Part shown: in pieces, positions 1 through 64,000 of the stretch | How the letters are laid out: each line of letters starts with the position of its first letter | Position numbering within the stretch: the first letter of the stretch is position 1 | Assembly: GCA_043803945.1 (NCBI GenBank) | Contig: JAZDJN010000018.1 | Span: forward strand, 1 to 64,000 | Reading direction: 5' to 3' | DNA length: 64,000 nt | Source of the DNA: a bacterium | GTDB lineage: Bacteria; Bacteroidota; Ignavibacteria; UBA10030 | Made by a program: the position numbers and the translations under genes | Notes under the pieces: model-generated | What the model saw: the letters and a program-made list of their open reading frames with translations, nothing else | What the model was told of the DNA's origin: nothing | Database searches by the model: none

Positions 1-272
1 CATTCAGACCTTCCGAAGGTTATACCGAGGTCTCATAGAGCCTTCGGAAGGTTGCGCAGGTTCATTCAGACCTTCCGAAGGTTATACCGAGAGCCCATAG
101 AGCCTTCGGAAGGTTGCGCAGGTTCATTCAGACCTTCCGAAGGTTATACCGAGGTCTCATAGAGCCTTCGGAAGGTTGCGCAGGTTCATTCAGACCTTCC
201 GAAGGTTATACCGAGATCTCATAGAGCCTTCGGAAGGTTGCGCAGGTTCATTCAGACCTTCCGGAAGGTTCA
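1..272. repeat. Tandem array of about 4.4 copies of a 62-bp unit (cattcagaccttccgaaggttataccgag..catagagccttcggaaggttgcgcaggtt). Each unit contains the 11-nt inverted pair ccttccgaagg/ccttcggaagg, predicting a hairpin with a ~21-nt loop. The array starts at the window edge, so it may be longer.
   Basis: Direct reading: units at 1-62, 63-124, 125-186 and 187-248 are near-identical, with the few substitutions confined to the loop. The whole unit is conserved (there are no variable spacers), so this is not a CRISPR array. Confidence 0.9.
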
Positions 273-369
273 AACTTTTATCCTTTCTGTCTTGCAACTC
301 GATATTGTTCGCAGTAGATTTTCTCACCTCTGTAATTGGCGACCTTCCATCATATAAGGAGTAATCAGT

Positions 370-3300
370 ATGAACCGTTTGATCAATGCTTTACTGGTTT
401 TTTGCGGGATATCATTATCTCTCATCGCAGAAGAATCCCGCCTTCTCCGTCAACCGACCGTCAGCGCAACACAGATTGCCTTCGTGTATGCCAACGATAT
501 CTGGATTGTTGAACGCACAGGCGGTGTTGCACGGCGATTAACAACGTCCGAAGGAGCAGAAACCGAACCTCGTTTCTCTCCCGACGGCAAATGGATTGCC
601 TTCACCGGCCAGTACGACGGCAACACCGATGTCTATCTTCTCTCTGCATCCGGCGGCGACCCGAAACGATTAACCTTTCACCCGAGCGCCGATGTCGTCC
701 GTGGCTGGACACCGGATGGAAAGTCTGTAGTCTTCAGCTCAGGCCGGATAAGTGCACCGGTCGGATTTCCGCGCCTCTGGTCGATTCCTGTCGAGGGCGG
801 ATTTCCTCAGCCACTCCCCATGGAGAATGCCCATAAGATTACATTCTCGCAAGATGGAAAGCGCATTGCCTATCTTCCTTTTGCAGAAGCATTTAATGTG
901 TGGCGTCATTACCGCGGAGGCAGAACTTCACGTGTATGGATCCTCGATTTGAAAACTCTTGAGCTTGAAAAAATTCCTCGCGACAATAGCAACGACACCG
1001 ATCCGACCTGGATTGACACGATTGTCTATTTCCTCTCCGATCGAAATAGTACGATGAATCTCTTTTCCTACGATACCAAAACAAACCAGATCGGGCAACT
1101 GACACAGCATAAAGACTTCGATATTCGTTCAGCATCTGGTTGTGCCGATGCGATAGTCTACGAACAGGCAGGATGGATTCACCTCTTCGATCCTAAAACA
1201 AAATCTTCAAAGAGGGTTTCTATCACGGTGAATGCCGATCTCCCGTGGGCTCGGCCTCACTTTGTTAAAGTGGCATCGATGATAAGAAATTTTGAACTCT
1301 CGCCAACCGGCTCACGTGCAGTGTTCGAAGCACGGGGTGACATCTTTACTGTGCCCGCCGAAAAGGGTGATGTCCGGAACCTGACAAACAGTACCGGTGT
1401 GCACGACCGCAATCCTGCATGGTCACCCGATGGCAAATCCGTTGCCTGGTTCTCCGATCAGGAGGATGAATACCAATTGATGATCGGTGAACAATCCGGA
1501 TTGACACCTCCGAAAGTCATCAAACTCGGCAAGGCGGGTTTCTATTATAATCCCCGCTGGTCTCCGGACTCGAAAAAAATCACGTTCACCGATAATCATC
1601 TGACACTCTGGTATCTCGATGTCGAAGATGGAAAACCTATTAAGATCGATGCCGACACCTACGACCACCCGCAGCGGACACTCGATGCAACCTGGTCGCA
1701 CGATTCGAAGTGGCTGACCTACAGCAAGCGCCTCGACAATCATATGCATGCTATCTTCGTCTATTCTCTTGCAGAGAAGAAGGTAACGCAGATTTCCGAC
1801 GGATTGTCCGATGCAATTTCTCCGGCATTCGACAAGAGCGGAAAATATCTCTACTTCCTCGCCAGTACGAACTTTGCACAAAACACCGGTTGGCTCGATA
1901 TGATGTCGTACGACCGGCCTGTCACACGAAGCGTCTATCTTACAGTGCTGGCAAAGGATACACTGTCGCCTTTTGCACCCGAGAGCGATGAGGAAAAGAT
2001 CGAATCCAAAGATACCACAGCCGTAAAGAAGGACGATGCAAAGGATAAGAAAGAGAAAAAGGATGCTGCTGCATCGAAAGATCTCAAGATCGATTTCGAT
2101 GGACTGGATCAGCGTATTCTTGCCGTCGAGAAAATTCAATCGCGCAACTATGTGGCGCTCGATGCAGCCGAAGGAATGATCTACTACCTCGAAAGTATAT
2201 CGAACCAAACCGGTCTGACGCTCCACTTCTTCGATCTGAAAAAACGGGAAGCAACTCAGATGTTGGCGGGAGTGAACGGCTTTGCAATTTCGTCGAACGG
2301 CAAGAAGCTTCTTTATGCCGCGTCCGGCAATACGTACGGCATTGTCGATGCAACGAAAGCGGCAAAGGTTGGAGACGGAAAGCTCAAGGTCGATATTATG
2401 GAGATGAAGATCGACCCGCGGGCAGAGTGGGCACAGATGTTCGCTGAAGCATGGCGCATCAACCGGGATTACTTTTACGATCCGAACATGCATGGTGCCG
2501 ACTGGAAATCGATCAAAGAGAAGTACGAACCGTGGGTGAAGTATGCCGGCCATCGTTCTGACCTTTCGTACATTCTTGCTCATATGATGGGCGAGCTCGT
2601 TGTCGGCCACAGCTACATTCAGGGCGGCGACGCACCCGCACCGCCTCAGGTGCAGGTTGGATTACTCGGGGCGGATTATGCCATTGAAGGGGACTACTAT
2701 AAAATAGCGACCATTTACACAGGTGAGAATTGGAATCCCGATCTTCGCGCACCGTTGACTGAACCCGGAAGCACGGTTACCGTCGGCGAATACATTCTTG
2801 CCGTGAACGGCAAACCGCTGAAAGTGCTTATGAACATTTATAGTTTGTTCGAAGGCACAGCCGGAAAACAAACGGTGCTCCTTGTCAATACTAAAGCGAG
2901 CGAGCAGGGTGCACGCAAGGTCACAGTAGTTCCCGTCTCAAGTGAAAACGGATTGCGCCAGCGTGCATGGATAGAGGGAAACCGACGAAAGGTTGATGAA
3001 CTTTCCAAGGGCCGGCTTGCCTATGTCTATCTGCCGAACACCGCGGGAGCCGGCTATACTAACTTCAATCGCTACTACTACACACAGATGCATAAAGAGG
3101 GCGCCGTCATCGATGAGCGTTACAACGGCGGCGGCTCGGCTGCAGATTACATGGTGGATATGATGAACCGGCCGTTGTTGAACTACTGGGCAACACGCGA
3201 CGGAAAGAATTTCCAGACACCCACCGCGGCAATCAATGGGCCAAAGGTTATGATTATTAATGAGCATGCTGGTTCGGGCGGCGATGCATTGCCGTACTAT

Positions 3301-3618
3301 TTCCGCGACCGGAAACTTGGGCCATTGGTTGGAACAAGAACGTGGGGCGGATTGGTTGGCATCTATGATTATCCCGTTCTCATCGATGGCGGAGCGGTGA
3401 CGGCACCACGCGTCGCCTTCTTCGAAAAGAACGGAAAGTGGGCGGTGGAGAATGAAGGCGTTCCTCCCGATGTCGAGGTAGAGCAATTACCCAAAGAAAC
3501 GGCTGGCGGGAAAGATCCACAACTCGAGCGGGCGGTCGCCGAAGCCTTAAAGCTTCTTGAAAAGAATCCGCTGAAGAAAATGGACCATGAGGCGTACCCG
3601 AAGCGGGTGAAGCAGTAA
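370..3618 (+). CDS. Tricorn protease homologue: N-terminal signal peptide, beta-propeller (TolB-like) domains, PDZ-like region and a C-terminal S41-type peptidase domain.
   Basis: 1082-aa ORF starting with ATG, preceded by aggag. The size, the N-terminal beta-propeller-like sequence (SPDGKWIAF) and the overall layout fit the tricorn protease family. Confidence 0.75.
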   Translation: MNRLINALLVFCGISLSLIAEESRLLRQPTVSATQIAFVYANDIWIVERTGGVARRLTTSEGAETEPRFSPDGKWIAFTGQYDGNTDVYLLSASGGDPKRLTFHPSADVVRGWTPDGKSVVFSSGRISAPVGFPRLWSIPVEGGFPQPLPMENAHKITFSQDGKRIAYLPFAEAFNVWRHYRGGRTSRVWILDLKTLELEKIPRDNSNDTDPTWIDTIVYFLSDRNSTMNLFSYDTKTNQIGQLTQHKDFDIRSASGCADAIVYEQAGWIHLFDPKTKSSKRVSITVNADLPWARPHFVKVASMIRNFELSPTGSRAVFEARGDIFTVPAEKGDVRNLTNSTGVHDRNPAWSPDGKSVAWFSDQEDEYQLMIGEQSGLTPPKVIKLGKAGFYYNPRWSPDSKKITFTDNHLTLWYLDVEDGKPIKIDADTYDHPQRTLDATWSHDSKWLTYSKRLDNHMHAIFVYSLAEKKVTQISDGLSDAISPAFDKSGKYLYFLASTNFAQNTGWLDMMSYDRPVTRSVYLTVLAKDTLSPFAPESDEEKIESKDTTAVKKDDAKDKKEKKDAAASKDLKIDFDGLDQRILAVEKIQSRNYVALDAAEGMIYYLESISNQTGLTLHFFDLKKREATQMLAGVNGFAISSNGKKLLYAASGNTYGIVDATKAAKVGDGKLKVDIMEMKIDPRAEWAQMFAEAWRINRDYFYDPNMHGADWKSIKEKYEPWVKYAGHRSDLSYILAHMMGELVVGHSYIQGGDAPAPPQVQVGLLGADYAIEGDYYKIATIYTGENWNPDLRAPLTEPGSTVTVGEYILAVNGKPLKVLMNIYSLFEGTAGKQTVLLVNTKASEQGARKVTVVPVSSENGLRQRAWIEGNRRKVDELSKGRLAYVYLPNTAGAGYTNFNRYYYTQMHKEGAVIDERYNGGGSAADYMVDMMNRPLLNYWATRDGKNFQTPTAAINGPKVMIINEHAGSGGDALPYYFRDRKLGPLVGTRTWGGLVGIYDYPVLIDGGAVTAPRVAFFEKNGKWAVENEGVPPDVEVEQLPKETAGGKDPQLERAVAEALKLLEKNPLKKMDHEAYPKRVKQ

Positions 3619-3626
3619 AGAAGGGG

Positions 3627-3680
3627 AGATCTTCCGAAGGTTATATAGAGACCTCATTGAGCCTTCGGAAGGTCTATCAG
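3627..3680. repeat. Single copy of the 62-bp hairpin repeat family (cttccgaaggttatatagagacctcattgagccttcggaaggt). It lies between the convergent 3' ends of the tricorn gene and the 527-aa membrane-protein gene, and overlaps the last 9 codons of the latter.
   Basis: Sequence identity to the unit of the array at 1-272. The inverted 11-mers are present. Confidence 0.85.
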
Positions 3681-5237
3681 TTCTTCTTCTTCTGATGTAA
3701 TCTTCATTCCGGGCAACACCAACATTGATAAGGCCAGGGAAAGGAATGGGTAGAAAATATCGATGAGAACATTCTGAGAGAAGAGATAGATGCTGGCCGC
3801 CAGAACAACAAGTCCCAGCACGAACATGAGGAACAGTGAGACCGCCTGTCTCAATCGCCAGACGATCAGTGCCGACAAACCGATGCACAGCAATGAAAGC
3901 CAGATGGAGCTGCTTTCGACAACCGTAAGAACATCGTTGTGCAGTAAAAAGGCCAGAGTTTTTGCATAAGCCCACGTTAGAAGATATCCTCGCTCTCTTG
4001 CCATGCCAAGATAATTCCAGTCGATCAGGATTATTTTGCCGCGATAAATCTCCGGTGTAATGTTTTCTATTGAAAACTCCTCCCAGCGCGAATCACGAAA
4101 ATGAAGTGTGTCCGAATTGAAATCCCTATATGCACTTATTGGTGAGAGGAGATACCACCAATCGACCCGGATTTCTCTCGGAAGATAGAGCCATCCATCG
4201 TGCGTTACCGGGAATTGATATGTTCCCAGAACAACATAATTGCCGCGCCGTCGTGCCTGCATGGTATCGGGATATCCATAATGCTTTTTAAGCAATTCCA
4301 CAGTTGCATCCGGGAGCTGATATTCCTCTTCATTGCCGGCACCCCATGCAACCCTATTGCCCGTTGGTTTTATCCGCATCAGCATCGATCTTGTTCCAAT
4401 ATCTTCAATCGACATTGAGTACATGCTCATTGGGATGTGCTTTGGGTCCACTGTATCCTCCTGAGCGATAAATGCATACGAGTAAGGATCCTGGAAAGTA
4501 AACACAGTGATTCCGAGTTGAGCCAGCCTGGCAAGTTTCGGACGCAATTTGTAGTGCATATCGCTGATATCGATTAGGATTGCTGTTGCACCGACCTCTT
4601 TCATTTTTTTTGCAATGCGGTAACAATCATCCAGATACTGCTTTTGATCATTGTTCACGGTATGGAGACCAAACCGCACTACCGGAATAGTATCTTTCCT
4701 GACCGTCGTTTTCTGTGCCTGCCCGCTTTTAAATCCCAGAGCAGTCTTTACTCCTTTTATCCCGCGTTCAACGGTTCGCTGGGTCTTTTCAATGAGGGCT
4801 GCTTCATTAAGCCTGCTGCTGATTTTCCAGCGATCCACCAGGTTTAAGCCCCCCATGAAAAGCATGAAGAGAGAGACGATGAATACGCCAATGACTATGC
4901 GAACACCGCTTCGCTGCATGCTCTGGAAATAAGCAGTCCGCACTGTGGCGGCTAATGATCCCTCATTGTTACTAAGCAAGTATTCAAGAACGCTCGGCAG
5001 TTTCTTTCGATGAACAAGAAGAGTTATGGCTATCGTAAGAAGCGGAAGAAAACAGATAAGCGAGAGAATCCAGAACGTCCATGGAATCCAGACATAATTG
5101 ATTTCATAGATACCATAGAAATCTCTGTGCGTCTCGATCATGGAATATTGATTTGTGAGAATAGCCATCAGAGCGAAGAATAACGCAAACAAAAAATATC
5201 TTCTTGCTCTCGTTCGAATATTCCTTTCCAGAGTCAT
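3654..5237 (-). CDS. Integral membrane protein with three N-terminal TM helices, a ~300-aa extracytoplasmic domain and three C-terminal TM helices. This is a CHASE2-like sensor topology with no output domain. It is the third gene of ECF sigma/anti-sigma module 1.
   Basis: 527-aa ORF lying 12 bp downstream of the anti-sigma gene. Hydrophobic segments are visible at both ends. It is a paralogue of the 518-aa ORF at 6942-8498. The CHASE2 assignment rests on topology and weak motif resemblance only. Confidence 0.5.
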   Translation of the reverse strand: MTLERNIRTRARRYFLFALFFALMAILTNQYSMIETHRDFYGIYEINYVWIPWTFWILSLICFLPLLTIAITLLVHRKKLPSVLEYLLSNNEGSLAATVRTAYFQSMQRSGVRIVIGVFIVSLFMLFMGGLNLVDRWKISSRLNEAALIEKTQRTVERGIKGVKTALGFKSGQAQKTTVRKDTIPVVRFGLHTVNNDQKQYLDDCYRIAKKMKEVGATAILIDISDMHYKLRPKLARLAQLGITVFTFQDPYSYAFIAQEDTVDPKHIPMSMYSMSIEDIGTRSMLMRIKPTGNRVAWGAGNEEEYQLPDATVELLKKHYGYPDTMQARRRGNYVVLGTYQFPVTHDGWLYLPREIRVDWWYLLSPISAYRDFNSDTLHFRDSRWEEFSIENITPEIYRGKIILIDWNYLGMARERGYLLTWAYAKTLAFLLHNDVLTVVESSSIWLSLLCIGLSALIVWRLRQAVSLFLMFVLGLVVLAASIYLFSQNVLIDIFYPFLSLALSMLVLPGMKITSEEEELIDLPKAQ

Positions 5238-5248
5238 CGCATATCCTC

Positions 5249-5698
5249 CTATTGAAGAAAGTGCTGCTGCCGATAAAGCATTTCATCATACTGCTGGCGG
5301 TCGACCTGTGACTGCTCTTGTTGATTTGTCGAAGCAAGCATTCCACCAACGAGAAACATCAGTAATAAGACAATGACCGAAGGCAGGGACACAGGGATCA
5401 TGCGGTCCCATGGTGGCCGTTGATACTGTGTAGGTCTTGATTCCTTCATCGCCCGAAGATGTCCCGGAATCTGTGTGTCGGTTGCCCAGAGCTGCCGGAA
5501 CACCTTCTCATCGACTTGCTCAGATAATGGAAGGGGTTTCCATGCCGCTGTTGCAACGCGGGTTTTGTTTGTTGAGCTATAGAATGTCCTGCACGCCTCG
5601 CATTGTGCAAGATGAGCAAACACCTCGGCATACCGTTGCTTACCAAGCCGGTTGTCAAATAGCGTGCTGATTTCCTGTTGATATGATTCACATGTCAT
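5249..5698 (-). CDS. Anti-sigma factor with an N-terminal zf-HC2 motif (HLAQCEAC) and a single C-terminal TM helix.
   Basis: 149 aa. The H-x3-C-x2-C motif and a hydrophobic helix (SLPSVIVLLLMFLVGGML) are present, and it sits directly downstream of an ECF sigma gene. Confidence 0.7.
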   Translation of the reverse strand: MTCESYQQEISTLFDNRLGKQRYAEVFAHLAQCEACRTFYSSTNKTRVATAAWKPLPLSEQVDEKVFRQLWATDTQIPGHLRAMKESRPTQYQRPPWDRMIPVSLPSVIVLLLMFLVGGMLASTNQQEQSQVDRQQYDEMLYRQQHFLQ

Positions 5699-5882
5699 AA
5701 ACTCACCTTTTGGTTTTGCGAACTAAGAAGAAGACAGATAAACCGCCCTGCCCGCCGCAAGCGGTGCGCAGGCAGGCAAGGGCGCCAAAACGCTAAATAT
5801 TCTTTTAAACTATCTGAGATTAAATATTTCATATACCTTCGTGTCTTGGCGTTCTTGGCGGCTCATTCTTTATCCTAGGCTC

Positions 5883-6422
5883 TCAATCTTTATAATACGT
5901 TAAAATCTTCTTCGCCAATTCTTTGCGTGCACGGAAGATGCGCGACTCCACAGCGCTGACGGAAACACCGGTGATCCCTGCAATCTCTTCGTACGACAAT
6001 CGCTCATATTCCAGCAGGTGTAATACTTCGCGATGTTCCGCTTTCAACCGGGTCAACATGACCTGCACCAATTCAATTTCCTCGGTGTGGACAAGTTGTT
6101 CATGAGGCGTCTCTTCATCGATAACCTCTACATCGTCAAGTGAACCGTTGCCTCTCTTTCGCCGTAACTGCGAGTAGACCTCGTTGCGGGCAATAGCATA
6201 GAGCCATCCCTTAACAGCCGCACAGTTGTGCAGTTGATCGAGTGAAGTAAGGAATTTCAAAAAAGTTGTCTGCACGGCATCCTCCGCACTCTCAACACAC
6301 TGGAGCAAACGGAGAGCGTAGTGATAGATTGCCTGTTTATGCCGGTTGTACAACTCGGCGGCAGCGCGGACATCGTGTTGCTGCGCTTTCAGTACAAGTT
6401 CACTATCGGTTGATTCTTGCAT
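5883..6422 (-). CDS. RNA polymerase ECF-type sigma-70 factor (module 1).
   Basis: 179 aa. Sigma-70 region 2 (YLYAIARNEVYSQLRR-like) and region 4 HTH (LSYEEIAGITGVSVSAVESRIFRARKEL) are recognisable. Confidence 0.85.
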   Translation of the reverse strand: MQESTDSELVLKAQQHDVRAAAELYNRHKQAIYHYALRLLQCVESAEDAVQTTFLKFLTSLDQLHNCAAVKGWLYAIARNEVYSQLRRKRGNGSLDDVEVIDEETPHEQLVHTEEIELVQVMLTRLKAEHREVLHLLEYERLSYEEIAGITGVSVSAVESRIFRARKELAKKILTYYKD

Positions 6423-6654
6423 ACGGAATGTTGCTCTTCTTGAAAAAGATCAATCCCGCACTGTCGGTAAACCGCTGAAGGTATCATAGGAACGCCGACT
6501 CTCCTTAAGCCCCTTTCTACTAAAGACGCCCGAAGGGAGAGAAACTTGCAGGAACGTAGGAAAAAATGTGAAGGAATGATAGGAAGAGCGTAGGAGAGTA
6601 AGAGAGTGAGAGGGTATGATGGGGAGGGTGGGTGGAGACAGCGAGACGGGGAGA

Positions 6655-6800
6655 AGGGGAGCTCGACCTTCGGAAGATTCTTCAGATTCATTCAGACCTT
6701 CCGAAGGTTATACCGAGACCTCTTAGAGCCTTCGGAAGGTTCAAGCATCTAGACCTTCCGAAGGTTATACCGAGACCTTTTAGAGCCTTCGGAAGGTTCA
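6655..6800. repeat. Two further tandem copies of the 62-bp hairpin repeat family, in the intergenic/5' leader region of the module-1 sigma gene.
   Basis: ccttccgaaggttataccgagacctcttagagccttcggaagg appears twice, with 10-20 bp variable linkers. Confidence 0.85.
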
Positions 6801-6846
6801 CTTTTGCTCGCACTCCTGTTCTCTGCAATCTGCCTTCTGCTGTCCG

Positions 6847-6950
6847 ATTAACAAGGGTGTCAGGAACCACTTCCTGACGCATCTATCGAAAATCCATTCC
6901 GGTCTACAAGCAGACTTTTCTTTCAATCTAAGTCAATCCGCTTAAGTATC
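6847..6950 (-). promoter_or_regulatory. Copy 1 of a ~105-bp direct repeat ('S' element) shared with 9598-9705. In gene orientation it contains GGAAG/GGAAC-N16-TTGTTAAT, a possible ECF-type promoter, plus the hairpin gtcaggaa-ccac-ttcctgac. It lies upstream of module 1, separated from the sigma gene by the 62-bp repeats.
   Basis: About 80% identity between the two copies over ~105 bp. Both copies sit 5' of an ECF sigma gene on the same strand. Confidence 0.35.
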
Positions 6951-8498
6951 GGCGCTGAAATAATTCCCTCCACTCCACAGATGTACATACTTCACAACAG
7001 AAAATAGCGGCAAAGAAATGATGACGGCAAGAAGGGGAAGCGTCATATCAATGAGGTAATTATTATTATAGAAAAGGTACGCCCCGCCGGAGAGAAGGAG
7101 AAGCGCAAGGGCAACAACCGAGAGTGAAGCAAGAAGGAAACGGAGATAGTATACCAACAATGCTGTGGCAAGAATACAAATTGCCATGACCCAATACGGT
7201 GTTTTTTCTGCAATAGTAATAAGCTTACCGCCAAGAATACTTTCAACCGCTTCCACATAACTGTATTTTCCCCCCCATCCTGAATACACATTTGAACGCG
7301 CTTCTTCTAAAAAAACGATCTTTCCCTGATACCGTTGCTCGTTATATCCCATTCGTAACCGCAATGGATCTTTTATGTACTCTTTCTGATTCTCTGCATC
7401 AATAACATTGTTTTTCTTTGTTGATGGCCTTATTTCCGCTTGAACAACAGAATGAAAGGCATCGTACTCGCTCAAGGGTGAAAAACTAGCCCGATAATAT
7501 ACTCGTTGATCTTTGGTAAGGGGCAAGACAACGTTGCCAAAGATGATCGCGTTATCTTTGCGGATGAGCGTTACCGTATCGGCATAGGATAAGTGTTTTC
7601 TGAGTAATTCAATTGCAATGTCTGGAACAGGTGCATCTCTCCTTCTTTCCCATTCCGTTGTCAATTCAAATGAAGACCGTATACTTTGCGGCACTCCAAA
7701 CGGTTGAATGCAGCTCAATGAATTACTCCAGCCGAGTTCACGAATCGGAATTGTCTTTGCCGCCATTGGAAGTGGTATCACTTTTCCAAGCGAATCAAGA
7801 AATAATAGTTTAGATCCATAATTCAATCCAAACACAACAATGCCCGTTTTAGCCAAATCCTTCATCAAGCGTATCCTCTCACCACGCATTTCTTCCGCTT
7901 GAATGAGTACTGCTTTCACTCCTATTTCTTTCAAAGCCAGAACTGCTGCAAGGTATGCTGCGTGATATTGCTCTTGGTCAAGACCGGCTGAAAAAATTGG
8001 TGCTACTTCGACTAAGCGTTGCTGGTTTTGATGTATTGCTTTCTTTTTCACGACTGACAGTAGTCTGTAGATATCGGCATTGGGAATTCGAAGATTGATG
8101 AAGCCAATTTGAACAATGGAACCCGCAATGAAGATCGCAGCTAAACCGGCAAAGGCAAGTTGAACACTTAGGCGGCTCAGATATGTAGAGATAGCATTTT
8201 GATAAGCGGTGACCTTTCTTTGGAAGCCTTCCTGGAAAAAACCCTCTAATGCCTCTGGTAATATTTTTCTCTCGTGCAGCACCGAGAGAAGCGTTCGAAT
8301 TACCGGCAGGAAACATACTATGGAGAACACAATAAAAACAACCGGCATCCACGAAATATTTGTCCTGACAGTTACTGGGAATGTACTTGTCCGGATGACA
8401 GAAACGTTAATTGTTAGAATTGCCAGTATCCAAAAGAAAAGAGTCAGCACAATGCAGAGAAGGAGAGCGCTTGTCGATAATTTGTTTTTTTGTTCCAT
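6942..8498 (-). CDS. Integral membrane protein, paralogue of 3654-5237 (3TM–loop domain–3TM, CHASE2-like topology). Third gene of ECF module 2.
   Basis: 518-aa ORF lying 14 bp downstream of the anti-sigma gene, with the same architecture as the 527-aa protein. Confidence 0.5.
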   Translation of the reverse strand: MEQKNKLSTSALLLCIVLTLFFWILAILTINVSVIRTSTFPVTVRTNISWMPVVFIVFSIVCFLPVIRTLLSVLHERKILPEALEGFFQEGFQRKVTAYQNAISTYLSRLSVQLAFAGLAAIFIAGSIVQIGFINLRIPNADIYRLLSVVKKKAIHQNQQRLVEVAPIFSAGLDQEQYHAAYLAAVLALKEIGVKAVLIQAEEMRGERIRLMKDLAKTGIVVFGLNYGSKLLFLDSLGKVIPLPMAAKTIPIRELGWSNSLSCIQPFGVPQSIRSSFELTTEWERRRDAPVPDIAIELLRKHLSYADTVTLIRKDNAIIFGNVVLPLTKDQRVYYRASFSPLSEYDAFHSVVQAEIRPSTKKNNVIDAENQKEYIKDPLRLRMGYNEQRYQGKIVFLEEARSNVYSGWGGKYSYVEAVESILGGKLITIAEKTPYWVMAICILATALLVYYLRFLLASLSVVALALLLLSGGAYLFYNNNYLIDMTLPLLAVIISLPLFSVVKYVHLWSGGNYFSADT

Positions 8499-8511
8499 AT
8501 CAATCTCCTGG

Positions 8512-8928
8512 TTACTGGGTCTGTTGGCTTAACCCAACAGCATCCGACGAAGATGATTCTACTGATGATACCGTGGAAGAGAACAACACACCAAAGAACA
8601 GCACAAGAATGAATGCTATCGCTCCGTCAATTATACGTTGCGGAAAGCTCTGCCTTGATCTTATGGGGACACGATCTCCCTGAATTCGTTTTCCCTCTGC
8701 AGAAAGACGTGCCTGACTCATAATTTTTTCATCCAGGTCGCTCGATAGAGAGGAAACGGAAAGTGTAAGCAAATCCTTCCGCAACTGGAGCATCGACCGC
8801 AGGAAGTACCGGCAGTCTTTACATTGTTCTCCATGAGCAAGGACTTGAACTACTTCCTCGTCTTGCAGTTCATTATCGAGAAACTGGCTGCTCAATTCTT
8901 TAACTATCTCACAATTCATTGCTCTCAC
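8512..8928 (-). CDS. Anti-sigma factor, zf-HC2 (HGEQCKDC), with a C-terminal TM helix.
   Basis: 138 aa. The motif and a hydrophobic helix are present. It overlaps the 3' end of sigma gene 2 by 20 bp. Confidence 0.7.
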   Translation of the reverse strand: MRAMNCEIVKELSSQFLDNELQDEEVVQVLAHGEQCKDCRYFLRSMLQLRKDLLTLSVSSLSSDLDEKIMSQARLSAEGKRIQGDRVPIRSRQSFPQRIIDGAIAFILVLFFGVLFSSTVSSVESSSSDAVGLSQQTQ

Positions 8929-9475
8929 CTCGTATGCAGTACTGTTGTGTATAATGTTTTATTAAAGCCCGTCGTGCTTTGAAAACCCGTGACTTTACGG
9001 AACTCTCCGTATCTCCTGTAACAACTGCAATCTCGGCGTAGGACATTCCCTCATACTCACAGAGAATCAACACTTCGCGATATTTTGGCAACAATGAGTC
9101 GAGAAGGAGTTGAAGAATCTCCTTTTTTTCTTTTTCCATCACATTTTCTAATGGTGTTTGTAGATTCAAAAACTCTCCTGAGTCTTCATCGAATTCTCGC
9201 TTTACATGTTCTTTCTGCATGTGTTTATACGCTTCATTCCTTGCTACAGAAAATATCCATGCTCGAAAAGATGTTGGTGAGAGAATATCCAATGCCGATT
9301 GATAGGTTTTCAGAAAGGTGTCCTGCACAATATCTTCTGCTATGGTTCGATCTTTGACCAGCCGATAAGCAAACGCATGAATCCGATCTTTATAGCGTCT
9401 ATAGAGGCTTTCAAAAGCGCTGGTACTTCTATTTTGGATTAATGCAAGAAGCTGCTCATCGGAAAGTGACGGCAC
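8909..9475 (-). CDS. RNA polymerase ECF-type sigma-70 factor (module 2).
   Basis: 188 aa. Region 2 (IFSVARNEAYKHMQK) and region 4 (MSYAEIAVVTGDTESSVKSRVFKARRAL) are recognisable. Confidence 0.85.
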   Translation of the reverse strand: MPSLSDEQLLALIQNRSTSAFESLYRRYKDRIHAFAYRLVKDRTIAEDIVQDTFLKTYQSALDILSPTSFRAWIFSVARNEAYKHMQKEHVKREFDEDSGEFLNLQTPLENVMEKEKKEILQLLLDSLLPKYREVLILCEYEGMSYAEIAVVTGDTESSVKSRVFKARRALIKHYTQQYCIRGESNEL

Positions 9476-9597
9476 AGAATCTCCTCAGTATCTTGTGATC
9501 CTTTGCACGGATAATGTCCATAACGATCCAGAAACATTCAACTGCTCCCGTAATCTCTGTTTACAAGATAGATCGATGAGACAAGAAAAAGTTGCTC

Positions 9598-9705
9598 ATT
9601 AACAAGGGCATCAGAAACCAGTTCCTGACGCATCTATCAGAAAGCCATTCCGTGCTGCAATCACCACATTCTTCTAACCTAAGTCAACGTGGATACGTAT
9701 CGACC
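9598..9705 (-). promoter_or_regulatory. Copy 2 of the ~105-bp 'S' element, ~120 bp upstream of sigma gene 2. The GGAAC -35-like box is present.
   Basis: Alignment with 6847-6950. The GGAACTGG…TTGTTAAT arrangement is visible. Confidence 0.35.
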
Positions 9706-9842
9706 TCGAAGATTCGCCGCTGGTACATCAATATACGCACCCGGTATCCTCATTTCTCCAATAAAACTCCTCCTCTTGCCAATCTGAAGAGCATTGCGTA
9801 GAATGCACCGCATAGTTGTTCATACCATAGAAAAGGACATGT

Positions 9843-12191
9843 ATGAATCGCCGCGACGCCATCAAACTTACCGGACTTGCATTAAGCTCGGTCGTCCTTC
9901 CTTCCATCAGCAGATCCGGGCAGTTCGAATATCTTGACCTTCCAATCGATCAGGATCATCTGAAGCAACTTGAACGGCTGCGCGGCGAACGACCAGCATA
10001 CTCTTCTGTAAAGATCGAACGGGGCGGGCCGCGGCTCTTCATTAACGGAAAAGAAGAATACCCCTTCTTCGCCGGAAGCTCCGGACTCATTCATACCATA
10101 AAAAGTTTTAAGGAGTCGGGCATAAAATTTTTCCATCCACTCATCAGTATTGAAGCCGGGTGGATTGGAGCGAAGAAGTACGAATGGTCGGGAGTTGACA
10201 ATTACCTCGCCCGCTTGCTTGCTCTTGTTCCCGATGCAGTTTTCCTCCCGCGCATCCATCTCTATGCTCCCGATTGGTGGAAGGAATCTCATCCCGATGA
10301 AGTGGTAAGCTATGGGCTTCCCATCGATGTTCTGTTCAATAAAATGGAGAAGCTTATCATCGACAGCGGATTGAATTGGAATTGTGTACTCGATGCGTAC
10401 GGAGCATCGCTCGCCTCCGAGATCTGGCAACGCGACATGGGTGAAACACTCCGGAGTTTTCTTCGGCACATGGAGCAATCGCCGCTCCAAAGCAGAATTA
10501 TCGGGTATCATTATGTCGGTGCGATGACCGCCGAGTGGCATTACACCGGCGCGCGGTACCTGCCGGATTACAGCAAGCCGATGCAGCGTGTTGCCGGCCC
10601 TGTCCCCACAAAAGAGCAGCGGATGACTACAACAAGCGGTTTATTGCGCGACCCGGAGAAAGAACAGCCTGTCATAGACTTTTATAGAAGGTTTCACGAG
10701 AACACCGCTGCCGTCGCTGCTCACTTTGCCGGGATTATAAAACAGGAAACGAAACGCCGCGTCGTTGTCGGTACGTTCTTCAGTTATGTCCTTGAAAATG
10801 TCAGTATCCAGGAGGCGGGACACCTTGTGCCGCATGCAGTGCTGAACTCGAAGGATATCGATTACCTCGCCTGTCCCTACACCTACGAGCATGGCAACGT
10901 CCCCGGTAAGCAGCGATGGGAAAGTGATATTATCGACGATACCGGACGCTTGCTTGGCCGTGCGCGCGGTGTCGGGGGAGACGGCGGTTTCAGAATTTTA
11001 TTGGAATCTCTGCGTCGGCACAAAAAACTGTTCATCTCCGAAATCGATCCGGCAACATATCTCGAGCCGGTAAAGACAACCGAAGGCGGAACTGGATTCG
11101 ATACACTGGAAGGCACGTTGCGTATCCTCCGCCGCGATATCACACAGGTCTTTGCACAAGGATGCGGCGGCTGGCTTTTTGAATTCGGACACATTCCCTC
11201 CTTCAAGGCCAATCGGGGCTGGTATGACAGTGAACCCATGATCAAAGAAGTCCGGGGATGGATGGAGCTCGGTCAGAAGCGGCCTGAGCTTGCCGTCGAT
11301 TCCGTTGCTGAAATTGCTGCGGTGTACGACGTCAAGAGCTTTTTTGCTACACAACATTGGAAAGCCGAGGAGCCCTGGGGAGGATTTGGTATTTCCATCT
11401 CTGATTTCTTCAACCACTGGCTGCTCAATACGCAGGCACGCACTATTCACCGCATCGGAGCGCCGGTCGATTTTCTCTATCGTTTCGATCTCAGAATATC
11501 CGATGCGCGGCGCTATAAGCTCTTTATCATGCCAAACCTCTTTTACCTGACAGCCAATGAAGTGCAACAACTGCGCATCATGTTCAAAGGGAGCGGTGCA
11601 ACGGTGATCTGGTATTACGCACCAGGATACATCACACCAAAACGATTTGACCTCCATCAAATGGAGATGCTGACCGGATTCAAATTCGAGCGCATCGATC
11701 AGCCGGGTTCTATGATGATCGATTGCGCAGAGGGGCGTGAGCTTCTCGGTTTCGGTGAAAAGTTCGGTGTGAAGAAAGACCATTTTCCACGATTCGTTGT
11801 CGATGCTTCCGCTTCGCCCGTACGTGTGCTCGGCCGATGGACAGACAACAACGAAGTTGCCTTTGCGAGAAGAGACTATGAGGGATGGAAATCCGTTTAC
11901 GCCGGCAGCGGCCCGCTTCCGGTAGAACTCCTCCGCCCACTTGCCGAAAAGGCCGGCGTGCGTTTGTGGTCTTCGGAGCCCGATGTGATTCGTGCAACCC
12001 GCGACGCCGTAATGATTACAGCCACAAGCAAAGGGGGGAGAACGTTGCAGCTTCACAAACGAATGCGACCGAGTGAAACCAGCAATCTTGCCATAGAGCA
12101 TACGCTCGAGATGGAGCATGGCGATGTGAAGGTGTTTGTGGGGGGAAAGGAAGTGCACCAAAGGCGCATGCGCCTTCGGCGCAAAGTATAA
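9843..12191 (+). CDS. Tat-exported glycoside-hydrolase-like protein. A TIM-barrel-like N-terminal part is followed by a GH42-type (beta-galactosidase middle/trimerisation, GATase1-like) domain.
   Basis: 782 aa. Twin-arginine signal MNRRDAIKLTGLAL. The segment YKLFIMPNLFYLTANEVQQLRIMFKGSGATVIWYY resembles the GH42 middle domain. Confidence 0.45.
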   Translation: MNRRDAIKLTGLALSSVVLPSISRSGQFEYLDLPIDQDHLKQLERLRGERPAYSSVKIERGGPRLFINGKEEYPFFAGSSGLIHTIKSFKESGIKFFHPLISIEAGWIGAKKYEWSGVDNYLARLLALVPDAVFLPRIHLYAPDWWKESHPDEVVSYGLPIDVLFNKMEKLIIDSGLNWNCVLDAYGASLASEIWQRDMGETLRSFLRHMEQSPLQSRIIGYHYVGAMTAEWHYTGARYLPDYSKPMQRVAGPVPTKEQRMTTTSGLLRDPEKEQPVIDFYRRFHENTAAVAAHFAGIIKQETKRRVVVGTFFSYVLENVSIQEAGHLVPHAVLNSKDIDYLACPYTYEHGNVPGKQRWESDIIDDTGRLLGRARGVGGDGGFRILLESLRRHKKLFISEIDPATYLEPVKTTEGGTGFDTLEGTLRILRRDITQVFAQGCGGWLFEFGHIPSFKANRGWYDSEPMIKEVRGWMELGQKRPELAVDSVAEIAAVYDVKSFFATQHWKAEEPWGGFGISISDFFNHWLLNTQARTIHRIGAPVDFLYRFDLRISDARRYKLFIMPNLFYLTANEVQQLRIMFKGSGATVIWYYAPGYITPKRFDLHQMEMLTGFKFERIDQPGSMMIDCAEGRELLGFGEKFGVKKDHFPRFVVDASASPVRVLGRWTDNNEVAFARRDYEGWKSVYAGSGPLPVELLRPLAEKAGVRLWSSEPDVIRATRDAVMITATSKGGRTLQLHKRMRPSETSNLAIEHTLEMEHGDVKVFVGGKEVHQRRMRLRRKV

Positions 12192-12281
12192 AGTAGTAAG
12201 TATAAAGATTACAGATAACAGACTACAGAGAGCAGAGGGCAGATAGAGAAAACAAGGCTTGAGTATCAAGTAAGAAGAAGA

Positions 12282-13307
12282 ATGATGTATAGTAGATCAT
12301 ACTGGTTCGGAACAACGGCGCTTAATTGGCGGTTCGTATCCCTGTGTCGATCCTTCGCAACGTTATTGTTCCTCTCCTATTCCACCTCGGCTGCTCAGCA
12401 AACCATAGATAGCTCGGTCATTTTTCTCTTTGGCGGCGATGTGACATTCTCAAACCGTGTTGCACAGCATGTCGGCAACAATCTGGAGTATGTCTTTCAA
12501 CACTGGAATGAGATTGGTCAATTCGATATGATGATGGTCAACCTGGAAAGTCCGGTTACCTTCTTAACGGACAGTGTCGAGAAAGAATATGTCTACCGGA
12601 TGCATCTCAAGTATCTCAGGAGTTTGAAGAACGCCGGTATAGGCGTGGTCACCTGCGGCAACAATCATATGGCGGACTTTGGCAGGAAGGGTATTCTTGA
12701 GACGCTTAACTTTCTCGATTCGGCAGGTATTTGCTACACGGGGGCAGGGAAAAATATTCAGGAAGCCCGCACACCTATAGTTTTTAATTTTCAGGGGATA
12801 AAGATTGGCTTGCTTGGGTACGGCGGGAGCGGTAAAGATCATGCAGCCTCAGCGCTTGCCGGCACAACACCGCGGAATGAATCGATGATTCTTGAAGATG
12901 TGCGCAAGGCAAAACTGACTATGGATTTTCTGGTCGTCAACCTCCACTGGGGAGAAGAACGATCGGAAGAGCCCTCACAGGCACAGCGAACTCTTGCCCA
13001 TCGGATTATCAATGCTGGCGCAAATCTCATCATCGGCCATCACTCCCACACACTCCAGGCCGTTGAGGAGTATAAAAACGGCGTTATTGCCTATTCGCTC
13101 GGCAATTTTGTGTTCGGCGGAAACATTGCCTGGTCAAACGGTTTAACAGCAGTAATGAAGGCAACATTCACCCGCGAAGGTATGAAGCACGAACTTGTTC
13201 CTGTTGAATTAATCAACTGGCAGCCGCGGCCGGCACAGGGAAAGAAAAAGGAACAGGTGTTGAAGCTTGTTGCGGAACGGACACAGGCGTTGAAGAAAAT
13301 GAAGTAA
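12282..13307 (+). CDS. CapA/PGA_cap family metallophosphatase-like protein (the poly-gamma-glutamate capsule synthesis CapA family).
   Basis: 341 aa. An N-terminal hydrophobic leader and the motifs GGDVTFS, GNNHMADFG and IGHHSHTLQ are typical of PGA_cap. Confidence 0.65.
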   Translation: MMYSRSYWFGTTALNWRFVSLCRSFATLLFLSYSTSAAQQTIDSSVIFLFGGDVTFSNRVAQHVGNNLEYVFQHWNEIGQFDMMMVNLESPVTFLTDSVEKEYVYRMHLKYLRSLKNAGIGVVTCGNNHMADFGRKGILETLNFLDSAGICYTGAGKNIQEARTPIVFNFQGIKIGLLGYGGSGKDHAASALAGTTPRNESMILEDVRKAKLTMDFLVVNLHWGEERSEEPSQAQRTLAHRIINAGANLIIGHHSHTLQAVEEYKNGVIAYSLGNFVFGGNIAWSNGLTAVMKATFTREGMKHELVPVELINWQPRPAQGKKKEQVLKLVAERTQALKKMK

Positions 13308-13460
13308 GAGGTAATAAGTAAAAAGTAGAAAGTAGAAAGAATACAGATTACAGATGGAAGTATTAAGCATTTTTCTTCTCTTTTTTCCCGTTCCCGGGCT
13401 CTGCTGGGGAGAGCCCACTTGGAAAGTCAGAATTAGGACGTATCTTATGGACAAAGACAT

Positions 13461-15281
13461 TTGTTAAATAACCGTTCAAACAAGCAATATTACCATTTAA
13501 TGAACACTGCCATGCTTCGATTTATTACATTGCTCTCCGGTATTCTCGTTTTTCAGGTCTCCGCGCAAACTGGTGTTCCGGCATTATCGGGATTTTCAAC
13601 CAGTCCGTACTTCAACGAACAGGTACGTTCTCTCCGCTTCAATCCGGAGGTGAGCATTCTCATCAATGCCCCTGCGGCCACACAGTTCGATCCATCGAAA
13701 CGCGTTATCCTTGCGCTCTATGCGCTGCCCAACGGGAACATCATCGAGCAGACAATTGGAAAAACACTCAAGCCCGGCGACGACTGGCACTTCAACATCC
13801 AACACATTGGTGCGCAGACACGGTTCCTGCGGGAGTATGTCTCAGACTATAACTTTGTTGTCGCGTACCTGATGACAGATCAAAAAAGCTGGCCCGCGTG
13901 GAAAGGGAAGCACCCGGATTATCCAATCATCATTCAATCAATTGTCGATTCATTGAAGGGAATGTTTCATGCGTTCACGACAAGTATTGTCTTAACCGGA
14001 CACAGCGGAGGCGGGAGTTTCACGTTTGGATATCTTGATGGGGTTGAGGAGATACCCGGAGATGTTGAACGGATCGTTTTTCTCGACAGCAACTATGGAT
14101 ACAAGGAGCAATATGCCGGTAAGTTTGTGAAATGGCTTAACGCTTCAGCGAGGCACATCCTGTGTGTGATTGCCTACAATGACAGCATTGCCTTGCTGAA
14201 TGGGAAACGGTTTGTGTCAGACAGCGGCGGCACCTGGTTTCGCAGCAAGCTTATGCAGCGCGACCTTGCACAATCGATATCATTCGATCTCAAGGAAGAC
14301 ACAAGTTTCATTCTTTATACCGGCTTCAATAAGCGTGTTCAGTTCATCCTTAAGCACAATCCTCAACGGTTGATCTATCATACCGTACAGGTAGATCTCA
14401 ACGGATTCATCCATGGCATGCTGATTGCCACAATGCTGGAAGGTCTCGGCTACGATTACTTTGGTTCAAGGGTCTATTCAAAATGGATTCACACAGAACT
14501 TCCCCAACTCCCGGCAATGCGTATTCCGCCCCGCCTAAAGGACGCACCGGGCGGATCGGTATTTATGGATTTAGTCAAGAACCTTTCCTTCGAAGAACGC
14601 GAGATGAGAATTTACAACGAGCTTGCCCGCGGCAACATACCCGATTTTCTCCGTAAGACTTTGAGCGTTACACTAGTCGGTTCTGACCGCCTCGGAAAAC
14701 AATCCACGGTTACTATCGAAGCAATGCCCGACTTTCTCGCCATTGGATCGGATGATGATTTCTGCCGCATACCCATGGGACCGATCACAGCACAGCGCCT
14801 CGCCGATCTCTTTACGGCAACATTGCCCACTCGAAAGCTTGTCGATGAAATTTATAGGAACGCCGCTGTGAAGCTCGATCCTGTTCCGTACCTGCCTGTT
14901 GGCAACACAAATGAAACGGTGGAAAAATTTATCGAGCACAACCGGGCAATTGAACGGCAACGCGCCCAGGCGGGAGCCGGACTGGGAGCATTAGTGGCGG
15001 GTATAAAAAAAGACGTGGTCCTCAGCAACAAGCTTATCGACTCCGCACGAACACATCATGTAACGATCTACGGCTGGCACCGATTAGACGGAGCTCCGAT
15101 TCAACCGCTGACAAACATTCACATCGACCGCTATGTCGATTACAGTCACGGCATCCGCTTGCTGAAAGCAACGGTTGTCATCGACAGTACTGTCTATCAA
15201 ATGAGCGAGGTGCTGAGAAATTCCATCCTCTATAAATTGATTAGTGACGAGCAGGGTCCGATGGTGCGGACACGATATTGA
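13461..15281 (+). CDS. Secreted hypothetical protein with a GXSXG-containing segment (TGHSGGGSF). It may be an alpha/beta-hydrolase-like protein.
   Basis: 606-aa ORF with a signal-peptide-like N-terminus (LLSGILVFQVSAQ). No family was recognised beyond the GXSXG motif. Confidence 0.4.
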   Translation: MLNNRSNKQYYHLMNTAMLRFITLLSGILVFQVSAQTGVPALSGFSTSPYFNEQVRSLRFNPEVSILINAPAATQFDPSKRVILALYALPNGNIIEQTIGKTLKPGDDWHFNIQHIGAQTRFLREYVSDYNFVVAYLMTDQKSWPAWKGKHPDYPIIIQSIVDSLKGMFHAFTTSIVLTGHSGGGSFTFGYLDGVEEIPGDVERIVFLDSNYGYKEQYAGKFVKWLNASARHILCVIAYNDSIALLNGKRFVSDSGGTWFRSKLMQRDLAQSISFDLKEDTSFILYTGFNKRVQFILKHNPQRLIYHTVQVDLNGFIHGMLIATMLEGLGYDYFGSRVYSKWIHTELPQLPAMRIPPRLKDAPGGSVFMDLVKNLSFEEREMRIYNELARGNIPDFLRKTLSVTLVGSDRLGKQSTVTIEAMPDFLAIGSDDDFCRIPMGPITAQRLADLFTATLPTRKLVDEIYRNAAVKLDPVPYLPVGNTNETVEKFIEHNRAIERQRAQAGAGLGALVAGIKKDVVLSNKLIDSARTHHVTIYGWHRLDGAPIQPLTNIHIDRYVDYSHGIRLLKATVVIDSTVYQMSEVLRNSILYKLISDEQGPMVRTRY

Positions 15282-15729
15282 TTTCCACGTGGTCGCAAAT
15301 AATTTCCCCGCTGTAACTTCTTCATATGCACTGCTTTGTAATATCTCCATTTTGCGAATTCCGTATTAACTTGACAATGAATCATCTTCCTTCTATTGTT
15401 GTGCCGCACATTGTGCACAAAGAATGGAGTTGTCGTTATGTTACACCAAAGTATCCTCACCGCAAGTATTTTCTCACTGGTTATCACGAAGAAAATCGCT
15501 TCCTTCTGCAAACACTTCTCTTACTCCGGGCGAGTCTGTCGTATTCTCGATTAGATCGTTAACATTTCTTTTCTGACGAACCAAATCAACTGGGAAGAAG
15601 TTTCTAAAGTCTCTTTGCATTCTTGGCGCACTTGGCGGTTCAGATTTTGAATCAAAGGATCACAATTTTTACTCCTGTATAACGTGAGTCATAAACTCAC
15701 ACATTCAATCACAACATAAGGATCGTTAT

Positions 15730-17700
15730 ATGGAACTCATACTGCTCTTCATCACCCTTTTTATATTCTTATCTCTTGTCATTATCCTGCCATCGATTCG
15801 GATGATTGGCCCGACGGAGGTTGGACTTGTAACAAAGCGATTTTCAATCTCAAAGCTTTCCGAAGACAACCCTATTGCCTTCAATGGCGAAGCCGGCTAT
15901 CAGGCCGATTTGCTGATGGCCGGATGGCGGTTCAAACTCTGGCTGCTCTACCGGGTAGAGAAGCATCCCTGGGTGCAGGTGCCGGCAGGTGAAATCGGAG
16001 TGGTCATTGCCCAGGTTGGCAAACCTCTTCCCATTGGAGCAAAGTCGGCAATTTTTAAAACGGAATTTGCAAATTTCTCCAACCTCCGTTCATTTGTCAA
16101 GTTAGGAGGACAGAAAGGCGTTCAGCGGCCGGTTCTTTCACCGGGAAGTTTGGTGCCGATTCACCCTATCGGTTTTCTGATCATTACCAAGAAAGCGGTG
16201 TATGGAATTCCCGTTACTCCGGAATTGAAGGCGATGAAGGACAGCGGAAGAATTCTTACCCCTGAGACCTTTGGTTTGCATGCCGGCCAGTTACAGGTTG
16301 TGCGGGTGGAACCCAGGGTCGATGAAGGCAGGGTGGTCGATATTGTCGGTATTGTAACGACCTATGAGGGCGATCCGCTGCATGCGGGCGATATTGCCAA
16401 CAGAATCGGCTGCTTCGACGACATTGCTCAACTCGAGAAAAATAATGCCGGCGATGCCGAGTTGATGGAAACGATTCTGGCAAGCAAAAACAATGTCCAC
16501 AATAACTATCAGGATTTTCAAGTATTCCTGGAGAGCGGCGGCAAGATCGGTTTGCAGCATGATCCTTTGCTGTACGGAGCTTACAATCTGAATCCATTTC
16601 TCGTGAGTGTCGAATTGGTACCGATGCTTGTCGTCGAGCAGGGACAGGTTGCTGTTATCAAATCCTATGTCGGTTTGGCATCGCAGGATATGTCGGGTGT
16701 CGAGTTCAAGTTCGGTTCGCTTGTCCGGCCGGGTCATCGCGGCATCTGGCGCGAGCCGCTGCGCACAGGCAAGTATCCGTTGAATCCTCATTGTTATAAG
16801 GCGGAGATTGTGCCGACAGCCATTTTAAACCTGAACTGGGCCCTGGCAACATCGGAAGCGCATAACTTGGACAAGAACCTTCAGCAGATTATTGCCAAGT
16901 CGAGGGAAGGATTTGTTTTCAAGATCGATTTACAGGTGCAGATCCACATTCCCGATACGCAGGCCTCGAAGGTGATCAGCATGGTTGGCACGGTGAAGAA
17001 TCTTGTCAACGAGGTGTTGCAGGCGGCGGTGGGTAACCATTTCCGCGATACGCTGCAATCGATGCCTTCCATCCGATTTATTGAAACGAGGCATGAAATT
17101 CAAAAGCAGGCAATGGACTACATCGAAAATAAGTTAAGGGAATACAATGTTGAGACGCGTGGCGTCTACATTCAGGACGTTATTTTGCCGGAAGATATGG
17201 TGAAAGTTTTGACAGAGCGTGAAATTGCCAACCAGGAGATCGAGACCTTCAAGAAACAGAAGCAGTCGCAGGATCAGCGCATTGAAACCGAAAAAGCACG
17301 CGGCACGGCGGATATGCAGAAGGAGCTTGCACAGTCGGAGGTAAATGTCACAATTGAAGGGAACAAAGCAGCGGCAATACGTATCAATGCCGATGCCTAT
17401 CAGTACAAGAAGGAAGCTGAAGGCCGCGGCGACTCCTTCTACGCTGGCGAGACCGGTCGTGCGAAGGGTGCCGAGATTGAAGCGGTAGGTATGGCACGCG
17501 CCAAAGCGGCAGAAGAGTTGAAGAAAGCGATTGGTGAGCAGTCTTCGACCATGGTCAACGTCGTCGATGCTGTAATGAAGGGAGAGAAAAAGATTATGCC
17601 GGAGATTCTAGTTCTCGGCGGCACGATGCCGGCTGTGGATGGATTAGCGGCTTCGTTGATGAAGTACCTTGGTGCCGCAGCGAGCGAGAAGAAAGCTTAA
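15730..17700 (+). CDS. SPFH/band-7 (flotillin-like, YqiK-type) membrane protein with a C-terminal coiled coil.
   Basis: 656 aa with an N-terminal TM helix and an SPFH-like core. The C-terminus is charged, alanine-rich and coiled-coil (EIETFKKQKQSQDQRIETEKARG…). Confidence 0.6.
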   Translation: MELILLFITLFIFLSLVIILPSIRMIGPTEVGLVTKRFSISKLSEDNPIAFNGEAGYQADLLMAGWRFKLWLLYRVEKHPWVQVPAGEIGVVIAQVGKPLPIGAKSAIFKTEFANFSNLRSFVKLGGQKGVQRPVLSPGSLVPIHPIGFLIITKKAVYGIPVTPELKAMKDSGRILTPETFGLHAGQLQVVRVEPRVDEGRVVDIVGIVTTYEGDPLHAGDIANRIGCFDDIAQLEKNNAGDAELMETILASKNNVHNNYQDFQVFLESGGKIGLQHDPLLYGAYNLNPFLVSVELVPMLVVEQGQVAVIKSYVGLASQDMSGVEFKFGSLVRPGHRGIWREPLRTGKYPLNPHCYKAEIVPTAILNLNWALATSEAHNLDKNLQQIIAKSREGFVFKIDLQVQIHIPDTQASKVISMVGTVKNLVNEVLQAAVGNHFRDTLQSMPSIRFIETRHEIQKQAMDYIENKLREYNVETRGVYIQDVILPEDMVKVLTEREIANQEIETFKKQKQSQDQRIETEKARGTADMQKELAQSEVNVTIEGNKAAAIRINADAYQYKKEAEGRGDSFYAGETGRAKGAEIEAVGMARAKAAEELKKAIGEQSSTMVNVVDAVMKGEKKIMPEILVLGGTMPAVDGLAASLMKYLGAAASEKKA

Positions 17701-17760
17701 CCGCCCTGCCCGCCGAAATGAAATTCATGCAGGCGGGCAAGGACGCCAAAATCGCCAAGA
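17701..17760. repeat. Short intergenic repeat: hairpin CCGCCCTGCCCGCC-loop-GGCGGGCAAGG followed by GACGCCAAAATCGCCAAGAA. On the reverse strand the tail reads TTCTTGGCGATTTTGGCGTC. Family members are at 5742-5793 and 20890-20960.
   Basis: Direct reading. It lies immediately after the stop codon of the SPFH gene. Confidence 0.6.
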
Positions 17761-17943
17761 ATTAATCTAGAGAAAGAGAGAATGCGGCCGTCGTCTAAGA
17801 AATGATATAGTGAGTGAGGCAGCGGCCGCTGTTATATAAATTCTCATTACCAAGCTCTGTTTTGTTTCTTCTCGTTCCAACGTTCTCGCCCCGAACAAGA
17901 ACGCTCTACGGTGATACGATGCAATGAACGAGAGAACTATTGA

Positions 17944-18178
17944 GTAATTCTACGCGGGGGCGTAGAATCAGGTGGGTGGACAATCGTCATTCCGGCCCGC
18001 CTGCCTTAATTAGGAAGTTGAATCGGCGAGGCAGGCGTGAGCCGGAATCCAGTTCTTTGGCTGTAATCTGGATCCCGTGTCAGGCACGGGATGACATTTT
18101 TTCCTTCTCCTCGTTTCGATGCTCCTGCGTCGAAACGAAAGTGCGCTACAGTGATTCTACGCAGGAGCGTAGAATCAA
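17944..18178. repeat. Cluster of five stable hairpins bounded by two copies of the same stem (ATTCTACGC-N4-GCGTAGAAT, at 17946-17967 and 18152-18177). This could be a MITE/PATE-like element or a structured ncRNA.
   Basis: Hairpins read directly: 17946-17967; 17986-18052 (a long stem gtcattccggcccgcctgcc…ggcaggcgtgagccggaatcc); 18070-18102 (ggatcccgtg-tcaggc-acgggat followed by gacatttttt); 18111-18138; and 18152-18177. Confidence 0.6.
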
Positions 18179-18276
18179 AAATGTACACAAAAAACAGAGA
18201 GCAGACGGTTTGTCTGCTCTCTGCAAACTCTATGCTTCATACTTTCTACTTAATACTTCTCACGTCTCACTGCTTT

Positions 18277-18699
18277 CTACTTGAGGCTAAGTTTAATTCC
18301 AATCAACGCCTTCGCAAACTCCACATCCTTTTTATACTTGAACGTTATTGTCAGCCCGCTGATCTTATTATAGTATTTTCCTTTTTTGAATTGCTCCTTT
18401 AACTCATCCGAAATCGCACTTTTCTCGATTATCTCTTTGGCTTTATCTGTAAAGTAGAAGGTGATTCTAAACGTGCCTTGAAGAACGGAAAGCCAGAAGA
18501 TAGTTTTTTTCTTCCTCGTTACTTTCATCAGCCAGCTTTTTCCGTCGTTGTAGTATCTCCATTCTTCGGAGATGTCCGGATGGTAGGTATGGATATATTC
18601 AAATAATGAAATCCACAGGCTTTTCGACTTGCCGAGATGGGAGAAGATGAGTTCTTCTGTTGGGTGTTGGGTCTTGTCTGTGAGGATGGGATTATCCAC
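18277..18699 (-). CDS. Hypothetical 140-aa protein of unrecognised family. A degraded partial copy lies at 25860-26075.
   Basis: ORF with a GTG start. Its promoter-proximal ~215 bp are ~75% identical to 25860-26075. Confidence 0.5.
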   Translation of the reverse strand: MDNPILTDKTQHPTEELIFSHLGKSKSLWISLFEYIHTYHPDISEEWRYYNDGKSWLMKVTRKKKTIFWLSVLQGTFRITFYFTDKAKEIIEKSAISDELKEQFKKGKYYNKISGLTITFKYKKDVEFAKALIGIKLSLK

Positions 18700-18864
18700 G
18701 TCTGTTCTCCTTGTCTACAATTGATGAGAGTGTTTTCTCGTTTATTCTTGTATGCAATCAGAAAAATATCACAAGCAGAGTTATGGAACGAAAGAAAAGC
18801 AATATAATTCCTGACAGCAGGCACACCTGGCACCGGAACGTTGCGCTGAATATATTTATACCGG

Positions 18865-19029
18865 TCAGGATTTCTCCTTGGACTCACGGCCGTTTTGCTC
18901 CTTGTAGCCGAACAAACCGAAGAGAGCAAACAAGCCATACAACCCGTACAAAACCGGATTGTCAAGTGTGGAGCCGAGAGAGCCAAGCAAACCAAGAAAT
19001 CCCAGGAACCCGAGCATGTTGAGTTTCAT
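18865..19029 (-). CDS. 54-aa Gly/Leu/Phe-rich small membrane peptide (MKLNMLGFLGFLGLLGSLGS…LYGLYGLFALFGLFGYKEQNGRESKEKS). It is a possible toxin, holin-like or bacteriocin-like peptide.
   Basis: ATG preceded by aaggag at -7. It has two hydrophobic GxxG-repeat segments and a charged tail, and sits 184 bp downstream of the OLD-family gene. Confidence 0.4.
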   Translation of the reverse strand: MKLNMLGFLGFLGLLGSLGSTLDNPVLYGLYGLFALFGLFGYKEQNGRESKEKS

Positions 19030-19275
19030 CGTTTTTCTCCTTTTGATTGTTAGTTGAGAAAATATTCTTTGGGTGCCCGCTGAGCATAACATTTAGGCAA
19101 AACGCCGTCCGCCGAAAGCGGATGGAGTAAGCACTTTGCATTTAGCCAACCTTTGTTTCACCATCGCCTTTCTAGCGTGCAAGCGTTTACCCGCCATGTT
19201 ATACCATTGGGCGGTCCGTTTTGCGTTTGTTATATGTCGCGCATCTGATTGGCGTCAGCCGCGAACTTCAAAGAC

Positions 19276-20808
19276 CTATAGAACGGACTTGATGCTCTGG
19301 CAAAACTGGAGAAGATCGCTTCCCGCGATATCTGGAAGAGACATGGAAGCCAGAATTCGAAAGATCCTTCTCGTACTCTTGAGTTCACCTTTCCACCAGT
19401 CTTCATTGTGAAGCTTGTCTGCAAGTTGACGCCAAGGTGGAACATCGGGATTAATTTTCTCGAGTTGACTTGGGACGATCGAACCGAAGGCCGCGCGAAC
19501 TGCAGCCAGTGTATAGTAGTTCTCTAAGCAGTACCTTGAAAGTTGTATCGGGATTAAACCAATCTTACGGCAATTCGCTATGAATGCATTCTGCGCGGCA
19601 GTGTTGCTGGTGTCAAGATCCAACAACGCGAAGGTGTTTCGAATCTGAACAAATGGAGTAGGGTCGAAATACATCATCATTGATCCAGCAAGAAAGACAT
19701 GAGAAACTGAGGCGCTACGGGATGCTCCTAACCAGTTCCTTACGATATAGTCTATGACAAGCAAATCTGTTTTACCCTCGGTAATGAGAACTGCGTCCGA
19801 GGTCAGGTTATCAATGGCGAGGACTCCAATGTTAGATAAAGCATCTGCACGGCTGGTGTTGTCGTCAATTGTTATCTCACCATTGTCGTATTTGCAGAAG
19901 TATATTCGATCGACCAGATCTGGATTTAGAAAGACGGGCGAGTGGGTCGAAAGAATAAACTGCCGATCTTCAACTGAGTTCAAGAATGAGAGTAGTTTCC
20001 GTTGGAGGTCCGGATGCAAGTGGTTTTCTGGCTCCTCGACAAGCAACAACTGGTTATCACCGTCGAGCGAATAAAGAAGAATTGACAATAGCTCAGGGAG
20101 TCCGAGCCCTTCATTTTGTGCAGGAATCCAGGGACCGCCAATTTTTCTGAACTGTAATTGAATGCCTGGCGGGTGGCGATCCCTGAGCATCTGAATGTCA
20201 AACTCGTTTCCGGTGATGTCGCAAAAACTCGAATGGATTCGGTCGAAGACGAGTCTCTCAGCAGTATCTGGCATTTGGTTCTTCAGATAGAACAGACGGG
20301 ACAATGCGTTTGCGGCCTCAGAGTCCAGGTTTTCCATTGGGTGTGCTTCAGTCTCAGGTGGCAGCCTCCTTTTTGGAGATAGAAGCAGAGGCTTACCGCC
20401 TTCGATCACATGGGAAATTAGTGCGTGTGCAATGCGTTTGGCGTCAATATCAAGACCATATGTCCTCACGAGGGATGTCTGTTTGCACTCGTCGACTAAG
20501 GCCAAGGCCTTGGACTCAGAACTACAGAAGAGTATCTCGCCATCTAGACGGTGCATTATTTTGGCTACCCAATCGTCAATTTCGTGCCGAGAGGGTTGAG
20601 CGTAGTTTGCGATTTGGCCACGTACAACGGATTCTGTCTTGGGCGACTGTTGGTACGTGACTCCAATATCGGTGTATTCAACTATCTTTCTGAGGATGGT
20701 CGATTTACCGCTAGAATTTCTTCCGGTGATAATGTTGACTTTGCCCAAGTCTAAGAGAGTCTGGGATTTTATCACCGGAGATGAGTCGACATGCAGGTGT
20801 TGAATCAT
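19276..20808 (-). CDS. OLD-family nuclease: N-terminal ABC-type ATPase (Walker A GRNSSGKST; Walker B/D-loop LLLVEEPENHLHP) and C-terminal Toprim domain (ITEGKTD … LLDLDTS).
   Basis: 510 aa. The P-loop, ABC signature-like region and Toprim glutamate/DxD motifs were all read directly. Confidence 0.65.
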   Translation of the reverse strand: MIQHLHVDSSPVIKSQTLLDLGKVNIITGRNSSGKSTILRKIVEYTDIGVTYQQSPKTESVVRGQIANYAQPSRHEIDDWVAKIMHRLDGEILFCSSESKALALVDECKQTSLVRTYGLDIDAKRIAHALISHVIEGGKPLLLSPKRRLPPETEAHPMENLDSEAANALSRLFYLKNQMPDTAERLVFDRIHSSFCDITGNEFDIQMLRDRHPPGIQLQFRKIGGPWIPAQNEGLGLPELLSILLYSLDGDNQLLLVEEPENHLHPDLQRKLLSFLNSVEDRQFILSTHSPVFLNPDLVDRIYFCKYDNGEITIDDNTSRADALSNIGVLAIDNLTSDAVLITEGKTDLLVIDYIVRNWLGASRSASVSHVFLAGSMMMYFDPTPFVQIRNTFALLDLDTSNTAAQNAFIANCRKIGLIPIQLSRYCLENYYTLAAVRAAFGSIVPSQLEKINPDVPPWRQLADKLHNEDWWKGELKSTRRIFRILASMSLPDIAGSDLLQFCQSIKSVL

Positions 20809-21011
20809 GATGTTGTGTTTCGTTCTTGATGGTAGATCCGATTTAGATTAACTATCCTTATTTAGATTTCATTTCGACATAACCAAATGAGCGCCTGCCC
20901 GCCATCTTACTGGGCGGGAGCCTGAACACCGAAACGAAGTGTAGGCGGGCGTCGCAAGCACGATTCCTGTTAGCTGGCGTTTGAAGTACACAGCTCGAGA
21001 CATAAAATGTA

Positions 21012-21476
21012 TTAGCGAGCACGAGTAAGCGCGAGTGATATTAGATTCATGGTTATCTGACTGTATTGCATCAGGAAACTCTGTGCTTCATCTAGTTTGT
21101 CGTATCCGAGGGTATTGAAAATGTAATGTACGTGTTCTGAAAATAGCTTTTGTATGCGGAGATCAGGGCTGTAATTCTGAAAAAGTGCTGTGGAAACATG
21201 GGCAGCACATTTTACCATTTCGAGCTCAGGGCTATCTTCGATGAACTCAACCTTGCATTGCAAATAAAGACGCGCATCGAATATAGCCTTAAGCTCATCA
21301 GCTGGCATAACCGAACCAAAGAGATAGCAATCGATCCGCCCTTCGTTTGCGCGATTCACTGGGATAAGTGAATTACAAAGATTCCTGGATAAGAGATCAG
21401 TAGCGATCTGACGCGATAACTGCATAATCTCTGAAGCAGATGCGCTGTCAAGAAATATTTTCACAATCGTATTCAT
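21012..21476 (-). CDS. Hypothetical 154-aa cytoplasmic protein. It lies between the 281-aa gene and the OLD gene.
   Basis: ORF lying 12 bp downstream of the 281-aa ORF. No motif was recognised. Confidence 0.4.
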   Translation of the reverse strand: MNTIVKIFLDSASASEIMQLSRQIATDLLSRNLCNSLIPVNRANEGRIDCYLFGSVMPADELKAIFDARLYLQCKVEFIEDSPELEMVKCAAHVSTALFQNYSPDLRIQKLFSEHVHYIFNTLGYDKLDEAQSFLMQYSQITMNLISLALTRAR

Positions 21477-21488
21477 TTTGATGTTAGC

Positions 21489-22334
21489 TCAATATTGAGG
21501 TTTGGGGGGCTTAATTTTGGAGTATATATGTCCGGTCGCGTAATCATAGAACCAGACTTCCAGAAGTCGTATGTGTAGATTGTAGGTTTGATTGAACCGC
21601 TCAGACGGATTTCGAAACGTCGCACGATGATAATATACATGTGTAGACACGTAGGGTTGGATTGGGACACCTATAAACATTGCGCTAATAGAAGCGCGTT
21701 TGGATCTTGCTTCTTGAGGTGACATGTGAAGACGAAGCAAAAAACACTGCTCGTAGTCTCCCTCTAATGAATCTATTGGTAACTTATCAAGATCAGACAA
21801 TACAAGATCATAGGACATGCTTTCAGTAGAATTGATAGTAACTTTTGCTCCAAATGCATTCGTGGCGGTATATGGTGATATGTTCTTCGATTCAAAAACC
21901 CAGGTGATTGACTTATGATCTGGTGTACTGTCACTGCTGGCTGATGAAAGGATGCACTTTACCGTAAGTATCTGTTGATCTGCATCGTAAGACGGATGAA
22001 CTCGAAAAGCACGAAAAGCCAGGGTACTATTGAAATTGTATGAGCCGAGAATAGGCTTTGCAAGTTCAGCGTGAATCCTTTCGTTAAAATGCACGGTGGT
22101 TTCGAATTCGTCCTTTATCGTTTTTTGAAATCGCTTATCGATAATAGTATAAAGTTGCTTCAAATTGTGTCCATTGAATTTGGGTGGTAGCTTCGAGAGC
22201 GACGTATCAAAAGTCATTGTGGAATATTTCGAAGCTATATTGGCGAAACGTGACTGAGAGTGTGCAAGCAGGTGATATGTACATACGAACACTATCAGGA
22301 TTCCAGATTGTAATGCAAGAACTGATCGTCGCAT
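21489..22334 (-). CDS. Hypothetical 281-aa exported or membrane-anchored protein.
   Basis: N-terminal hydrophobic segment (GILIVFVCTYHLLA). No family was recognised. Confidence 0.4.
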   Translation of the reverse strand: MRRSVLALQSGILIVFVCTYHLLAHSQSRFANIASKYSTMTFDTSLSKLPPKFNGHNLKQLYTIIDKRFQKTIKDEFETTVHFNERIHAELAKPILGSYNFNSTLAFRAFRVHPSYDADQQILTVKCILSSASSDSTPDHKSITWVFESKNISPYTATNAFGAKVTINSTESMSYDLVLSDLDKLPIDSLEGDYEQCFLLRLHMSPQEARSKRASISAMFIGVPIQPYVSTHVYYHRATFRNPSERFNQTYNLHIRLLEVWFYDYATGHIYSKIKPPKPQY

Positions 22335-22503
22335 TTATGGTCCTTGGTCGATTTTATTATCTATGTGAAAACCTTCCACTGCAAATGCCAGCTACGGCAA
22401 TTACGCACTGCGTCTTTGCACAATCCGTGGAGAGAAAAAACTCGGAGCATGTATTTCTTCTCCATGATGACATGGACGCCTCAATGTGCTTGGTGTATGT
22501 TAG

Positions 22504-22576
22504 TAGATCGAATCTCTTCGGTTACGAAGGCGGTGCCTTCTCTCGGTGTGCATCATCCAACCAGTTCCCCCATCTA
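22504..22576. repeat. Copy A (5' core only, ~70 bp) of a recurring non-coding element: tagatcgaatctcttcggttacgaaggcggtgccttctctcggtgtgcatcatccaaccagttcccccatc.
   Basis: About 90% identical to the first 70 bp of the copies at 23335 and 29022. It abuts the methyltransferase stop codon and lies 170 bp 5' of the 281-aa gene. Confidence 0.8.
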
Positions 22577-23257
22577 GCGGGAAACCATCTCACAAAAGAG
22601 GCTCGATTCATCTACTTCAACTATTGTCGTATTTACTCTAAGCCCTGTGGTGAGCGCAAGGAAACGATCTCGTCCTATTGTGGAAGCTGTAAATCCATCC
22701 TTGCAAACGATCAGCCCGTTCCCGGTCTTGTCAAAGTCGATTTCTCCCACGAGTCCGACCTCCGATTGTCGACGAAACCATTCGAGCCGGTATTCCCAGA
22801 ACTTGTCCGAGTAGCTTGAGAACAGGATGGTTCCGCCATGCCTGGCCACTCGAATGCTCTCCCGGAGAAGATGTTCCTGGTCGGCGTGGAAAGCCGATAC
22901 CCCGTTCTGGATGCAGATGACAACATCAAAAATTCCATCACGAAAAGAAAGCTGTGCCGCATCCATTTGGATCAAGAAACAGTTTGATGTACCGGGGAGT
23001 GATTCCTGACCATGCAGCAAACTGGAAATGGAGGTATCAATTCCCACAACCCATCGAGCTTTTTTGGCGAGTGAAGGAATTATCCGTCCGTAGCCACATC
23101 CTAATTCAAGCACCAGGTCGACTGCTCTGATCCTGTCGAGAACAAAGTTGAGCTCTGCCTCAAGATATTGTTTAACACGTTGCGGGGCAATGTCGTAGCA
23201 ACATTGCAGCCGTTCTGCGGAGAGTCTCTCAATGTAGTAATCATTCATACGACTCAT
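22574..23257 (-). CDS. Class I SAM-dependent methyltransferase (small-molecule type).
   Basis: 227 aa. Motif I is LELGCGYG and the post-I acidic residue is GIDTS. No DPPY/NPPW DNA-methyltransferase motif is present. Confidence 0.75.
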   Translation of the reverse strand: MSRMNDYYIERLSAERLQCCYDIAPQRVKQYLEAELNFVLDRIRAVDLVLELGCGYGRIIPSLAKKARWVVGIDTSISSLLHGQESLPGTSNCFLIQMDAAQLSFRDGIFDVVICIQNGVSAFHADQEHLLRESIRVARHGGTILFSSYSDKFWEYRLEWFRRQSEVGLVGEIDFDKTGNGLIVCKDGFTASTIGRDRFLALTTGLRVNTTIVEVDESSLFCEMVSR

Positions 23258-23334
23258 TTCTCACAACGTCTGTGTTCGCTGTTTTAAGACGGGGATGCCC
23301 GGTTGATCATAAATACGCTGTTGTCTTTTAATAG

Positions 23335-23568
23335 ATTACATCCATTCGGTTGCGAAGGGAGAACCTTCTCTCGGTGTGCATCATCCAACCCGTTCCCCCA
23401 TTAAACGATACATGATACTCTGCAACGTTAGCAGAATTGGGGGAGATTGTCAAGAAAATAGAAAAGGAGAAGCATGAAGTAGAAAGATTACAGAAGGCAG
23501 ATTGCAGCAAGCAGACCGTAGAAAGCAATGTCCGCCACACTTTTTGGCGGAGACATGAAGTGTGAAGC
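23335..23568. repeat. Copy B (full length, ~235 bp) of the recurring element. The 5' core is followed by a ccagttccccca/tgggggag long-range pairing, the motif agtagaaagattacagaaggcagattgcagcaagcagaccgtagaaagc, and the hairpin tccgcc-acacttttt-ggcgga.
   Basis: About 90% identical to 29022-29258 over its full length. It lies 78 bp 5' of the methyltransferase gene. Confidence 0.85.
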
Positions 23569-23702
23569 GGGTAGATGGATGCTCAACCTTGCCTGTCACA
23601 GACGCCAGGAATATACCTTGTCTCTTTCCCCTCTTGTCATGCCAGCGTAGGCTGGCATCCAGATAAAGGGCACTATAAAAGAAATCTTTTACAAAAACAT
23701 AT

Positions 23703-23746
23703 CCGGATTCCGGCTGCCTCGCGGGCGGGCCGGAATGACATTTTTT
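23703..23746. repeat. REP-like hairpin ggattccggc-tgcctcgcgggcgg-gccggaatgac followed by TTTTTT. It is the same family as 17986-18052 and 44646-44676, in inverted orientation. It could act as a terminator.
   Basis: Direct reading. The shared stems are GTCATTCCGGC and GCCGGAATCC. Confidence 0.55.
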
Positions 23747-23864
23747 CTCTTTCCCGTTCCCCAATTGAGAACGCCGTGTGAAAGGCTCCACTTTACATAT
23801 CTAAAGAATATTCCACGTCCGATATTTGTTCGGAAAAACAGTATAGAGAGAATTCGAAAAGCAC

Positions 23865-25493
23865 TTATTTCTGAATACTCTTTTCCTCTCCCTGAGCGAC
23901 CACTCTCATCGGCTGCTGCCTGTTACCAAGCTCCGTTGTTATTTCATAGACAAGCTGTGTGAGCTTTTGCATCTTCTCGAAATCGATATTCTCCGCATCG
24001 TCTGTAGGACGGTGAAGGTCATCGTGCCGGCCGGAAAAGAAAAATGCAACGGGTATGCCCTGCCGGTGGAAGCTCATATGATCGCTTCCAGCCATCGAAC
24101 GATCCTCCGAATCGAAATCAAGCGGCCAGTTCACCGTGACACTGTTGACGCTGTCAATCAACCTTCTCAACTCCGGATTCGTTTTGTCCGATCCGATCAC
24201 GTAATGCCTTCGCGATTGCTGGGACCCGGGGTCCGAGCGGCCAATCATATCGAGATTCACATTTACAGTAATGTTCTTTACGGGGAAAGGGCAGTTGGCA
24301 ACAAAATATCGTGAACCAAGAAGCCCCGACTCTTCCGCCGTGTACAAGCAGAAGAGCACCGGCCTCCGCGGCGGCTTCTGAGCAATAGCTTTTGCAACTT
24401 CGAGTACACCGATGCTTCCGCTTGCATTGTCGTCGGCACCGTTGCAGATCTGCCCATTGAGCGACTTCACATGGTCGAGGTGAGCGCCAAGCGTTATATA
24501 TTCATTCGCAACGGCACCGTCCCTTCCTGGAACCATGCCCACAACATTCATGCTCTCAAATTCTTCACCGGCGGTTTTCAATCCAAGACTGATTTTTACA
24601 TCAGCCAGATCGAAGGATTGATATCCCTTCAATCCTTCTTTTTCAATATCATGCGGATTATACCGCTGGTTGCTAAACAGTGTTTTTACGAGCGTTCCTT
24701 TTATTATTCCAATCATCGCGGGACCCGGCGGAAGCGTAAGCGGTTGATCCTTTGGTTTAGAGACAATCTGCAGTGTGTTGAATGCATCGTTCAACATGTT
24801 CCATTGTGCCGTATGTTCTGTATCGGCGATCACGAATACCGCAGCAGGCATGTTCTGCCGGAAGAAGGGGCTCGAGAGAATTTTTTTGCGGGTCCCCATG
24901 AGTGAGGCATAACTGTTCTGCACGCTGTCAGGAAAGATGTTTTTACCGTCGCGTCGCGGTGCTCCCATCAGAAGCAGAACAACCTTCCCTTTAACCTCCA
25001 CATTCTGAAGATCATTCCAGCCATAATCGGGCTCAGAAATACCGTATCCGACAAACACGGCAGGGATATTCGTCAGGGATGGCCCGCGTGCCTGAAGCCT
25101 GAGGTCTTCGAGCGTCTGGAACACTCTCTCACCGGCTGCCGTTGTAATCGTCAGCGGTTCATCAACGACTGTTCTTACCTTCACAAGCGGCACCATCTGG
25201 AAATAGGTCTCGTTGCCATTGGCATCTTTGATGACCGGTTTTACTCCGGCTGCTTTCAATTGATCTGCGGTGTACTGTGCAGCGATTGTAAATCCTCTGT
25301 CGTCGGGGCGGCGGCCGCCGAGCGAATCGGCGGCAAGAATGAACATATGCTTTTTCAGTTCCTGCAGTGTGATCGTGCTGGCTTTCGACTGAGCATTCAA
25401 CGCCTGGAAGGGGACAAGGATTATCACAAGCAGAATCGCCATCAGCGATATGCTTCCCAGGGTTGTTGTCAACCTAAATTTTCGATTGCACAT
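23865..25493 (-). CDS. M28-family peptidase with a PA (protease-associated) domain, secreted.
   Basis: ATG at 25493 preceded by aggagg. Signal peptide present. The zinc aminopeptidase motifs HLDH and NGADDNASG, plus ES and a distal H, are typical of M28. Confidence 0.75.
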   Translation of the reverse strand: MCNRKFRLTTTLGSISLMAILLVIILVPFQALNAQSKASTITLQELKKHMFILAADSLGGRRPDDRGFTIAAQYTADQLKAAGVKPVIKDANGNETYFQMVPLVKVRTVVDEPLTITTAAGERVFQTLEDLRLQARGPSLTNIPAVFVGYGISEPDYGWNDLQNVEVKGKVVLLLMGAPRRDGKNIFPDSVQNSYASLMGTRKKILSSPFFRQNMPAAVFVIADTEHTAQWNMLNDAFNTLQIVSKPKDQPLTLPPGPAMIGIIKGTLVKTLFSNQRYNPHDIEKEGLKGYQSFDLADVKISLGLKTAGEEFESMNVVGMVPGRDGAVANEYITLGAHLDHVKSLNGQICNGADDNASGSIGVLEVAKAIAQKPPRRPVLFCLYTAEESGLLGSRYFVANCPFPVKNITVNVNLDMIGRSDPGSQQSRRHYVIGSDKTNPELRRLIDSVNSVTVNWPLDFDSEDRSMAGSDHMSFHRQGIPVAFFFSGRHDDLHRPTDDAENIDFEKMQKLTQLVYEITTELGNRQQPMRVVAQGEEKSIQK

Positions 25494-25859
25494 GGTGAAT
25501 CCTCCTGACATGGTATGGATGATTGGGGCCGATACTATGAATAGGCGCGTCGTTCTATTAAATAGAATACGCTGTCTCCTAAGACGGGTTTTCAAATGGG
25601 TAAGTTTCAAGGACGCCGGGTGAGGAGGATAGATGGTACAGAACCACGGTTCAGCGGTACAAAGTGGCGGTGTTTTTCTCGTTCTTGACATTTCTCGTTC
25701 CCAAACTCCGTTTGGGAACGCAGACTGAAAAGCTCTGCTTTACCAATCAAACAGCTAATTGTTACTTATGTTCAGAATAATACAGGCGGAGCTTGATAGG
25801 CATCATTTAATAGCAGAGTGTTTGCGCGAGAGAAATAATGGAGGTCGTATTATTTGTTT

Positions 25860-26075
25860 TTCTACCTTGTTCCTTCCCTTGGCAAACTTTTTCCATTGTT
25901 GTAGCATCTCCATTGTTTAGAGATGTCTGGATAAATGATGTAGATATCGTCAAATAGTGCCTATCACAGGCTTTTCGTTTTGCCGATAGTTGATAAGTTT
26001 AGTTCTTCTGTTGGGTCTTGAGTCTTGTCATGAGAATGGGGTATCCACAAATGTTCTTCCTGACTACAATTGCAG
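25860..26075 (-). pseudogene. Degraded partial copy of the 5' region and first ~60 codons of the 18277-18699 gene. It carries a premature stop at codon 7.
   Basis: About 75% nucleotide identity to 18540-18735, including the upstream non-coding stretch. The frame is interrupted by TGA. Confidence 0.6.
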
Positions 26076-26111
26076 ATAATACAAAGCTTTACAACGTGGC
26101 TGTGCTATCAG

Positions 26112-26894
26112 TTAGGCAACATCAAGCCTAAGCGCTAACTGGGTTAGGGCAAGACCACCCAGGTACCATATGCCCATTTCTCTTGCATATGCTTTTGCTA
26201 ATGGATGAAAATCTGAGGTCGTCCAAAATGCAAAAACAATTGGTTGAAGAGAGCCGACCTTCGAAGCATATGTTCTCTTAAGCAAAAAGGCCCTTCTTGT
26301 CGCTGATCCAATAAATTCTCGAACGTCTTTCTCGGTGATGTTATTTCCTGTTGCATATCGCTTAGCCTGACCAATTACTACTGCAAAAGCACCAGACGGT
26401 GCAGGACCGAAACGTGATAATGGAAGTTCGAAGCCAGTGAAATCAACTCCCTGATCATATGGTCCGCCCTCAACAATCGCCTTCGCACCAAGGGAATCAA
26501 GAATTCGTTTACAGAAATGTTCAAACTCTATTGGGGATCCTTTTTGAAGTTGGTTAAGAAGAATAATCTCGGGCCTATCGAGAATTTTGAAGTGTGTTGT
26601 AGAACCTTCGAGCGTAACAATAAATCGTGCTGTAATTCCGTCTGTGAGATTTTGATTAGTGATTGCATCGAGTTCGTGCACAATAAATGGCTCGATATGC
26701 TCAGATAATTCCGAGATTTCTTCAATAGATTTGCTAATTAATTTTGTACTCAAGGTTTCAAAAATAACGTTTCTCAATGATTTAAATTCTGTGTTTGAAG
26801 CCTGATCTGAAATCCAGAGTGCAACATCTTGGGGTCTAGGATCAGCCATACTATTCTCCAATAAGTCGTATTCTGTCTTCGAATACTCTCTCAA
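26112..26894 (-). CDS. Mrr-like restriction endonuclease domain protein. The C-terminus has PD-(D/E)xK features (GGPYDQGVDFTGFE … VVIGQAKRY). The N-terminal ~130 aa are of unknown function.
   Basis: 260 aa. The motifs resemble the Mrr catalytic domain. It overlaps the upstream ParB-like gene by 44 bp. Confidence 0.55.
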   Translation of the reverse strand: MREYSKTEYDLLENSMADPRPQDVALWISDQASNTEFKSLRNVIFETLSTKLISKSIEEISELSEHIEPFIVHELDAITNQNLTDGITARFIVTLEGSTTHFKILDRPEIILLNQLQKGSPIEFEHFCKRILDSLGAKAIVEGGPYDQGVDFTGFELPLSRFGPAPSGAFAVVIGQAKRYATGNNITEKDVREFIGSATRRAFLLKRTYASKVGSLQPIVFAFWTTSDFHPLAKAYAREMGIWYLGGLALTQLALRLDVA

Positions 26895-27960
26895 TTCGAT
26901 TTTTCAGAGAAGTCAAAGCAGCAATATCTTCTTCGCTTAGAGATCGTAATGAATCGGGCGATAGGGTTGCTAATACCGCTTGAGCCTGAATAATGGTTGG
27001 TTGCCAATCTTCTTGATGTTCAGCTTCAAATCGACCAAGCGCTCTTTCAATAGTACCGCCTTGAGAGCGAAATAGTGCCATTGCAACTTCATCATCAATA
27101 AATATTCCAAGTGATCTAACGCTTTTTGCTTCAGGCAGTTTGGGATCTCCTAACTCACCGTCATCGTCAGGTTCTCCAACCATCCAACTATAAAACTCTC
27201 TGAGATGAGAAGCGTTAGTAAAACGTCGTTCGTTGTCGCTCCAACTGAGCCATTCGCGTACGTTCGCTCGTTTGAAAACTTCTTCGAAATAACTATACTT
27301 ACGTGGAATAGCATATTCACTAAACTCATCATCTGCTTGCATTTGCTCGAGTGCTAGGTACGATCTCCAAAGTTGATTCGCTGTACGAGTAGAGAGTCCT
27401 AAACTTTGGCCAGCTTCCTGTGGACCTACACCTGCTTCACGTAATACGTGAACTGTACGAGCCTTTTGATAAGCACCCCATTCTTTGATACCTGATACAT
27501 GTCGTAATCCAGGAAGAATCCACTTTGCTGAGTCTGGTGCTTGATTGTCGTCGAGGACAAGAACTTCTAGATCGGTAAAATTGATAATTTGTTCGTCATC
27601 AAATGTTTCTCTACCTGTCTCGTGAAGTTCGATTAGCCATTTAAGGGCCGAAATTCTCCTATTGCCTTCGATGACAACAAATTTTTGTGCGTCGGGATTG
27701 CCGTGCCATGGACGCACAACAATTCTATCCATTGGAAGAAATCCTAGAGTTTTTATTGTATCTCTAAGCTCCGTGACTTCAAAATTCCCGCTTTTCATCC
27801 TCTCAAATGTATCACGCTGTACTCTATCCTCTGAAAATCGAATCTCTGGAACCACATCAACTGGTTCACCAAGCTCAGCAAAACGTGGATTGTTAGGATC
27901 CAATAACAGAGTATTTAAATTAACGCGTCTTGGTATCATAAGGCTATAAAGATTTTGCAT
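26851..27960 (-). CDS. ParB/Srx-like nuclease-domain protein (N-terminus) with an HTH-like segment and a C-terminal extension.
   Basis: 369 aa. VIEGNRRISALKWL fits the ParB N-terminal GxxRxxA box. GQSLGLSTRTANQLWR is HTH-like. Confidence 0.5.
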   Translation of the reverse strand: MQNLYSLMIPRRVNLNTLLLDPNNPRFAELGEPVDVVPEIRFSEDRVQRDTFERMKSGNFEVTELRDTIKTLGFLPMDRIVVRPWHGNPDAQKFVVIEGNRRISALKWLIELHETGRETFDDEQIINFTDLEVLVLDDNQAPDSAKWILPGLRHVSGIKEWGAYQKARTVHVLREAGVGPQEAGQSLGLSTRTANQLWRSYLALEQMQADDEFSEYAIPRKYSYFEEVFKRANVREWLSWSDNERRFTNASHLREFYSWMVGEPDDDGELGDPKLPEAKSVRSLGIFIDDEVAMALFRSQGGTIERALGRFEAEHQEDWQPTIIQAQAVLATLSPDSLRSLSEEDIAALTSLKNRIERVFEDRIRLIGE

Positions 27961-28124
27961 AATGTTCCTCTAATAAATTGTGAGTATTAATAAATTCTTT
28001 TGAGCACACCGTCAAATAACGTCTGGCACAAATTCAATAATATTATTATTCACAAAGTGACCCTCGGTGATGCATTTGTTAGAAAGCGTTTGCGAGTCAA
28101 CGCTCTGATAATTATTTCCCCTTC

Positions 28125-28823
28125 TCACTTTACTTTCCCGTGGTGATATCGCTGCCACGGTGTCTCTTTTGTGAGTTTATGAAGATGAGCGGCAACCCGG
28201 TTGTTTGAAATAACTGCTAAACGTATAATAAAGCCAAGATGATATTTAATTACTGACTTGTGAACCCTCTTCGTGGTTGAAACACGATGTGCAATACTGC
28301 CTCTCAAAGTAATTAGATCTGAAAGTTTCTTCTGTGACTTTTGAAAAGTCATATTAAACCAGTGCCAGTTTTCAGACAAACGTGAATAGCCAATGAGGTT
28401 CTCAAATAGGTGGTCGATCATATCGGCGCGAGGTGTATTAAAATTGTTAATGTACCGTCCAAGAGTCTCTTCCTTATGATCATTTAAGATTTTGATCCAA
28501 CCTTTTCCAGCTAGCTTCCAAACCAAGCGCTCATCAGCAGCAGATTTCAATTCTTTCGAAGCTAAGACTAAAATCTTGCTTGGGAATACATCGGGTTTCT
28601 TGGCTTTTACTAAAAGAAATTCAAAAGCAGCCTTACCGAGATCCTCAATATAGGCTTCCCAACATGCAACCAGAAGTACTACACAACTTTTATTGATTAC
28701 TTCAACCTTAGATTTATAGCCAGGCTTTTTCCCAGATATCTGCTCATGGATATCAAGCAGCCTCCTTACTTCTTTTAGATTCTGGCGAAGGTTCTCTATG
28801 TGGGTGATGTGCTTGCTTATCAT
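28125..28823 (-). CDS. Candidate HEPN-domain protein (abortive-infection-like), with an R-x4-H-R motif (LRGSIAHRVS).
   Basis: 232 aa, all-alpha-like composition. The Rx4H motif lies in the C-terminal third. The call rests on the motif only. Confidence 0.35.
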   Translation of the reverse strand: MISKHITHIENLRQNLKEVRRLLDIHEQISGKKPGYKSKVEVINKSCVVLLVACWEAYIEDLGKAAFEFLLVKAKKPDVFPSKILVLASKELKSAADERLVWKLAGKGWIKILNDHKEETLGRYINNFNTPRADMIDHLFENLIGYSRLSENWHWFNMTFQKSQKKLSDLITLRGSIAHRVSTTKRVHKSVIKYHLGFIIRLAVISNNRVAAHLHKLTKETPWQRYHHGKVK

Positions 28824-29021
28824 ACGTTACACGAAAAAATATTTCTTACTCACCGTATCGAAACAAACAGCAAACGATACCATAAAAACGAATTGACCTC
28901 ATTCCATCTAAATCAGCATGAAATACAAAGAGCACCCATGGCTCCTCTTTGTAGTGAAAGACGGTCTACTATTATCCGTTCTACAGAACGGCATAATTGC
29001 CTATGCGTAATTTGCTTACTT

Positions 29022-29258
29022 TTTAGATCGAATCTCTTCGGTTGCGAAGGCGGCGCCTTCTCTCGGTGTGCATCATCCAACCAGTTCCCCCATCAAACGC
29101 TACATGATACTCTGCAACGTTAGCAGAATTGGGGGAGAATGTCAAGAGAATGGAAAAGGAGAAGCAGGAAGTAGAAAGATTACAGAAGGCAGATTGCAGC
29201 AAGCAGACCGTAGAAAGCAATGTCCGCCACACTTTTTGGCGGAAACATGAGGTGTGAA
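29022..29258. repeat. Copy C (full length) of the recurring ~235-bp element.
   Basis: About 90% identical to 23335-23568. It lies 46 bp 3' of the ORF6N gene end and ~200 bp 5' of the HEPN-like gene. Confidence 0.85.
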
Positions 29259-29303
29259 TCTGGCAGTGTTTGAGAGGGAAAATCTTTTCAATGCAGCTAT
29301 AGA

Positions 29304-29825
29304 TTAATTGCTTTCCAGCCCGAATCCAATTGGGCGTCTCTTCGGCTCAGGAGGTTTCATAAGTTCGCGAATCGCTTCGAATACTATTTTAAATTGCACG
29401 TCATATTTTCTTTCTAATTCATTCAGCTTGTGAGCTAAGTTTTCATGCGTGGCAAGTATTTGACGCAGATGCACAAACGTACGCATGATTTCAATATTCA
29501 CTCTGATTGCACGCTTACTCCTCAAGACGCTTGAAAGCATTGCGACTCCTTGCTCGGTAAACGCGTAGGGAATGGCTCTGCGAAGACCACCCCAACTTGA
29601 AGTCACAATCTGTGATTTCAACGTAAGGAACTCTTCCGAGGATAATTGGAACATAAAATCGATCGGAAAACGGTCAGCGTTTCGTTTCACTGCCTGAACC
29701 AACACGCGTGGCGCAACCTGGTATAATCGGGCCAGGTCTGTGCTGAGCATGACCTTCTCACCACGCAGGAAATAGATACGTTGTTCGATTCTTTCCTTCG
29801 ATAAAATAGACTGTTTTGTTTTCAT
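29304..29825 (-). CDS. ORF6N-domain protein (KilA-N-related DNA-binding domain, often phage or mobile-element associated).
   Basis: 173 aa. [43 protein letters not shown] … [20 protein letters not shown] matches the ORF6N domain. Confidence 0.7.
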
Positions 29826-30016
29826 CGACGTTCATTGACCTCTCATTATTATCCTATGGTGAGATCCGTTTCGCTGGATTCAACTGACCCTAATAAATCG
29901 CAGTTGCCTCTCCGTCCAATATGATATGGGCATATCGATTATGAACACTCTCCGGCTATATCTCCAGAGTGGTATAGAAATCTAAATGCTGTGTTTTTGT
30001 CTTTTGAGAATGATTT

Positions 30017-30090
30017 ATTCGGTTGCGCGGGTGTCAGTTTCTCTCGGTGTGCACCATCCAACCAGTTCCCCATCAAACGCTACACGATGC
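30017..30090. repeat. Copy D (5' core only, diverged) of the recurring element, ~190 bp 5' of the ORF6N gene.
   Basis: ttcggttgcg…tttctctcggtgtgcaccatccaaccagttccccatcaaacgctaca aligns with the cores of copies A–C. Confidence 0.7.
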
Positions 30091-30282
30091 TGAATAATGA
30101 TAGGAGAAAACAAAGCCAATGTTAAGATCACCGCAACAGAGATCGTTAAGAAAGTTTTCTATAGTTACCCGGTTTGAAGGCTCTGGCCACCCGCGTTCGC
30201 GGGTGAAACACGTTCCTCTTTGGTTTTCATCTATTTTTTCTCTAAACTTTCGCCAACAACATCAACTTGGAAAGGATGCCTC

Positions 30283-32415
30283 ATGCTTAAGCGCGTATTC
30301 ATCATTTCACTTGTTCTCGTTTCTCTTCTCCTCCAGCTTATGCTTGCCGATGAGGGGATGTACCCCATCAGTGCGTTATTGAAACTCAACCTGAAAGCAA
30401 AAGGACTGAAGATCGATGTGAAAGACTTGTATAACCCTAAGGGCGGCAGCCTGATTGAAGCGATTGTTCACCTTGGCGGCTGCACCGGATCGTTCGTGTC
30501 GAAAGACGGATTGATCATTACCAATCATCATTGTGTATTCGGAGCCGTCTCCGCAATCAGCACAGCGGAAAAAGACTACCTCACGAATGGTTTCCTCGCT
30601 AAAACCCGCACAGAGGAAATTGCCGCCCGGGGACTCACAGCCCGCATTACCGAACAGATTAAGGATGTCTCAAAAGAGGTGTTGACCGTAGTGAAGCCGG
30701 ATATGGATCCGCTGGAACGATCGAAAGCCATTGAAAACAAGATCCGCGAGCTGACAACACAGGGCGAGAAAGATCACCCCGGAAAAAGCATAAGCATCTC
30801 CGAGATGCTCGCAGGGAAGTCATATGTGATGTTCATTTCCACAATGCTTCGTGATGTGCGGTTGGTCTATGTTCCGCCCCGTGCCATCGGAGAGTTTGGC
30901 GGCGAGAATGATAACTGGGTCTGGCCGCGTCATACCGGTGACTTTTCTTTTGTTCGCGCTTACGTTGGACCGGATGGAAAACCTGCAGCTTACTCTGAAA
31001 AGAATGTCCCCTACAATCCCAAACGGCATTTGAAAGTCAATTCCAAAGGTGTTAATGAAGAAGATTTTGTCTTCATCCTCGGCTATCCCGGCAGAACGTT
31101 CCGCCACCAAACGTCGTACTATATGGCCTACGAAGAACTGTTGCGTATGCCTTTCATTGCCAACCTCTATGAGTGGCAGATCAACACAATGGAGGAACTG
31201 AGCAAGGTAAGCCGTGCCGTGGCATTGAAGCACGACTCCCGCATCAAGGGGCTCGCGAACACCATGAAGAATTACAAAGGAAAGATCGTCGGCATGAAGC
31301 GCATGCAGCTTGTTGCGAAGAAGGCCGAAGAAGAGAAGGCACTGCAGCTCTTTATTGAAGCCGATGCAAAACGGAAAGCGACGTACGGTACCGTGCTCGA
31401 GCAGGTCAAGAAGATTTACGACGAGATGTCCGCACATGCACAGTACGATCTGGTGCTTGACAACCTGGCAAGCTTGTTCCCATTCCGCACGGCAACGAGC
31501 GTCAACGAAGCTTCACAGCGTGCACAGGGACGCGATTCGTCCGGAGCACGCGGCGGCGGAAGGCGCGGGGGTGGAGGAGACACTTTTGCAGCCTATTATG
31601 AGAAAACTGAAAAACTTTTCCTGAAAAAATTGCTTTCGCTGGCGGCACAACTCCCACAGAACGAACGTATTGCTCCCATTGATGAAGCACTGGGCGGGAA
31701 TTTTTCAGAACAGGCCATTGACCAGTTCGTTGAGCAATCGTTTGCTGCAACAACGCTCTTTACCCCCGATGGCCTGTCCAATGCCATGGGAATGAAAGCA
31801 GAGGAACTTGAGAAGTTGAACGATCCATTCGTCAAGATTGCCAAAGGGCTTGCTCCTTTGTCACAAAAACTCCACGATGTTCGTTCGCGCCGAACCGCCG
31901 AGCTTTCAAAACTCTCCGCATTGCTCGTCGATGTGAAACAGCAATTTCTGAAGAAGGATTTTATCCCCGATGCCAATAGCACGCTCCGGTTTACCTTCGG
32001 GCACATTCGCGGTTATAGTCCCGCCGATGCAACATACTACGCACCGATCACCACTCTGAAGGGCGTTATCGAAAAGACCACTGGCGAGGAGCCCTTCGTC
32101 ACCCCGCAGAAATCGCTTGAGTTGTATAAAGTAAAAGATTTCGGGCAGTTCAAACATTCCAAACTCAATGATGTGCCGGTGGCAATCCTCTACGATATGG
32201 ATACCACGGGTGGTAATTCCGGCAGTCCGGTGATGAATGCCAGGGGTGAACTGGTTGGCGTTAACTTCGATCGTGCATTCGAAGCAACCATCAACGATTA
32301 TGCTTGGAGCGAATCGTACAGCCGTTCAATTGCCGTCGATATCCGGTACGTGCTTTGGGTAACCGAAAAGGTTGGTGGAGCAAAGTTTATACTAGAGGAG
32401 GTTGGCGTAAAGTAA
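30283..32415 (+). CDS. S46-family dipeptidyl-peptidase (DPP7/DPP11-like serine peptidase), secreted.
   Basis: ATG at 30283 followed by a signal peptide. DEGMYP and GGCTGSFVSKDGLIITNHHC match the S46 N-terminus. The C-terminal serine region GGNSGSPV is present. Confidence 0.8.
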   Translation: MLKRVFIISLVLVSLLLQLMLADEGMYPISALLKLNLKAKGLKIDVKDLYNPKGGSLIEAIVHLGGCTGSFVSKDGLIITNHHCVFGAVSAISTAEKDYLTNGFLAKTRTEEIAARGLTARITEQIKDVSKEVLTVVKPDMDPLERSKAIENKIRELTTQGEKDHPGKSISISEMLAGKSYVMFISTMLRDVRLVYVPPRAIGEFGGENDNWVWPRHTGDFSFVRAYVGPDGKPAAYSEKNVPYNPKRHLKVNSKGVNEEDFVFILGYPGRTFRHQTSYYMAYEELLRMPFIANLYEWQINTMEELSKVSRAVALKHDSRIKGLANTMKNYKGKIVGMKRMQLVAKKAEEEKALQLFIEADAKRKATYGTVLEQVKKIYDEMSAHAQYDLVLDNLASLFPFRTATSVNEASQRAQGRDSSGARGGGRRGGGGDTFAAYYEKTEKLFLKKLLSLAAQLPQNERIAPIDEALGGNFSEQAIDQFVEQSFAATTLFTPDGLSNAMGMKAEELEKLNDPFVKIAKGLAPLSQKLHDVRSRRTAELSKLSALLVDVKQQFLKKDFIPDANSTLRFTFGHIRGYSPADATYYAPITTLKGVIEKTTGEEPFVTPQKSLELYKVKDFGQFKHSKLNDVPVAILYDMDTTGGNSGSPVMNARGELVGVNFDRAFEATINDYAWSESYSRSIAVDIRYVLWVTEKVGGAKFILEEVGVK

Positions 32416-32610
32416 TTGATGTATGTTGATTTTCGATTGACTATGTCTGATTGACAGTTCAATGAAAGAACAAAACACCGATGACACTGATACAACGAGA
32501 TTTTCACGGATTTTCTATCTGTGACAATCTCGTGCTTATTCTTAGTTATCTGTGTTCTAATGTCAAGGATAACTGATTATAATAATGACCGTCCGTTAGG
32601 AGAACCTATC

Positions 32611-33690
32611 ATGAAAAATCAAACACTCGTTCTTTTCACGCTTCTACTGTTCACTGTCAGCACCGGAGTCTTTGCCCAGGAACAGCAACGCGCAGCAGAT
32701 CCCATTCAGGTTATTCAAAGTCAGTTCGAATCGCTCAACCACCGGCTCGACAGGCTTGAGAAGATGGTCGACGACGTTCTCTGGAATCATAACATCAGCG
32801 ATGTTGCCTGGATGGATAAGGTGATACTCGTCGGCCCGCCGCCTGCCAGGGTAAAAAATCAGACAGCAATGGGAGCAAAGAATCCGGTGAGGATCTATGC
32901 CTATATCTTCATTCCAAAACAAATTGACCGGTCAAAGAAATATCCGCTCCTGCTTCTTCCACACGGCGGTGTCCATGGAAACTTCGGTACATATCACACA
33001 CACATCATTCGCGAATGTATGGCGCAGGGGTACATTGTTGCGGCTCCGGAATATCGGGGCAGCAATGGATACGGACGCGATATGTACGAACAGATCGACT
33101 ATGGTGGATTGGAGAATGAAGATAATAATGTCGTGCGCGATTACGCTGTCGATACCTACAATTTCGTCGACAGCGATCGGGTGGGCATTTTCGGCTGGAG
33201 TCACGGCGGGATGATTACACTCTTTGAGCTCTTCAATCATCCGGAAGATTACAAGGTTGGCTTTGCCGGTGTGCCGGTCAGCGACCTGGTGCAGCGTATG
33301 GGGTATGCAACCGACGAGTACCGAAAATTGATGTCGGCTCCCTATCATATCGGAAAAACAGCCCGGGAAGATGTCAACGAGTACCGAAAACGCTCGCCGG
33401 TCAACCACGTCGAAAAACTTAAGACACCGCTGCTTATTCACTCCAACACCAACGATGACGATGTCTATGTGCTGGAAGTGGAGCATCTGGTTGAAGCCCT
33501 GAAGGCCGCAGGCAAGAAATTCGAGTACGAAATATTTAAAGAAATGCCGGGCGGACACAGCTTCGACCGAATTGATATTCAATCGTCACGAGAGATTCGC
33601 TTGAAAATCTATACGTTCCTGGCTGAATACCTGAAGCCGCCGTTCCCTCTAAAATCAGTCGATGCATTGATTAAAGCAGGATACCGTTAG
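32611..33690 (+). CDS. S9-family (prolyl oligopeptidase/dienelactone-hydrolase-like) alpha/beta-hydrolase peptidase, secreted.
   Basis: ATG at 32611 followed by a signal peptide. The nucleophile elbow is GWSHGG, with the HGG oxyanion region upstream. Confidence 0.6.
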   Translation: MKNQTLVLFTLLLFTVSTGVFAQEQQRAADPIQVIQSQFESLNHRLDRLEKMVDDVLWNHNISDVAWMDKVILVGPPPARVKNQTAMGAKNPVRIYAYIFIPKQIDRSKKYPLLLLPHGGVHGNFGTYHTHIIRECMAQGYIVAAPEYRGSNGYGRDMYEQIDYGGLENEDNNVVRDYAVDTYNFVDSDRVGIFGWSHGGMITLFELFNHPEDYKVGFAGVPVSDLVQRMGYATDEYRKLMSAPYHIGKTAREDVNEYRKRSPVNHVEKLKTPLLIHSNTNDDDVYVLEVEHLVEALKAAGKKFEYEIFKEMPGGHSFDRIDIQSSREIRLKIYTFLAEYLKPPFPLKSVDALIKAGYR

Positions 33691-33924
33691 AAAACAGGTA
33701 GACGGTAAAAGGGAGAAGGGAGATGGAAAAAGTAAATAGAAAACCGTTGAGGGAAAGAAGATAGAGGAAAGAAGAAATACTCTTTCCTGGGAGGGAGCTT
33801 TGTTCCTGAACTTAGTGAACTTTCGCGGACTAAAATAATATTTATTAAGTTTTTCTTGGCGTCTTGGCGGCATTTTTGTTACTACGAAAACCGCATACAA
33901 GCCAACAGAGGAAGGAGTCACATA

Positions 33925-34887
33925 ATGATCGAAGAAATTAAAGCCCGCCAGCTCAATACCAAACAATTCATTAAAGAACAAATTTCCCAGATCAAAGAGA
34001 TTGTTGGCGATGGCCTTGCTCTCAACGCCTTATCGGGCGGTGTGGACTCATCGACCGTAACGATGCTCGGCCATAAAGCACTCGGGAAACAGCTTAAAAC
34101 AGTCTTTATTAATAACGGCATCATGCGGGAAGGAGAGCCCGATCAGGTTGTCGGATTTTTCAAGAAGCTCGGTGTTACAGTTGAGGTCATCGATGCACAA
34201 CAGGAATTCTTCGCTGCACTTAAAGGCATCACAGATCCCGAGCAGAAACGTGAAGCTATTACCCAGACATTTTACAAGCATGTGTTCGGGCGTATTGTTA
34301 AAGAGAGCGGTGCAAAATTCCTTCTCCAGGGTACTATTCTCACCGACGTCGACGAAACAGTGGCCGGGATCAAGCGCCAGCATACTGTCTTTGAACAGCT
34401 TGGCATTGATCCGCAAGAGGCATTCGGGTACGGTATTCTTGAACCATTAATTCAACTGCGCAAAGACGGCGTACGGAAGCTTGGGAAATCTCTCGGCCTT
34501 CCGGCTGCACTCTTCAAACGGATTCCGTTTCCGGGTCCCGCTCTTGCTGCCCGCGTGATCGGCGAGGCCACACTCGAACGGATCGAAACGGTCCGCAATG
34601 CAACAGTCATTGTTGAACGATTACTGAAGCATACCAAGGCGTTCCAGTACATGGCTATCCTTCACGATGACCGCGTTACCGGTATGCGCGACGGCAAGCG
34701 TGATTTCGGTATGCAGATTGAGATCCGCTGCTGGAACAGCACCGATGCACGCGCCGCAACACCGACACGGCTTCCCTATCCTATTCTTGAAAAGCTTTCA
34801 GGGGAAATCCTCCGCAAGGTCTCTGGCGTTGTCAGCGTGACGTACAATATCGCAACGAAGCCGCCTTCAACCATTGAAGCAGTGTAA
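33925..34887 (+). CDS. guaA: GMP-synthase-type ATP pyrophosphatase subunit: PP-loop SGGVDSS plus a GuaA dimerisation domain ending in KPPSTIE. There is no glutamine amidotransferase domain.
   Basis: ATG at 33925 with ggaaggag upstream. The PP-loop and the conserved GuaA C-terminal KPPxTIE motif are present. Confidence 0.6.
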   Translation: MIEEIKARQLNTKQFIKEQISQIKEIVGDGLALNALSGGVDSSTVTMLGHKALGKQLKTVFINNGIMREGEPDQVVGFFKKLGVTVEVIDAQQEFFAALKGITDPEQKREAITQTFYKHVFGRIVKESGAKFLLQGTILTDVDETVAGIKRQHTVFEQLGIDPQEAFGYGILEPLIQLRKDGVRKLGKSLGLPAALFKRIPFPGPALAARVIGEATLERIETVRNATVIVERLLKHTKAFQYMAILHDDRVTGMRDGKRDFGMQIEIRCWNSTDARAATPTRLPYPILEKLSGEILRKVSGVVSVTYNIATKPPSTIEAV

Positions 34888-34912
34888 AAGGACGGAGAGG
34901 GAAGGAACCGAC

Positions 34913-36217
34913 ATGCAGAGTATCAATAATGTTCGCACAATGTACGAGCAACAGAGTCATAACAAACGAATGTCCATGGTATGCTTCGTTGGTATTGTGC
35001 TGCTGTTCGCTTCATTTGGCCTTACCTTCGACCTTCAGACACTGTCACTGAGTATTCACGGGGCAACGATTCCTTTCCCTGTCATTCCTCCTCTTGCAGC
35101 CCTTTTCCTCTATCTTCTCTGGAGTTCCATTCACACAATGCGGGGGAGAAGCTGGTATTCATTCAGGGATACCGACAACGTAGAAGAAATTCAAATGACG
35201 AACTCTGCCAAATTCATTGGATTTCTTATTCTCTTGACCGGTCTTGCTTTCTATGGAATCTACACGCTTGCTTTGTGGATACTTGCTCCCGGCAGTCACT
35301 TCATTCGTTACGAGGTTCCGATAGGAAACACCTTCCCGTTCGTTACGCTCTTCGGTGCTGCGTTCTCGGGATTTTATATCGCCAAAGCGTTAGCGATCGG
35401 GCCAGAGATGATTTTCCAATCTTACCGGGTCAGACGTATCAATGAGGAAAACGACCGTGAGCACCGGCTGCTTCATATTGCAGACGAGATGAGTATCGCC
35501 GCCGGTATTTCCCGGCCTGCACTCTTTATCATTGAAGATACAACGCCAAACGCCTTTGCTGTCGGGATCGATCCTTCTGAAAGCTCCATTGTCCTCACCA
35601 CCGGGCTCCTGACGATCCTTAACCGCAGCGAACTTCAGGGTGTGATCGCACACGAGGTGAGCCACATCAAAAACCATGATGTGCGGCTAATGACGATCAT
35701 CACGGTTCTTTACGGATCTCTTCTTCTCTTTGCAAACTGGTCACGCAGCGGTGCTCCCTTCGGCGGAAGTATGGTTCGGCAGCGCGCACCGCTGCTAAAA
35801 GGATTTGGAGGAATCATTCTTTCAGTTATTGGCATCGTCACCAGTATTTTTGCGCCGCTGATTGTCCGCTTACTTGCACTTGCTATTTCGCGGCAACGTG
35901 AATATCTCGCCGATGCCACAGCGGCCGAGTTAACACGAAATCCCGAACCGCTTTCCAACGCTCTTCTTAAATTGGAGCGGGGCAGCCGCGTAGCAAATTT
36001 GATGTACCGGGGTATTGCTCATTTATGTATCGTCGATCCTCTTCAAAGAAACTTTACTGCACGAGAGGGTTTCCTTGCCGATTGGTTCTCAACGCATCCT
36101 CCCACAAAAAACCGGATCATTTTCCTCGACGCGTTAACACAGCGGTACCGTGAAGCCGGAGAATTACAGGAGACCAAAGAGCAGCCTGTGGATGAGTTCA
36201 ACAACGAGGTGTTTTAA
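34913..36217 (+). CDS. htpX: M48-family zinc metalloprotease (HtpX-like), membrane-embedded.
   Basis: HEXXH motif in GVIAHEVSHIKNHD, with multiple TM helices. The ATG at 34913 has a GGAGAGGGAAGG RBS. An alternative upstream start lies at 34874. Confidence 0.7.
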   Translation: MQSINNVRTMYEQQSHNKRMSMVCFVGIVLLFASFGLTFDLQTLSLSIHGATIPFPVIPPLAALFLYLLWSSIHTMRGRSWYSFRDTDNVEEIQMTNSAKFIGFLILLTGLAFYGIYTLALWILAPGSHFIRYEVPIGNTFPFVTLFGAAFSGFYIAKALAIGPEMIFQSYRVRRINEENDREHRLLHIADEMSIAAGISRPALFIIEDTTPNAFAVGIDPSESSIVLTTGLLTILNRSELQGVIAHEVSHIKNHDVRLMTIITVLYGSLLLFANWSRSGAPFGGSMVRQRAPLLKGFGGIILSVIGIVTSIFAPLIVRLLALAISRQREYLADATAAELTRNPEPLSNALLKLERGSRVANLMYRGIAHLCIVDPLQRNFTAREGFLADWFSTHPPTKNRIIFLDALTQRYREAGELQETKEQPVDEFNNEVF

Positions 36218-36345
36218 CGCAGTATAGTGAATTGTGCGTAACCTCTCACCATCTTTATCCGTAATGACCTGATAGTAGCTCTGCCGAATATTGATGTTCT
36301 GACGATAGTACGTCTTCATTGTATACTACAACAAAAGGAATCCCT

Positions 36346-36636
36346 ATGACCAAACGAGTCCTTATACTTATGTTATTGGTAGTTTGTGTTTTGATACTCT
36401 CCGGATGTTTCCCCCGTGAGGGCGGAAAGACGGAGCGGGAACCCGCAGGATTCTTCACCGGCATCTGGCATGGCTGGATTGCTCCGATCTCCCTTATCGC
36501 TGGATTATTCAATCAGGACATTCGGATCTACGAAACAATCAATACCGGCTGGTGGTACGACTTCGGGTACTATATAGCGATCATTGCCGGGTTTGGTGGA
36601 ATTGCGCTTTCGCGAAAGAAGAAGAAAGAAAACTAG
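36346..36636 (+). CDS. Small lipoprotein/membrane protein (lipobox LSGC).
   Basis: 96 aa. A signal peptide with LILSGC is followed by a hydrophobic C-terminal segment. Confidence 0.45.
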   Translation: MTKRVLILMLLVVCVLILSGCFPREGGKTEREPAGFFTGIWHGWIAPISLIAGLFNQDIRIYETINTGWWYDFGYYIAIIAGFGGIALSRKKKKEN

Positions 36637-36770
36637 AGACGTTGACAAGAAACTTCAATCTATATGAAGTGAGGGCGCTGTATCTTCCTGCCCCATTAAA
36701 AGACAAAACCCACATCTGATGCGTCTATGTCTCTAGTTCGTCACCATGGTTAATTCGTCACTGCTATATT

Positions 36771-37445
36771 TTACTTGCTCTTCTTTTCTGGCAAAGAGGT
36801 GGATTTCTCCGTGTAATAAATCACCAGGCGCCCGGAAAGTTTCGATACGTCAACTTCCACTTTAGATTGATTAAGCACATCTCTTCCCTCTTTTTCCCCG
36901 ACTATGATGAATTCGACATTTTGTGACTTCTTCCTCGATTGATCTCTTACGAACTGAGTCACAGAGAAAATCACGGCTTCGTCCTTCCTTTTTCCTTTCG
37001 CTCTCTCCTGTTGCACAACATCAACCGGATGCAACATCGCCGTGTGAAGTATCGCATTCTTTGAGGAATGGATATCAAGCCACGAGCCGCTTTGAGGTAC
37101 GCTCTTCTCATCAAATCCAAGAACTGAAAGAAGAACAGGGGTATGGGATTTGTTCAAGAGACCCTTTGGGACTTCAAGAGTATCCCGAACAAGCATACGA
37201 CTGGTATCCTTTTTAACAGGCATCTCGAACTGCTGATCAAGAATGAGGAACACATTATCGATGTGTGCATTGTCAGGAATTTCCGGTATGCGGAATTTTA
37301 CTCTCAACTGGTACTCCCCATCTCCGGCCGGTTTTCCAATCCGGGTAACCGGACTGCTCTTTACCTCTTTCACCTCTGCAGATATAATGCCCACCTGGAG
37401 AGCCAGTCCAAGCAAGATTATGAGTGTATACTTTAAAATTTTCAT
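36771..37445 (-). CDS. Secreted hypothetical protein.
   Basis: 224 aa with a signal peptide (LIILLGLALQVGIISA). No family was recognised. Confidence 0.4.
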   Translation of the reverse strand: MKILKYTLIILLGLALQVGIISAEVKEVKSSPVTRIGKPAGDGEYQLRVKFRIPEIPDNAHIDNVFLILDQQFEMPVKKDTSRMLVRDTLEVPKGLLNKSHTPVLLSVLGFDEKSVPQSGSWLDIHSSKNAILHTAMLHPVDVVQQERAKGKRKDEAVIFSVTQFVRDQSRKKSQNVEFIIVGEKEGRDVLNQSKVEVDVSKLSGRLVIYYTEKSTSLPEKKSK

Positions 37446-37460
37446 ATGTGCCTCGCCTTC

Positions 37461-38147
37461 TTACTTAGCAACGATCATTTTTCTAATGTTGACATAGGGG
37501 TTTTTGTGCTCGTCGGATGTTGACGTCGCAATTAAACGATAGAGATAGACACCGCTCGCCACTTGCTGACCGTTCCTGTCTTTCCCGTCCCATCGTACGA
37601 AGTGAAACCCTGCCCTCTGCGCATCTTCCAGAAGCGTTCGGATTTCTTTGCCAAGCAGGTTATAGATCTTCATGCTAATATTGCTCTCCGTCGGTAAAGC
37701 ATATTGAACAATTGTTTCGGGATTGAACGGATTGGGGTGGTTCTGATTCAGAGCGAATTCAGTTGGTATATTATCTATACTGTTTTTATCAGCCATCATC
37801 AAGGTATCCAACATGCTCCGCTTAGCGAATACTCCACCGTAATGGTTCTGAATTTCGCTTGCCGACAGAGCGCGGTTGTAGATTCTTACTTCGTCGAGAA
37901 GTCCGCTGTAGTAATTCGGGTAACACCAGTCGAGTTTCTTTCCCATTCCAACATCGCCGGCCCAGGATCCATAATTCAGATTACCAGCATTGATCACATT
38001 CTGATTGTTCAACTGCCCATTGATATAAATCTTTTGTGTCGTCCCATCATAAGTGACAACTATGTGATACCAGGAATTTACCGAGATTGGGGATGTCGAT
38101 ACAAGGAGAGCGTACTGGCCAGTGACCGTGTAAACCGCCGACCGCAC
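37461..38147 (-). CDS. C-terminal fragment of a large T9SS-sorted surface protein: LamG/concanavalin-like domain plus the T9SS C-terminal sorting domain (NHPNPFNP…). It appears to be the distal part of one gene whose reading frame is broken twice. The other parts are at 38400-39056 and 39053-42202.
   Basis: The Por_Secre_tail-like motif and LamG-like segment were read directly. There is no own signal peptide or plausible start. Confidence 0.5.
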   Translation of the reverse strand: MRSAVYTVTGQYALLVSTSPISVNSWYHIVVTYDGTTQKIYINGQLNNQNVINAGNLNYGSWAGDVGMGKKLDWCYPNYYSGLLDEVRIYNRALSASEIQNHYGGVFAKRSMLDTLMMADKNSIDNIPTEFALNQNHPNPFNPETIVQYALPTESNISMKIYNLLGKEIRTLLEDAQRAGFHFVRWDGKDRNGQQVASGVYLYRLIATSTSDEHKNPYVNIRKMIVAK

Positions 38148-38399
38148 ATATCCATTTATCAGATCAAAACCGTAGGGCCACCCGCAGCCGCAACCGCCAT
38201 TAGCTTGTGCGATGACCTGATTGCAAGAGCCCAGCGAATATGGTTTTATCCAGGCCTCTATAGAAATGTTAGATGGTTGGAGACTTGTCGATTGCGGGAC
38301 GAATACATAACTGCTTGTCCCGTTGAATTCGATGGCTTGACTAATTCTTCCGGTTGTAAAGCTTACGCCGAAATTCTGTCCATTATTACCATAGGAAGA

Positions 38400-39056
38400 T
38401 CAATCACTCGTGTTTCCATTGAACGACCAGTAGGCAACTATATCGCTTGGTGGTGGACATCCGGATCCCCCTGTGCCAGCTCCATACGGTCCTGTTCTAA
38501 CCACAGGAATGTCTGAGAATGGTACATAGGAAACCGGACCGTACATTCTTATTGGAATATCGCTGGTCGGACAGATTCCCCACCAGTTGTTGGGGCAAGA
38601 AACAGTAATTGGATTATTTCCTGCATCCTTTGCGCAATTCCAGGTGTTCCAATTGTTCGAGGTAAAATTATTGTAACTGTATTGATTACCCGATGTGGGC
38701 GGTGTAGTGCTGTAACCGAGATATACCCCCTCTGTAAAGTTCTTTATCTCATTTTTTATGATGGTACCTGGCGCTTGGCTCAATGCAAATATTGCAATGC
38801 TTCCACCATCGATGAGGTTATACTCAATGGAAGGAGATCCATAGGTTAGGATTCCATAACACCCGGAGCGCGGCGTAAGAGTATTATGTTTGACCTGAAT
38901 GTTTGATGCAGATGAATATATTTCGACACAATAATTACAATCATTAATATTATTACCTCCGTTGTTGCCCGAGTTTTGACCTATTGTAGAGATTGCATCT
39001 TCATTTACCGAAACACCTGCGTTCATGCCCGATATGATGTTTGAGAAAACATTCAC
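38400..39056 (-). CDS. Middle fragment of the same large T9SS protein (Asn/Gly/Ser-rich beta-helix-like region).
   Basis: ORF in a different frame. It overlaps the upstream 1092-aa ORF by 4 bp and has no start context of its own. Confidence 0.4.
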   Translation of the reverse strand: MNVFSNIISGMNAGVSVNEDAISTIGQNSGNNGGNNINDCNYCVEIYSSASNIQVKHNTLTPRSGCYGILTYGSPSIEYNLIDGGSIAIFALSQAPGTIIKNEIKNFTEGVYLGYSTTPPTSGNQYSYNNFTSNNWNTWNCAKDAGNNPITVSCPNNWWGICPTSDIPIRMYGPVSYVPFSDIPVVRTGPYGAGTGGSGCPPPSDIVAYWSFNGNTSD

Positions 39057-42000
39057 ATTGGTACCCCCGCCGCGGAGATATATTCCCGATGGTACGTACG
39101 AGTCTTGAGTGACAGAGATTGTATTATTCTGTATAAGGGGGTAGAGATTTGATCACAATAAATTCCCTGCTCGGCAAACTGGGTTATCTGACAGGACTGG
39201 ATTGTTCCACCGGATGGTGTGCCATCATCACTTTTCGACAGGTATATTCCCTTCGTATTACTTTGGAATGAAACACCCGAAATCGATGGTGACGAACCGA
39301 TAACGGTCGCTCCATAAGAACAGCTATTTGAGCACCCACCCTGGATTATCGCATTTGCCCTTTGCACTCTGTACCCTTCATAAGAATTCTGAATGCTATT
39401 CTGCTGCAGAGTAACGTTGTTCGACGTTGTTCCATTGAGGTTTGCAATCGTGATTCCAAAACTTTTATTCGAAGCATCTGAGCCATAACCTGTAAATGTG
39501 TTGCCATTGATTGTTATCGTACTAGAGGCTGAATTATAGATTTGCACACCGTAGCTCCAGGGCGAAGTTGCGAGACTGGTAAATGTGCAATTTGAAACCG
39601 AGATATTACCTGCATTATTTCCGTAGATACCTCGTGCTGCATGAGAGATGTCTGTGTATTGAATGTTGCCCGTACCGCCATTGAGGAAGCAGATAACAGC
39701 TCCTTCGTAGTCGTTTATGCCGGCTCCGGAATTACCGCCGTCGATTGTGATGTGCTGATTTGAAGTCCCTTGGGCAGTGAGGTTACCATTAACACTGAGT
39801 GATGCATTGGAGGAGAAGGCGATATTAGTGCCTGGATTAACCATAAGCGTAATACCGCTATTGACGGTTGCGTCCATTATAATGGAGATCGATCCCGACC
39901 ATACCGTATTCTGATCGACATTGGACCCTGTCGTAAATGACCTGTATGGTGACCACTCGCCCGTTCCAATAGAGTTTGTGGCGTTGACCCTCCAATAGTA
40001 TGTTGTATTCGTAACAAGACCTGGTACAGCAAACGAGGTCGAAGTAAGGCCGCTCTGGTCAAATGGAGTTGATGAAAAAGTGGAGTTTGTTGAAAGTTGT
40101 ATGCGATACGATGTTGCTCCAGGTGAAGCATTCCAGCTTAACGTAGGAGCGGTAGAAACATTTGTTGCACCATTTACAGGGGAAATAAGTGTGGGGGCGG
40201 CGGGAAGAGCAAGTTCAATTTTGTAAAGCCTTCCTTCGCCAGGGTCAAGAGTTGCTACAAAACTTCCGTTGATCGGGATGATCGAATTATTCCCCGAGAG
40301 CAGATCCGTCACCTTCTTGGATTCGGTATTGCCGAGAGAGACAGTCACGATCCGACTCTCCGTGCTCAGTGTCCGGCGATTAACCACAAACAGATATGGA
40401 TCGCCGCCCGCAGTGAAATGCCCCGTCTCCACATATTTTGTTTCGCCAGATATGTTTGTGGTCACGTTATTTACATAGTAAGGCCAGTTTTCAGTTGTGG
40501 AGTTATTGTGCCAGCTCTTAGTGCCAAGCCAGGTAAGGTTTAACAATGTTGGTCCCTGGATGGCGAGCTTTTGATTAAGAGCCTTGACACCTTCCCATTT
40601 GTTATCGCCATACGGATTGGTTTCTCTTTTTGTCCCATCGAGATTTGTCATTCCGATACCACTTATCCGATCAGCCTGTGATTCATATGATCTGTAGAGG
40701 AAGTATTGTATTCCTTTCGCACCATATGCAATAGCCAGGTTTGCCTGAAGATTTATTTCCTGTACTGTAGGTTCCCGCTGATCACCATTCCATATACCGT
40801 TTTCAAAGTTCTTCCAGGAGTGAGCCTGAGCTTGATACCAGAAATTCCTGTTAAGAGCTTTTGAATGCTTGATATTGATTGCGAGTTTATCGATAAGATA
40901 GGTCTGAATCCAATTTTGAATAGTTGAGGTGTATCCCGGTTGATCGGGCAATGGGGACTTCGATGGGTCTGCCTTAAAAGGATAAATATCAGCGGTGTTC
41001 TGCAGGTTATTGGTAATAACGATGTTTCTCTTCACCATTCGATCAGGGATTCCAACGTTCTCATCATAACCAATATTGTAATGGAATCCCCGTTTTTCTG
41101 AGTTTTCAGCGGTGAGCCAAGATCGGATGATATTGTCAACATAACCAACGAGAGGCCAGTGCGGAGGTGTAGGTTCATCGTTGATCTTGAATCGGCTAAG
41201 TTTTGGGTTGCTTTGAAATAGATTGACTTCTTCGCGGATAGCAATATCGTTTGTGCCTATAAATAAACTATTGCTTGTACTATCATCGATTGCAAGATAA
41301 TCAACATAACAGGAGACCAGGCCTGGCCAGTAAAGCTGGTAATCATAAGCTGTATTACTTACTGCAGAGATCACTTCATCGGGCCGACCTGTTGCGTATC
41401 CGATGAGATCACGCGGAGGTATATGGCTGACCTCTATTTCGTTGATGCTTTCGTAAGGTCCTAAAGATTTACCGACAGGCATTTTTCGAAATGAGAGCGA
41501 GGGGATCTCTCTATAATTATAATCGTTGAACTCATCTGCAAAAACAGTGTCGACCATTGTGGTATCAGCCCGTACAGCCTGAATAACAAGTACGGGTGTG
41601 TGATTAAACGATGTACCTGGATTAAGACGCATCCTTACTTTGAGATAATACTTAATTGAATCTGGTTGTTCACTACTAAGTAATAAATTTTTTGCTATGA
41701 AGCCTGCGAGACCGCCTACCGTTTCCCATGCGTTGGGTGCTGAACCATCAAGTTCTACATCAGCATCTTTCTTTGCTGGAGGGGTTTGAATTTGATCAAT
41801 CACACTACTACCTATCCTGCCAGTAAAGTTTGGGTAATGTTGATCATATTCTGGATGATATACCCAGCGATGACCATCTGTGAAGCGTGAGAATCTGTAT
41901 CCGAATATGATCAAATCGACTGGCGAGTTTCCCAAAGCGGTTGTTACCGAGTTGTAATAATCCTGTATGTTCACTCTCTCGGGCAAAGCAATCATTCCAC

Positions 42001-42202
42001 AGTTAACTCCGAGCGAAGCAAGCATGTTCCACTCCGCCTGAGTTGGAATGATGTTAGTGTATGGCTCTCTGGGTGGTTTTGTTATCCAATCAACACCAAT
42101 AATAAATTTAGATTGGGTTTGGGTCTGCGCTTCTACACTTGTATTCGCAAGAGGAAGGAGGAGTAGAAGCAAGATCGAGTGTATGTATATGTTCCGTTTC
42201 AT
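39053..42202 (-). CDS. N-terminal ~1050-aa part of a large secreted protein. It has a signal peptide, a glycoside-hydrolase-like (GHL10-like) N-terminal region, an FN3-like domain and right-handed beta-helix repeats.
   Basis: ATG at 42202 followed by a signal peptide (ILLLLLLPLANTSVEA). The FN3-like segment is SPVNGATNVS…YYWRV and the pectate-lyase-like repeats include NCTFTS…NGNTFTG. The protein ends without a T9SS tail, which is found in the downstream fragments. Confidence 0.55.
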   Translation of the reverse strand: MKRNIYIHSILLLLLLPLANTSVEAQTQTQSKFIIGVDWITKPPREPYTNIIPTQAEWNMLASLGVNCGMIALPERVNIQDYYNSVTTALGNSPVDLIIFGYRFSRFTDGHRWVYHPEYDQHYPNFTGRIGSSVIDQIQTPPAKKDADVELDGSAPNAWETVGGLAGFIAKNLLLSSEQPDSIKYYLKVRMRLNPGTSFNHTPVLVIQAVRADTTMVDTVFADEFNDYNYREIPSLSFRKMPVGKSLGPYESINEIEVSHIPPRDLIGYATGRPDEVISAVSNTAYDYQLYWPGLVSCYVDYLAIDDSTSNSLFIGTNDIAIREEVNLFQSNPKLSRFKINDEPTPPHWPLVGYVDNIIRSWLTAENSEKRGFHYNIGYDENVGIPDRMVKRNIVITNNLQNTADIYPFKADPSKSPLPDQPGYTSTIQNWIQTYLIDKLAINIKHSKALNRNFWYQAQAHSWKNFENGIWNGDQREPTVQEINLQANLAIAYGAKGIQYFLYRSYESQADRISGIGMTNLDGTKRETNPYGDNKWEGVKALNQKLAIQGPTLLNLTWLGTKSWHNNSTTENWPYYVNNVTTNISGETKYVETGHFTAGGDPYLFVVNRRTLSTESRIVTVSLGNTESKKVTDLLSGNNSIIPINGSFVATLDPGEGRLYKIELALPAAPTLISPVNGATNVSTAPTLSWNASPGATSYRIQLSTNSTFSSTPFDQSGLTSTSFAVPGLVTNTTYYWRVNATNSIGTGEWSPYRSFTTGSNVDQNTVWSGSISIIMDATVNSGITLMVNPGTNIAFSSNASLSVNGNLTAQGTSNQHITIDGGNSGAGINDYEGAVICFLNGGTGNIQYTDISHAARGIYGNNAGNISVSNCTFTSLATSPWSYGVQIYNSASSTITINGNTFTGYGSDASNKSFGITIANLNGTTSNNVTLQQNSIQNSYEGYRVQRANAIIQGGCSNSCSYGATVIGSSPSISGVSFQSNTKGIYLSKSDDGTPSGGTIQSCQITQFAEQGIYCDQISTPLYRIIQSLSLKTRTYHREYISAAGVPM

Positions 42203-42422
42203 TGTATTTCTCCCTTGATAAATCGTACGTAAAAAGGTATTATAAAAACGGAAAGCCCTCGCGGATGTCTTAACATCCGGGAAGATGCATTTCTTCTCCA
42301 TTTGTCTGGCGGACAAGCAAGCAGGAATCATTTTTCACTCCGATCATCGATCGGAGTCGAGGGCTATGCTTTATTAAATGATATTCAGCTCATATGAATC
42401 ACCTCCTTGCCTTAACTCTCAT

Positions 42423-43337
42423 TCATTTCAACAACATTGTCTTTCTTGAAGCAATGGTTTTCGAATCAATAATCAACTTATAGAAATAGACACCTGATGA
42501 CAACATTACCCCTCTTTGATCTTTTCCATCCCAAGTTATTTTATAATGTCCTTCCCCCTGCACCTTATTGACAAGCTTTCGAACTTCCTTACCAAGAGAA
42601 TCATAGATGATTAGTACGACATAAGTTTGTTTGGAAAGAGAATATTCAATTGTTGTTGATGGATTGAATGGGTTTGGGTAATTTTGCTTAAGTGAATAGT
42701 ACGAGGGTTTTTCTGTTTCTTCTCTGATACCGGAAAATGACTTATCACCACTTAGAACAATAAAATATCCTCTCGATAATGCATAGGTTAATTCTCCTAA
42801 TGCAAGGTCATCGAGGCCATCCCCGTTAACATCACCTACTCCACTTACCTCTAAAAGGCTTTGTCCCATCAGTCGAACTGCGATGGGTCTTGTCGGCTGA
42901 TTTGATTTAGCAATATAAATAAGCACGCCAGGTGATCCATATGATCCCGTATAAATAAAATAATCTTCAATTCTATCGCCATTAAAATCACCAATATTAC
43001 TAGCTAATGAACCCAATCCTTGGAAAAACGTCGTATCGGGATTTGGATATATAATATCAGGGGTCCATCTTATAGAATCCCTTCTACCAAGGAATAGATA
43101 TCCAACTTGTCTACCTGGAGTACCACAATAGAGATCCTTAATTATATCACCATTAACATCAACAAAATTAAACGAATAAAGATATGTTAGACCGTTAATA
43201 AGACGTGAGTCAAGCTGCTGATTGAAGGCTGTTTTTTTGTAAGTCCATCCATTTTTACCATAAAAGATATCTAATAATGCAAATCCTCTACGATCATTAG
43301 TACTAATACCAAGGTCGACAATTCCATCGCCGTTCAC
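42423..43337 (-). pseudogene. FG-GAP/VCBS-repeat protein with a T9SS C-terminal sorting domain. It is N-terminally truncated (no signal peptide) by the IS insertion at 43418-44600.
   Basis: DxNGDGxxD repeats are present and the C-terminal T9SS sorting motif reads QNYPNPFNPSTTIEYSL. The ORF begins abruptly next to the IS inverted repeat. Confidence 0.55.
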
Positions 43338-43417
43338 ATCTGCAATTTGGACAGAAAAACCATAAAATGAACCGATTGTATCCCCGACAGCAGTGAAGTT
43401 AGGAATATTACTTAGTG

Positions 43418-44600
43418 TGTGATGTTACGCAAAATTGAAATAATCGTATATTTGAACACAGCCCAAAGAGTGAAACTATGTAACTGGTGAAATTAATCGA
43501 AGGATAGCCCATGGACAAGAAACTCCTTCAATTATATGTTGATGGTCTTCTGAGTACTTTTTCCCGTTCAACGGCGACATCGTTTTCAGCACTCGTTGAG
43601 CGAGAATACAGCCATGACGCTATCACTCGATTTTTATCGAGCGATGATTTCACCGCTCGCGATCTTTGGTATCAGGTAAAATCCATTGTACGGTCAATCG
43701 AAAGTCCGTACGGTGTTTTAATTGTTGATGATAGTATCTCCCACAAACCATACATGGACGAAAATGAAATTGTGGGATGGTATTATGATCATACAAGTGG
43801 TAAAAGTATCAAGGGTGTTAATATCGTTTCTGTTATGTATCACAGCCAAGGTCTTTCCATCCCGGTGTCGTTCACGATCGTGAAAAAATCAAAAATGATC
43901 GTTGATTCGAAAACCGGTAAAGAAAAACGTGTGAGCGTCGAAACCAAGAATGAACATTTTCGAACAATGCTTGCTCAGTGTAGGAAAAATATGCGATTTC
44001 GTTATGTATTAAGCGATGTTTGGTACGCATCAGTCGAAAATATGAAATACATTAAAAATATTTTGCACCGAGATTTTGTGATGCCGTTGAAAACAAATCG
44101 CAAAGTCGCATTATCTGCGGCAGAGAAACGCGCTGGTAACTATGTAACAGTCGAGACACTACTACCCAAAGAAAATGAACACATCACAGTATATCTTGAA
44201 GGGCTGACCTTTCCGGTCTCGCTTATTCGACACGTCTATAAAAACAAAGACGGCTCAGTGGGTGTGTTGTACCTTTGTTGTAGTGATAGAACACTTACAT
44301 ATCAGCATATCATCGACCTCTATCAAAAACGATGGAAGATCGAAGAGTACCATAAAGCACTAAAACAACAATGTGCGTTGTCTGTATCACCTGCTCATAC
44401 GGTGAGGACACAATCGTCACATATATTTTGTTCTCTCTGTGCATTTGTAAAACTTGAACTGATGCACAGAATAACCGCGGTCTCATATGAAGGGTTAAAA
44501 CTCAATCTGCATTTACATGCACTGAAAACCGCATTCAAGCATTTGAGATCTCTTCAACCGATCGATTGGACCGCAAAACCTATTTTTGCGTAACATCAGA
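43418..44600 (+). mobile_element. Insertion sequence (~1.18 kb) with 15-bp terminal inverted repeats TGATGTTACGCAAAA, encoding a DDE transposase of the IS4/IS5-like (DDE_Tnp_1) superfamily.
   Basis: The inverted repeats were read at 43420-43434 and 44584-44598 (reverse complement). The single ORF fills the element. Confidence 0.7.
43511..44593 (+). CDS. DDE transposase (IS4/IS5-like superfamily). The C-terminal YQKRWKIEEYHKALKQ motif is typical of this superfamily.
   Basis: 360 aa. The YxxRWxIE…K signature surrounding the catalytic E was read directly. Confidence 0.7.
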   Translation: MDKKLLQLYVDGLLSTFSRSTATSFSALVEREYSHDAITRFLSSDDFTARDLWYQVKSIVRSIESPYGVLIVDDSISHKPYMDENEIVGWYYDHTSGKSIKGVNIVSVMYHSQGLSIPVSFTIVKKSKMIVDSKTGKEKRVSVETKNEHFRTMLAQCRKNMRFRYVLSDVWYASVENMKYIKNILHRDFVMPLKTNRKVALSAAEKRAGNYVTVETLLPKENEHITVYLEGLTFPVSLIRHVYKNKDGSVGVLYLCCSDRTLTYQHIIDLYQKRWKIEEYHKALKQQCALSVSPAHTVRTQSSHIFCSLCAFVKLELMHRITAVSYEGLKLNLHLHALKTAFKHLRSLQPIDWTAKPIFA

Positions 44601-44734
44601 TCATAAAATAAAAAAGAGGCTGACTAAAAAGAATACTTACGGTCTGTCATTCCGGCAATCTTTTAGCCGGAATCCAGAAAAATGCTTAACTAAGGCACTG
44701 GACACCGGATTAAGGCCCGACTTCGTCGAGGTCT

Positions 44735-44757
44735 CGTCTCGATCATTGATCGAGACG
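44735..44757. repeat. Perfect 23-bp palindrome cgtctcgatca-t-tgatcgagacg, between the IS right end and the 3' end of the CoA-binding/gcvP operon.
   Basis: Direct reading. It could be a terminator stem or a protein-binding site. Confidence 0.6.
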
Positions 44758-44814
44758 GACATTCTGGTGTGACACATCATTTCTTTTTGGACAGCCCCTT
44801 CAGGGTTTATTACG

Positions 44815-45225
44815 TTACCGAATCAACCGTCGATGCTCAACGGCAATACAGAGATTCATAACGACATTCAGGCCGGCTTCTTCCGCTTTCTTCGCAGCTT
44901 CATGATTGACAACCTCCAACTGCATCCAGATCGTCTTCGCACCGATTTTGATCGCCTCTTCAACAATCGGCATCACCTCTTCCGAACGGCGGAAGATATC
45001 GACGAGATCAACCTGCTCAGGGATCGATCGGAGATCGGGATAGCAGCGCGCACCATTGACCTCATCGTAATTCGGATTAACGGGAAATATAGTATATCCC
45101 CGTGCCTGGAGGTGACTGGCAATTGCACCGCTGTCACGCCACGGCTTGGGCGAGACACCAACAATGGCTATTGTCTTTGTTTGCAGCAGTATCTCTTTCA
45201 GCGTTTCTTTATCATCAATCGGCAT
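44815..45225 (-). CDS. CoA-binding domain protein (YccU/YneT family).
   Basis: 136 aa. IAIVGVSPKPWRDSGAIASHLQARGYTIFPVNP matches the CoA_binding_2 family. Confidence 0.8.
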   Translation of the reverse strand: MPIDDKETLKEILLQTKTIAIVGVSPKPWRDSGAIASHLQARGYTIFPVNPNYDEVNGARCYPDLRSIPEQVDLVDIFRRSEEVMPIVEEAIKIGAKTIWMQLEVVNHEAAKKAEEAGLNVVMNLCIAVEHRRLIR

Positions 45226-45248
45226 TTGAATGCAGCCCTATTCGTCTG

Positions 45249-48143
45249 TTATCGATATTCTTCGATGGGCGGACATAAACACACCACATTCCGATCACCA
45301 TACGTATTATTGATCCGGCTGGAGGGCGGCCAGAATTTCCGCTTTTTCAATCCGGGTACAGGAAACACTGCTTTTATGCGTGTGTACTTATGTGTCCAAT
45401 CGTCGCGCATGGCCTCCAAGGCAGTGTGCGGAGCATTTTTCAACACGTTATCAGTCTTATCTGCTTTGCCATCGATGATCTCCTGAATCTCCGATCGAAT
45501 TTCAGCAAGAGCCTCAATGAATCGATCCAGCTCATATTTCGATTCGCTCTCTGTCGGTTCAATCATTAACGTACCCGGAACAGGGAACGAAACTGTCGGT
45601 GCATGGAAAGCATAATCCATCAACCGTTTCGCAATATCCTCCACCTCAATATTCGCATCGTTCTTAAATCCTTTGGTATTGAGAATGAATTCATGAGCCA
45701 CTCTGCCATTCTTTCCCTGATACAGTACCGGATAGTATTTTTCCAGTTTCGACTTCAGGTAGTTCGCATTGAGAATGGCATACTTCGTCGCATTCGTCAA
45801 TCCTTCAGCACCAAGCATACGGATGTACGCGTAGGAGATCAGAGTAATATTGGCACTTGACCAAGGTGCCGATGCAACGGCATCAATGGCTTTCTCGCCG
45901 CCGGTTTTTACCACCGGATGTCCTGGCAAGTACGGCGCAAGCTGTGATGTCACGCAGATGGGCCCCATTCCAGGACCGCCGCCGCCATGCGGAATGGCAA
46001 ACGTTTTATGCAGGTTGATATGACAGACATCCGCACCTATCTCTGCGGGGCTGGTGAGCCCGACCTGGGCATTCATATTCGCACCATCCATGTAGACGAG
46101 TCCGCCATTGTCATGGATAATCTTACAAAGCTCTTTAATCTGTTCCTCAAATACACCATGCGTAGAAGGATAGGTCACGATTAATGCAGCGAGTGTCTCC
46201 TTGTTCGCTTCTGCCTTTGCTTTCAGATCCGTGAGATCTATATTTCCCATTTCGTCACAATTCACCACGATGACTTTGAATCCCGCCATCACAGCACTGG
46301 CTGGATTTGTCCCATGCGCAGATGAGGGAATGAGTGCCACGGTTCGCTTGCTGTCCCCCCGATCATGATGAAAGGCGCGAATGACCATCAATCCGGTGAA
46401 TTCTCCCTGTGCTCCGGAATTTGGCTGCAGCGACGCGGCGGCAAATCCGGTAATTTCACACAAGGCCAATTCCATCTCCGAAAAGATCTGGAGATACCCT
46501 TCGGCCTGATCCAACGGAACAAAGGGATGGATCCGGGCAAATTCGGGCCAGCTGACCGGAAGAAGTTCTGTGGCCGCATTCATTTTCATGGTACAGGATC
46601 CAAGAGGAATCATCGATTGCGTCAGAGAAAGATCCCGCGCCTCCAGTGACTTGATGTACCTCATCATTTCCATTTCGGAGTGATACTGTGAAAAGACAGG
46701 ATGCTGCAAGTAGGCGCTTGTTCGTGTAAAGAATGGCGGCAGGGTAAGATTCCACTCCTTGTACTGAACGGCAAGGTCAACCGTTTTCGCGGTCATCCCC
46801 TTTGCCTGAGCGAAGATATTCAGCAGAGCAGCGACATCTTCGAGTTGGGTTGTTTCATCGAGAGAGATGCCGATAGAGTGGTCGTTGATCTTCCGCAAAT
46901 TATAACCAGCCGTAACAGCAAGCTGCAAAATTGTTGCGGTGGATTCTTTTCCGTCGGTGGTGAGTTTCAAAGTATCAAAATACACTTCATTTGTCTGAGT
47001 ATAACCGAGCGTTTTCAATTCGGCGTTCAGCACGGTTGTAAGAAAATGCACCCGTGTTGCAATGTTCTTAATACCCTCGGGGCCATGATACACAGCATAC
47101 ATTCCCGCCATGATGGCGAGCAGTGCCTGGGCTGTGCAAATATTCGACGTTGCTTTCTCTCTCCGTATATGCTGTTCACGGGTTTGCAATGTCATCCTGT
47201 AAGCCCTGTTGTTCTGTGCATCAATTGAGACACCGATAATTCTTCCGGGGAGGGAGCGAATGTATTCATTCCTGGTTGCAAAGAATCCGGCATGCGGTCC
47301 GCCAAATCCCATCGGCACTCCGAAGCGCTGCGAATTCCCAACAACGATATCGGCACCGAACTCTCCAGGGGGAGTCAATAGTGCCAGACTGAGCAGATCG
47401 GAAGCGACCACCACCAATCCGCCGGACTTGTGGACGTGTTCGATGAACGTTCGATAATCCAGAACAGAACCATCCTCCGCAGGGTACTGGATGTGCGCGC
47501 CAAAAAAAGTTGAATCGATCTTCACCGTGCGGTAATCTCCGACAACGATTTCAATTCCCACGGCAGAGGCGCGGGTTTTCATAACGGAAAGAGTTTGGAC
47601 GAAGACCGTGTTGGAAACAAAGAACTTGATTGAGGGGTGATCGGAACCGGCTTTATTAACGAGCCCGTAAACCATCGTCATTGCCTCAGCGGCGGCAGTA
47701 CCTTCATCCAGAAGCGAGGCATTAGCCACCGGCAAGCCGGTCATGTTTGCAACCATCGTCTGATAATTCAGCAACGCTTCCAGGCGCCCCTGTGAAATTT
47801 CTGCCTGATAGGGTGTGTACTGTGTATACCATCCTGGATTCTCAAATATATTTCGCTGAATGACCGTTGGGAGAATGCAATTGAAATATCCCTGACCAAG
47901 GTAAGAATTCATGACTTTATTCTTTTTTGCCATCTCCCGGAGCAGCGTGAGAACCCGATACTCGCTAATTGGTGCAGGAAGATTGTAGCGCCTGGTGGAT
48001 CGTATGGATTGCGGTACTGTCTCGTCGATCAGTTGATCGAGAGAACTGACACCGATGACTTCCAGCATTGCGCTCAGATCATCCGGACCGGGTCCGATGT
48101 GGCGCCGCTGAAAATTGTTTTCTTGGAAAATTGATGTATTCAT
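45249..48143 (-). CDS. gcvP: Glycine dehydrogenase (decarboxylating), the glycine cleavage system P protein.
   Basis: 964 aa with full-length similarity to single-chain GcvP. The N-terminal motif RHIGP is present, as is the PLP-lysine region. Confidence 0.95.
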
Positions 48144-48160
48144 GATGGTTGAGGTATTTG

Positions 48161-48967
48161 CTATGGGGTGGAGTGATTGTTGATTTTATCCAAAGCCTGG
48201 GCTGCGGCTGCCTGTTCAGCATCTTTTTTGCTGCGTCCGGTGCCGGTGCCAAGACTATCTGTTCCGATAAACACTTCGACGGTAAATCGCCGGTCATGGT
48301 CTGGTCCCTCTTCGCGCAGAACCGTGTACCGTGGAATCCCGAGCGTATGGGCCTGAGCATATTCCAGCAATGTGCTCTTATAGTTGTCGTCAAGAAGAGC
48401 CACTGCCATGGTACTCTGATTGGAGAGGATGGTCCGGTTCACAAAACTCTGTGCACGTTCCATACCTCCATCGACGCAGATGGCACCGATGGTCGCTTCA
48501 TAAGCATCTGCGAGAATTGATTCCGAGCCGCCTTCGATCGACTGCAGTGCACTCGAACTCAGCAGAAGAAATTCATGGAGCTGTAATTCCCGTGCACGCT
48601 GTGCGAGGACCCTTCGGTTCACGAGCCGGGATCGAATTTTTGTCATCTCGCCCTCTTCACGAACAGGGAGGAGAGAGTAGACATATTCAGCAACAAGAAA
48701 ATTGAGTACGGCATCACCGAGGTATTCCAATCGTTCATTGGAACGCCAGTCGCCGGTTATATACTGGAGGTACGATCGATGAATCAGCGATTCGATGAAG
48801 AGTTTCCAATCTTTCGGTTGATAGCCGATGGTACGTTGATAACGGTAAAAGTCGAAGGGCTTTGCCTGAGCAGCAATAACGGCCAGCACTTCCGCCGATG
48901 GTGGGTGGAAGTTTTTTCTCGGCGAGAAAAAACGCTCTATAATGTTATTGAGGATCTCGGCGAACAC
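48161..48967 (-). CDS. rnc: Ribonuclease III.
   Basis: The signature [20 protein letters not shown] is present, with a C-terminal dsRBD. Confidence 0.9.
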
Positions 48968-49002
48968 ACCAGCCTCGTTACCCTACAACCACAACGCGAC
49001 GT

Positions 49003-50262
49003 CTACGAAGGGTACCTTCGGAAGAGCAGGGAAGCGTTATGACCACCAAATCCAAACGTATTACTGATCGCAACGTTTATTTCCCAGTCCTTGGCCAGGT
49101 TGGGTACGTACTCAAGATCACATTCGGGATCGGGTGTTTCGTAGTTGATTGTTGGATGTACTTTGTTATGACGGATCGACAAGATCGTCGCTACCGACTC
49201 AACGGCACCAGCAGCACCGAGCAAATGCCCGATCATCGACTTCGTGGAATTAATTGCAAGTTTTTTTGCATGCTCGCCGAATGCTGTCTTAATCGCCGCC
49301 GTTTCACTTTTGTCGCCAACCGGCGTTGACGTTCCATGGGTATTGACATACTGCACATCGGTTGGCTCCAGCCCCGCATCTTTGATAGCGAGCCGCATCG
49401 ATCGCACAGCCCCTTCTCCGCCGGGTGCCGGTTCGGTAATGTGATGGGCATCTCCGGTCAGGCCGATTCCAGAAAGTTCACAATAGATGTTCGCTCCGCG
49501 ATTTAAGGCGTGGTTGAGTTCTTCAAGGATCAGGATGGCTCCTCCTTCTCCCATAACAAACCCATCACGATTTAAATCGAACGGCCGGCTTGCTTTCTCG
49601 GGTGCATCGTTTCGTGTCGATAATGCTCGTGCCGCATTGAATCCACCGACACCCATCGGGCAGATTGCTGCTTCGGCACCGCCGCTGACCATCATATCAG
49701 CGTCTCCCCGCTGCAGAATCATAAACGAATCGGCAATCGAGTGTGACGATGTGGCACACGCCGATGTTGTTGAATAGTTCGGCCCTTTCAGACCATAACG
49801 CATAGAAATTCTTCCGGGTGCGATATCCGCAATCATCATCGGGATAAAGAAGGGACTAATCTGCCGCGGCCCTCCTGTCTCCCAGACGGTCATCTGCTGC
49901 TTGTGGTATGTCCACAACCCGCCGATTCCGGAGCCCACAATAACTCCCACCCGTTCACGATTGACTTTTTCCCATTGCACGCCGGAATCGGCAATAGCCA
50001 TCTCCGCGGCGGCCAGGGCGTAATGGGTAAATGGATCGCTTCGTTGCGAAAGTTTTCGATCCATGAATTTCAGCGGATCGAATCCTTTTAACTCGCATGC
50101 AAATTTGGTATCGTACTTTGTTGTATCGAAGTAGGTTATCGGTCCCGCTCCACTCTTGCCGGCCAGAAGATTACTCCAATACTCATGCACCGTCAATCCG
50201 ATGGGTGTTACCACACCCATCCCCGTAACTACCACACGCCGCTTTTGCCCGTTCGATGCCAT
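49003..50262 (-). CDS. fabF: Beta-ketoacyl-ACP synthase II.
   Basis: 419 aa. RVVVTGMGVVTPIG and the active-site Cys region ATSSHSIADS are present, with C-terminal HGTSTPVGD and GHLLGAAG. Confidence 0.95.
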   Translation of the reverse strand: MASNGQKRRVVVTGMGVVTPIGLTVHEYWSNLLAGKSGAGPITYFDTTKYDTKFACELKGFDPLKFMDRKLSQRSDPFTHYALAAAEMAIADSGVQWEKVNRERVGVIVGSGIGGLWTYHKQQMTVWETGGPRQISPFFIPMMIADIAPGRISMRYGLKGPNYSTTSACATSSHSIADSFMILQRGDADMMVSGGAEAAICPMGVGGFNAARALSTRNDAPEKASRPFDLNRDGFVMGEGGAILILEELNHALNRGANIYCELSGIGLTGDAHHITEPAPGGEGAVRSMRLAIKDAGLEPTDVQYVNTHGTSTPVGDKSETAAIKTAFGEHAKKLAINSTKSMIGHLLGAAGAVESVATILSIRHNKVHPTINYETPDPECDLEYVPNLAKDWEINVAISNTFGFGGHNASLLFRRYPS

Positions 50263-50389
50263 ACACTATTCATCCTTTTGTGGATAGAGTTCTTCGAAAT
50301 TCAGCAGGACAATCTCACCAGGATGAGATCCCTCCGCTCCATCACGAAGCGGAGGGTCATGCTAAATACTTCTTCAAGGGTGCACTAAT

Positions 50390-50626
50390 TTAGGAGACCT
50401 TTGACTTCAGGTAGTTAATTGCATCTCCAACTGTCGAGATCTTCTCAGCATCCTCATCGGGGATCTGGAGGTTAAATGCTTTTTCAAACTCCATGACCAA
50501 CTCAACAGTATCAAGAGAATCTGCACCAAGGTCATTTGTGAAGGAAGCTTCGGGGGTGATTTGGGCTTCATCGACACCAAGTTTGGAGACAATGATTTCT
50601 ATCACTTTTTTATCGACATCTGCCAT
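50390..50626 (-). CDS. acpP: Acyl carrier protein.
   Basis: 78 aa with the [14 protein letters not shown] phosphopantetheine-attachment motif. Confidence 0.95.
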
Positions 50627-50673
50627 AAATGATCTCCTTTCGAGATTGATAATAATGAAGAATGAGATTGAAG

Positions 50674-51420
50674 TTACATTGCAATTCCACCGTCAACACA
50701 CAACACTTGCCCCGTGATGTAACTCGCCGCCGGCGAAGCAAGGAAGACGACAACACTGGCTATCTCTTCCGGCCTGGCAGTCCGTTTCATCGGAATAATA
50801 TTCATCAGCGCCTGCCGCTGTTGCTCAGTAAGTTTGTGGGTCATGGAGGTCTCCACATAACCCGGAGCGACCGCGTTCACATGAATATTGCGAGATGCAA
50901 GCTCTTTTGCAAGCGTTTTTGTAAGACCAATGACTCCCGCCTTGGAGGCTGAGTAATTGACCTGCCCCGCATTCCCAATAAGCCCAACAACTGAAGCAAT
51001 ATTGATGATTTTCCCCTCCCTCTGGCCGATCATTTGACGGGAGGCCGCCTTACAGAAATTAAAGGTCCCTTTTAAATTTGTGTCGATCACAGCATCCCAC
51101 TCTTCTTCGGACATTCGCATTAAAAGGTTGTCCCGGGTAATGCCTGCATTGTTGACAAGAATATCGACACGCCCGAATTCCTTGACGACCGTATCCACTG
51201 CGCCCTGACTGGAAGAAAAATCGCGCACGTCAGACTGAAGAGCGAGAGCTTTCAATCCTTTCGATCGAATTGTCGACATCAACTCATCTGCATCCGCATC
51301 CAGTTTGATGTCCGTGAATGCAACATGGGATCCTTCAGCGGCGAAAGCAAGACTGATGGCCCGCCCGATCCCCCGTGCTCCTCCCGTGACCAACGCTATT
51401 TTGTTCTCAAGAATTCCCAT
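50674..51420 (-). CDS. fabG: 3-oxoacyl-ACP reductase.
   Basis: SDR motifs [12 protein letters not shown] and YSASKAG are present. An alternative start lies at 51438. Confidence 0.9.
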
Positions 51421-51506
51421 CGTTCCGGTACCTTTCAATCATATTGACCTGGTAATACCTGTCCCGTCATATAATCGGAAGCAGGTGATTCAAAAAACCT
51501 CGTTCA

Positions 51507-52418
51507 TTATGCACGATGCACATCGCCCGCTTTTTCAATCCCGCGGGTTTCGGCAGCCGAATGAATTCGTTTCACCAATCCTTGTAACACTTTCCCCGGT
51601 CCGAGCTCAATGAACAATGAAGCACCATCCGCGGCCATGTTGACCACAGTCTCTTCCCAGCGTACGGGGCTCGTCAATTGCCGGAACAATAATTCGCGAA
51701 TGTCCGATGCATTCTGCACCGGCTTCGCAGTGACATTGGCATAGACAGGAATTCGTGCATTGTTCATTTCTGTTTTATCGAGAGCCGCTTTTAATCCGGT
51801 TCGGGCAGACTCCATCAAGGGTGAATGAAATGCACCGCTCACTGGCAGTTCCTTCACCAGCTTTGCACCGTTCGTTTTTGCCAGCTCCATCGCTCTTCGT
51901 ACACCGCTCACCGATCCCGAGATCACAATTTGGCCCGGAGAATTAAAATTGGCCGGTTGGACAATCCCCGCTTCACGTGCATCGGCACAGACTTTTTCAA
52001 TACGCGCAGGGTCAAGGCCAACCACGGCTGCCATCGTTCCAGGCTGATCGATTCCTGCCTGCTGCATTAATTCACCGCGGAGCCGCACGAGTTTTAATCC
52101 ATCCTCAAAAGTCAAAGTACCGGCATACACAAGTGCTGAATATTCTCCCAGCGAATGACCGGCTGCCATCACTGCTTGCTCAGCCCGATACAGTTCCGCA
52201 ACCACCATACTGTGCAGATAAATTGCAGGTTGGGTATTCTTCGTTTGTCTGAGTTCCTCTTCCGGCCCTTCGAAGCAGATCCTGCTCAGGGCAATCCCGA
52301 GAATGCCGTCGGCTGCATCGAACATCTCCTTTGCGCGGCTGTTCTGCTCGTAAAGATCCTTACCCATGCCGACATACTGTGAGCCCTGACCGGGAAAAAT
52401 GAATGCCTGCTTGCTCAT
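51507..52418 (-). CDS. fabD: Malonyl-CoA:ACP transacylase.
   Basis: FIFPGQGSQYVGMG and GHSLGEYSAL were read directly. Confidence 0.95.
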   Translation of the reverse strand: MSKQAFIFPGQGSQYVGMGKDLYEQNSRAKEMFDAADGILGIALSRICFEGPEEELRQTKNTQPAIYLHSMVVAELYRAEQAVMAAGHSLGEYSALVYAGTLTFEDGLKLVRLRGELMQQAGIDQPGTMAAVVGLDPARIEKVCADAREAGIVQPANFNSPGQIVISGSVSGVRRAMELAKTNGAKLVKELPVSGAFHSPLMESARTGLKAALDKTEMNNARIPVYANVTAKPVQNASDIRELLFRQLTSPVRWEETVVNMAADGASLFIELGPGKVLQGLVKRIHSAAETRGIEKAGDVHRA

Positions 52419-52424
52419 GCAAAA

Positions 52425-53432
52425 TTATTTCTCCGGCGACTCGATAGACCAGCGGAAGAGTGATGCGCCCCAGGTGTATCCGGCACCGAAGCTTGCCAAT
52501 ATGACATTCTGACCCTTCTTTAATTTTCCCGCCTGCCACCATTCAGAGAGACAGAGGGGAATTGTTGCCGCTGTTGTGTTGCCATACCTATTAATATTGA
52601 TCATCACTTTCGATGGATCGAGGCCCATGCGGCTGGCGGTTGCATCGATAATGCGCAGGTTGGCCTGATGCGGAACGAGCCAGGCGATATCCTCGGATTT
52701 CAAATTGTTTCGCTCCATAATTTCAACGGAGACATCGGCCATTCCCATCACGGCACCTTTGAAGACTGCCTTTCCATCCTGGAAAATGACATGCATCTTC
52801 TTGTCCACCGTCTCGTGCGTGGGTGGATTCAGGCTTCCGCCGCCTTTCATATGGAGGAAGGGCGCCCCGGAGCCGTCGGAATAGAGCCGGGTATCGAGCA
52901 ATCCGAAGGCGGGATCTTCTGAAGGCTCCAACAACACCGCACCGGCAGCGTCGCCGAACAAGACACAGGTGTTGCGATCGGTATAATCCATGATGCTGCT
53001 CATCTTGTCGGCACCGACAATGAGTACTTTTGAATGTGCACCAGACTCAATAAATTGAGATCCTGTAAAGAGTGCATAAAGAAAACCCGAGCATGCTGCT
53101 GAGAGATCGAACCCCCACGCGTTGCGGGCACCAACTTTATCCTGCACAACGCAGGCAGTGGAGGGAAAGAACATATCCGGCGTCACAGTTGCGACGATAA
53201 TTAATTCGATATCGGTGATTTCCACCGTGCTGTTCTTCAAACACGCCTGAATTGCTCCTGCACACAAATCGGAAGTGGCTCCCTGTGAGAGGATGCGGCG
53301 TTCGGAAATTCCTGTGCGCGTTCGGATCCACTCGTCACTGGTGTCAACCATCTTCTCCAGTTCTTTATTCGTTAACACTGTTTCGGGGACATAATGTCCA
53401 ATTGCTGTAATCGTTGCTCGCTTCTTATTCAT
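52425..53432 (-). CDS. fabH: Beta-ketoacyl-ACP synthase III.
   Basis: The active-site Cys is in AACSGFLYAL. C-terminal HQAN and NRYGNTTAATIP are present. Confidence 0.95.
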   Translation of the reverse strand: MNKKRATITAIGHYVPETVLTNKELEKMVDTSDEWIRTRTGISERRILSQGATSDLCAGAIQACLKNSTVEITDIELIIVATVTPDMFFPSTACVVQDKVGARNAWGFDLSAACSGFLYALFTGSQFIESGAHSKVLIVGADKMSSIMDYTDRNTCVLFGDAAGAVLLEPSEDPAFGLLDTRLYSDGSGAPFLHMKGGGSLNPPTHETVDKKMHVIFQDGKAVFKGAVMGMADVSVEIMERNNLKSEDIAWLVPHQANLRIIDATASRMGLDPSKVMININRYGNTTAATIPLCLSEWWQAGKLKKGQNVILASFGAGYTWGASLFRWSIESPEK

Positions 53433-53474
53433 CTCTCTCGTTTCATTGTGTAATAGAAATTTCGTGCCTTTACC

Positions 53475-54494
53475 TCATTCAACCGAAGGTAATGAGGCAA
53501 CAGCTTCTGCGATCGTCTGATGCAGGTCTGATGATGCAACGTCGTACGCTTTTAAGACCATATTTTTCAGTGCCTTGGGGGTTGACCCTCCATGGCCGAT
53601 GAGTGATACACCATTCACGCCGAGCACCGGTACGCCGCCGACCTCTTCATAATCCATGTCTTTTAATGCTTTGCGCATCGATCCCCGCGCCAAGCCAAGA
53701 ATAATCTTGTTGAACAGACTTGTTTCCGCATATTCCTTCAGGCGGTATTTCAAAAATCCAGGGACACTTTCTCCAAATTTTAATATGGCATTCCCGACAA
53801 ATCCATCGCAAACCACGACATGGGCTTTGCCTTTCAGGATGTCTCTGCCCTCAACATTGCCAATGAAGTTGAGATTGCTCTTCTCGAAGAGTTCATACGC
53901 CTGTTGAACAACCTCTCCGCCTTTTCCTTTTTCTTCACCGACATTTAACAGGCCGACAGTGGGATTTTCGTACTTAAAAATTTTCTTTGCATAGATACTG
54001 CCCATCACACCAAATTCAAAAAGCTGCCGCGGGCGGCAATCAACGTTGGTACCCGCATCCACCAGCAAACATTTCCCTTTGATCGAAGGAAGGAATGTTC
54101 CAATCGTTGGCCTGCTGATTCCTTTTATGCGCCCGAGAATCAGCGTTGATGCAGACAGGACTGCGCCGGTATTGCCGACGCTGGCGAAGGCTTCGGCGTT
54201 TCCCTCCTTGTGAAGATTAATCCCGATTGCAAGAGAAGAATTTTTTTTCTGTTTCACCGAAGCGGTGGGAGCATCATCCATCGTAATAACTTCGTCTGCA
54301 TGGACAACGGAGAGTGAAAGTCCTTCGGTATCGTGTGCGGTGAGTTCATTCCTGATGGCCTTTTCATGGCCGACGAGAATAACTTCGAAAGCATTTCCGG
54401 ATTGACGGAGCGCGGCGACCGCTCCCGCAACTTCATTTGCAGGTGCGTGGTCTCCCCCCATAGCATCCAAGACGATTCTTATGTTTTGAGCCAT
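53475..54494 (-). CDS. plsX: Phosphate acyltransferase PlsX.
   Basis: 339 aa. The N-terminal RIVLDAMGGDHAP is typical of PlsX. Confidence 0.95.
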   Translation of the reverse strand: MAQNIRIVLDAMGGDHAPANEVAGAVAALRQSGNAFEVILVGHEKAIRNELTAHDTEGLSLSVVHADEVITMDDAPTASVKQKKNSSLAIGINLHKEGNAEAFASVGNTGAVLSASTLILGRIKGISRPTIGTFLPSIKGKCLLVDAGTNVDCRPRQLFEFGVMGSIYAKKIFKYENPTVGLLNVGEEKGKGGEVVQQAYELFEKSNLNFIGNVEGRDILKGKAHVVVCDGFVGNAILKFGESVPGFLKYRLKEYAETSLFNKIILGLARGSMRKALKDMDYEEVGGVPVLGVNGVSLIGHGGSTPKALKNMVLKAYDVASSDLHQTIAEAVASLPSVE

Positions 54495-54623
54495 GGGCTC
54501 ACTGATGTAGTTCCCAATCTAGGTTCATATGAAGCCGAGATTGATCCGGTGAACTTTTCGCCAGAGAAAGAAAATCCCGCCGGAGAAAACAGCGGGGCAG
54601 GCAGAGCACACCGGAGAATACAA

Positions 54624-54806
54624 TTAGGCTTTCTTCGGGATGATAATGGAGCGCCCATTATAAAAACCGCAGTTGGGGCACGCTCTGTGTTGAAGCTTTT
54701 GTTCGTGGCAATTCGGACATTCGGCTGTCGCCGGAACTGTGGCCTTGTAATGCGTACGGCGTTTGCGTCCGCGAGCTTTCGAATGACGTCGTTTTGGATT
54801 TGGCAT
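54624..54806 (-). CDS. rpmF: 50S ribosomal protein L32.
   Basis: 60 aa, [21 protein letters not shown] with a CxxC…CxxC zinc ribbon. Confidence 0.95.
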
Positions 54807-54954
54807 AGCGTGAATCCTTATAAATGCTTGAGTAGTACTGTTTCAATCTTTTTCTATCTTGAACCGGCAAAACATTGCGCTCACAAACTTGTTCCGATGC
54901 CAGGAGTTGAGAGAAAAGTGACTTCCCGATGATGTCCGTCGCACCCTTCTACTC

Positions 54955-55473
54955 TTAATTTGCGCTGAATTTTTTCAGCCCTTCCCAGCGCGAATCGAGC
55001 TCATCCTCTTCGCAACTGCAGATGGTATGGTTCAGATTCGTACCGCACGTTGGGCAAAGCCCTTTACATTCTTCCGTACATAACAACTTTTGCGGAAGTG
55101 CGAGTATCGCAAACTGCCTCACATCTTCATCCAGATCGATATGATTCGTGTCTGGTGAGATGGTTACGACTTCCTGTTCTTCCCGCTTCGAAACACCTTG
55201 GGAGTCTGTTACATAAATCATTGAGAACTGAGTCTCGATCTTTTTCTCAAATTCATCCAGGCAGCGGTCACAAGAGAAAAGCCCACCCATGTCGAATTTA
55301 ACTTGTACATACAACTGTCGGCTCGTTTTTTCGAGGATGACGGTGAGCCGGACTATTTGAGTTAAGCGTTCATCGAGACCGATCTCCTGAGGATGTGCCT
55401 CAAGAAGGCGTTCATGAACTCCTTCCGGCAGCTTAGAGATATTGATTCGCAAGCTGTGCATAGTCTCTCCCAA
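54955..55473 (-). CDS. yceD: YceD/DUF177 family protein (large ribosomal subunit accumulation protein).
   Basis: 172 aa. The position upstream of rpmF-plsX and the C-terminal Cys-rich CxxC…CxxC motifs fit DUF177. An alternative start lies at 55461. Confidence 0.8.
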   Translation of the reverse strand: MGETMHSLRINISKLPEGVHERLLEAHPQEIGLDERLTQIVRLTVILEKTSRQLYVQVKFDMGGLFSCDRCLDEFEKKIETQFSMIYVTDSQGVSKREEQEVVTISPDTNHIDLDEDVRQFAILALPQKLLCTEECKGLCPTCGTNLNHTICSCEEDELDSRWEGLKKFSAN

Positions 55474-56006
55474 CGACGTCAGATTTCCTGCCGGAAAAAT
55501 CCGGATTTCTTCAATAAAAAGAGCGTTTTTCGAAAAAATGCACGGAAAATATACGGATTAGGGGCTATAGAGTCAAGCTTTTTTAGGAATGATGAAAGAG
55601 ACCTTACATTGCGGAGAGCAGGAAGCAGATAAAATCCGATTGTGGGGATTAATCAAAAAATAATTCGACAAAACACATTAAGGAGCATGATGAATATGAG
55701 GAATAGATGAAATACATGATCTGTTCTTTTATGAGTCAAACCACTAAATTTATACTCACAGCAATATTCATCGATGCAATTTTCAGAAAAACAGTTAGAT
55801 AAAGACAGTCGAAAGTGAGCGTAGAACGAAGAGAGAATCATCCTTTGATAGAGAGGTGTGATGGTGAGAAGGTGGGCTTTTCTGACCTTGCAACCAGCGT
55901 CTTTTTCGATTCCTTGATTTTCGTGCCATTTTTCGCTAACTAAGCTTCGAAATTTCTTAAGAGAACAGCAGTCCAAGCACCATTACATCAAATGCTCTTT
56001 TATTGA

Positions 56007-56879
56007 ATGCCAAACATTTACTTTTTTTCAGATGCACATTTAGGAATCGGCTCAAAAGAAGAGGAGACACAAAAAGAACGGGCCATTATTCGCTTCCTCG
56101 ACTTTGTTCGATTTCATGGAAGTGAACTCTATATAGTCGGCGACCTGTTCGATTACTGGTTTGAATATTCAACCGTCGTCCCGAAGGGATACTTCAGACT
56201 CTTCACAAAATTATCGGAATTAACAGAAGCCGGTATCCACATCACTTTTATCGTTGGCAATCACGATGCCTGGGCCGGTCAGTATTTTATAGAGGAGTTG
56301 GGAATTGAAGTATCTCGCTATCCCATCGAACGGACGATCATGGGAAAACGGTTCCTTATTCACCACGGCGATGGATTGTTAAAGAAAGACACAGGTTACC
56401 ACATCTTAAAACGGATCCTCCGAAACAGAATAAATATTTTTCTGTACTCACTTCTTCATCCTGATCTGACTGGAGGGATTGCTCGTTGGTCGTCTCGCAA
56501 AAGCCGTAAGTATACTTCCAACAAGCACTACGAAGAAGATGATATGGTCAAATTTGCAGAGCAAAAAATTCGTGAGGGATTTGACTATATCGTGATGGGT
56601 CATAACCATACCTCACAACTCAGGAACATTGGACAGGGAAGATACGTCAACCTTGGAGATTGGATCATCAATTCAACTTATGCCGAATTTGACGGCGAGC
56701 ACCTGCTCCTGAAGCAATGGAATACGATAGAAAACGAATCTCCCAGTGCGGTTGAAGAAGTTGCTGTCGTTCCTGAACGGACGTTCAAAGAAAACATCCG
56801 GAAACGCAAACGGACATTGGCCACCCAGAGGCCGGCTGCACGCAATTCCCAAAAAATACGGCACAAACGCAGACGATGA
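56007..56879 (+). CDS. Calcineurin-like metallophosphoesterase, a UDP-2,3-diacylglucosamine hydrolase (LpxH)-like protein.
   Basis: FFSDAHLG, GDLFDYW, GNHD and GHNH were read directly. Confidence 0.65.
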   Translation: MPNIYFFSDAHLGIGSKEEETQKERAIIRFLDFVRFHGSELYIVGDLFDYWFEYSTVVPKGYFRLFTKLSELTEAGIHITFIVGNHDAWAGQYFIEELGIEVSRYPIERTIMGKRFLIHHGDGLLKKDTGYHILKRILRNRINIFLYSLLHPDLTGGIARWSSRKSRKYTSNKHYEEDDMVKFAEQKIREGFDYIVMGHNHTSQLRNIGQGRYVNLGDWIINSTYAEFDGEHLLLKQWNTIENESPSAVEEVAVVPERTFKENIRKRKRTLATQRPAARNSQKIRHKRRR

Positions 56880-56917
56880 TTGACATAGTCAATTCGTGAG
56901 AGAGAACCGAATAAGCA

Positions 56918-59221
56918 ATGGCAAAGCGAAAAATTAGTTCGGAAGATATGGAGCGGTATTTTAACGACCCAGAATACCGGCGCTCATTTCTAAAGCGCAG
57001 CAAAGGATTTATCCGACGCTTTTGGAAATGGTTTCTCGCCGCCGGCACAATAATGCTCGGCCTGTCGGTCTGGTATGGATTTTATGTGGCGGGCGGATTA
57101 CCCTCGTTGGAGCGCCTTGAAAATCCTGCCTCCGAGCTTGACTTGGCTTCCAAGGTGTATTCAAGCGATAATGTTGTGATCCATTTATATCATCGCGGTC
57201 AAAACAGAACTCCCGTTCCTCTCGATTCAATTCCTCCCTATCTCATTCAGGCATTAATCTCCACTGAGGATAAGGATTTTTTCGACCACTGGGGTGTCAA
57301 CTCTTCCCGGTTTATTCGCCAGATGGTATTAAACGTCTTGACCCTCCGGAAAGCAGGCGCAAGCACTATTACACAACAGCTCGCCCGTAGTTTGTATAAC
57401 CTGAAAGAACGGAATGAAAACCTTTTCGCTCTTCTCACAAGGAAAATCCGGGAATTGATTACCTCAGTCCAGATTGAACGGAACTTTACCAAACGGGAGA
57501 TACTGGAGCTGTATCTCAATGTTGTTTGGTACGGTGGCAGTACGTATGGAATTGAAACTGCCGCATCGCGTTTCTTTGATAAACCGGTGAAAAATTTAAC
57601 GCTGGGGGAATCGACTTTCCTCGTTGGCATTCTGCCAAATCCCGGCCTCTACAATCCACTCAGGAACCCGGAAGGAGCTTTTAACAGACGGAGTATCGTG
57701 CTCTCTCAGCTCGTGAAGGATGGACACCTGACTTCAACTGAAGCAGAACAGGTTCGAAAAGACAGTCTGATTTTTAAAATGCACGAACAGGAAATGCTAG
57801 GCGGTATAGCCCCGCATTTTGTGGAGTCCATCCGGCAGCAGCTTGAACAGAAGCAAGAGCAGTACGGATTCGATCTGTACACCGGCGGTCTGAAGATCTA
57901 CACGACACTTGATAGCCGGTTGCAGCGCTATGCCAATCGAGCCGTGGAGGAACATCTGGCAGGACATCAGCAGCAATTTGATAAATCCTGGAAGTGGGAA
58001 CGCCATGTTGATATTCTTCAGGAAAATGTCGATAAAATGATTCGGGACCTCGACGCCTACAAGAAACTGAAGGGAGATTCACGCGATAGCCTCGTGCGTG
58101 CACTCCGAGCCAATCCCGCTTTCGTTGACTCGGTAAAGAAGGCTGCACAAATGATAGAGTGTGGATTCGTTTGTATTGATCCACATACAGGGTACATTAA
58201 AGCGATGGTTGGAGGCCAGAGTAAGTTTCGTTTCGGGCTCAATCATGTTACACAGATTCACCGTCAACCGGGATCAGCTTTTAAAGCCTTCCTCTATACG
58301 GCTGCATTGGATAATGGTACTCCACCCTGCTACGAAGTGGTCAACCAGCCTGTAACTGTAGCAATGGTTGATGGGACGGAATGGTCGCCAAGAAACTTTG
58401 AAGAAGAGTTCGGAGGCATGTTTACTCTCCGCGAAGCATTAAAGCGCTCGATCAACCTCGTGGCAGTGAGACTGATAGTGAATGATATCGTTCCTGCTAA
58501 GCAGGTGGTTGAATACGCTCATCGGATGGGAATCAAATCGCCAATACCTCCTTACGAATCAATCGCTCTTGGCAGTGCCGAGGTAACGCCATTGGAAATA
58601 ACCGCAGCGTATGGAGTGTTTCCAAATGAAGGCGTCTATGTCGAGCCAATCTCCATCCTGAAGATTGAAGACAAGGACGGCAACGTCCTTGAAGAGAATA
58701 TTCCTGAAAAGCGGGAAGCGCTCAGCAAGGAAACGGCTTATCTTATGACAGACCTCCTTGAAGGCGTGGTGAATGAACTGCATGGCACAGGATTAGGGAT
58801 CCGTTCCTACTTCTTCCTCCCCGCTGCCGGAAAAACCGGGACGACCGACGATTACGGCGATGCATGGTTTATCGGTTTCACTCCTCAGTTGGTTGCGGGA
58901 ATCTGGGTTGGCTTTGACGATCATCGGATAAAATTTTCCGGTTCCGACGGCCAGGGTGGACGCGCGGCCGCACCGATCTTCGGAAGATTCATGCGTGCGA
59001 CCTATGAGGATCCCTCCATCGGATTGCAATTGGAATATTTTAAGCAGCCGGATGGTATCGTCACCGATACGATTTGTGTGGAATCAAAAAAGAAGGCAAC
59101 AGAGTTCTGCCCAAAAGATACCACAGAGATTTTCAACATCAAGTATCTGCCCGGTCCATGCGACATTCACACAACACGAAACTGGAAAGACTCCAAGGAG
59201 CGTACGAAAATTAACTGGTAG
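56918..59221 (+). CDS. mrcA: Penicillin-binding protein 1A (bifunctional glycosyltransferase/transpeptidase).
   Basis: N-terminal TM helix. GT51 motifs ALISTEDKDFFDHWGV and ASTITQQLAR are present, and the transpeptidase motifs are SAFK, SxN and KTGT. Confidence 0.9.
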   Translation: MAKRKISSEDMERYFNDPEYRRSFLKRSKGFIRRFWKWFLAAGTIMLGLSVWYGFYVAGGLPSLERLENPASELDLASKVYSSDNVVIHLYHRGQNRTPVPLDSIPPYLIQALISTEDKDFFDHWGVNSSRFIRQMVLNVLTLRKAGASTITQQLARSLYNLKERNENLFALLTRKIRELITSVQIERNFTKREILELYLNVVWYGGSTYGIETAASRFFDKPVKNLTLGESTFLVGILPNPGLYNPLRNPEGAFNRRSIVLSQLVKDGHLTSTEAEQVRKDSLIFKMHEQEMLGGIAPHFVESIRQQLEQKQEQYGFDLYTGGLKIYTTLDSRLQRYANRAVEEHLAGHQQQFDKSWKWERHVDILQENVDKMIRDLDAYKKLKGDSRDSLVRALRANPAFVDSVKKAAQMIECGFVCIDPHTGYIKAMVGGQSKFRFGLNHVTQIHRQPGSAFKAFLYTAALDNGTPPCYEVVNQPVTVAMVDGTEWSPRNFEEEFGGMFTLREALKRSINLVAVRLIVNDIVPAKQVVEYAHRMGIKSPIPPYESIALGSAEVTPLEITAAYGVFPNEGVYVEPISILKIEDKDGNVLEENIPEKREALSKETAYLMTDLLEGVVNELHGTGLGIRSYFFLPAAGKTGTTDDYGDAWFIGFTPQLVAGIWVGFDDHRIKFSGSDGQGGRAAAPIFGRFMRATYEDPSIGLQLEYFKQPDGIVTDTICVESKKKATEFCPKDTTEIFNIKYLPGPCDIHTTRNWKDSKERTKINW

Positions 59222-59257
59222 CGTTTCAATGAGCAAGTGAGAATTGAATTCATGAAA

Positions 59258-59290
59258 ACAGTCAAGGGCAACCTCTTGACTGTTTTTTTT
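59258..59290 (+). terminator. Rho-independent terminator. The stem is acagtcaag/cttgactgt with loop ggcaacct, followed by TTTTTTTT. It lies 37 bp after the mrcA stop.
   Basis: Direct reading of a perfect 9-bp stem followed by a U8 tract. Confidence 0.8.
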
Positions 59291-59383
59291 ACACGATCAT
59301 CCGTACAAAAAGCGAGGGCGGATAAGATGACCGTATCCGCCCTCAGACTATTCTCCCACACACCCACATGTGTTAGAGAGTTG

Positions 59384-61741
59384 TTACCGAATCAAATTCA
59401 TTTTTCCGCTCTTGACAAATCCTCCCGCAAGCAACCGGTAGATATAGACTCCGCTGGGGAGATCGTTTGCACCGAAACTAACAAGATAATTTCCCGGAGT
59501 CAACTGCTGATTCACCAACGTAGCAATTTCACGTCCAAGGATATCGTACACCTTCAGGGTTGTCAGTGCAGTGCCGGCGATCGAGAATCTTATTTGTGTC
59601 GATGCGTTGAAAGGATTCGGGTAATTCTGCGCAAGCGAGAATTCGTACGGCATCACCTTATCGCCTTCTACCACGGTGATACCCTGACCAGTCATAAACC
59701 GAGCTTCTGACGACCAATCGCCTTCACCAAATTGATTTGCAGCTAAGACATTCCATCGATAGATAAGGTTGGGATTTAACGTTTTCGTACAAACCCACTG
59801 AGTATCCGCCACAATTGATTCGAGAAAAAGCAGTCCGGTCCCGTCAAGGATCCGGATTTTATAGGAGGTAGCATTATTGTTCAACCAACTGAAAGTCGGA
59901 ATCCGTGAAACATTTATTTTATTGACTGGATAGACAAGTGTTGGCGGTGCGGGCCATGCAGTTTGGAAGCTCTGTGGTGCAGAGTACCCTCCTGCTTCAG
60001 TTTGGTTTCCTGCCACAACACGCCAGTGGTATTTCTTCTGCACCGTGAGTCCGGTAAGCACATACGTCGAATCGGTGGTATTAAGATTGAGAACCAGCGA
60101 TGACGGAAAAAAATCCATCGAAGTGCTGACTTGTACATTGTACGAGGTTGCATTGGGTTGTTTATTCCACCTCAACAAATCGATACGAGCAAAGAAGCCA
60201 CCCTCAAGTGGAGAGACCAGCGTCGGTGTTTGGAGCGATCCAACAGACTGCAGCGAGACAATATTGCTGAGCACACTTTCATTGTTATTTTTATCGATCG
60301 CAGCAACTGCATAATAGTATTTCACATTCGAGGTATCGATGCGCGCACTCGGTGTGGCGGATCGTTGTCCAGCAAGTGAAATCAAGTTATTGGCATTTTC
60401 AAAATCCGCTGGCTGTGGAGATGACGAGATAAAACGATAGACAAGATATCGGGAAGCAATGTCGCCGTCGCTGGCTGCACTTGGTTGATCCCACTGGAAC
60501 GAACTGAGTTTGGTTACAGGATCATATACCGCTTTGAGATTACCCGGAACATTTGGCGCTACTGTTTCCTTCCATGTCATCACGGGAATGATCGAAGGTG
60601 AGCGGAAGGTCTGCGATTTCAGGATATCAGTAATGCCACCGGTATTCTTAATGATATATGTAGCGCTATATTGGATACAACCTTGTACGTTTTGATTTGT
60701 GCGGTTGTACAGCAATTGATTCATAAGCTCCGACGCTCCGCCAAATGCAGTACCAATACGATAGGTCGCATTACCGGTATAGAGGTGTCGACCATTGGTC
60801 TGAGTTGACCACCATTGCTGCAATGCCGCGTAATCCTGTCCACCGCCAAACGACCAATATAATTGCGGAGCAAGATAATCGATGTATTTTCCGGAAAGCC
60901 ACGCCACTGCATCACAGTAGATCACACTATAGTTATCCGCACCCGAGATACCGTTGGGGACACCATTCTTCCAGATTCCCCGTGGGCTCATCCCCCATTT
61001 TACATGCGGTTTGATAGCCTTGATGCTGTCATAAACCTGCTTGATAAGAAGATTGACATTATCTCTTCTCCAGTCCCCCAGATTGGTGAAACCGCGAGGA
61101 TAGGCCTGAAACGTCGCAGCATCTTCATTCGCAATGCCTTCCTGGTAAAAATAGTCATCCATATGTGCACCCTCAATATCGTAGCGGCGCACAACATCGG
61201 CAATCACCTTTGAGACATGATCACGCACAACCTGTAATCCTGGGTTGAGGAATTTATACGATCCCACTGTGAGAATCCAATCAGGGTTGCTCCTCACCAC
61301 ATGCGATGTATGTAACGGATAATTCCCTACCGTCCGTTCAGCGCGATACGGATTAAACCATGCATGAATTTCCATCCCTCGTTTATGGGCTTCCTCAATT
61401 GCAAACTGAAGCGGGTCAAAATTATCGGAGGGAGCCGTACCTTGAGCTCCCGTGAGCCAGTAGGACCACGGCTCATAAGGAGATTTATAGAGTGCATCGC
61501 ACTCAGTCCGGATCTGAAAAATAACCGCATTCACACCTGCATCGTAAAGGCCGTTGAGCATGTTGACCAATTGCAGCCGTTGATAGGCCGGATCCTCGCC
61601 ACGCGTGGGCCAGTCAATGTTGGTGACTGTGGCTATCCAAGCGCCACGGAATTCACGCTTCAACGCTTTCTGGGAAAAGAGGGATGAAACGCACAATACT
61701 GCAATAAGTATCAAGATGGCTAATCGGACACGATTTTTCAT
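59384..61741 (-). CDS. Secreted GHL10-type (YngK-like, family-10-like glycoside hydrolase) protein with FN3-like domains and a T9SS C-terminal sorting domain.
   Basis: Signal peptide present. RGAWIAT and …EIHAWFNPY… are typical of the GHL10 TIM barrel. The C-terminal T9SS sorting motif reads NYPNPFNASTQIRFS…VYIYRL. Confidence 0.7.
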   Translation of the reverse strand: MKNRVRLAILILIAVLCVSSLFSQKALKREFRGAWIATVTNIDWPTRGEDPAYQRLQLVNMLNGLYDAGVNAVIFQIRTECDALYKSPYEPWSYWLTGAQGTAPSDNFDPLQFAIEEAHKRGMEIHAWFNPYRAERTVGNYPLHTSHVVRSNPDWILTVGSYKFLNPGLQVVRDHVSKVIADVVRRYDIEGAHMDDYFYQEGIANEDAATFQAYPRGFTNLGDWRRDNVNLLIKQVYDSIKAIKPHVKWGMSPRGIWKNGVPNGISGADNYSVIYCDAVAWLSGKYIDYLAPQLYWSFGGGQDYAALQQWWSTQTNGRHLYTGNATYRIGTAFGGASELMNQLLYNRTNQNVQGCIQYSATYIIKNTGGITDILKSQTFRSPSIIPVMTWKETVAPNVPGNLKAVYDPVTKLSSFQWDQPSAASDGDIASRYLVYRFISSSPQPADFENANNLISLAGQRSATPSARIDTSNVKYYYAVAAIDKNNNESVLSNIVSLQSVGSLQTPTLVSPLEGGFFARIDLLRWNKQPNATSYNVQVSTSMDFFPSSLVLNLNTTDSTYVLTGLTVQKKYHWRVVAGNQTEAGGYSAPQSFQTAWPAPPTLVYPVNKINVSRIPTFSWLNNNATSYKIRILDGTGLLFLESIVADTQWVCTKTLNPNLIYRWNVLAANQFGEGDWSSEARFMTGQGITVVEGDKVMPYEFSLAQNYPNPFNASTQIRFSIAGTALTTLKVYDILGREIATLVNQQLTPGNYLVSFGANDLPSGVYIYRLLAGGFVKSGKMNLIR

Positions 61742-61799
61742 AGAGTTACCTCTGTTTCAATGCGTGGTTCGTTCTTATAATCAGACCAAAGTGTATTGT

Positions 61800-62921
61800 T
61801 CATGACTTATCGAAGCGCATCTGCGCTAGAAGCTGGAGCGACTCCCGTATTAACTGTTCCTCAACGTTTTCGACGACGTGAACTTCTCCAAACTGCTTCA
61901 ACAAAACAAAACGGTTCCTTCCCTGTGATACATTTTTCTTATCGACTCTGATTGCCTGAAGAACAGGTGCCTGTCGAATCGATGGTATCTTGAATTTCCA
62001 AAGGACACGTTGAATCAGTGCAACGAGTCGTTCCAAAGTTACGGAATCGAGAAGCCCCATTTTCTGTGCGATGTATCCTTCCGCGATGAGTCCTAGCATT
62101 ACCGCTTCTCCGTGCGTCAAGACCCGATAGTTGGTTGCCGTTTCCAGTGCATGACCGATTGTGTGTCCAAGATTCAGTATCACCCGCTCGCCGTCTTCAC
62201 GTTCATCACGGGAAACAAGCGCCGCTTTTTCAGTGATGCAGCGAGCGACGGCCTGAAGCAGAACATCTGATTCGAGTCGAAGAATTTGAGGAAGAACTGT
62301 TTCAAGATACTGAAAAAAAGATTTATCAAAAATAGCTGCGTACTTAATCACCTCACCCAGGCCGCAAATTATTTGCCGTTGGGGAAGTGTTAACAAATAG
62401 TGCACATCAGTCCACACAGCGACAGGCTGATGGAAAGCACCAATCATATTTTTCGCTCGCGGATGGTTTATACCCACTTTGCCGCCAACGGAACTATCCA
62501 CCTGTGCCAGCAACGATGTCGGGAGATGAAGAAGGGAAAGCCCCCGTTGATAGGTAGCAGCAACAAATCCTGCCAGATCACCGATGACTCCGCCGCCCAG
62601 GGCAATGACAAGAGATTTTCGCGTTACTCCCTCTCTGAGCAATCTCGTATAGAGAGCAAGTGCACGTGACGGACTTTTTTGATTCTCCCCCGCTGGGATC
62701 ACTATGCAAAAAGTTTGATAGTGCAATCCCTCTAAATACTTCTTAAGCGGTATCAGATGATGACGAGCAACATTACGGTCAGTGATAATAACAACACTTT
62801 TTAAACGAAAAAAATCTCCAAGCAATGCGGCGAGGCTGTCGAGCATCGTTCTTCCGAGGTGAATCTGATAGCTGCGCTCACCAAGATGAACTGGGATTTG
62901 TGTAATGGGTATCTGCTGCAT
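61800..62921 (-). CDS. aroB: 3-dehydroquinate synthase.
   Basis: 373 aa with the NAD-binding GGGVIGDLAGF and the metal-binding H…H region typical of AroB. Confidence 0.9.
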   Translation of the reverse strand: MQQIPITQIPVHLGERSYQIHLGRTMLDSLAALLGDFFRLKSVVIITDRNVARHHLIPLKKYLEGLHYQTFCIVIPAGENQKSPSRALALYTRLLREGVTRKSLVIALGGGVIGDLAGFVAATYQRGLSLLHLPTSLLAQVDSSVGGKVGINHPRAKNMIGAFHQPVAVWTDVHYLLTLPQRQIICGLGEVIKYAAIFDKSFFQYLETVLPQILRLESDVLLQAVARCITEKAALVSRDEREDGERVILNLGHTIGHALETATNYRVLTHGEAVMLGLIAEGYIAQKMGLLDSVTLERLVALIQRVLWKFKIPSIRQAPVLQAIRVDKKNVSQGRNRFVLLKQFGEVHVVENVEEQLIRESLQLLAQMRFDKS

Positions 62922-62922
62922 A

Positions 62923-63486
62923 TTAGAGTTTGATCATTCCCCTGAGGTTTTTTACAATTTCATCTACGGTAGGACCCACGCGTTTATTATCAGTCCTGAT
63001 CACGATATCCGCACGAGTATAAAATTCCTCACGGTGATCGAGAATTTCATGAACCCTCTCTCGCATTTCATCCGGAGGAAGGATCGTGCCGGTTGAGCTT
63101 TTAAGCATGGGGCGATCCGTTTTATGCTGGACACGGTGGAGAATGTGTTCAGGAGAAAGTTGAAGATAGACAATCACACCGGTTTGCCGTATGATCTGAT
63201 AATTTTGCTCGTTGGCAATTGTTCCTCCTCCAAGCGCGATGACATAGCGGTGATTTGAAGAGATTTTCGCGAGCACGCTTCGTTCAAGCTCTCTGAATTT
63301 CTGCTCTCCTTCTGAAGCGAAAATATCTACTACTCGTTTCTTCGTTTCGTGCTCAATAAATTTATCAATGTCAATATAGTCAAATCCCAGAGTGTTTGCG
63401 AGGATAGGGCCGATGGTACTTTTCCCGCTCCCCATAAAGCCGGTAAGATAGATAATGGATTTTTCTGTTTTGCCAGATGTTTTCAT
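62923..63486 (-). CDS. aroK: Shikimate kinase.
   Basis: P-loop GFMGSGKST. The size from the ATG at 63486 is ~187 aa. It is adjacent to aroB. Confidence 0.85.
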   Translation of the reverse strand: MKTSGKTEKSIIYLTGFMGSGKSTIGPILANTLGFDYIDIDKFIEHETKKRVVDIFASEGEQKFRELERSVLAKISSNHRYVIALGGGTIANEQNYQIIRQTGVIVYLQLSPEHILHRVQHKTDRPMLKSSTGTILPPDEMRERVHEILDHREEFYTRADIVIRTDNKRVGPTVDEIVKNLRGMIKL

Positions 63487-63661
63487 TGAGGGGATTCTCT
63501 TCTCTGTAGAAGGAGCAAAACAAGAGGGAAAAAAACAATCCCTCTGGAGGATAATATCACAATTGATCTCGATGGAGAGAACAATTCGTCCCATGCTGGA
63601 GAATAACAATGAAGAAGTCAGCGTCCAACAGGATTTACACCGAAGGAAAGATCATTTCTCA

Positions 63662-63979
63662 TCATAGGTCGATAACAATACCAAGGCCAAAGCAGAGGCC
63701 ATTGACATTAATCTTGCTCTTGATGATGTCTCTCGAAATGAGAACCGCTTGATCGTTGATGATAGCGGCGGGTGATTCAAACCTGCTTTCGGTGATAACC
63801 TCGGGGTCCCGGAATCGCATTTGCGCGCGAAAAGAGATTCTTGAATTCACGCGATAGTCGAAATTCGTACCAACATGAATACCAAAGGCAAGGGGATTAT
63901 TCTCCTGGAGAGCTTTGACACCTCCTATCTGAAGCGTCCGAACTCCGTAGTACACTCCGAGGCCTCCACCCATTGCCAA
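63662..63979 (-). CDS. Outer-membrane beta-barrel-like protein, probably N-terminally incomplete at the window edge.
   Basis: Alternating hydrophobic pattern with a C-terminal aromatic/hydrophobic end. No signal peptide is present in the visible part. Confidence 0.3.
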   Translation of the reverse strand: MAMGGGLGVYYGVRTLQIGGVKALQENNPLAFGIHVGTNFDYRVNSRISFRAQMRFRDPEVITESRFESPAAIINDQAVLISRDIIKSKINVNGLCFGLGIVIDL

Positions 63980-64000
63980 TCTGATCGACTCGCCACCGAC

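Follow-up and report, generated by a model that had tools for sequence, protein, structure and literature searches.

ECF sigma factors rank with the most abundant signalling devices of bacteria, and for most of their groups the input is obscure. CHASE2 domains are likewise widespread, with largely obscure ligands. There are precedents for a small anti-sigma factor that works with a separate membrane sensor, namely CnrX-CnrY-CnrH (PMC6851896) and SigM-YhdL-YhdK (PMC11081497). In the latter, YhdK is an integral membrane protein acting with YhdL, and control within the complex is thought to be allosteric and non-proteolytic (PMC11081497). Here we describe a locus in which a CHASE2-like membrane protein, encoded behind an ECF sigma/anti-sigma pair, may fill a comparable place.

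Two tandem sigma/anti-sigma/membrane protein modules

The window, the whole 64,000-nucleotide stretch of bacterial DNA that was analyzed, holds two head-to-tail three-gene units on its minus strand, and the six ORFs lie at 3654-9475, as first given in the preliminary description (Table 1). Each unit encodes an ECF sigma factor, a zf-HC2 anti-sigma factor and a membrane protein, here called M. All three pairs align between the units, M1 and M2 over their full length with 27% identity (E 3e-39), the sigma factors with 36% (E 4e-36) and the anti-sigma factors with 26% (E 3e-12), which bears out the earlier proposal of tandem paralogous operons. As paralogues the two cassettes are old, each from its own subclade, and they probably form insulated parallel pathways. 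Anti-sigma and M are separated by 11-13 nt in both units, which fits co-transcription. Anti-sigma2 has a GTG start, with an ATG three codons further in, and for M1 the family alignment favors the ATG at 5237 over the later NCBI start (P0001, 512 aa).

Table 1. Positions in the window of the two modules and of the non-coding elements around them
Feature	Position	Strand	Description
sigma2	8909..9475	-	ECF (group IV) sigma, 188 aa, subfamily II; Pfam Sigma70_r2 and Sigma70_r4_2, NCBIfam TIGR02937
anti-sigma2	8512..8928	-	zf-HC2 single-pass, 138 aa; Pfam zf-HC2 E 4e-7
M2	6942..8498	-	518-aa, 6-TM CHASE2-like membrane protein without output domain
sigma1	5883..6422	-	ECF sigma, 179 aa, subfamily I; Pfam and NCBIfam matches
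anti-sigma1	5249..5698	-	zf-HC2 single-pass, 149 aa; Pfam zf-HC2 E 5e-6
M1	3654..5237	-	527-aa, 6-TM CHASE2-like membrane protein
Module 2 candidate ECF promoter	9570..9595	-	GCAAC-N16-GATCT
Module 1 candidate ECF promoter	6524..6549	-	GCAAG-N16-CGTCT
D2 copy upstream of module 2	9598..9702	-	Conserved non-coding; GGAAT-N16-CGTCA and hairpin
D2 copy upstream of module 1	6847..6951	-	Begins at M2 stop codon
GC-rich hairpin, then U-rich tract	5740..5800	-	In 184-nt sigma1/anti-sigma1 spacer; MFE -51.6 kcal/mol, z -3.4
Two REP-like hairpin repeat units	6689..6800		Between D2 and module 1 promoter; genome-wide repeat

Both sigma factors have Sigma70_r2 and Sigma70_r4_2 as their sole Pfam domains (E 1e-14 to 5e-17), the σ2 plus σ4 composition of an ECF sigma. 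At 179 and 188 aa they also fall within the ECF size of about 170-200 aa, and they score 91-96 bits against the NCBIfam sigma70-ECF model, for which the cut-off is 42.9. The best NCBIfam equivalog, sigma_PG0214/GFO_1088, reaches 111.9 bits against a cut-off of 130. Among related loci, sigma1 is 60% identical to the sigma factor of L001 and 54% to that of L003, and the nearest locus sigma to sigma2 is that of L004 (46%). The gene directly after sigma (position +1) encodes a zf-HC2 protein in each of the two modules and in every related locus.

The anti-sigma factors carry the N-terminal H-x3-C-x2-C of class I (zf-HC2/ZAS), HLAQCEAC in anti-sigma1 and HGEQCKDC in anti-sigma2. The Pfam zf-HC2 scores of the pair are 30.3 and 27.0 bits, where 22.2 is the cut-off. 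The ZAS motif is present in 11 of the 12 anti-sigma factors compared, and their length across related loci is 120-162 aa. The TM helix (~103-121 in anti-sigma1, ~99-117 in anti-sigma2) is followed by a tail of only 28 and 21 aa, respectively, and all 12 proteins compared end in such extracytoplasmic tails, which are non-conserved and 17-32 aa long. Tails this short fit with sensing having been handed to M, from which a signal would pass to the anti-sigma factor.

Topology of M and its relationship to CHASE2 modules

Hydropathy and an AF2 model (pLDDT 81.7) place the helices of M1 at ~2-29, 50-76 and 110-131 and then at 443-461, 464-487 and 495-526, with a mixed alpha/beta loop at ~135-440. AF2 fed the two paralogues alone gave an unusable model (pLDDT 44). 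Positive charges concentrate in three places, the N-terminus, the TM2-TM3 loop and the TM4-TM5 turn, so that by the positive-inside rule the loop of ~300 aa is predicted to lie outside the cytoplasm. M1 divides into a family-specific N-terminal 2-TM module (residues 1-105) and a TM-loop-3TM module (~110-513). The former (profile positions 1-105) matches output-less ~500-aa proteins only and has a conserved cytoplasmic loop, LHxRxxLP. The chain ends 15-20 aa beyond TM6 with no domain there, and neither M1 nor M2 belongs to a Pfam or NCBIfam family or has a kinase, cyclase or other output domain that these searches could find. The 3TM-loop-3TM topology and the lack of an output domain, both part of the preliminary description, thereby stand.

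CHASE2 modules (PF05226), known from cyclases, histidine kinases and PP2C/SpoIIE phosphatases and exemplified by CyaD1, CyaD2 and CyaK of S. meliloti, consist of a TM helix, a ~300-aa alpha/beta domain and three further TM helices, and the ~110-513 region of M1 has this same layout of one TM helix, a ~300-aa domain predicted to be extracytoplasmic and 3 TM. Pfam CHASE2 gives no match to M1 or M2 even at E<=1, and in a scan of 69 members the ~500-aa relatives of M have no CHASE2 match at E<=0.01. An exhaustive HMMER scan with the M family profile yielded 129 cluster representatives, and the remote ones among these bear CHASE2, Guanylate_cyc or SpoIIE domains. When a 30-sequence alignment of the M family was compared by hhalign with seven remote relatives (Pfam CHASE2 accepts six of them), the two aligned over 354 columns spanning TM3-loop-TM6, at a probability of 99.6% (E 5e-24). 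One type-B relative, P0033, bridges both families, with E 5e-25 to the M profile and 26.9 bits to Pfam CHASE2 (cut-off 26.3).

Several motifs are common to CHASE2 modules and M, namely AK(A/V)(V/I)xxD, GKIVL(L/I), an (H/Y)A...IL helix that leads into the TM bundle and, within the last helices, D..YP. Two others of the CHASE2 consensus, D-x-x-S...G-x-PW-x-R and D...TP...PGV-x-HA, are replaced in the M family consensus. M further differs from CHASE2 modules in having no fused cytoplasmic output such as a cyclase, kinase, GGDEF domain or phosphatase, in its two extra N-terminal TM helices with their conserved cytoplasmic loop and in a gene position that is always behind an ECF sigma/anti-sigma pair. 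The earlier description of the loop as CHASE2-like therefore holds as profile-profile homology and fails as a direct PF05226 match. The relationship is one of remote homology, outside Pfam membership, and the loop has no match to an unrelated enzyme or transporter family in these searches. Even for characterized CHASE2 systems little is known of ligands and mechanism, so this homology tells little about the signal.

A Foldseek search of the PDB with the M model gave no match, and a sequence-profile search of the PDB returned spurious designer-repeat matches only. M does not combine the 1+5 helices per repeat and the sequence family membership that mark transporters of the RND, SecDF or sterol-sensing-domain type. 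The near-invariant residues of the M family are W50, W53, L80, P81, G216, V245, D310, K318, G338, P343, G348, Y424, W446, Y496, P497 and P509. In the family alignment they offer no set of His, Ser, Cys or Glu residues of the catalytic kind.

This last result bears on the possibility that M acts on the anti-sigma factor as an enzyme, for instance as a membrane protease in the manner of the site-1 protease PrsW. Multi-pass membrane proteases do control single-pass anti-sigma factors elsewhere (PrsW/RsiW), and the TM region of P0046, another type-B relative, has a sub-threshold Peptidase_M50B-like match (E 0.002, 18 bits against a cut-off of 26). Against this, the M family lacks HExxH along with any conserved catalytic-type residue, M1 and M2 match no protease family in Pfam or NCBIfam, and the anti-sigma tails are so short that site-1 trimming would be superfluous. 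We consider an enzymatic role very improbable and reject it.

Gene order and candidate promoters across related loci

Word-indexed homologue searches, whether with M1, the 30-sequence alignment or a loop-only alignment, recovered the query itself or four proteins only, probably because TM-rich words swamp the candidate list. A narrow peptide-pattern search for loci found one in GTDB species genomes and eight in JGI metagenomes, counts that are not measures of abundance, and a search with M1 alone found no close relative in JGI metagenomes. All M members found so far come from metagenome contigs and MAGs of uncultivated bacteria, some of them labelled as or resembling Bacteroidota.

The order sigma, anti-sigma, M is kept in 14/14 distinct relatives of the same architecture with readable context, very distant M members (profile E 1e-5 and 2e-4) included, in agreement with the earlier expectation that the third gene would co-occur with the sigma/anti-sigma pair. 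In one more locus, cut by a contig end, anti-sigma followed by M is still visible. The gap between these two genes ranges from -11 to 32 nt across related loci. The type-B proteins P0033 and P0046, which have a single N-terminal helix and no 2-TM module, show no sigma linkage. Taken over pairs that are not independent, the pairwise identities of sigma correlate with those of anti-sigma at r 0.77 and, modestly, with those of M at r 0.49; between anti-sigma and M, r is 0.47. We reject chance juxtaposition of M with the sigma/anti-sigma pair.

Strict synteny and tight spacing are equally compatible with a stoichiometric complex in which M is a constitutive co-anti-sigma or stabilizer, holding or shielding the short anti-sigma factor in the membrane (in the manner of YhdK, or as protection from site-2 protease), while the signal, such as the state of the membrane, a lipid intermediate or a further protein, is sensed elsewhere. 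RseP filters site-1-cleaved anti-sigma substrates by size, and the 17-32-aa tails may resemble the stub left by site-1 cleavage of RseA-type anti-sigma factors. YhdL-YhdK offers a precedent, as a complex responsive to membrane lipid. A conserved, sensor-homologous periplasmic domain of ~300 aa is nonetheless a heavy investment for a scaffold, and periplasmic motifs (GAKAVL, DVTLELLRKY, FGDYRIPVT-DGWMY and GKIVLL) are among the best-conserved segments of M. We regard a purely stabilizing role as unlikely.

Genes co-transcribed with an ECF sigma may also be members of its regulon instead of regulators, which counts against M as a regulator. M would then be a stress-induced effector with a role in envelope transport, lipid handling or assembly, off the signalling path, which we think quite improbable.

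A motif, GCAA[CG]-N16-[CG][AG]TCT, is found upstream of sigma in most related loci, where its spacer is likewise 16 nt, and is absent or variant in about 4 of 16. In the window it has two matches against 0.08 expected, for a motif that was defined partly post hoc. Its form differs by cassette (GCAAG/GCGTCT versus GCAAC/G[AC]ATCT), and module 1 has the GCAAG...GCGTCT variant in common with L001 and L003, which are of subfamily I. The conserved motif is a candidate for an autoregulated ECF promoter, and its putative AAC -35 and CGT -10 elements with a 16-nt spacer would fit the canonical ECF promoter shape.

Further non-coding elements surround the modules. The two copies of D2 are 76% identical to each other, an aligned D2 stretch of 171 nt has a mean column identity of 80%, and the 30-nt core occurs only twice in the window. 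GGAAT-N16-CGTC inside D2 was considered as a promoter and rejected, as it is not kept in other loci and the family-wide motif lies nearer sigma. The hairpin between sigma1 and anti-sigma1 is possibly an attenuator, and the REP-like repeat is probably outside the sigma/anti-sigma/M system. An Rfam search of 3400-10000 returned nothing credible.

A proposed three-component cassette and its described counterparts

With moderate confidence, we propose that the three genes form an ECF cassette in which M is a trans-acting periplasmic sensor controlling a sensor-less anti-sigma factor. The class-I anti-sigma factor (H-x3-C-x2-C), with one TM helix and almost no extracytoplasmic domain, would hold the ECF sigma at the membrane, and the co-transcribed 6-TM M would take over sensing through a divergent CHASE2 module made up of the ~300-aa periplasmic domain and the last four helices. 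The N-terminal helix pair of M, with its LHxRxxLP loop, and the TM bundle may contact the anti-sigma factor in its TM or juxtamembrane region. On a signal from the periplasm or envelope, the M/anti-sigma complex would be altered so that sigma is released, either allosterically, like CnrX-CnrY or YhdLK, or through exposure of the stub-like anti-sigma factor to a site-2 protease. The freed sigma could transcribe its own operon from GCAA[CG]-N16-[CG][AG]TCT.

More tentatively, CHASE2-type sensors may have an unrecognized trans output, in which a two-helix adapter and intramembrane contacts act on a stub-like ZAS anti-sigma factor that is a ready substrate for site-2 proteolysis. The cassettes could then constitute a new ECF regulatory group, and the tandem pair two insulated channels that differ in promoter specificity.

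In a full-text literature search, no paper joined CHASE2 with an ECF sigma or anti-sigma factor as a system, and the trio looks like an undescribed signalling cassette with its sensor as a separate protein. If the proposal is true, ECF transcription joins the outputs served by CHASE2-type sensors, and the sigma factor's own promoter becomes a genetically simple read-out of what such domains sense. Heterologous reconstitution is needed for this, since all members so far are from metagenomes and MAGs of uncultivated bacteria.

Canonical ECF/ZAS pairs, which include those with an RsrA-like motif and membrane-bound zf-HC2 proteins such as RsiW and ChrR-type ASDs, resemble the pairs described here in a sigma factor of σ2 and σ4 only, an N-terminal H-x3-C-x2-C and co-transcription. 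Canonical membrane-bound ZAS anti-sigma factors usually bear an extracytoplasmic domain of their own, whereas here there are 17-32 residues and an invariable third protein. The cassette would be a further example, beside CnrYXH and SigM-YhdLK, of a sensor split from its anti-sigma factor. YhdK is small, is not known to have a large extracytoplasmic domain and shows no homology to M. The SigM-YhdL-YhdK operon of Bacillus subtilis has the order sigma, anti-sigma, multi-pass partner, as here (PMC11081497). CnrY-CnrX-CnrH of Cupriavidus metallidurans likewise combines a minimal single-pass anti-sigma factor on an ECF sigma with a separate inner-membrane periplasmic sensor from the same operon (PMC6851896). 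Its signal passes by contact between the two membrane proteins, a contact that for M and its anti-sigma factor we only infer. The two systems differ in gene order and are unrelated in sequence: CnrX, a metal sensor, is a four-helix bundle with a single TM helix, and CnrY is a class-II anti-sigma factor without a zinc motif, whereas M is CHASE2-like with six TM helices and the anti-sigma factors here are of class I (zf-HC2).

Two tandem units and their CHASE2-type membrane proteins

Six minus-strand ORFs at 3654-9475 form two head-to-tail units, and every particular of the tandem arrangement given in the preliminary description (ORFs, gene families, paralogy, and topology) was confirmed. Module 1 comprises sigma1, anti-sigma1, and the membrane protein M1; module 2 comprises sigma2, anti-sigma2, and M2. 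Both sigma factors score above the cut-off of the generic NCBIfam sigma70-ECF model, and neither reaches an NCBIfam equivalog, the top model being sigma_PG0214/GFO_1088 (111.9 bits versus a cut-off of 130). M1 and M2 share 27% identity (E 3e-39), the sigma factors 36%, and the anti-sigma factors 26%; the two units are true paralogues, but old. The public M1 annotation (P0001, 512 aa) begins 15 codons after the 5237 ATG, and the conserved, positively charged N-terminus in the family alignment supports the 527-aa form.

Features of the two modules and their surroundings in the window
Feature	Position	Strand	Description
sigma2	8909-9475	minus	ECF sigma factor, Pfam Sigma70_r2 + Sigma70_r4_2
anti-sigma2	8512-8928	minus	Pfam zf-HC2
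M2	6942-8498	minus	~520-aa protein, Pfam none
sigma1	5883-6422	minus	ECF sigma factor, Pfam Sigma70_r2 + Sigma70_r4_2
anti-sigma1	5249-5698	minus	Pfam zf-HC2
M1	3654-5237	minus	~520-aa protein, Pfam none
M1 start region	5193-5237		between ATG and public start
D2 copies	6847-6951; 9598-9702	minus	upstream of both modules
Candidate promoters	6524-6549; 9570-9595		two-block motif
Sigma/anti-sigma spacer	5699-5882	minus	GC hairpin
CT-rich tract	6560-6660	minus	low complexity
REP-like repeats	1-270; 3622-3676; 6689-6800		62-nt hairpin repeat
Peptidases	370-3618; 30220-32415	plus	secreted/periplasmic
Peptidase	23865-25691	minus	secreted/periplasmic
ATPase-domain protein	19276-20808	minus	510 aa, AAA_21/AAA_15

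Hydropathy and a confident AF2 model (pLDDT 81.7, pTM 0.76) agree with the topology first proposed for M: three N-terminal helices, a mixed alpha/beta region of ~300 aa, and three C-terminal helices. As the N-terminus, the loop joining TM2 to TM3, and the TM4-TM5 turn each hold a Lys/Arg cluster, the large loop should, by the positive-inside rule, be periplasmic. The 30 best family members are alignable over their full length and share conserved motifs: TM2 opens with W-x-FW, the cytoplasmic loop between TM2 and TM3 contains LHxRxxLP, the large loop contains GAKAVL, GIVVFG, DVTLELLRKY, FGDYRIPVT-DGWMY, GKIVLL, and AYA, and the last helices contain R-x-RP and IDIFYPLLS.

Word-indexed searches with M returned solely M itself, whose annotation is that of a hypothetical protein from an unclassified bacterial MAG. 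Scanning exhaustively by HMMER, an M1/M2 profile recovered 129 cluster representatives; 29 have E-values below 1e-30, and most are 470-550 aa long. Core members carry no Pfam domain. Remote matches include Pfam CHASE2 proteins (E down to 2e-49) and proteins with a C-terminal Guanylate_cyc or SpoIIE domain. When the family alignment was compared by hhalign with seven remote relatives (six of them above the Pfam CHASE2 cut-off), the match (99.6% probability, E 5e-24) spanned M1 residues 114-523 (TM3, loop, TM4-6), corresponding to the TM, periplasmic domain, and three TM of CHASE2. The ~420-aa protein P0033 bridges the two families, matching the M profile at E 5e-25 and falling narrowly above the Pfam CHASE2 cut-off. 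On the strength of this match and this bridge, M is best described as a divergent CHASE2-type module, related to CHASE2 but outside the Pfam family. The suggested CHASE2 likeness thus holds as remote homology but not as a Pfam match, since M1 and M2 have none even at E≤1; the same search, without a match to any family, bears out the absence of an output domain. Unlike CHASE2 proteins, M lacks a fused output, has lost the canonical motifs D-x-x-S/PW-x-R and TP...PGV-x-HA, and adds a family-specific N-terminal two-helix extension, whose matches are confined to ~500-aa proteins without output.

Co-occurrence of the three genes

Genomic contexts were inspected for family members picked over the entire E-value range. 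An ECF sigma factor of ~150-240 aa, a small protein of 120-162 aa, and M follow one another on the same strand at P0003, P0004, P0005, P0008, P0017, P0030, P0034, and P0053, at the very distant P0112 and P0125 (profile E 1e-5 and 2e-4), in a MAG labelled "uncultured Bacteroidetes bacterium" (L011 4001-5927, a decayed copy with M frameshifted), and at the metagenome loci L020, L021, and L022. The proposed association of the third gene with the sigma/anti-sigma pair was therefore seen in all 14 distinct members, and one additional locus, ended by a contig edge, retains the anti-sigma factor followed by M. The sigma link is absent for P0033 and P0046, relatives with one N-terminal helix that neighbour STAS or SpoIIE genes. 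From locus to locus, the pairwise identities of sigma, anti-sigma, and M vary together (r 0.77, 0.49, and 0.47), the pairs not being independent.

Several variations accompany these cassettes. In L002/L017 (Ga0194125_10002912; L002 783-2657), the cassette is preceded, in tandem, by a further sigma/anti-sigma pair belonging to the same family; after this pair a 263-aa TonB_C-domain protein takes the place of M, which suggests that the third component is exchangeable. A ~110-aa TM-anchored domain with a GGGG(K/R)SF motif and no Pfam match recurs around the cassettes, as a C-terminal extension of M beyond a seventh helix (P0007 and P0027), as an ORF of its own ahead of sigma, and following another anti-sigma-like ORF (L011 2341-2727; L022 1048-1815). 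At L023 3492-3923, a 143-aa C-terminal remnant of M persists with no sigma gene nearby.

All family members found are on metagenome contigs or MAGs. Weak hints point to Bacteroidota: the label of the one MAG, a T9SS sorting domain in a gene neighbouring the L003 cassette, and the top-scoring NCBIfam sigma models, which bear the names of Bacteroidota proteins.

Candidate promoters and non-coding elements

In most loci, the motif GCAA[CG]-N16-[CG][AG]TCT stands 65-165 nt ahead of the sigma gene, its two blocks invariably 16 nt apart. Exactly two copies occur in the 64-kb window (0.08 expected), both upstream of a sigma gene. The motif appears to have the shape of an ECF-dependent promoter, which makes autoregulation likely. 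Its two variants follow sigma phylogeny: GCAAG...GCGTCT is common to sigma1, L001, and L003 (sigmas 54-60% identical), and sigma2 clusters with loci using GCAAC...GCATCT. Given this and the 36% identity of sigma1 and sigma2, the tandem pair arose either by duplication long ago or by two subfamilies coming to lie side by side, and plausibly forms two insulated channels.

The conserved element D2 (105-145 nt) is 76-80% identical between the units, in contrast to 24-36% for the module proteins. It contains GGAAT-N16-CGTCA and a hairpin in which three substitutions keep pairing via G-U on the minus-strand transcript; the sequences ahead of sigma in related loci yielded no D2. Possible explanations are gene conversion, an operator common to both units or an additional promoter, or the remnant of a terminator.

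REP-like repeats built on CCTTCCGAAGG / CCTTCGGAAGG (29 motif matches versus 1.1 expected; fold z-score -4.9) form 4.3 tandem copies at the start of the window; one copy overlaps the end of the M1 reading frame, stop codon included, and module 1 has two in its 5' region, where a CT-rich tract (ctccccttctccccgtctcgctgtctccacccaccctcccc...) separates REP-like units from the module-1 promoter. Peptidases are abundant around the modules (a tricorn-like S41 protease with PD40 repeats, an M28 peptidase, and an S46 dipeptidyl-peptidase), and the AbiEii/OLD-like ATPase-domain protein is possibly a defence gene.

Anti-sigma factors and their proposed coupling to M

All 12 anti-sigma factors analysed have a single TM helix with merely 17-32 non-conserved residues beyond it, and 11 carry H-x3-C-x2-C. 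The sigma/anti-sigma spacer is unusually long (116-184 nt), with a strong GC hairpin, in module 1 and at L002 3410-3583, L004 1817-1931, and L011 3422-3587; at other loci the two genes overlap instead. The module-1 hairpin (MFE -51.6 kcal/mol, z -3.4), followed by a U-rich tract, may be an attenuator setting the sigma:anti-sigma ratio.

The anti-sigma factor lacks a sensing domain, M is a sensor-module homologue without output, the two are invariably encoded together with minimal spacing, and the N-terminal two-helix module and conserved cytoplasmic loop distinguish sigma-linked M from other CHASE2-like proteins. The most economical reading of these features is that M would act as the sensor and the anti-sigma factor as its output, coupled via membrane or juxtamembrane contacts; M as a passive co-anti-sigma factor, a regulon effector, or a protease ranks lower. 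As the short anti-sigma tail resembles a site-1-cleaved stub, a related possibility is that M might, by analogy with RseP biology, shield it from a site-2 protease until a signal arrives.

In full-text literature, CHASE2, ECF, and anti-sigma were matched together in only two papers, of which the one listed surveys signalling capacity in general, and the main text of the ECF reclassification paper does not mention CHASE. Since ECF systems of three components, with the sensor as a separate protein, are already known, the sigma-anti-sigma-M system is a variant rather than a separate category, and the proposed coupling would be analogous to that of CnrX-CnrY-CnrH (PMC6851896) and of the allosterically controlled SigM-YhdLK complex (PMC11081497).

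What the first reader, a model, noticed from the sequence alone, without database searches (positions are those of the whole stretch)
19276..22334. OLD-family ATPase/Toprim nuclease with two unknown upstream genes, a candidate new OLD-associated module
The 510-aa protein has a clear Walker A (GRNSSGKST), an ABC-like D-loop and Toprim E/DxD motifs, which places it in the OLD family. The companion is not a UvrD-type helicase (as in Gabija), a reverse transcriptase (as in retrons) or a DUF4435 protein (as in PARIS). Instead, a 281-aa exported protein and a 154-aa cytoplasmic protein lie immediately upstream, 12 bp apart, on the same strand. A 200-bp spacer carrying a hairpin repeat separates them from the OLD gene, so it is unclear whether they are co-transcribed with it. 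A tiny membrane peptide lies downstream.
Basis: partly seen in the sequence, partly recalled or inferred. Interest (0 to 1): 0.6.

Follow-up and report, generated by a model that had tools for sequence, protein, structure and literature searches.

The report
Stand-alone OLD nuclease beside unrelated cassette
The 510-residue protein is a real but divergent single-gene OLD-type ATPase-nuclease (a known kind of anti-phage enzyme), and the two genes upstream of it are a separate two-gene unit that appears to have landed next to it as a neighbouring mobile gene cassette, so there is no new three-gene system.

Summary
Three minus-strand ORFs sit at the stated coordinates, and the 510-aa protein has every ABC-ATPase and Toprim catalytic motif of the OLD family. 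The proposed three-gene module is not supported.

- **No shared neighbour.** In 46 loci (about 37 independent) with full-length homologues (28-70% identity, many phyla), nothing is shared except the OLD gene itself. Homologues of the 281-aa protein, the 154-aa protein and the 54-aa peptide were never found beside an OLD homologue.
- **The two upstream genes are their own pair.** They recur together on four other metagenomic contigs, where sequence was long enough without an OLD gene. On one contig, attC-type integron recombination sites flank them.
- **The cassette ends are in the window.** They are GT-AGCTGGC upstream of the 281-aa gene and GCCAGCTAAC in the 203-nt spacer, so the spacer is a cassette boundary.
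- **OLD looks like its own cassette.** It is followed by a 152-nt attC-like palindrome. Homologues in other genomes lie in attC arrays.

No integron integrase lies in the window, so the array is probably decayed. Verdict: a new, divergent member of the class 1 (single-gene) OLD nucleases. Interest is modest.

The parts
19276..20808 (-). OLD-family ATPase/Toprim nuclease gene (510 aa), class-1-type (single gene)
   Evidence: Pfam AAA_21/AAA_15. hhalign against PF20469-bearing OLD proteins gives E 2.6e-42 over 454 columns. The best PDB sequence match is 6p74, Thermus scotoductus class 1 OLD. AF2 pLDDT is 87.9, and Foldseek's top hits include retron Eco8 OLD, 6p74 and GajA.
20875..20883 (-). GTTATGTCG: GTTRRRY-like core site, the proposed junction where the OLD cassette begins (75 nt before the ATG)
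   Evidence: Read from the sequence. It is the near reverse complement of CGACATATAAC downstream of OLD. The same arrangement occurs in L003 (GTTAGGGTGC/GCACCATAAC) and L023 (GTTATGCGCA/TGCGCATAAC).
19084..19235 (-). 152-nt attC-like imperfect palindrome downstream of OLD (ATATAAC ... GTTATGC), the proposed 3' end of the OLD cassette
   Evidence: In the DNA fold, ATAACA pairs with TGTTAT and GCAAAACG pairs with CGTTTTGC. The fold has z -3.3. A constrained fold gives -27.2 kcal/mol.
20877..20975 (-). attC-like site (AGCTAAC ... GTTATGT) within the 203-nt spacer; 3' end of the 281+154-aa cassette, apparently decayed
   Evidence: GCCAGCTAAC lies 33 nt after the 154-aa stop codon. It matches GGCAGCTAAC, GCAACCTAAC, GGGCCTAAC and GCCGCCTAAC at the same place in L094, L096, L097 and L098. 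The 3' part CAGGCGCTC-N-GTTA is shared with L094. The fold is weak (z -1.3).
21012..21476 (-). 154-aa cytoplasmic protein of a small unnamed family (conserved C34, N41-R42, D49-C50-Y51, H117); second gene of a two-gene cassette
   Evidence: Seven relatives were found by exhaustive HMMER and aligned in A5. In L094, L095/L098 and L096 it is paired with a homologue of the 281-aa protein.
21489..22334 (-). 281-aa exported protein of a small unnamed family (motifs KDEFETT, YDADQ, TNAFGA); first gene of the two-gene cassette
   Evidence: Homologues P0050-P0053. AF2 pLDDT is 78.8, with no PDB or BFVD fold match. It matches phrog_13753 at E 7.8e-8.
22387..22396 (-). CGTAGCTGGC: degenerate GTTRRRY core site marking the 5' end of the 281+154-aa cassette
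   Evidence: It aligns with ACGTTAGCTGCCATTTGCAG (L094) and TCGTTAGGCGGCATTTGCG (L098) immediately upstream of the homologous genes. It is the inverted partner of GCCAGCTAAC at 20969-20978.
18865..19029 (-). 54-aa hydrophobic ORF downstream; a separate unit, not part of the OLD gene's conserved context
   Evidence: no family match, and no relative near any OLD homologue.

Best explanation
The 510-aa gene encodes a divergent single-gene (class-1-type) OLD nuclease. It has an N-terminal ABC ATPase with a four-helix insertion (residues about 56-131) and a C-terminal Toprim two-metal nuclease.

By analogy with characterised class 1 OLD enzymes, the most likely mechanism is this:
- The enzyme acts alone, as a homo-oligomer.
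- ATP binding and hydrolysis by the ABC head licenses the Toprim site.
- The Toprim site then cuts nucleic acid during phage infection. DNA nicking is the most likely activity, and tRNA cleavage is the alternative.
- The cut blocks phage replication or kills the infected cell.

The 281-aa and 154-aa genes are not partners of the OLD gene. They form a separate, conserved two-gene unit: an exported beta-rich protein plus a small cytoplasmic Cys/His-motif protein, of unknown function. This unit travels as an integron-type gene cassette.

In this genome that cassette (about 22395-20883) lies directly upstream of the OLD gene, which looks like a cassette of its own (about 20882-19084). Both sit in a decayed cassette array that has no integrase within the window. 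The 203-nt spacer with its hairpin is therefore a cassette junction (attC-like site), not an intra-operon element.

Shown: family membership, catalytic motifs, absence of any conserved neighbour, conservation of the separate pair, and the cassette-end signatures. Inferred: the enzymatic activity, the defence role and how the two cassettes came to be adjacent.
For: OLD identity:
- (domains, motifs, PDB and fold matches, profile-profile comparison).
- In the HMM alignment, E344 and D348 align to TsOLD E377 and D381. PMC7049728 names these as metal A and metal B ligands.

Stand-alone status:
- Contexts of homologues at 44-65% identity all differ.
- tblastn of the 281-aa, 154-aa and 54-aa proteins against 93 loci gives no hit beside any OLD homologue.
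- All-vs-all clustering of ORFs in 46 loci finds only the OLD gene shared.
- Upstream neighbours are heterogeneous: ThiC, phosphomannose isomerase, a kinase, AbiEii, RES.

Separate pair:
- The 154-aa family exists.
- The two homologues are adjacent in L094, L095/L098 and L096.
- In L098, 600 nt downstream of the pair holds a different small cassette and no OLD gene.

Cassette nature:
- L098 has three attC-like repeats with RYYYAAC/GTTRRRY ends, folding at z -3.1 and -7.7.
- The cassette ends covary between genomes: GCTGGC/GCCAGC in the window, GCTGCC/GGCAGC in L094, GGCGGC/GCCGCC in L098.
- OLD homologues in L008 and L003 lie in arrays of the same attC family.
- 4 of 37 OLD loci have GTT/AAC cassette ends at least 9/10 complementary, against 0.11 expected (p 5e-6).
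- The window element 19235-19084 folds as an attC-like hairpin.

Known background:
- Class 1 OLD enzymes are single genes (PMC10568477, PMC7049728).
- Vc OLD nicks DNA and defends on its own (PMC12392090).
- P2 OLD cuts tRNA anticodon stems (PMC12445682).
- Integron cassettes carry defence genes (bioRxiv 10.1101/2024.07.02.601719; PMC12614218).
Against: - No integron integrase was found among the window ORFs scanned.
- A generic RYYYAAC...GTTRRRY scan of the window is not above shuffles.
- The attC model built from L098/L008/L003 finds nothing in the window.
- The attC-like site after the 154-aa gene folds poorly (z -1.3), and its upstream core site lacks one T.
- The window's OLD cassette ends match only with a 2-nt indel.
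- Pfam's OLD Toprim model PF20469 does not hit the protein directly.
- The protein has an ~80-residue helical C-terminal region. TsOLD is described as lacking a C-terminal helical domain.
- Contigs carrying the pair are short (0.9-2.1 kb), so absence of OLD next to the pair is directly visible only in L097 and L098.
- No expression or activity data exist. Co-transcription through the spacer is not excluded.
Confidence: 0.75

Rival explanations
1. The 281-aa exported protein, the 154-aa protein and the OLD nuclease form a new three-gene OLD-associated defence module, co-transcribed across the 203-nt spacer.
For: All three genes are on the same strand and adjacent. No canonical terminator is called in the spacer. 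In a cassette array, genes can be read through from an upstream promoter.
Against: None of 46 OLD-homologue loci has a relative of either upstream gene. The pair recurs without OLD. A conserved cassette boundary lies between the pair and OLD. G+C content differs: 0.415 for 21-22 kb against 0.46-0.485 for the OLD gene.
Confidence: 0.04
2. The protein is a fused PARIS-type (class 4) AriA-AriB protein rather than a class 1 OLD. It would act as a sensor ATPase that releases or activates a DUF4435-type Toprim tRNase.
For: The best PADLOC hits by E-value are AriA models (1.3e-22), and an AriAB fusion model hits at 4e-15. AriA chains are second in the PDB sequence search (3.7e-13). Fused forms are reported to exist (PMC12392090).
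Against: The AriA and AriAB hits cover only the ATPase segment, about residues 190-300. Pfam gives no DUF4435 hit at E <= 0.1. No AriB chain appears among PDB matches at E <= 1. The full-length profile alignment to PF20469-type OLD proteins includes the Toprim domain (E 2.6e-42). The best PDB match, 6p74, runs from the ATPase into the Toprim glutamate.
Confidence: 0.06
3. The genes are independent, as in the best explanation, but the adjacency has nothing to do with integrons. The region would be an ordinary variable genomic island, and the attC-like features in the window would be chance or generic GC-rich hairpins.
For: No IntI was found in the window. The generic attC scan is at background. 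Model R1 finds nothing in the window. CCGCC-N-GGCGG hairpins are common in this window in general: 13 against 0.83 expected.
Against: A 20-nt non-coding block at the 5' cassette end is conserved between the window and L094, although the proteins are only 36-46% identical. The end boxes are complementary and covary in three genomes. Homologues of both the pair and the OLD gene lie in true attC arrays elsewhere.
Confidence: 0.15

Closest known systems
Class 1 OLD family nucleases (Thermus scotoductus OLD, PDB 6P74; phage P2 Old; Vibrio cholerae Vc OLD)
   Same: It is a single isolated gene of similar size (510 aa against 528 for the 6p74 chain). It has an ABC ATPase in which Glu replaces the Walker B Asp, and a His in the D-loop (E258/E259, H265), as described for TsOLD. 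A helical insertion sits in the ATPase. Toprim metal-A ligands (E344, D397, D399) and metal-B ligands (D348, C/S427, E429) are present.
   Different: Foldseek reports about 14% identity to 6p74, and the protein is about 26-29% identical to the nearest proteins that carry a PF20469 hit. It is not recognised by Pfam PF20469. Only a short stretch matches the PADLOC Old model. It has an ~80-residue helical C-terminal region with invariant D498/F502. Cys replaces the metal-B Ser in the window protein. Many family members are carried as integron-type cassettes.
Gabija GajA (class 2 OLD)
   Same: It shares the ATPase-Toprim architecture. GajA models hit residues 217-393, and 8sm3/8u7i are among the Foldseek matches.
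   Different: No UvrD/PcrA-like GajB gene lies downstream in the window or in any of 46 loci. The protein is about 70-120 aa shorter than the PADLOC GajA models that match it (most are 604-687 positions; two are 532-536).
PARIS AriA/AriB (class 4) and retron Eco8 OLD (class 3)
   Same: The ABC ATPase core is related (AriA 8ux9 at 3.7e-13). Retron Eco8 OLD is the top Foldseek hit.
   Different: There is no separate DUF4435 gene and no reverse transcriptase gene nearby. A search of 18-24 kb against known RNA families found no significant match, though a retron ncRNA was not specifically sought.
Integron gene cassettes that encode phage defence (BRiCs; sedentary chromosomal integron cassettes)
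   Same: Each unit is an ORF or ORF pair followed by an imperfect-palindromic site with AAC...GTT ends. The 5' end of each cassette is complementary to its own 3' site. Homologues lie in tandem arrays of one attC family.
   Different: No integron integrase or attI was seen in the window. The window's sites are dissimilar to each other and partly degenerate. At about 1.8 kb the OLD cassette is, from general knowledge, long for a cassette.

Membership tests
OLD family nucleases | N-terminal ABC-type ATPase with Walker A Lys, Walker B acidic residues, D-loop and H-loop | tested here: met
   Pfam AAA_21 at 1.1e-21 and AAA_15 at 4e-17. Invariant G29, N31, G34, K35, E258, E259, H265 and H289 in 25 homologues. 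Foldseek matches SMC/Rad50/OLD heads.
OLD family nucleases | C-terminal Toprim domain with metal-A ligands (Glu, DxD) and metal-B ligands (Asp four residues after the Glu; S/T-x-E) | tested here: met
   E344, D348, D397, D399 and E429 are invariant. E344 and D348 align to TsOLD E377 and D381 (residues named in PMC7049728). hhalign to PF20469-bearing OLD proteins covers the whole Toprim domain. Position 427 is Cys in the window protein and Ser in the family consensus.
OLD family nucleases | Recognition by the curated OLD Toprim profile (Pfam PF20469) or the PADLOC Old model over its length | tested here: inconclusive
   PF20469 gives no hit at E <= 0.1, and none of P0001-P0036 carries it. PADLOC Old hits at 1.8e-15 over residues 250-371 only. 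The profile-profile comparison is decisive instead.
Class 1 OLD | Isolated single gene with no conserved partner gene | tested here: met
   In 46 loci (37 non-redundant) only the OLD gene is shared. Neighbours are heterogeneous.
Class 1 OLD | Helical dimerisation domain inserted in the ATPase fold | tested here: inconclusive
   The AF2 model has four helices (56-64, 74-88, 98-110, 120-131) inserted after the Walker A strand-helix. No superposition on 6P74 and no oligomer prediction was possible.
Class 1 OLD | Lacks the class 2 Toprim helical insert and C-terminal helical domain | tested here: inconclusive
   The length (510 aa) fits class 1, but residues about 428-509 are helical in the model. 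Their relation to the class 2 helical domain was not resolved.
Class 2 OLD (Gabija) | [quoted passage not shown] | tested here: not met
   Downstream are a 54-aa ORF and a DUF3788 gene. No helicase cluster appears in 46 loci.
Class 3 OLD (retron) | Adjacent reverse transcriptase and msr/msd ncRNA | tested here: not met
   No RT domain appears in neighbouring ORFs. The 18-24 kb region has no Rfam match other than one chance-level snoRNA hit at E 0.14, below its gathering score.
Class 4 OLD (PARIS) | ATPase AriA with a separate (or fused) DUF4435 Toprim AriB | tested here: not met
   No DUF4435 hit in the protein or its neighbours. AriA similarity is limited to the ATPase core.
OLD family nucleases | ATP hydrolysis, metal-dependent nuclease activity and anti-phage phenotype | not testable with these tools
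   This needs biochemistry and phage assays.
Integron gene cassette | 3' attC site: imperfect palindrome with an RYYYAAC inverse core and a GTTRRRY core | tested here: inconclusive
   The OLD element 19235-19084 has ends ATATAAC/GTTATGC paired in the fold (z -3.3, -27.2 kcal/mol). The element of the pair, 20975-20877, has ends AGCTAAC/GTTATGT and a weak fold (z -1.3). The generic scan is at background. No IntegronFinder or general attC model was available.
Integron gene cassette | Cassette 5' end complementary to its own attC inverse core, and conserved across genomes | tested here: met
   For the pair: window GT-AGCTGGC/GCCAGCTAAC, L094 GTTAGCTGCC/GGCAGCTAAC, L098 GTTAGGCGGC/GCCGCCTAAC. For OLD: window GTTATGTCG/CGACATATAAC (2-nt indel), L003 9/10, L023 10/10. 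Enrichment has p 5e-6.
Integron gene cassette | Location in an array next to an integron integrase (intI) and attI | tested here: not met
   No tyrosine recombinase was found among window ORFs scanned by Pfam. The other 27 kb of the contig were not available. Arrays without a visible intI are seen in L003, L008 and L098.

The most novel reading that the evidence does not exclude
Two things may be new.

First, this divergent OLD clade escapes the current Pfam model and only partly matches the PADLOC Old model. It could be a widespread single-gene anti-phage nuclease that circulates as an unusually large integron cassette across distant phyla (FCB-group bacteria, Leptospira, Chloroflexia, Deltaproteobacteria).

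Second, the neighbouring pair (an exported 281-aa protein plus a 154-aa Cys/His-motif protein) could be a previously undescribed two-gene cassette system, for example an exported toxin or envelope factor with a cytoplasmic partner. The 281-aa protein's predicted fold matched nothing in PDB or BFVD; the 154-aa protein was not modelled.

A weaker form, not excluded, is that the two cassettes cooperate functionally in this one genome.
Probability: 0.2. Interest if true: 0.5.

Novelty: new member of a known kind. Interest (0 to 1): 0.3.

Why it matters
- **It removes a false lead.** There is no new class of OLD-associated multi-gene system here.
- **It adds a divergent clade to the class 1 OLD nucleases.** Only a few members of that class (P2 Old, Vc OLD, E. 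coli YbjD) have been tied to phage defence. Current domain models miss this clade, so it is probably under-counted in defence-system censuses.
- **It shows how adjacency can mislead.** Neighbouring cassettes in an array look like an operon but are assembled by site-specific recombination, so adjacency is not evidence of function.
- **It offers two test cases.** The attC-flanked OLD homologues and the unknown two-gene cassette are candidates for cassette-based screens for defence genes.

Tried and rejected
- **Spacer as terminator or structured RNA.** The spacer fold is not above shuffles (z -0.85), the scan calls no terminator, Rfam gives no hit, and upstream regions of homologues are not conserved.
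- **The 154-aa gene as an orphan or spurious ORF.** The word-indexed search found only the protein itself, but the exhaustive HMMER scan found 7 relatives.
- **Fold-based function for the 281-aa protein.** The AF2 model is usable (pLDDT 78.8), but PDB and BFVD searches gave only TM <= 0.2 matches to SSB-like and haemolysin-like folds at E >= 6e-4. The afdb50 library was unavailable.
- **Family attC covariance model to find sites in the window.** The model is specific to the L098/L008/L003 sequence family and found nothing in the window.
- **Crude RYYYAAC...GTTRRRY structural scan.** It does not discriminate from shuffles.
- **More contexts for the pair.** The metagenome scan gave one new locus (L098) and the viral scan gave none. 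An alignment of all 8 family members was too divergent for the pattern search.
- **L011 recombinase next to a homologue of the 281-aa protein as an IntI.** It scores 23 bits against a cut-off of 265 for TIGR02249 and lies beside a tRNA-like sequence, so it is an ordinary island integrase.
- **L097.** The ORF upstream of its 154-aa homologue is not detectably a relative of the 281-aa protein.
- **One script** timed out and was rerun.


Full report
**1. Observation**

- 19276-20808 (510 aa)
- 21012-21476 (154 aa)
- 21489-22334 (281 aa)

The two upstream genes are 12 nt apart. A 203-nt spacer (20809-21011) separates them from the 510-aa gene. A 54-aa hydrophobic ORF (18865-19029), preceded by an AGGAG-like site, lies 246 nt downstream.

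The spacer carries a short GC hairpin (CCCGCC-N9-GGCGGG). As a whole it does not fold better than shuffled sequence (z -0.85). It is not called as a terminator, has no Rfam match, and is not conserved upstream of homologous genes.

The window comes from a 91.6-kb contig of an unclassified bacterial MAG in NCBI. Por_Secre_tail (type IX secretion) proteins in the window suggest, from general knowledge, the FCB group.

**2. The 510-aa protein is an OLD-family nuclease**

Family searches:
- Pfam finds only the ATPase part (AAA_21, AAA_15).
- PADLOC models of AriA, NsnB, PtuA, Old and GajA hit mainly residues about 210-390.
- The search returned 36 strong homologues, mostly full length, at 29-71% identity. 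None carries a precomputed hit to the OLD Toprim model PF20469.

Alignment of 25 of these homologues (A1) shows the following as invariant:
- Walker A: G29, N31, G34, K35.
- R147.
- Walker B/D-loop: E258-E259-P260-E261-x-H263-x-H265.
- H-loop: H289.
- C-terminal part: E344-G345-x-x-D348, D397-x-D399, R425-Y426-x-x-E429-x-Y431.

Further comparisons:
- A profile of A1 finds PDB 6p74 (Thermus scotoductus class 1 OLD) as the best solved relative (3.7e-15). That alignment pairs E344 and D348 with TsOLD E377 and D381. Schiltz et al. identify these as metal A and metal B ligands, alongside D431/D433 and S478/E480 (PMC7049728).
- A profile-profile comparison with six OLD proteins that do carry PF20469 aligns 454 columns at E 2.6e-42. 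It includes EG-x-TD, D-x-D and the ENYY/EDYY motif.
- The AF2 model is confident (pLDDT 87.9). It shows a four-helix insertion at residues 56-131 in the ATPase and a beta-alpha Toprim core from about residue 339.
- Foldseek ranks retron Eco8 OLD, 6p74 and GajA among the top hits, together with SMC/Rad50 heads.

**3. It is a stand-alone gene**

Genomic contexts were recovered for homologues at 44-65% identity. A genome-collection scan gave 80 further loci. These came from Bacteroidota, Ignavibacteriales, Calditrichia, Chloroflexia, Acidobacteriota, Verrucomicrobiota, Leptospira, Sorangium, Metabacillus, Methanothrix, Thermoplasmatota and others.

- tblastn of the 281-aa, 154-aa and 54-aa proteins against all loci found no relative beside any OLD homologue.
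- All-against-all clustering of ORFs in the 46 loci with full-length homologues found no family shared beyond redundant contigs, apart from the OLD gene itself.
- The immediately upstream genes include ThiC, phosphomannose isomerase, a xylose-isomerase-like protein, a Ser/Thr kinase, an AbiEii-type nucleotidyltransferase and a RES-domain protein.

This matches the published definition of class 1 OLD, "single, isolated genes" (PMC7049728, PMC10568477). It excludes the class 2 (helicase), class 3 (retron) and class 4 (PARIS) contexts.

**4. The two upstream genes are their own unit**

The 281-aa protein has a signal-peptide-like N-terminus and a small family of relatives with conserved KDEFETT, YDADQ and TNAFGA motifs.

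The 154-aa protein looked like an orphan in the word-indexed search. The exhaustive HMMER scan found seven relatives of 144-204 aa. They share C34, N41-R42, D49-C50-Y51 and H117.

On contigs L094, L095/L098 and L096, a homologue of the 281-aa protein (35-39% identity) lies 19-59 nt upstream of a homologue of the 154-aa protein. The pair is therefore conserved in four independent contexts, counting the window.

Two qualifications:
- More distant relatives of the 281-aa protein (L011-L013) lack the partner and have no OLD gene nearby.
- The L097 relative of the 154-aa protein has a different upstream ORF.

Neither protein matches Pfam, NCBIfam or PADLOC. The 281-aa protein hits phrog_13753, a family of unknown function. 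Its model (pLDDT 78.8) matches no solved or viral fold. The pair's function remains unknown. My low-confidence guess is an exported effector or envelope protein with a cytoplasmic partner.

**5. Why they are neighbours: cassette boundaries**

*The pair in L098.* The pair is bracketed by ~160-nt repeats. These begin GCCGCCTAAC and end GTTAGGTGGC and are imperfect palindromes. Their DNA folds pair the two ends (z -3.1 and -7.7). From general knowledge, these are the hallmarks of integron attC sites (inverse core RYYYAAC, core GTTRRRY). PMC12614218 describes the conserved AAC triplet and the R and L boxes.

*The 3' end of the pair.* Every 154-aa-family gene is followed within 0-45 nt by such an AAC box:
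- window: GCCAGCTAAC
- L094: GGCAGCTAAC
- L096: GCAACCTAAC
- L097: GGGCCTAAC
- L098: GCCGCCTAAC

*The 5' end of the pair.* Upstream of the 281-aa homologues lies the complementary GTT box, followed by a shared block:
- window: CCGT-AGCTGGCATTTGCAG
- L094: ACGTTAGCTGCCATTTGCAG
- L098: TCGTTAGGCGGCATTTGCG

The two ends covary between genomes, as expected for a cassette whose 5' end pairs with its own attC. The spacer between the 154-aa gene and OLD therefore holds the 3' recombination site of the pair's cassette (20975-20877). In this genome that site looks decayed: it folds weakly, and its upstream core lacks one T.

*The OLD gene.* It shows the same signature:
- GTTATGTCG lies 75 nt before its ATG.
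- CGACATATAAC lies 37 nt after its stop codon.
- A 152-nt palindrome (19235-19084) follows, with paired ends (z -3.3; -27.2 kcal/mol).

*OLD homologues elsewhere.* They are cassettes in attC arrays:
- In L008 and L003/L004 the OLD homologue is followed within 2-30 nt by an attC of the same sequence family as in L098, inside arrays of 4-5 such sites.
- The ends of the L003 cassette are GTTAGGGTGC and GCACCATAAC.
- Among 37 non-redundant OLD loci, four have ends at least 9/10 complementary: L003, a deltaproteobacterium, a Chloroflexia MAG, and Leptospira at 10/10. Only 0.11 were expected (p 5e-6).

*Caveats.*
- No integrase was found in the window.
- A generic attC scan is at background.
- The family-specific model finds nothing in the window.

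I therefore describe the window region as a probable decayed array without an integrase in view, not as a proven integron.

**6. Mechanism**

This part is inferred by homology. The enzyme probably acts alone as a homo-oligomer. ATP turnover in the ABC head would gate a two-metal Toprim nuclease.

Characterised class 1 enzymes give two precedents:
- DNA nicking that blocks phage genome replication (Vc OLD, PMC12392090).
- ATP-activated cutting of tRNA anticodon stems (P2 OLD, PMC12445682).

I favour DNA nicking or cleavage (about 60:40). Nothing here discriminates between the two.

**7. Comparison, novelty and score**

This is a new, divergent member of a known kind, class 1 OLD. Two features set it apart:
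- Current Toprim profiles miss it.
- It is often carried on cassettes.

Integron cassettes that encode defence genes are already documented (bioRxiv 10.1101/2024.07.02.601719). The proposed three-gene module is not supported.

Interest is 0.3. The result mainly removes a false lead. It also flags an under-detected OLD clade and an uncharacterised two-gene cassette.

Noticed in passing
window 22504-22579, 23332-23574, 29024-29266, 30005-30108 (minus-strand sense); partial inverted copy 18212-18261: This is a repeat family of 76-243 nt with 82-95% identity over the core (64% for the fourth copy). Its invariant core is GGGGAACTGGTTGGATG-TGCACACCGAGAGAA. The copies lie 75-200 nt upstream of four minus-strand genes: the 281-aa gene, the methyltransferase, the HEPN gene and the ORF6N gene. 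The long copies also carry a TTGACA-type box and a hairpin. Rfam gave no hit for the two copies inside the 18-24 kb region searched; the other two copies were not searched. Four copies show no clear covariation.
   Followed up: partly
window 26112-28823 (minus strand), plus 29304-29825: This is a possible defence cluster. It holds an Mrr_cat restriction endonuclease-like gene (26112-26894) and a ParB-like protein matching PADLOC PDC-M38A at 5e-46 and PD-Lambda-5_A (26851-27960), whose ORFs overlap. A RiboL-PSP HEPN protein follows at 28125-28823, and an ORF6N-domain protein lies at 29304-29825.
   Followed up: partly
window 18506-18723 versus 25857-26072: The DUF3788 gene (18277-18699) has a degenerate partial copy in the intergenic region upstream of the M28 peptidase gene. 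Identity is 76% over 173 nt, and 81% over the next 31 nt.
   Followed up: no
window, 13 sites including 17701-17736, 19191-19214, 20899-20917, 23532-23550, 29224-29242: GC-rich hairpins of the form CCGCC-N4-30-GGCGG are strongly over-represented (13 found, 0.83 expected). Several lie in intergenic regions, and some lie inside ORFs. Two related copies (CCGCCCA...ATGGCGGG) flank the OLD gene.
   Followed up: partly
L003 7535-11535, L008 1611-4111, L098 1-2096: Three metagenomic contigs share one attC sequence family of 163-237 nt (5' GCCGCCTAACCAGTCGCTCAAGCTG, 3' CAGCTTAGCTCCGGTCCGTTAGGYGGC). The sites form arrays of small same-strand cassettes. One cassette pool thus contains both an OLD homologue and the 281+154-aa pair, at different positions. 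L003 also has a reversed HicAB pair just upstream of OLD.
   Followed up: partly
L023 6544-6685 (Leptospira sp. SA-E8), L019 6571-6704 (Chloroflexia MAG): OLD homologues at only about 30% identity also have perfect or near-perfect cassette ends and clean attC-like hairpins. This suggests the clade moves as cassettes across phyla.
   Followed up: partly
window 21489-22334: The exact 281-aa sequence is absent from the 5.8-billion-protein collection, although the neighbouring 154-aa and 510-aa proteins of the same NCBI contig are present. The gene may be uncalled, or called with another start, in the deposited annotation.
   Followed up: no
window 43511-44593: A DDE transposase gene (DDE_5/DDE_Tnp_1) lies in a low-G+C stretch (0.38-0.39 at 42-44 kb).
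   Followed up: no

Follow-up and report, generated by a model that had tools for sequence, protein, structure and literature searches.

Short conserved non-coding sequences in the 5′ untranslated regions of functionally related, non-homologous operons are exemplified by the JUMPstart/ops elements, which are 8-39 nt long and recruit a NusG paralogue (RfaH or UpxY). The element described here resembles them as a short non-coding sequence recurring 5′ of several non-homologous units in one genome, but it has no sequence similarity to them, and no RfaH/UpxY-type factor is encoded in the window, the whole 64-kb stretch of DNA that was analysed. REP and BIME sequences are likewise lineage-specific intergenic repeats with small hairpins; REPs, however, are palindromic, dispersed, present in both orientations and usually 3′ of genes, whereas the present element lacks symmetry, forms a cluster and stands 5′ of genes in every case.

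Putative mobile promoters (PMPs) are sequences of at least 50 nt and at least 80% identity found upstream of coding sequences with no homology to one another in one genome (Matus-Garcia et al. 2012, PMC3488235). PMP families are small, with a conserved core, and many are species-specific and resemble neither riboswitches nor insertion sequences (PMC3488235). PMP is an operational class and not a mechanism, and the copies described here fall within its sequence definition in length, identity, unrelated downstream coding sequences, small family size, possession of a core, restricted occurrence and no resemblance to a riboswitch or insertion sequence. They differ in that PMPs are defined at -50 to -150 of the start codon while three of the present cores lie at -170 to -290, and in being clustered at one locus, before consecutive units, with clear recombination junctions. 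Integron attC sites, CALIN arrays and Vibrio VCR repeats (Cury et al. 2016, PMC4889954) offer a further parallel, being same-strand, species-specific repeats between gene-sized accessory or defence modules whose ORFs have homologues elsewhere that lack the repeat; such repeats may start at or near a stop codon and do not require a nearby integrase. Unlike attC sites, the present element has no R/L boxes, palindromic single-strand fold or IntI. Integron cassettes are usually promoterless with attC at their 3′ end, whereas the present repeats stand 5′ of long leaders, two of them with promoter-like motifs, and one interval between them is a mixed 5.7-kb segment.

The host is an uncultured Ignavibacteria-like genome, and the repeat is confined to a variable region of the window. 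Four direct copies, c1 to c4, lie within 7.6 kb; the other 56 kb contain none, and a search of the 64 kb with nhmmer and a covariance model found no fifth copy.

22504-22579, minus strand, copy c1, core only: block B, the variable 11 nt, CGTAACCGAA and a 13-nt tail
23332-23574, minus strand, copy c2, full 243-nt form: segment A and core
29024-29266, minus strand, copy c3, full 243-nt form
30005-30092, minus strand, copy c4, diverged, with only the ~70-nt core kept

The original prediction had placed four direct copies near these coordinates and is borne out, the invariant 25-mer GGTTGGATGRTGCACACCGAGAGAA occurring four times at no more than three mismatches against 0.00 expected (100 shuffles). 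The direct repeats are spaced by 981, 5692 and 828 nt. The predicted distance of 80-200 bp to the downstream unit is about right, the 3′ edges of the copies being 74-200 nt from the start codons that follow them. The further claim that every copy abuts the preceding unit holds for c1, placed between the methyltransferase stop codon (22574-22576; 2 nt away) and the 281-aa gene (start 22334, 169 nt on), and for c3, which is 37 nt 3′ of the ORF6N stop and 200 nt 5′ of the HEPN (RiboL-PSP) gene. The claim fails for c2, situated 290 nt beyond the M28 peptidase stop and 74 nt 5′ of the methyltransferase ATG (23257), and for c4, which lies 179 nt 5′ of ORF6N in a divergent intergenic region beside the S46 peptidase gene (plus strand, 30220). 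As predicted, the copies head four consecutive minus-strand units of unrelated genes, the downstream genes belonging to different Pfam families. Several other intergenic repeat families also occur in the window, one of them a 62-nt tandem unit at 1-270, 3627-3673 and 6667-6798.

The island is flanked by g782 (9843-12191) and S46 (30220-32415), which are adjacent in more than 15 relatives. Of the genes in the originally described defence-like island, the methyltransferase and the M28 peptidase have no obvious role in defence.

22574-23257, minus strand, class I SAM methyltransferase of the small-molecule type, between c2 and c1
29304-29825, minus strand, ORF6N / PDC-S05 gene, between c4 and c3; 79% nucleotide homology to orthologues, within the ORF
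26112-28823, minus strand, cargo block X, 3′ of c3; GC3 0.28-0.39 against ~0.55 in host-like genes
28125-28823, minus strand, HEPN RiboL-PSP gene, block X
26851-27960, minus strand, PDC-M38A/ParB-like gene, block X
26112-26894, minus strand, Mrr_cat gene, block X
25865-26041, minus strand, DUF3788 pseudogene fragment, residues 4-62 at 54% identity with two in-frame stops, 3′ side of block X
18865-22334, minus strand, cargo block Y, 3′ of c1
21489-22334, minus strand, 281-aa gene, block Y
21012-21476, minus strand, 154-aa gene, block Y
19276-20808, minus strand, AAA_21/OLD-like ATPase, block Y
18865-19092, minus strand, small hydrophobic ORF, block Y
18277-18699, intact DUF3788 gene, 3′ side of the 281/154/ATPase block

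The 281-aa and 154-aa genes of block Y have a GC3 of 0.38-0.42. Given cargo values of 0.28-0.42 against ~0.55 in host-like genes, we propose that the cargo is foreign and that some units were horizontally acquired. Each low-GC3 block is bracketed by one copy and by a DUF3788 gene or a pseudogene fragment of its 5′ region; neither the island's left edge nor the stretch beyond block Y has a copy. The c3-c2 interval (5.7 kb) contains foreign genes, the pseudogene fragment and a host-like M28 peptidase gene, with no copy between. A DDE transposase gene is also present in the window, 13 kb away. The methyltransferase is 84% identical in nucleotides to its orthologues over the ORF and a few flanking nucleotides; this homology stops at 22572, 2 nt past the stop codon, where c1 begins and replaces a 55-nt flank conserved in the orthologues. 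Homologue loci of the methyltransferase and ORF6N elsewhere lack the element, which, with homology confined to the ORFs, supports a host-side origin for it. A copy was found neither in related loci (1.38 Mb) nor in plasmids or phages, and exact-pattern scans of collections of genomes, metagenomes and viruses gave none; the element is most likely lineage-specific and otherwise unknown.

The predicted extent of the element stands for the core, common to all copies, and for the full form in c2 and c3 only; the flanks of c4 show no significant similarity to those of c2 and c3. Only block B (37 nt), 11 variable nucleotides, CGCAACCGAA and a short tail are shared by all four; a further 12-15 nt 5′ of B are common to c2, c3 and c4, forming a 49-nt block with it.

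29058-29094 (c3), minus strand, block B, near-invariant over its 37 nt, GATGGGGGAACTGGTTGGATGATGCACACCGAGAGAA; any two copies agree at 33-37 of the 37 positions
22538-22574 (c1), 23366-23402 (c2) and 30039-30074 (c4), minus strand, block B in the other copies
29037-29046 (c3), 23345-23354 (c2) and 30018-30027 (c4), minus strand, second conserved block CGCAACCGAA
22517-22526 (c1), minus strand, second conserved block, variant CGTAACCGAA

The 11-nt variable stretch between B and CGCAACCGAA carries a GAAGG..CCTTC hairpin in c1-c3. Copies c2 and c3 are 91% identical overall; the 160-nt upstream segment A, present only in these two, is identical at 151 of 160 positions, against only about 86% for the stretch that begins just 5′ of B and runs to the element's 3′ end. 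Copy c1 is 97% identical to c3 over 71 nt, and c3 is a mosaic whose 5′ part resembles c2 (94%) and whose 3′ part resembles c1 (B 37/37, tail 13/13). In c4 the core matches c3 at 35 of 36 positions (~95% over the core), with a 1-nt deletion in a G-run, and both flanks are at background similarity. We propose that the part under constraint is the ~70-nt core, comprising the 12-15 nt, B, the 11 variable nucleotides and CGCAACCGAA. The three copies c1-c3, at 86-97% identity, say little about constraint; the argument draws on only one diverged copy, c4, among four from a single genome.

Promoter-like and terminator-like motifs lie upstream of the core in three copies.

29117-29145 (c3), minus strand, sigma70-like hexamer pair TTGACA-N17-TAACGT with TGc before the -10 (extended -10-like); a consensus match only
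23425-23453 (c2), minus strand, hexamer pair TTGACA-N17-(TGc)TAACGT; a consensus match only
30097-30125 (c4), minus strand, hexamer pair TTAACA-N17-TATCAT, at the same distance to B as in c2 and c3
29223-29243 (c3) and 23531-23551 (c2), minus strand, segment A's 5′-end hairpin TCCGCCAAAAAGTGTGGCGGA, terminator-like
30188-30205 (c4), minus strand, upstream hairpin CACCCGCGAACGCGGGTG, different from that of c2 and c3, in a flank not significantly alignable to theirs

The c4 pair scores 10/12, among the best in an 11-kb scan, while promoter-like matches across the region are no commoner than in shuffles and the -10 hexamer TAACGT of c2 and c3 is weak. The region upstream of the c4 core is not demonstrably homologous to segment A of c2 and c3, so the shared hexamer-B spacing could be due to chance. 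Conservation of TTGGCT-N17-TAAACT upstream of S46 in relatives makes sigma70-like promoters plausible in the lineage. Copy c1 has neither such a promoter nor segment A; its core would therefore lie inside a methyltransferase-281 co-transcript, or be a relic. The shared promoter or leader role originally suggested is plausible but unproven.

We tentatively favour, at somewhat less than even confidence, a lineage-specific, propagated promoter/5′-leader module that belongs with the putative mobile promoters and doubles as a recombination tract. The four copies would be paralogues of one non-coding upstream module, which recombination within the locus copied before unrelated transcription units, some of them horizontally acquired. 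In c2, c3 and c4, transcription would start from the sigma70-like promoter ~15 nt upstream of the core, and a long 5′ leader of 115-270 nt would open with the core as its initial ~70 nt; the core may equally well be a promoter-proximal operator acting on DNA. An ancestral copy of the c3 kind appears to have been divided into c2 and c1 by insertion of the methyltransferase ORF.

Other roles for the core were weighed against this module. Block B could itself be an ECF-type alternative-sigma promoter with GGAAC, present inside B in all copies, as the -35, placing all four units under a stress sigma; this would account for c1 keeping B without segment A. The 10-mer GGAACTGGTT recurs at 9616-9625, within the conserved element that precedes an ECF sigma gene of the window, where GTTAA at N17 after it fits an ECF-like promoter. 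However, at 16-17 nt B offers no -10 of the GTT or CGT type (CGAGA, the nearest, is at N18), the same 10-mer also occurs in a coding region (19730-19739), similarity between B and the sigma-upstream element is marginal (one of eight pairs significant, partly within the methyltransferase coding sequence), and the conserved stretch is far longer than a promoter needs, making this quite improbable. It is improbable as well that the 5′ leaders contain, in the core, a structured cis-acting RNA such as a riboswitch, attenuator, ribozyme or processing site. In c2, c3 and c4, GUAGCGUUUGAU and GUUGGAUGRUGCAC are predicted to pair as a G·U-rich hairpin that begins, on its 5′ side, where the conserved block has its left edge. 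Of the four substitutions in this hairpin's region, three are at unpaired positions or change G·U to A-U and one breaks a weak apical pair; the c4 deletion falls in the loop. The stem of a second hairpin is kept in c2 while its loop differs, and an alternative GGUUG:CAACC pairing can form; c1, however, lacks the 5′ strand of the first hairpin and c4 lacks the second. The conserved pairing potential claimed originally stands for GAAGGC..GCCTTC in c1-c3 and TCCGCC..GGCGGA in c2 and c3, but neither these nor ttccccca..tgggggag occur in c4, which has the CACCCGCGAACGCGGGTG hairpin in the region roughly corresponding to TCCGCC..GGCGGA. Folds are no more stable than those of shuffled sequences (the core has z -0.4 to -1.2 and entire leaders -1.3 to +0.2), and RNAalifold gives a consensus energy of only -8.6 kcal/mol, its covariation term being unfavourable, four copies being too few sequences for a covariation test. 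An Rfam scan, proposed earlier as a check, matched no family at gathering thresholds and only chance eukaryotic families at E≤10. A small protein or leader peptide is highly improbable. A 69-aa ORF is open in c3 and a 70-aa ORF in c2, and by reading, each of the four copies has an ATG in the corresponding position, 10 nt downstream of a G-rich stretch, that opens a 7-18-codon ORF from ATGRTGCACACCGAGAGAA (M-M/V-H-T-E-R...). The 21 differences between c2 and c3 are nevertheless spread evenly over codon positions in all six frames, with non-synonymous changes far outnumbering synonymous ones (12 versus 4 codons in the long frame, without third-position excess), and the c4 deletion shifts the long frame, and in c4 the short frame stops after seven codons. 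The codon-position pattern and the c4 frameshift largely refute the 70-aa ORF as coding, in line with the original view of the element as non-coding. A Pfam search gave no match, and among 1.84 billion proteins only five matched, all repetitive proteins aligned through one 12-residue motif.

The remaining alternatives concern how the copies arose. A site-specific recombination site, CALIN-like or an att-like cassette boundary, with its recombinase elsewhere in the genome and promoter activity secondary, would suit the gene-sized modules bracketed by direct repeats, the ORF-sized methyltransferase and ORF6N pieces whose homology elsewhere ends at the ORF ends, the start of c1 2 nt past a stop codon (as attC sites often do), the mosaic copies with sharp identity breakpoints and the synteny break with low-GC3 cargo; integrase-less attC clusters are common, and integrons occur in related Chlorobi (PMC4889954). 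Yet the Pfam-scanned ORFs of the window (all listed of at least 150 aa and a few shorter) include no tyrosine or serine recombinase or integrase, only the one DDE transposase. By reading, the copies hold no attC R″(RYYYAAC)...R′(GTTRRRY) pair, their sole inverted pair, GGTTG..CAACC, being in the opposite order; single-stranded DNA folds are no better than shuffles (z -0.5 to +1.3), the mixed c3-c2 interval has no internal copy, copies are missing at the left edge and after block Y, and a simple crossover inside B is at odds with the substitutions seen in c2 and c1. Such a site is distinctly unlikely, and the integron-like or att site as originally proposed, with no R″/R′ pair, attC-like hairpin, recombinase among the scanned ORFs or left-edge copy, lacks support in that form. 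The mosaic structure and sharp junctions are nonetheless real recombination signatures, and a weaker idea still stands in which the copies bound the cargo that is exchanged. A miniature transposable element (MITE, REP or PATE-like) is barely credible: the repeat is short and intergenic, its 243-nt form carries small hairpins towards the two ends, and the window holds a transposase gene, but the copy ends on reading have no terminal inverted repeats or target-site duplications, c2/c3 homology fades without a sharp stop, all copies share one orientation within 7.6 kb, and nothing similar lies beside the transposase or elsewhere in the window. It is also unlikely, though a real contender, that segmental duplication, gene conversion and illegitimate joins in a region that changes fast gave rise to the copies as a by-product without function, with the c4 core a short conversion tract. 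The 86-97% identity of c1-c3, the DUF3788 fragment as duplication and decay in the same region, the further intergenic repeat families and the lack of homologues in the related loci and collections scanned are all compatible with this. Against it stand the single orientation and similar distance to a downstream start codon of all four copies, and the conserved block of c4 between flanks at background similarity, where conversion would have had only the block itself to start from. Moreover, the 11-nt stretch has diverged while both sides are intact, which looks like constraint and not like one conversion tract.

A propagated promoter/leader module is not a new kind of machine. Whether as leader or as operator, the core would give the ORF6N, HEPN/ParB-like/Mrr, methyltransferase and 281/154/ATPase units one common cis-regulatory input, and the near-identical tracts would provide portable homology, so that cargo may be inserted or swapped beside the copies.

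The original prediction placed four direct copies of a non-coding element in this region, and a repeat search recovered all four, each on the minus strand:

22504-22579, minus strand, copy c1
23332-23574, minus strand, copy c2
29024-29266, minus strand, copy c3
from 30005, minus strand, copy c4

The 25-mer GGTTGGATGRTGCACACCGAGAGAA has four matches at no more than three mismatches, all on the minus strand (0.00 in shuffled sequence). No fifth copy was found in the 64-kb window by nhmmer with core and long-form profiles, by self-BLAST of the window or with a covariance model. The element is thus real, and its copies cluster: all four fall within 7.6 kb, and the remaining 56 kb has none. In the self-BLAST, c1 and c3 are 97% identical over 71 nt, c2 and c3 91% over 250 nt, c3 and c4 82% over 93 nt, c1 and c2 82% over 83 nt, and c2 and c4 80% over 76 nt; compared as units of 243 nt each, c2 and c3 are likewise 91% identical. 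As had been claimed, the copies share one orientation and lie 5' of minus-strand starts. The measured distance to the start codon is 74-200 nt: c1 is 169 nt from the 281-aa gene, c2 74 nt from the methyltransferase gene, c3 200 nt from the HEPN gene, and c4 179 nt from the ORF6N gene.

Conservation among the copies varies from segment to segment, here given from 5' to 3':

Segment A, about 160 nt: 151/160 between c2 and c3; not in c1; about 52% in c4, which is background and not significant
Pre-B, 12-15 nt: common to c2, c3 and c4
Block B, GATGGGGGAACTGGTTGGATGATGCACACCGAGAGAA, 37 nt: 33-37/37 for each pair of copies
Variable stretch, 11 nt: c1 against c3 10/11; c2 against c3 7/11; c4 3-4/11
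Block CGCAACCGAA, 10 nt: 9-10/10
Tail, 13 nt: c1 and c3 the same (13/13); c2 8/13; c4 4/13

Within segment A lie a terminator-like hairpin (TCCGCCAAAAAGTGTGGCGGA) and a TTGACA-N17-TAACGT motif with a preceding TG. On the 3' side of the tail, every pair of copies is at background similarity. The part common to all four copies is therefore a core of about 70 nt. The full element of 235 bp described earlier is present in c2 and c3, whereas c1 and c4 have only the core. A likeness of c4 to c2 and c3 over segment A and the downstream leader was considered and is not significant.

The copies lie in a stretch with no counterpart at the same place in related genomes. The source is an uncultured bacterium resembling Ignavibacteria; the S46 peptidase next to the island has its best identity, 64%, to Ignavibacteriaceae MAGs. 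In more than 15 relatives, a 782-aa gene without Pfam match (g782, at 9843-12191 in the window) is followed directly by S46 and then S9 (S46 and S9 being 30220-33690 in the window); fetched loci with this contiguous order include L001, L002, L005, L028, L057-L059, L068, L069, L077, L079, L082, and L084. In the window 18 kb separates g782 from S46, a stretch that is therefore lineage-specific. It contains plus-strand genes of host-like character (PGA_cap, a 606-aa ORF, and SPFH) and an accessory block, all on the minus strand, in this order:

c4, then ORF6N (PDC-S05)
c3, then HEPN RiboL-PSP, the PDC-M38A/ParB-like gene and Mrr
25865-26041, DUF3788 pseudogene fragment
23865-25691, M28 peptidase
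c2, then class I SAM methyltransferase
c1, then the 281-aa gene, the 154-aa gene and an AAA_21/OLD-like ATPase
18865-19092, small hydrophobic ORF
18277-18699, intact DUF3788 gene

GC3 is about 0.55-0.59 in the host-like genes g782, SPFH, DUF3788, M28, S46, and S9, 0.28-0.39 in HEPN, ParB-like and Mrr, and 0.38-0.42 in the 281-aa and 154-aa genes. The element thus heads host-like genes and compositionally foreign cargo alike.

Several features of the block itself may be recorded here. The 369-aa ParB-like ORF (26851-27960, minus strand) matches positions 10-361 of the 715 in PADLOC profile PDC-M38A, the first half only, and overlaps the Mrr_cat ORF (26112-26894, minus strand) by 44 nt; the pair may represent one two-domain gene that has been split or frameshifted. 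The M28 ORF has a 66-codon N-terminal extension ahead of a signal-peptide-like MCNRKFRLTTTLGSISLMAILL...; translation probably begins near 25493 instead, and the non-coding stretch ahead of the gene would then measure about 620 nt. In the 290 nt from the M28 stop to c2 (23575-23864) there are two strong GC-rich hairpins, TTCCGGC...GCCGGAA and ATGCCAGC..GCTGGCAT, which look like terminators or REP-like elements. The ORF at 18865-19092, between the OLD-like ATPase and DUF3788, encodes 75 Gly/Leu-rich residues behind a good AAGGAG ribosome-binding site and has no significant Pfam match.

On sequence evidence, the element appears to be non-coding, in agreement with the original prediction. The 21 differences between c2 and c3 ignore codon position (6-9 per position in all six frames), codon changes are non-synonymous in 12-15 cases against 2-5 synonymous, c4 has a 1-nt deletion in B, and translations of the element have no Pfam match. 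Searched exhaustively with HMMER, 1.84 billion proteins gave five matches. All are highly repetitive proteins, and each match arises many times via one motif of about 12 residues resembling Y-x-V-S-x-N-G-G-x-G-W, so we judge them spurious. A small protein or leader peptide is accordingly given hardly any probability.

The predicted conserved pairing held up only in part. Folds of the cores (z -0.4 to -1.2) and of the whole leaders (z -1.3 to +0.2) are no better than those of shuffled sequence, the same is true of single-stranded DNA folds of both strands of c2, c3, and c4 (z -0.50 to +1.31), and the GAAGG(C)..(G)CCTTC hairpin formed from the variable stretch in c1, c2, and c3 is missing from c4. 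The RNAalifold consensus of -8.6 kcal/mol is weak, and its covariation term is unfavourable. Most of the few substitutions among the four sequences are compatible with one predicted G·U-rich hairpin, in which pre-B pairs with the 3' part of B. The suggested Rfam check returned no known RNA family: there are no matches in the whole window at gathering thresholds, and at E<=10 only chance eukaryotic snoRNA and lncRNA families in 22300-30300. The core is not detectably structured, and we regard a structured RNA as improbable. A type III toxin-antitoxin RNA, which would consist of short tandem repeats just ahead of its toxin gene, was rejected, there being no tandem array in the 22-30 kb region, only single copies 0.8-5.7 kb apart.

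The copies c4 and c3 differ unevenly along their length. Their cores are 95% identical, both flanks are at background and the 11-nt inner stretch has diverged; this contrast is the main evidence suggesting that the core is under constraint. Promoter-like hexamers accompany it: c2 and c3 have TTGACA-N17-(TGc)TAACGT, and c4 has TTAACA-N17-TATCAT at an equal distance from B, a hexamer pair that scores 10/12 and is among the best in an 11-kb scan. Against these stand a weak -10 hexamer in c2 and c3, the absence of a promoter segment from c1, and a frequency of promoter consensus matches in the region that is not above that in shuffles. Taken together, the constraint, the position and the hexamers lead us to favour, tentatively and at a little under an even chance, a promoter or 5'-leader module that has been propagated. 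The core would then form the first 70 nt or so of the transcripts, or a promoter-proximal operator, and through it the four units would share a common regulatory input; the copies may double as a homology tract for cargo exchange. That the adjacent ORF6N, a predicted DNA-binding protein, is the regulator of the core is speculation.

Promoters of the sigma70 type are plausible in this lineage because relatives conserve the motif CCATTGGCTTTTCGACAAAAATTAGATAAACT (TTGGCT-N17-TAAACT) about 40-80 nt upstream of the S46 start, as seen in L001, L002, L079, and L084. The S46 strand of the window lacks this motif; the 10-mer CATTGGCTTT lies inside c4 on the opposite strand. No Bacteroidetes-type TAnnTTTG promoter occurs in the element, nor do genes in the window show upstream enrichment of that motif. 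A sigma54 -24/-12 motif in B was rejected for a spacing one nucleotide short. An ECF-type promoter in B is quite improbable: B and the sequence upstream of the ECF sigma genes of the window share a 10-mer (GGAACTGGTT), and the similarity between the two is only marginal. These two paralogous genes (5883-6422 and 8909-9475, minus strand) are each followed by a Pfam-less ORF of 518-527 aa. Their common 90-nt upstream element, 79% identical between 6847-6936 and 9598-9687, has an ECF-like GGAAC-N17-GTTAA in the latter copy and GGAAG at the corresponding position in the former.

The junctions between the element and its cargo carry signs of recombination. The methyltransferase gene is 84% identical in nucleotide sequence to genes in the fetched loci L052 and L053, and ORF6N 79% to genes in L048-L051; homology is confined to the ORF for ORF6N, and to the ORF plus a few extra nucleotides for the methyltransferase. 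Near the closest ORF6N, methyltransferase and HEPN homologues the element is absent and the neighbourhoods are unrelated. Three methyltransferase orthologues from other metagenomes conserve a 3' flank of about 55 nt right after the stop codon (ATTAAnAGnGGAAAACTnATC...GCCCACTTCGCATAA), although the genes downstream differ:

L052, 5021-5080, 3' flank of the methyltransferase orthologue
L053, 1942-2000, 3' flank of the methyltransferase orthologue
L055, 876-930, 3' flank of the methyltransferase orthologue

The window lacks this flank, and B begins 2 nt past its methyltransferase stop. The lost flank and the abrupt start of B mark the left edge of c1 as a true recombination junction. An apparent likeness of c1 to the 3' flanks of the methyltransferase orthologues in a MAFFT alignment was rejected as no better than shuffled background. 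At the junctions the element belongs with the host genome and not with the imported genes.

The copies are also mosaic, c3 resembling a fusion of the 5' part of c2 with the 3' part of c1. In the simplest history that we infer, a c3-like copy (segment A and core) would have stood ahead of the 281-aa unit; a diverged core with its leader and the methyltransferase ORF would then have been inserted just 5' of B, splitting the copy into c2 and c1. One crossover inside B does not explain where the c2-specific substitutions lie. Site-specific integration is one possibility; homologous replacement from a related array, or an illegitimate join, is equally likely. Each of the two low-GC3 cargo blocks is bracketed by a copy of the element at its 5' end and by a DUF3788 5' region at its 3' end. 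The DUF3788 fragment (25865-26041, minus strand), between Mrr and M28, covers residues 4-62 at 54% amino acid identity with two in-frame stops, and about 70 nt upstream of it are also homologous to the sequence upstream of the intact gene. Such like bracketing suggests a duplicated two-sided slot with different cargo.

Several alternatives to a propagated promoter or leader were weighed. A functionless relic of duplication and conversion is one; given the contrast between c4 and c3, we consider it unlikely. A site-specific recombination site, to which the junction at c1 could point, is a somewhat weaker candidate still: the Pfam-scanned ORFs of the window (every listed ORF of 150 aa or more and a few shorter ones) include no tyrosine or serine recombinase. 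Neither a dif/Xer-like site nor a LexA-box-like motif was recognised. The sole mobility gene among the scanned ORFs is a DDE (DDE_5/DDE_Tnp_1) transposase (43511-44593, plus strand), which adjoins genes for type IX secretion sorting domain proteins. A tRNA/tmRNA att island was rejected, as the 64-kb window has no tRNA or tmRNA gene. A miniature transposable element is very improbable; the copies are clustered in the window in one orientation, as opposed to the dispersal of MITE and REP sequences, their homology fades at the ends, and neither terminal inverted repeats nor target-site duplications were seen there.

The original prediction also offered an integron-like array, and comparison with attC arrays upholds the layout without the defining sequence features. 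Clusters of attC sites lacking integrases (CALIN) comprise at least two same-strand sites clustered within about 4 kb, and each attC site is an imperfect palindrome of R'' (RYYYAAC), R' (GTTRRRY) and L boxes (PMC4889954). Here too, same-strand repeats lie between gene-sized accessory modules, cargo homology ends with the ORF, and one repeat begins at a stop codon. All four copies are on one strand, at spacings of 828 and 981 nt but also of 5692 nt. By contrast, one interval is a mixed one of 5.7 kb, the element has a single GTTGGAT with no upstream RYYYAAC, its sole inverted pair (GGTTG...CAACC) is GTT-first, and it lacks a stable single-stranded DNA hairpin. The window also differs from a complete integron in having no integrase among its Pfam-scanned ORFs. 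Conceivably, the core is the landing or exchange site of an undescribed Ignavibacteria gene-cassette system, unlike integron attC, that doubles as an expression signal; we think this improbable. Bare ORFs and small defence operons would then be placed behind a promoter or leader supplied by the host, by a recombinase encoded elsewhere or by homologous exchange between strains.

Putative mobile promoters are a closer match. These are stretches of 50 nt or longer, sharing 80% identity or more, that precede non-homologous CDSs in one genome, with an assumed promoter window of -50 to -150 from the start codon (PMC3488235). The copies are 80-97% identical over 71-250 nt, the downstream genes belong to different Pfam families or none, and the flanking CDSs give no self-BLAST alignment with one another. 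The c2 core spans about -75 to -160, whereas the c1, c3, and c4 cores, at -170 to -290, are beyond that window. Judged on its sequence, the element is probably best filed as a new case of the known propagated promoter or leader families, and the signatures of recombination around it are clear.

So far the searches have turned up no relative of the element. Exact or IUPAC pattern scans did not find its core in genome, metagenome and viral contig collections, and the element was not found in 99 related or gene-linked loci totalling 1.38 Mb (blastn, nhmmer and a covariance model) or in plasmid and phage collections (distant blastn). L052, an Ignavibacteria-like contig, has a 43-nt element of its own (2438-2480, 3480-3522, and 4255-4297) that recurs 5' of three genes in a row, the last of which is the methyltransferase orthologue; in this group, local repetition of upstream elements may be common. 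The window itself has a second intergenic repeat family, rich in CCTTCCGAAGG palindromes, at 1-270, 3627-3673, and 6667-6798. At the window start it forms a tandem array of a 62-nt unit (4.3 copies, 96% matches), and related copies lie 3' of a tricorn-like protease gene and 5' of an ECF sigma gene.

Known so far from one metagenome-assembled genome, the element touches no long-standing open question. If the promoter or leader reading is true, it would show clearly, on a small scale, how accessory and defence genes come to be expressed once acquired: a host-specific module copied ahead of them would place unrelated systems under one control, and its copies would also provide homology for further cargo exchange. 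The inner boundaries of such a variable region would be set by a regulatory repeat, and not by core genes or an integrase.
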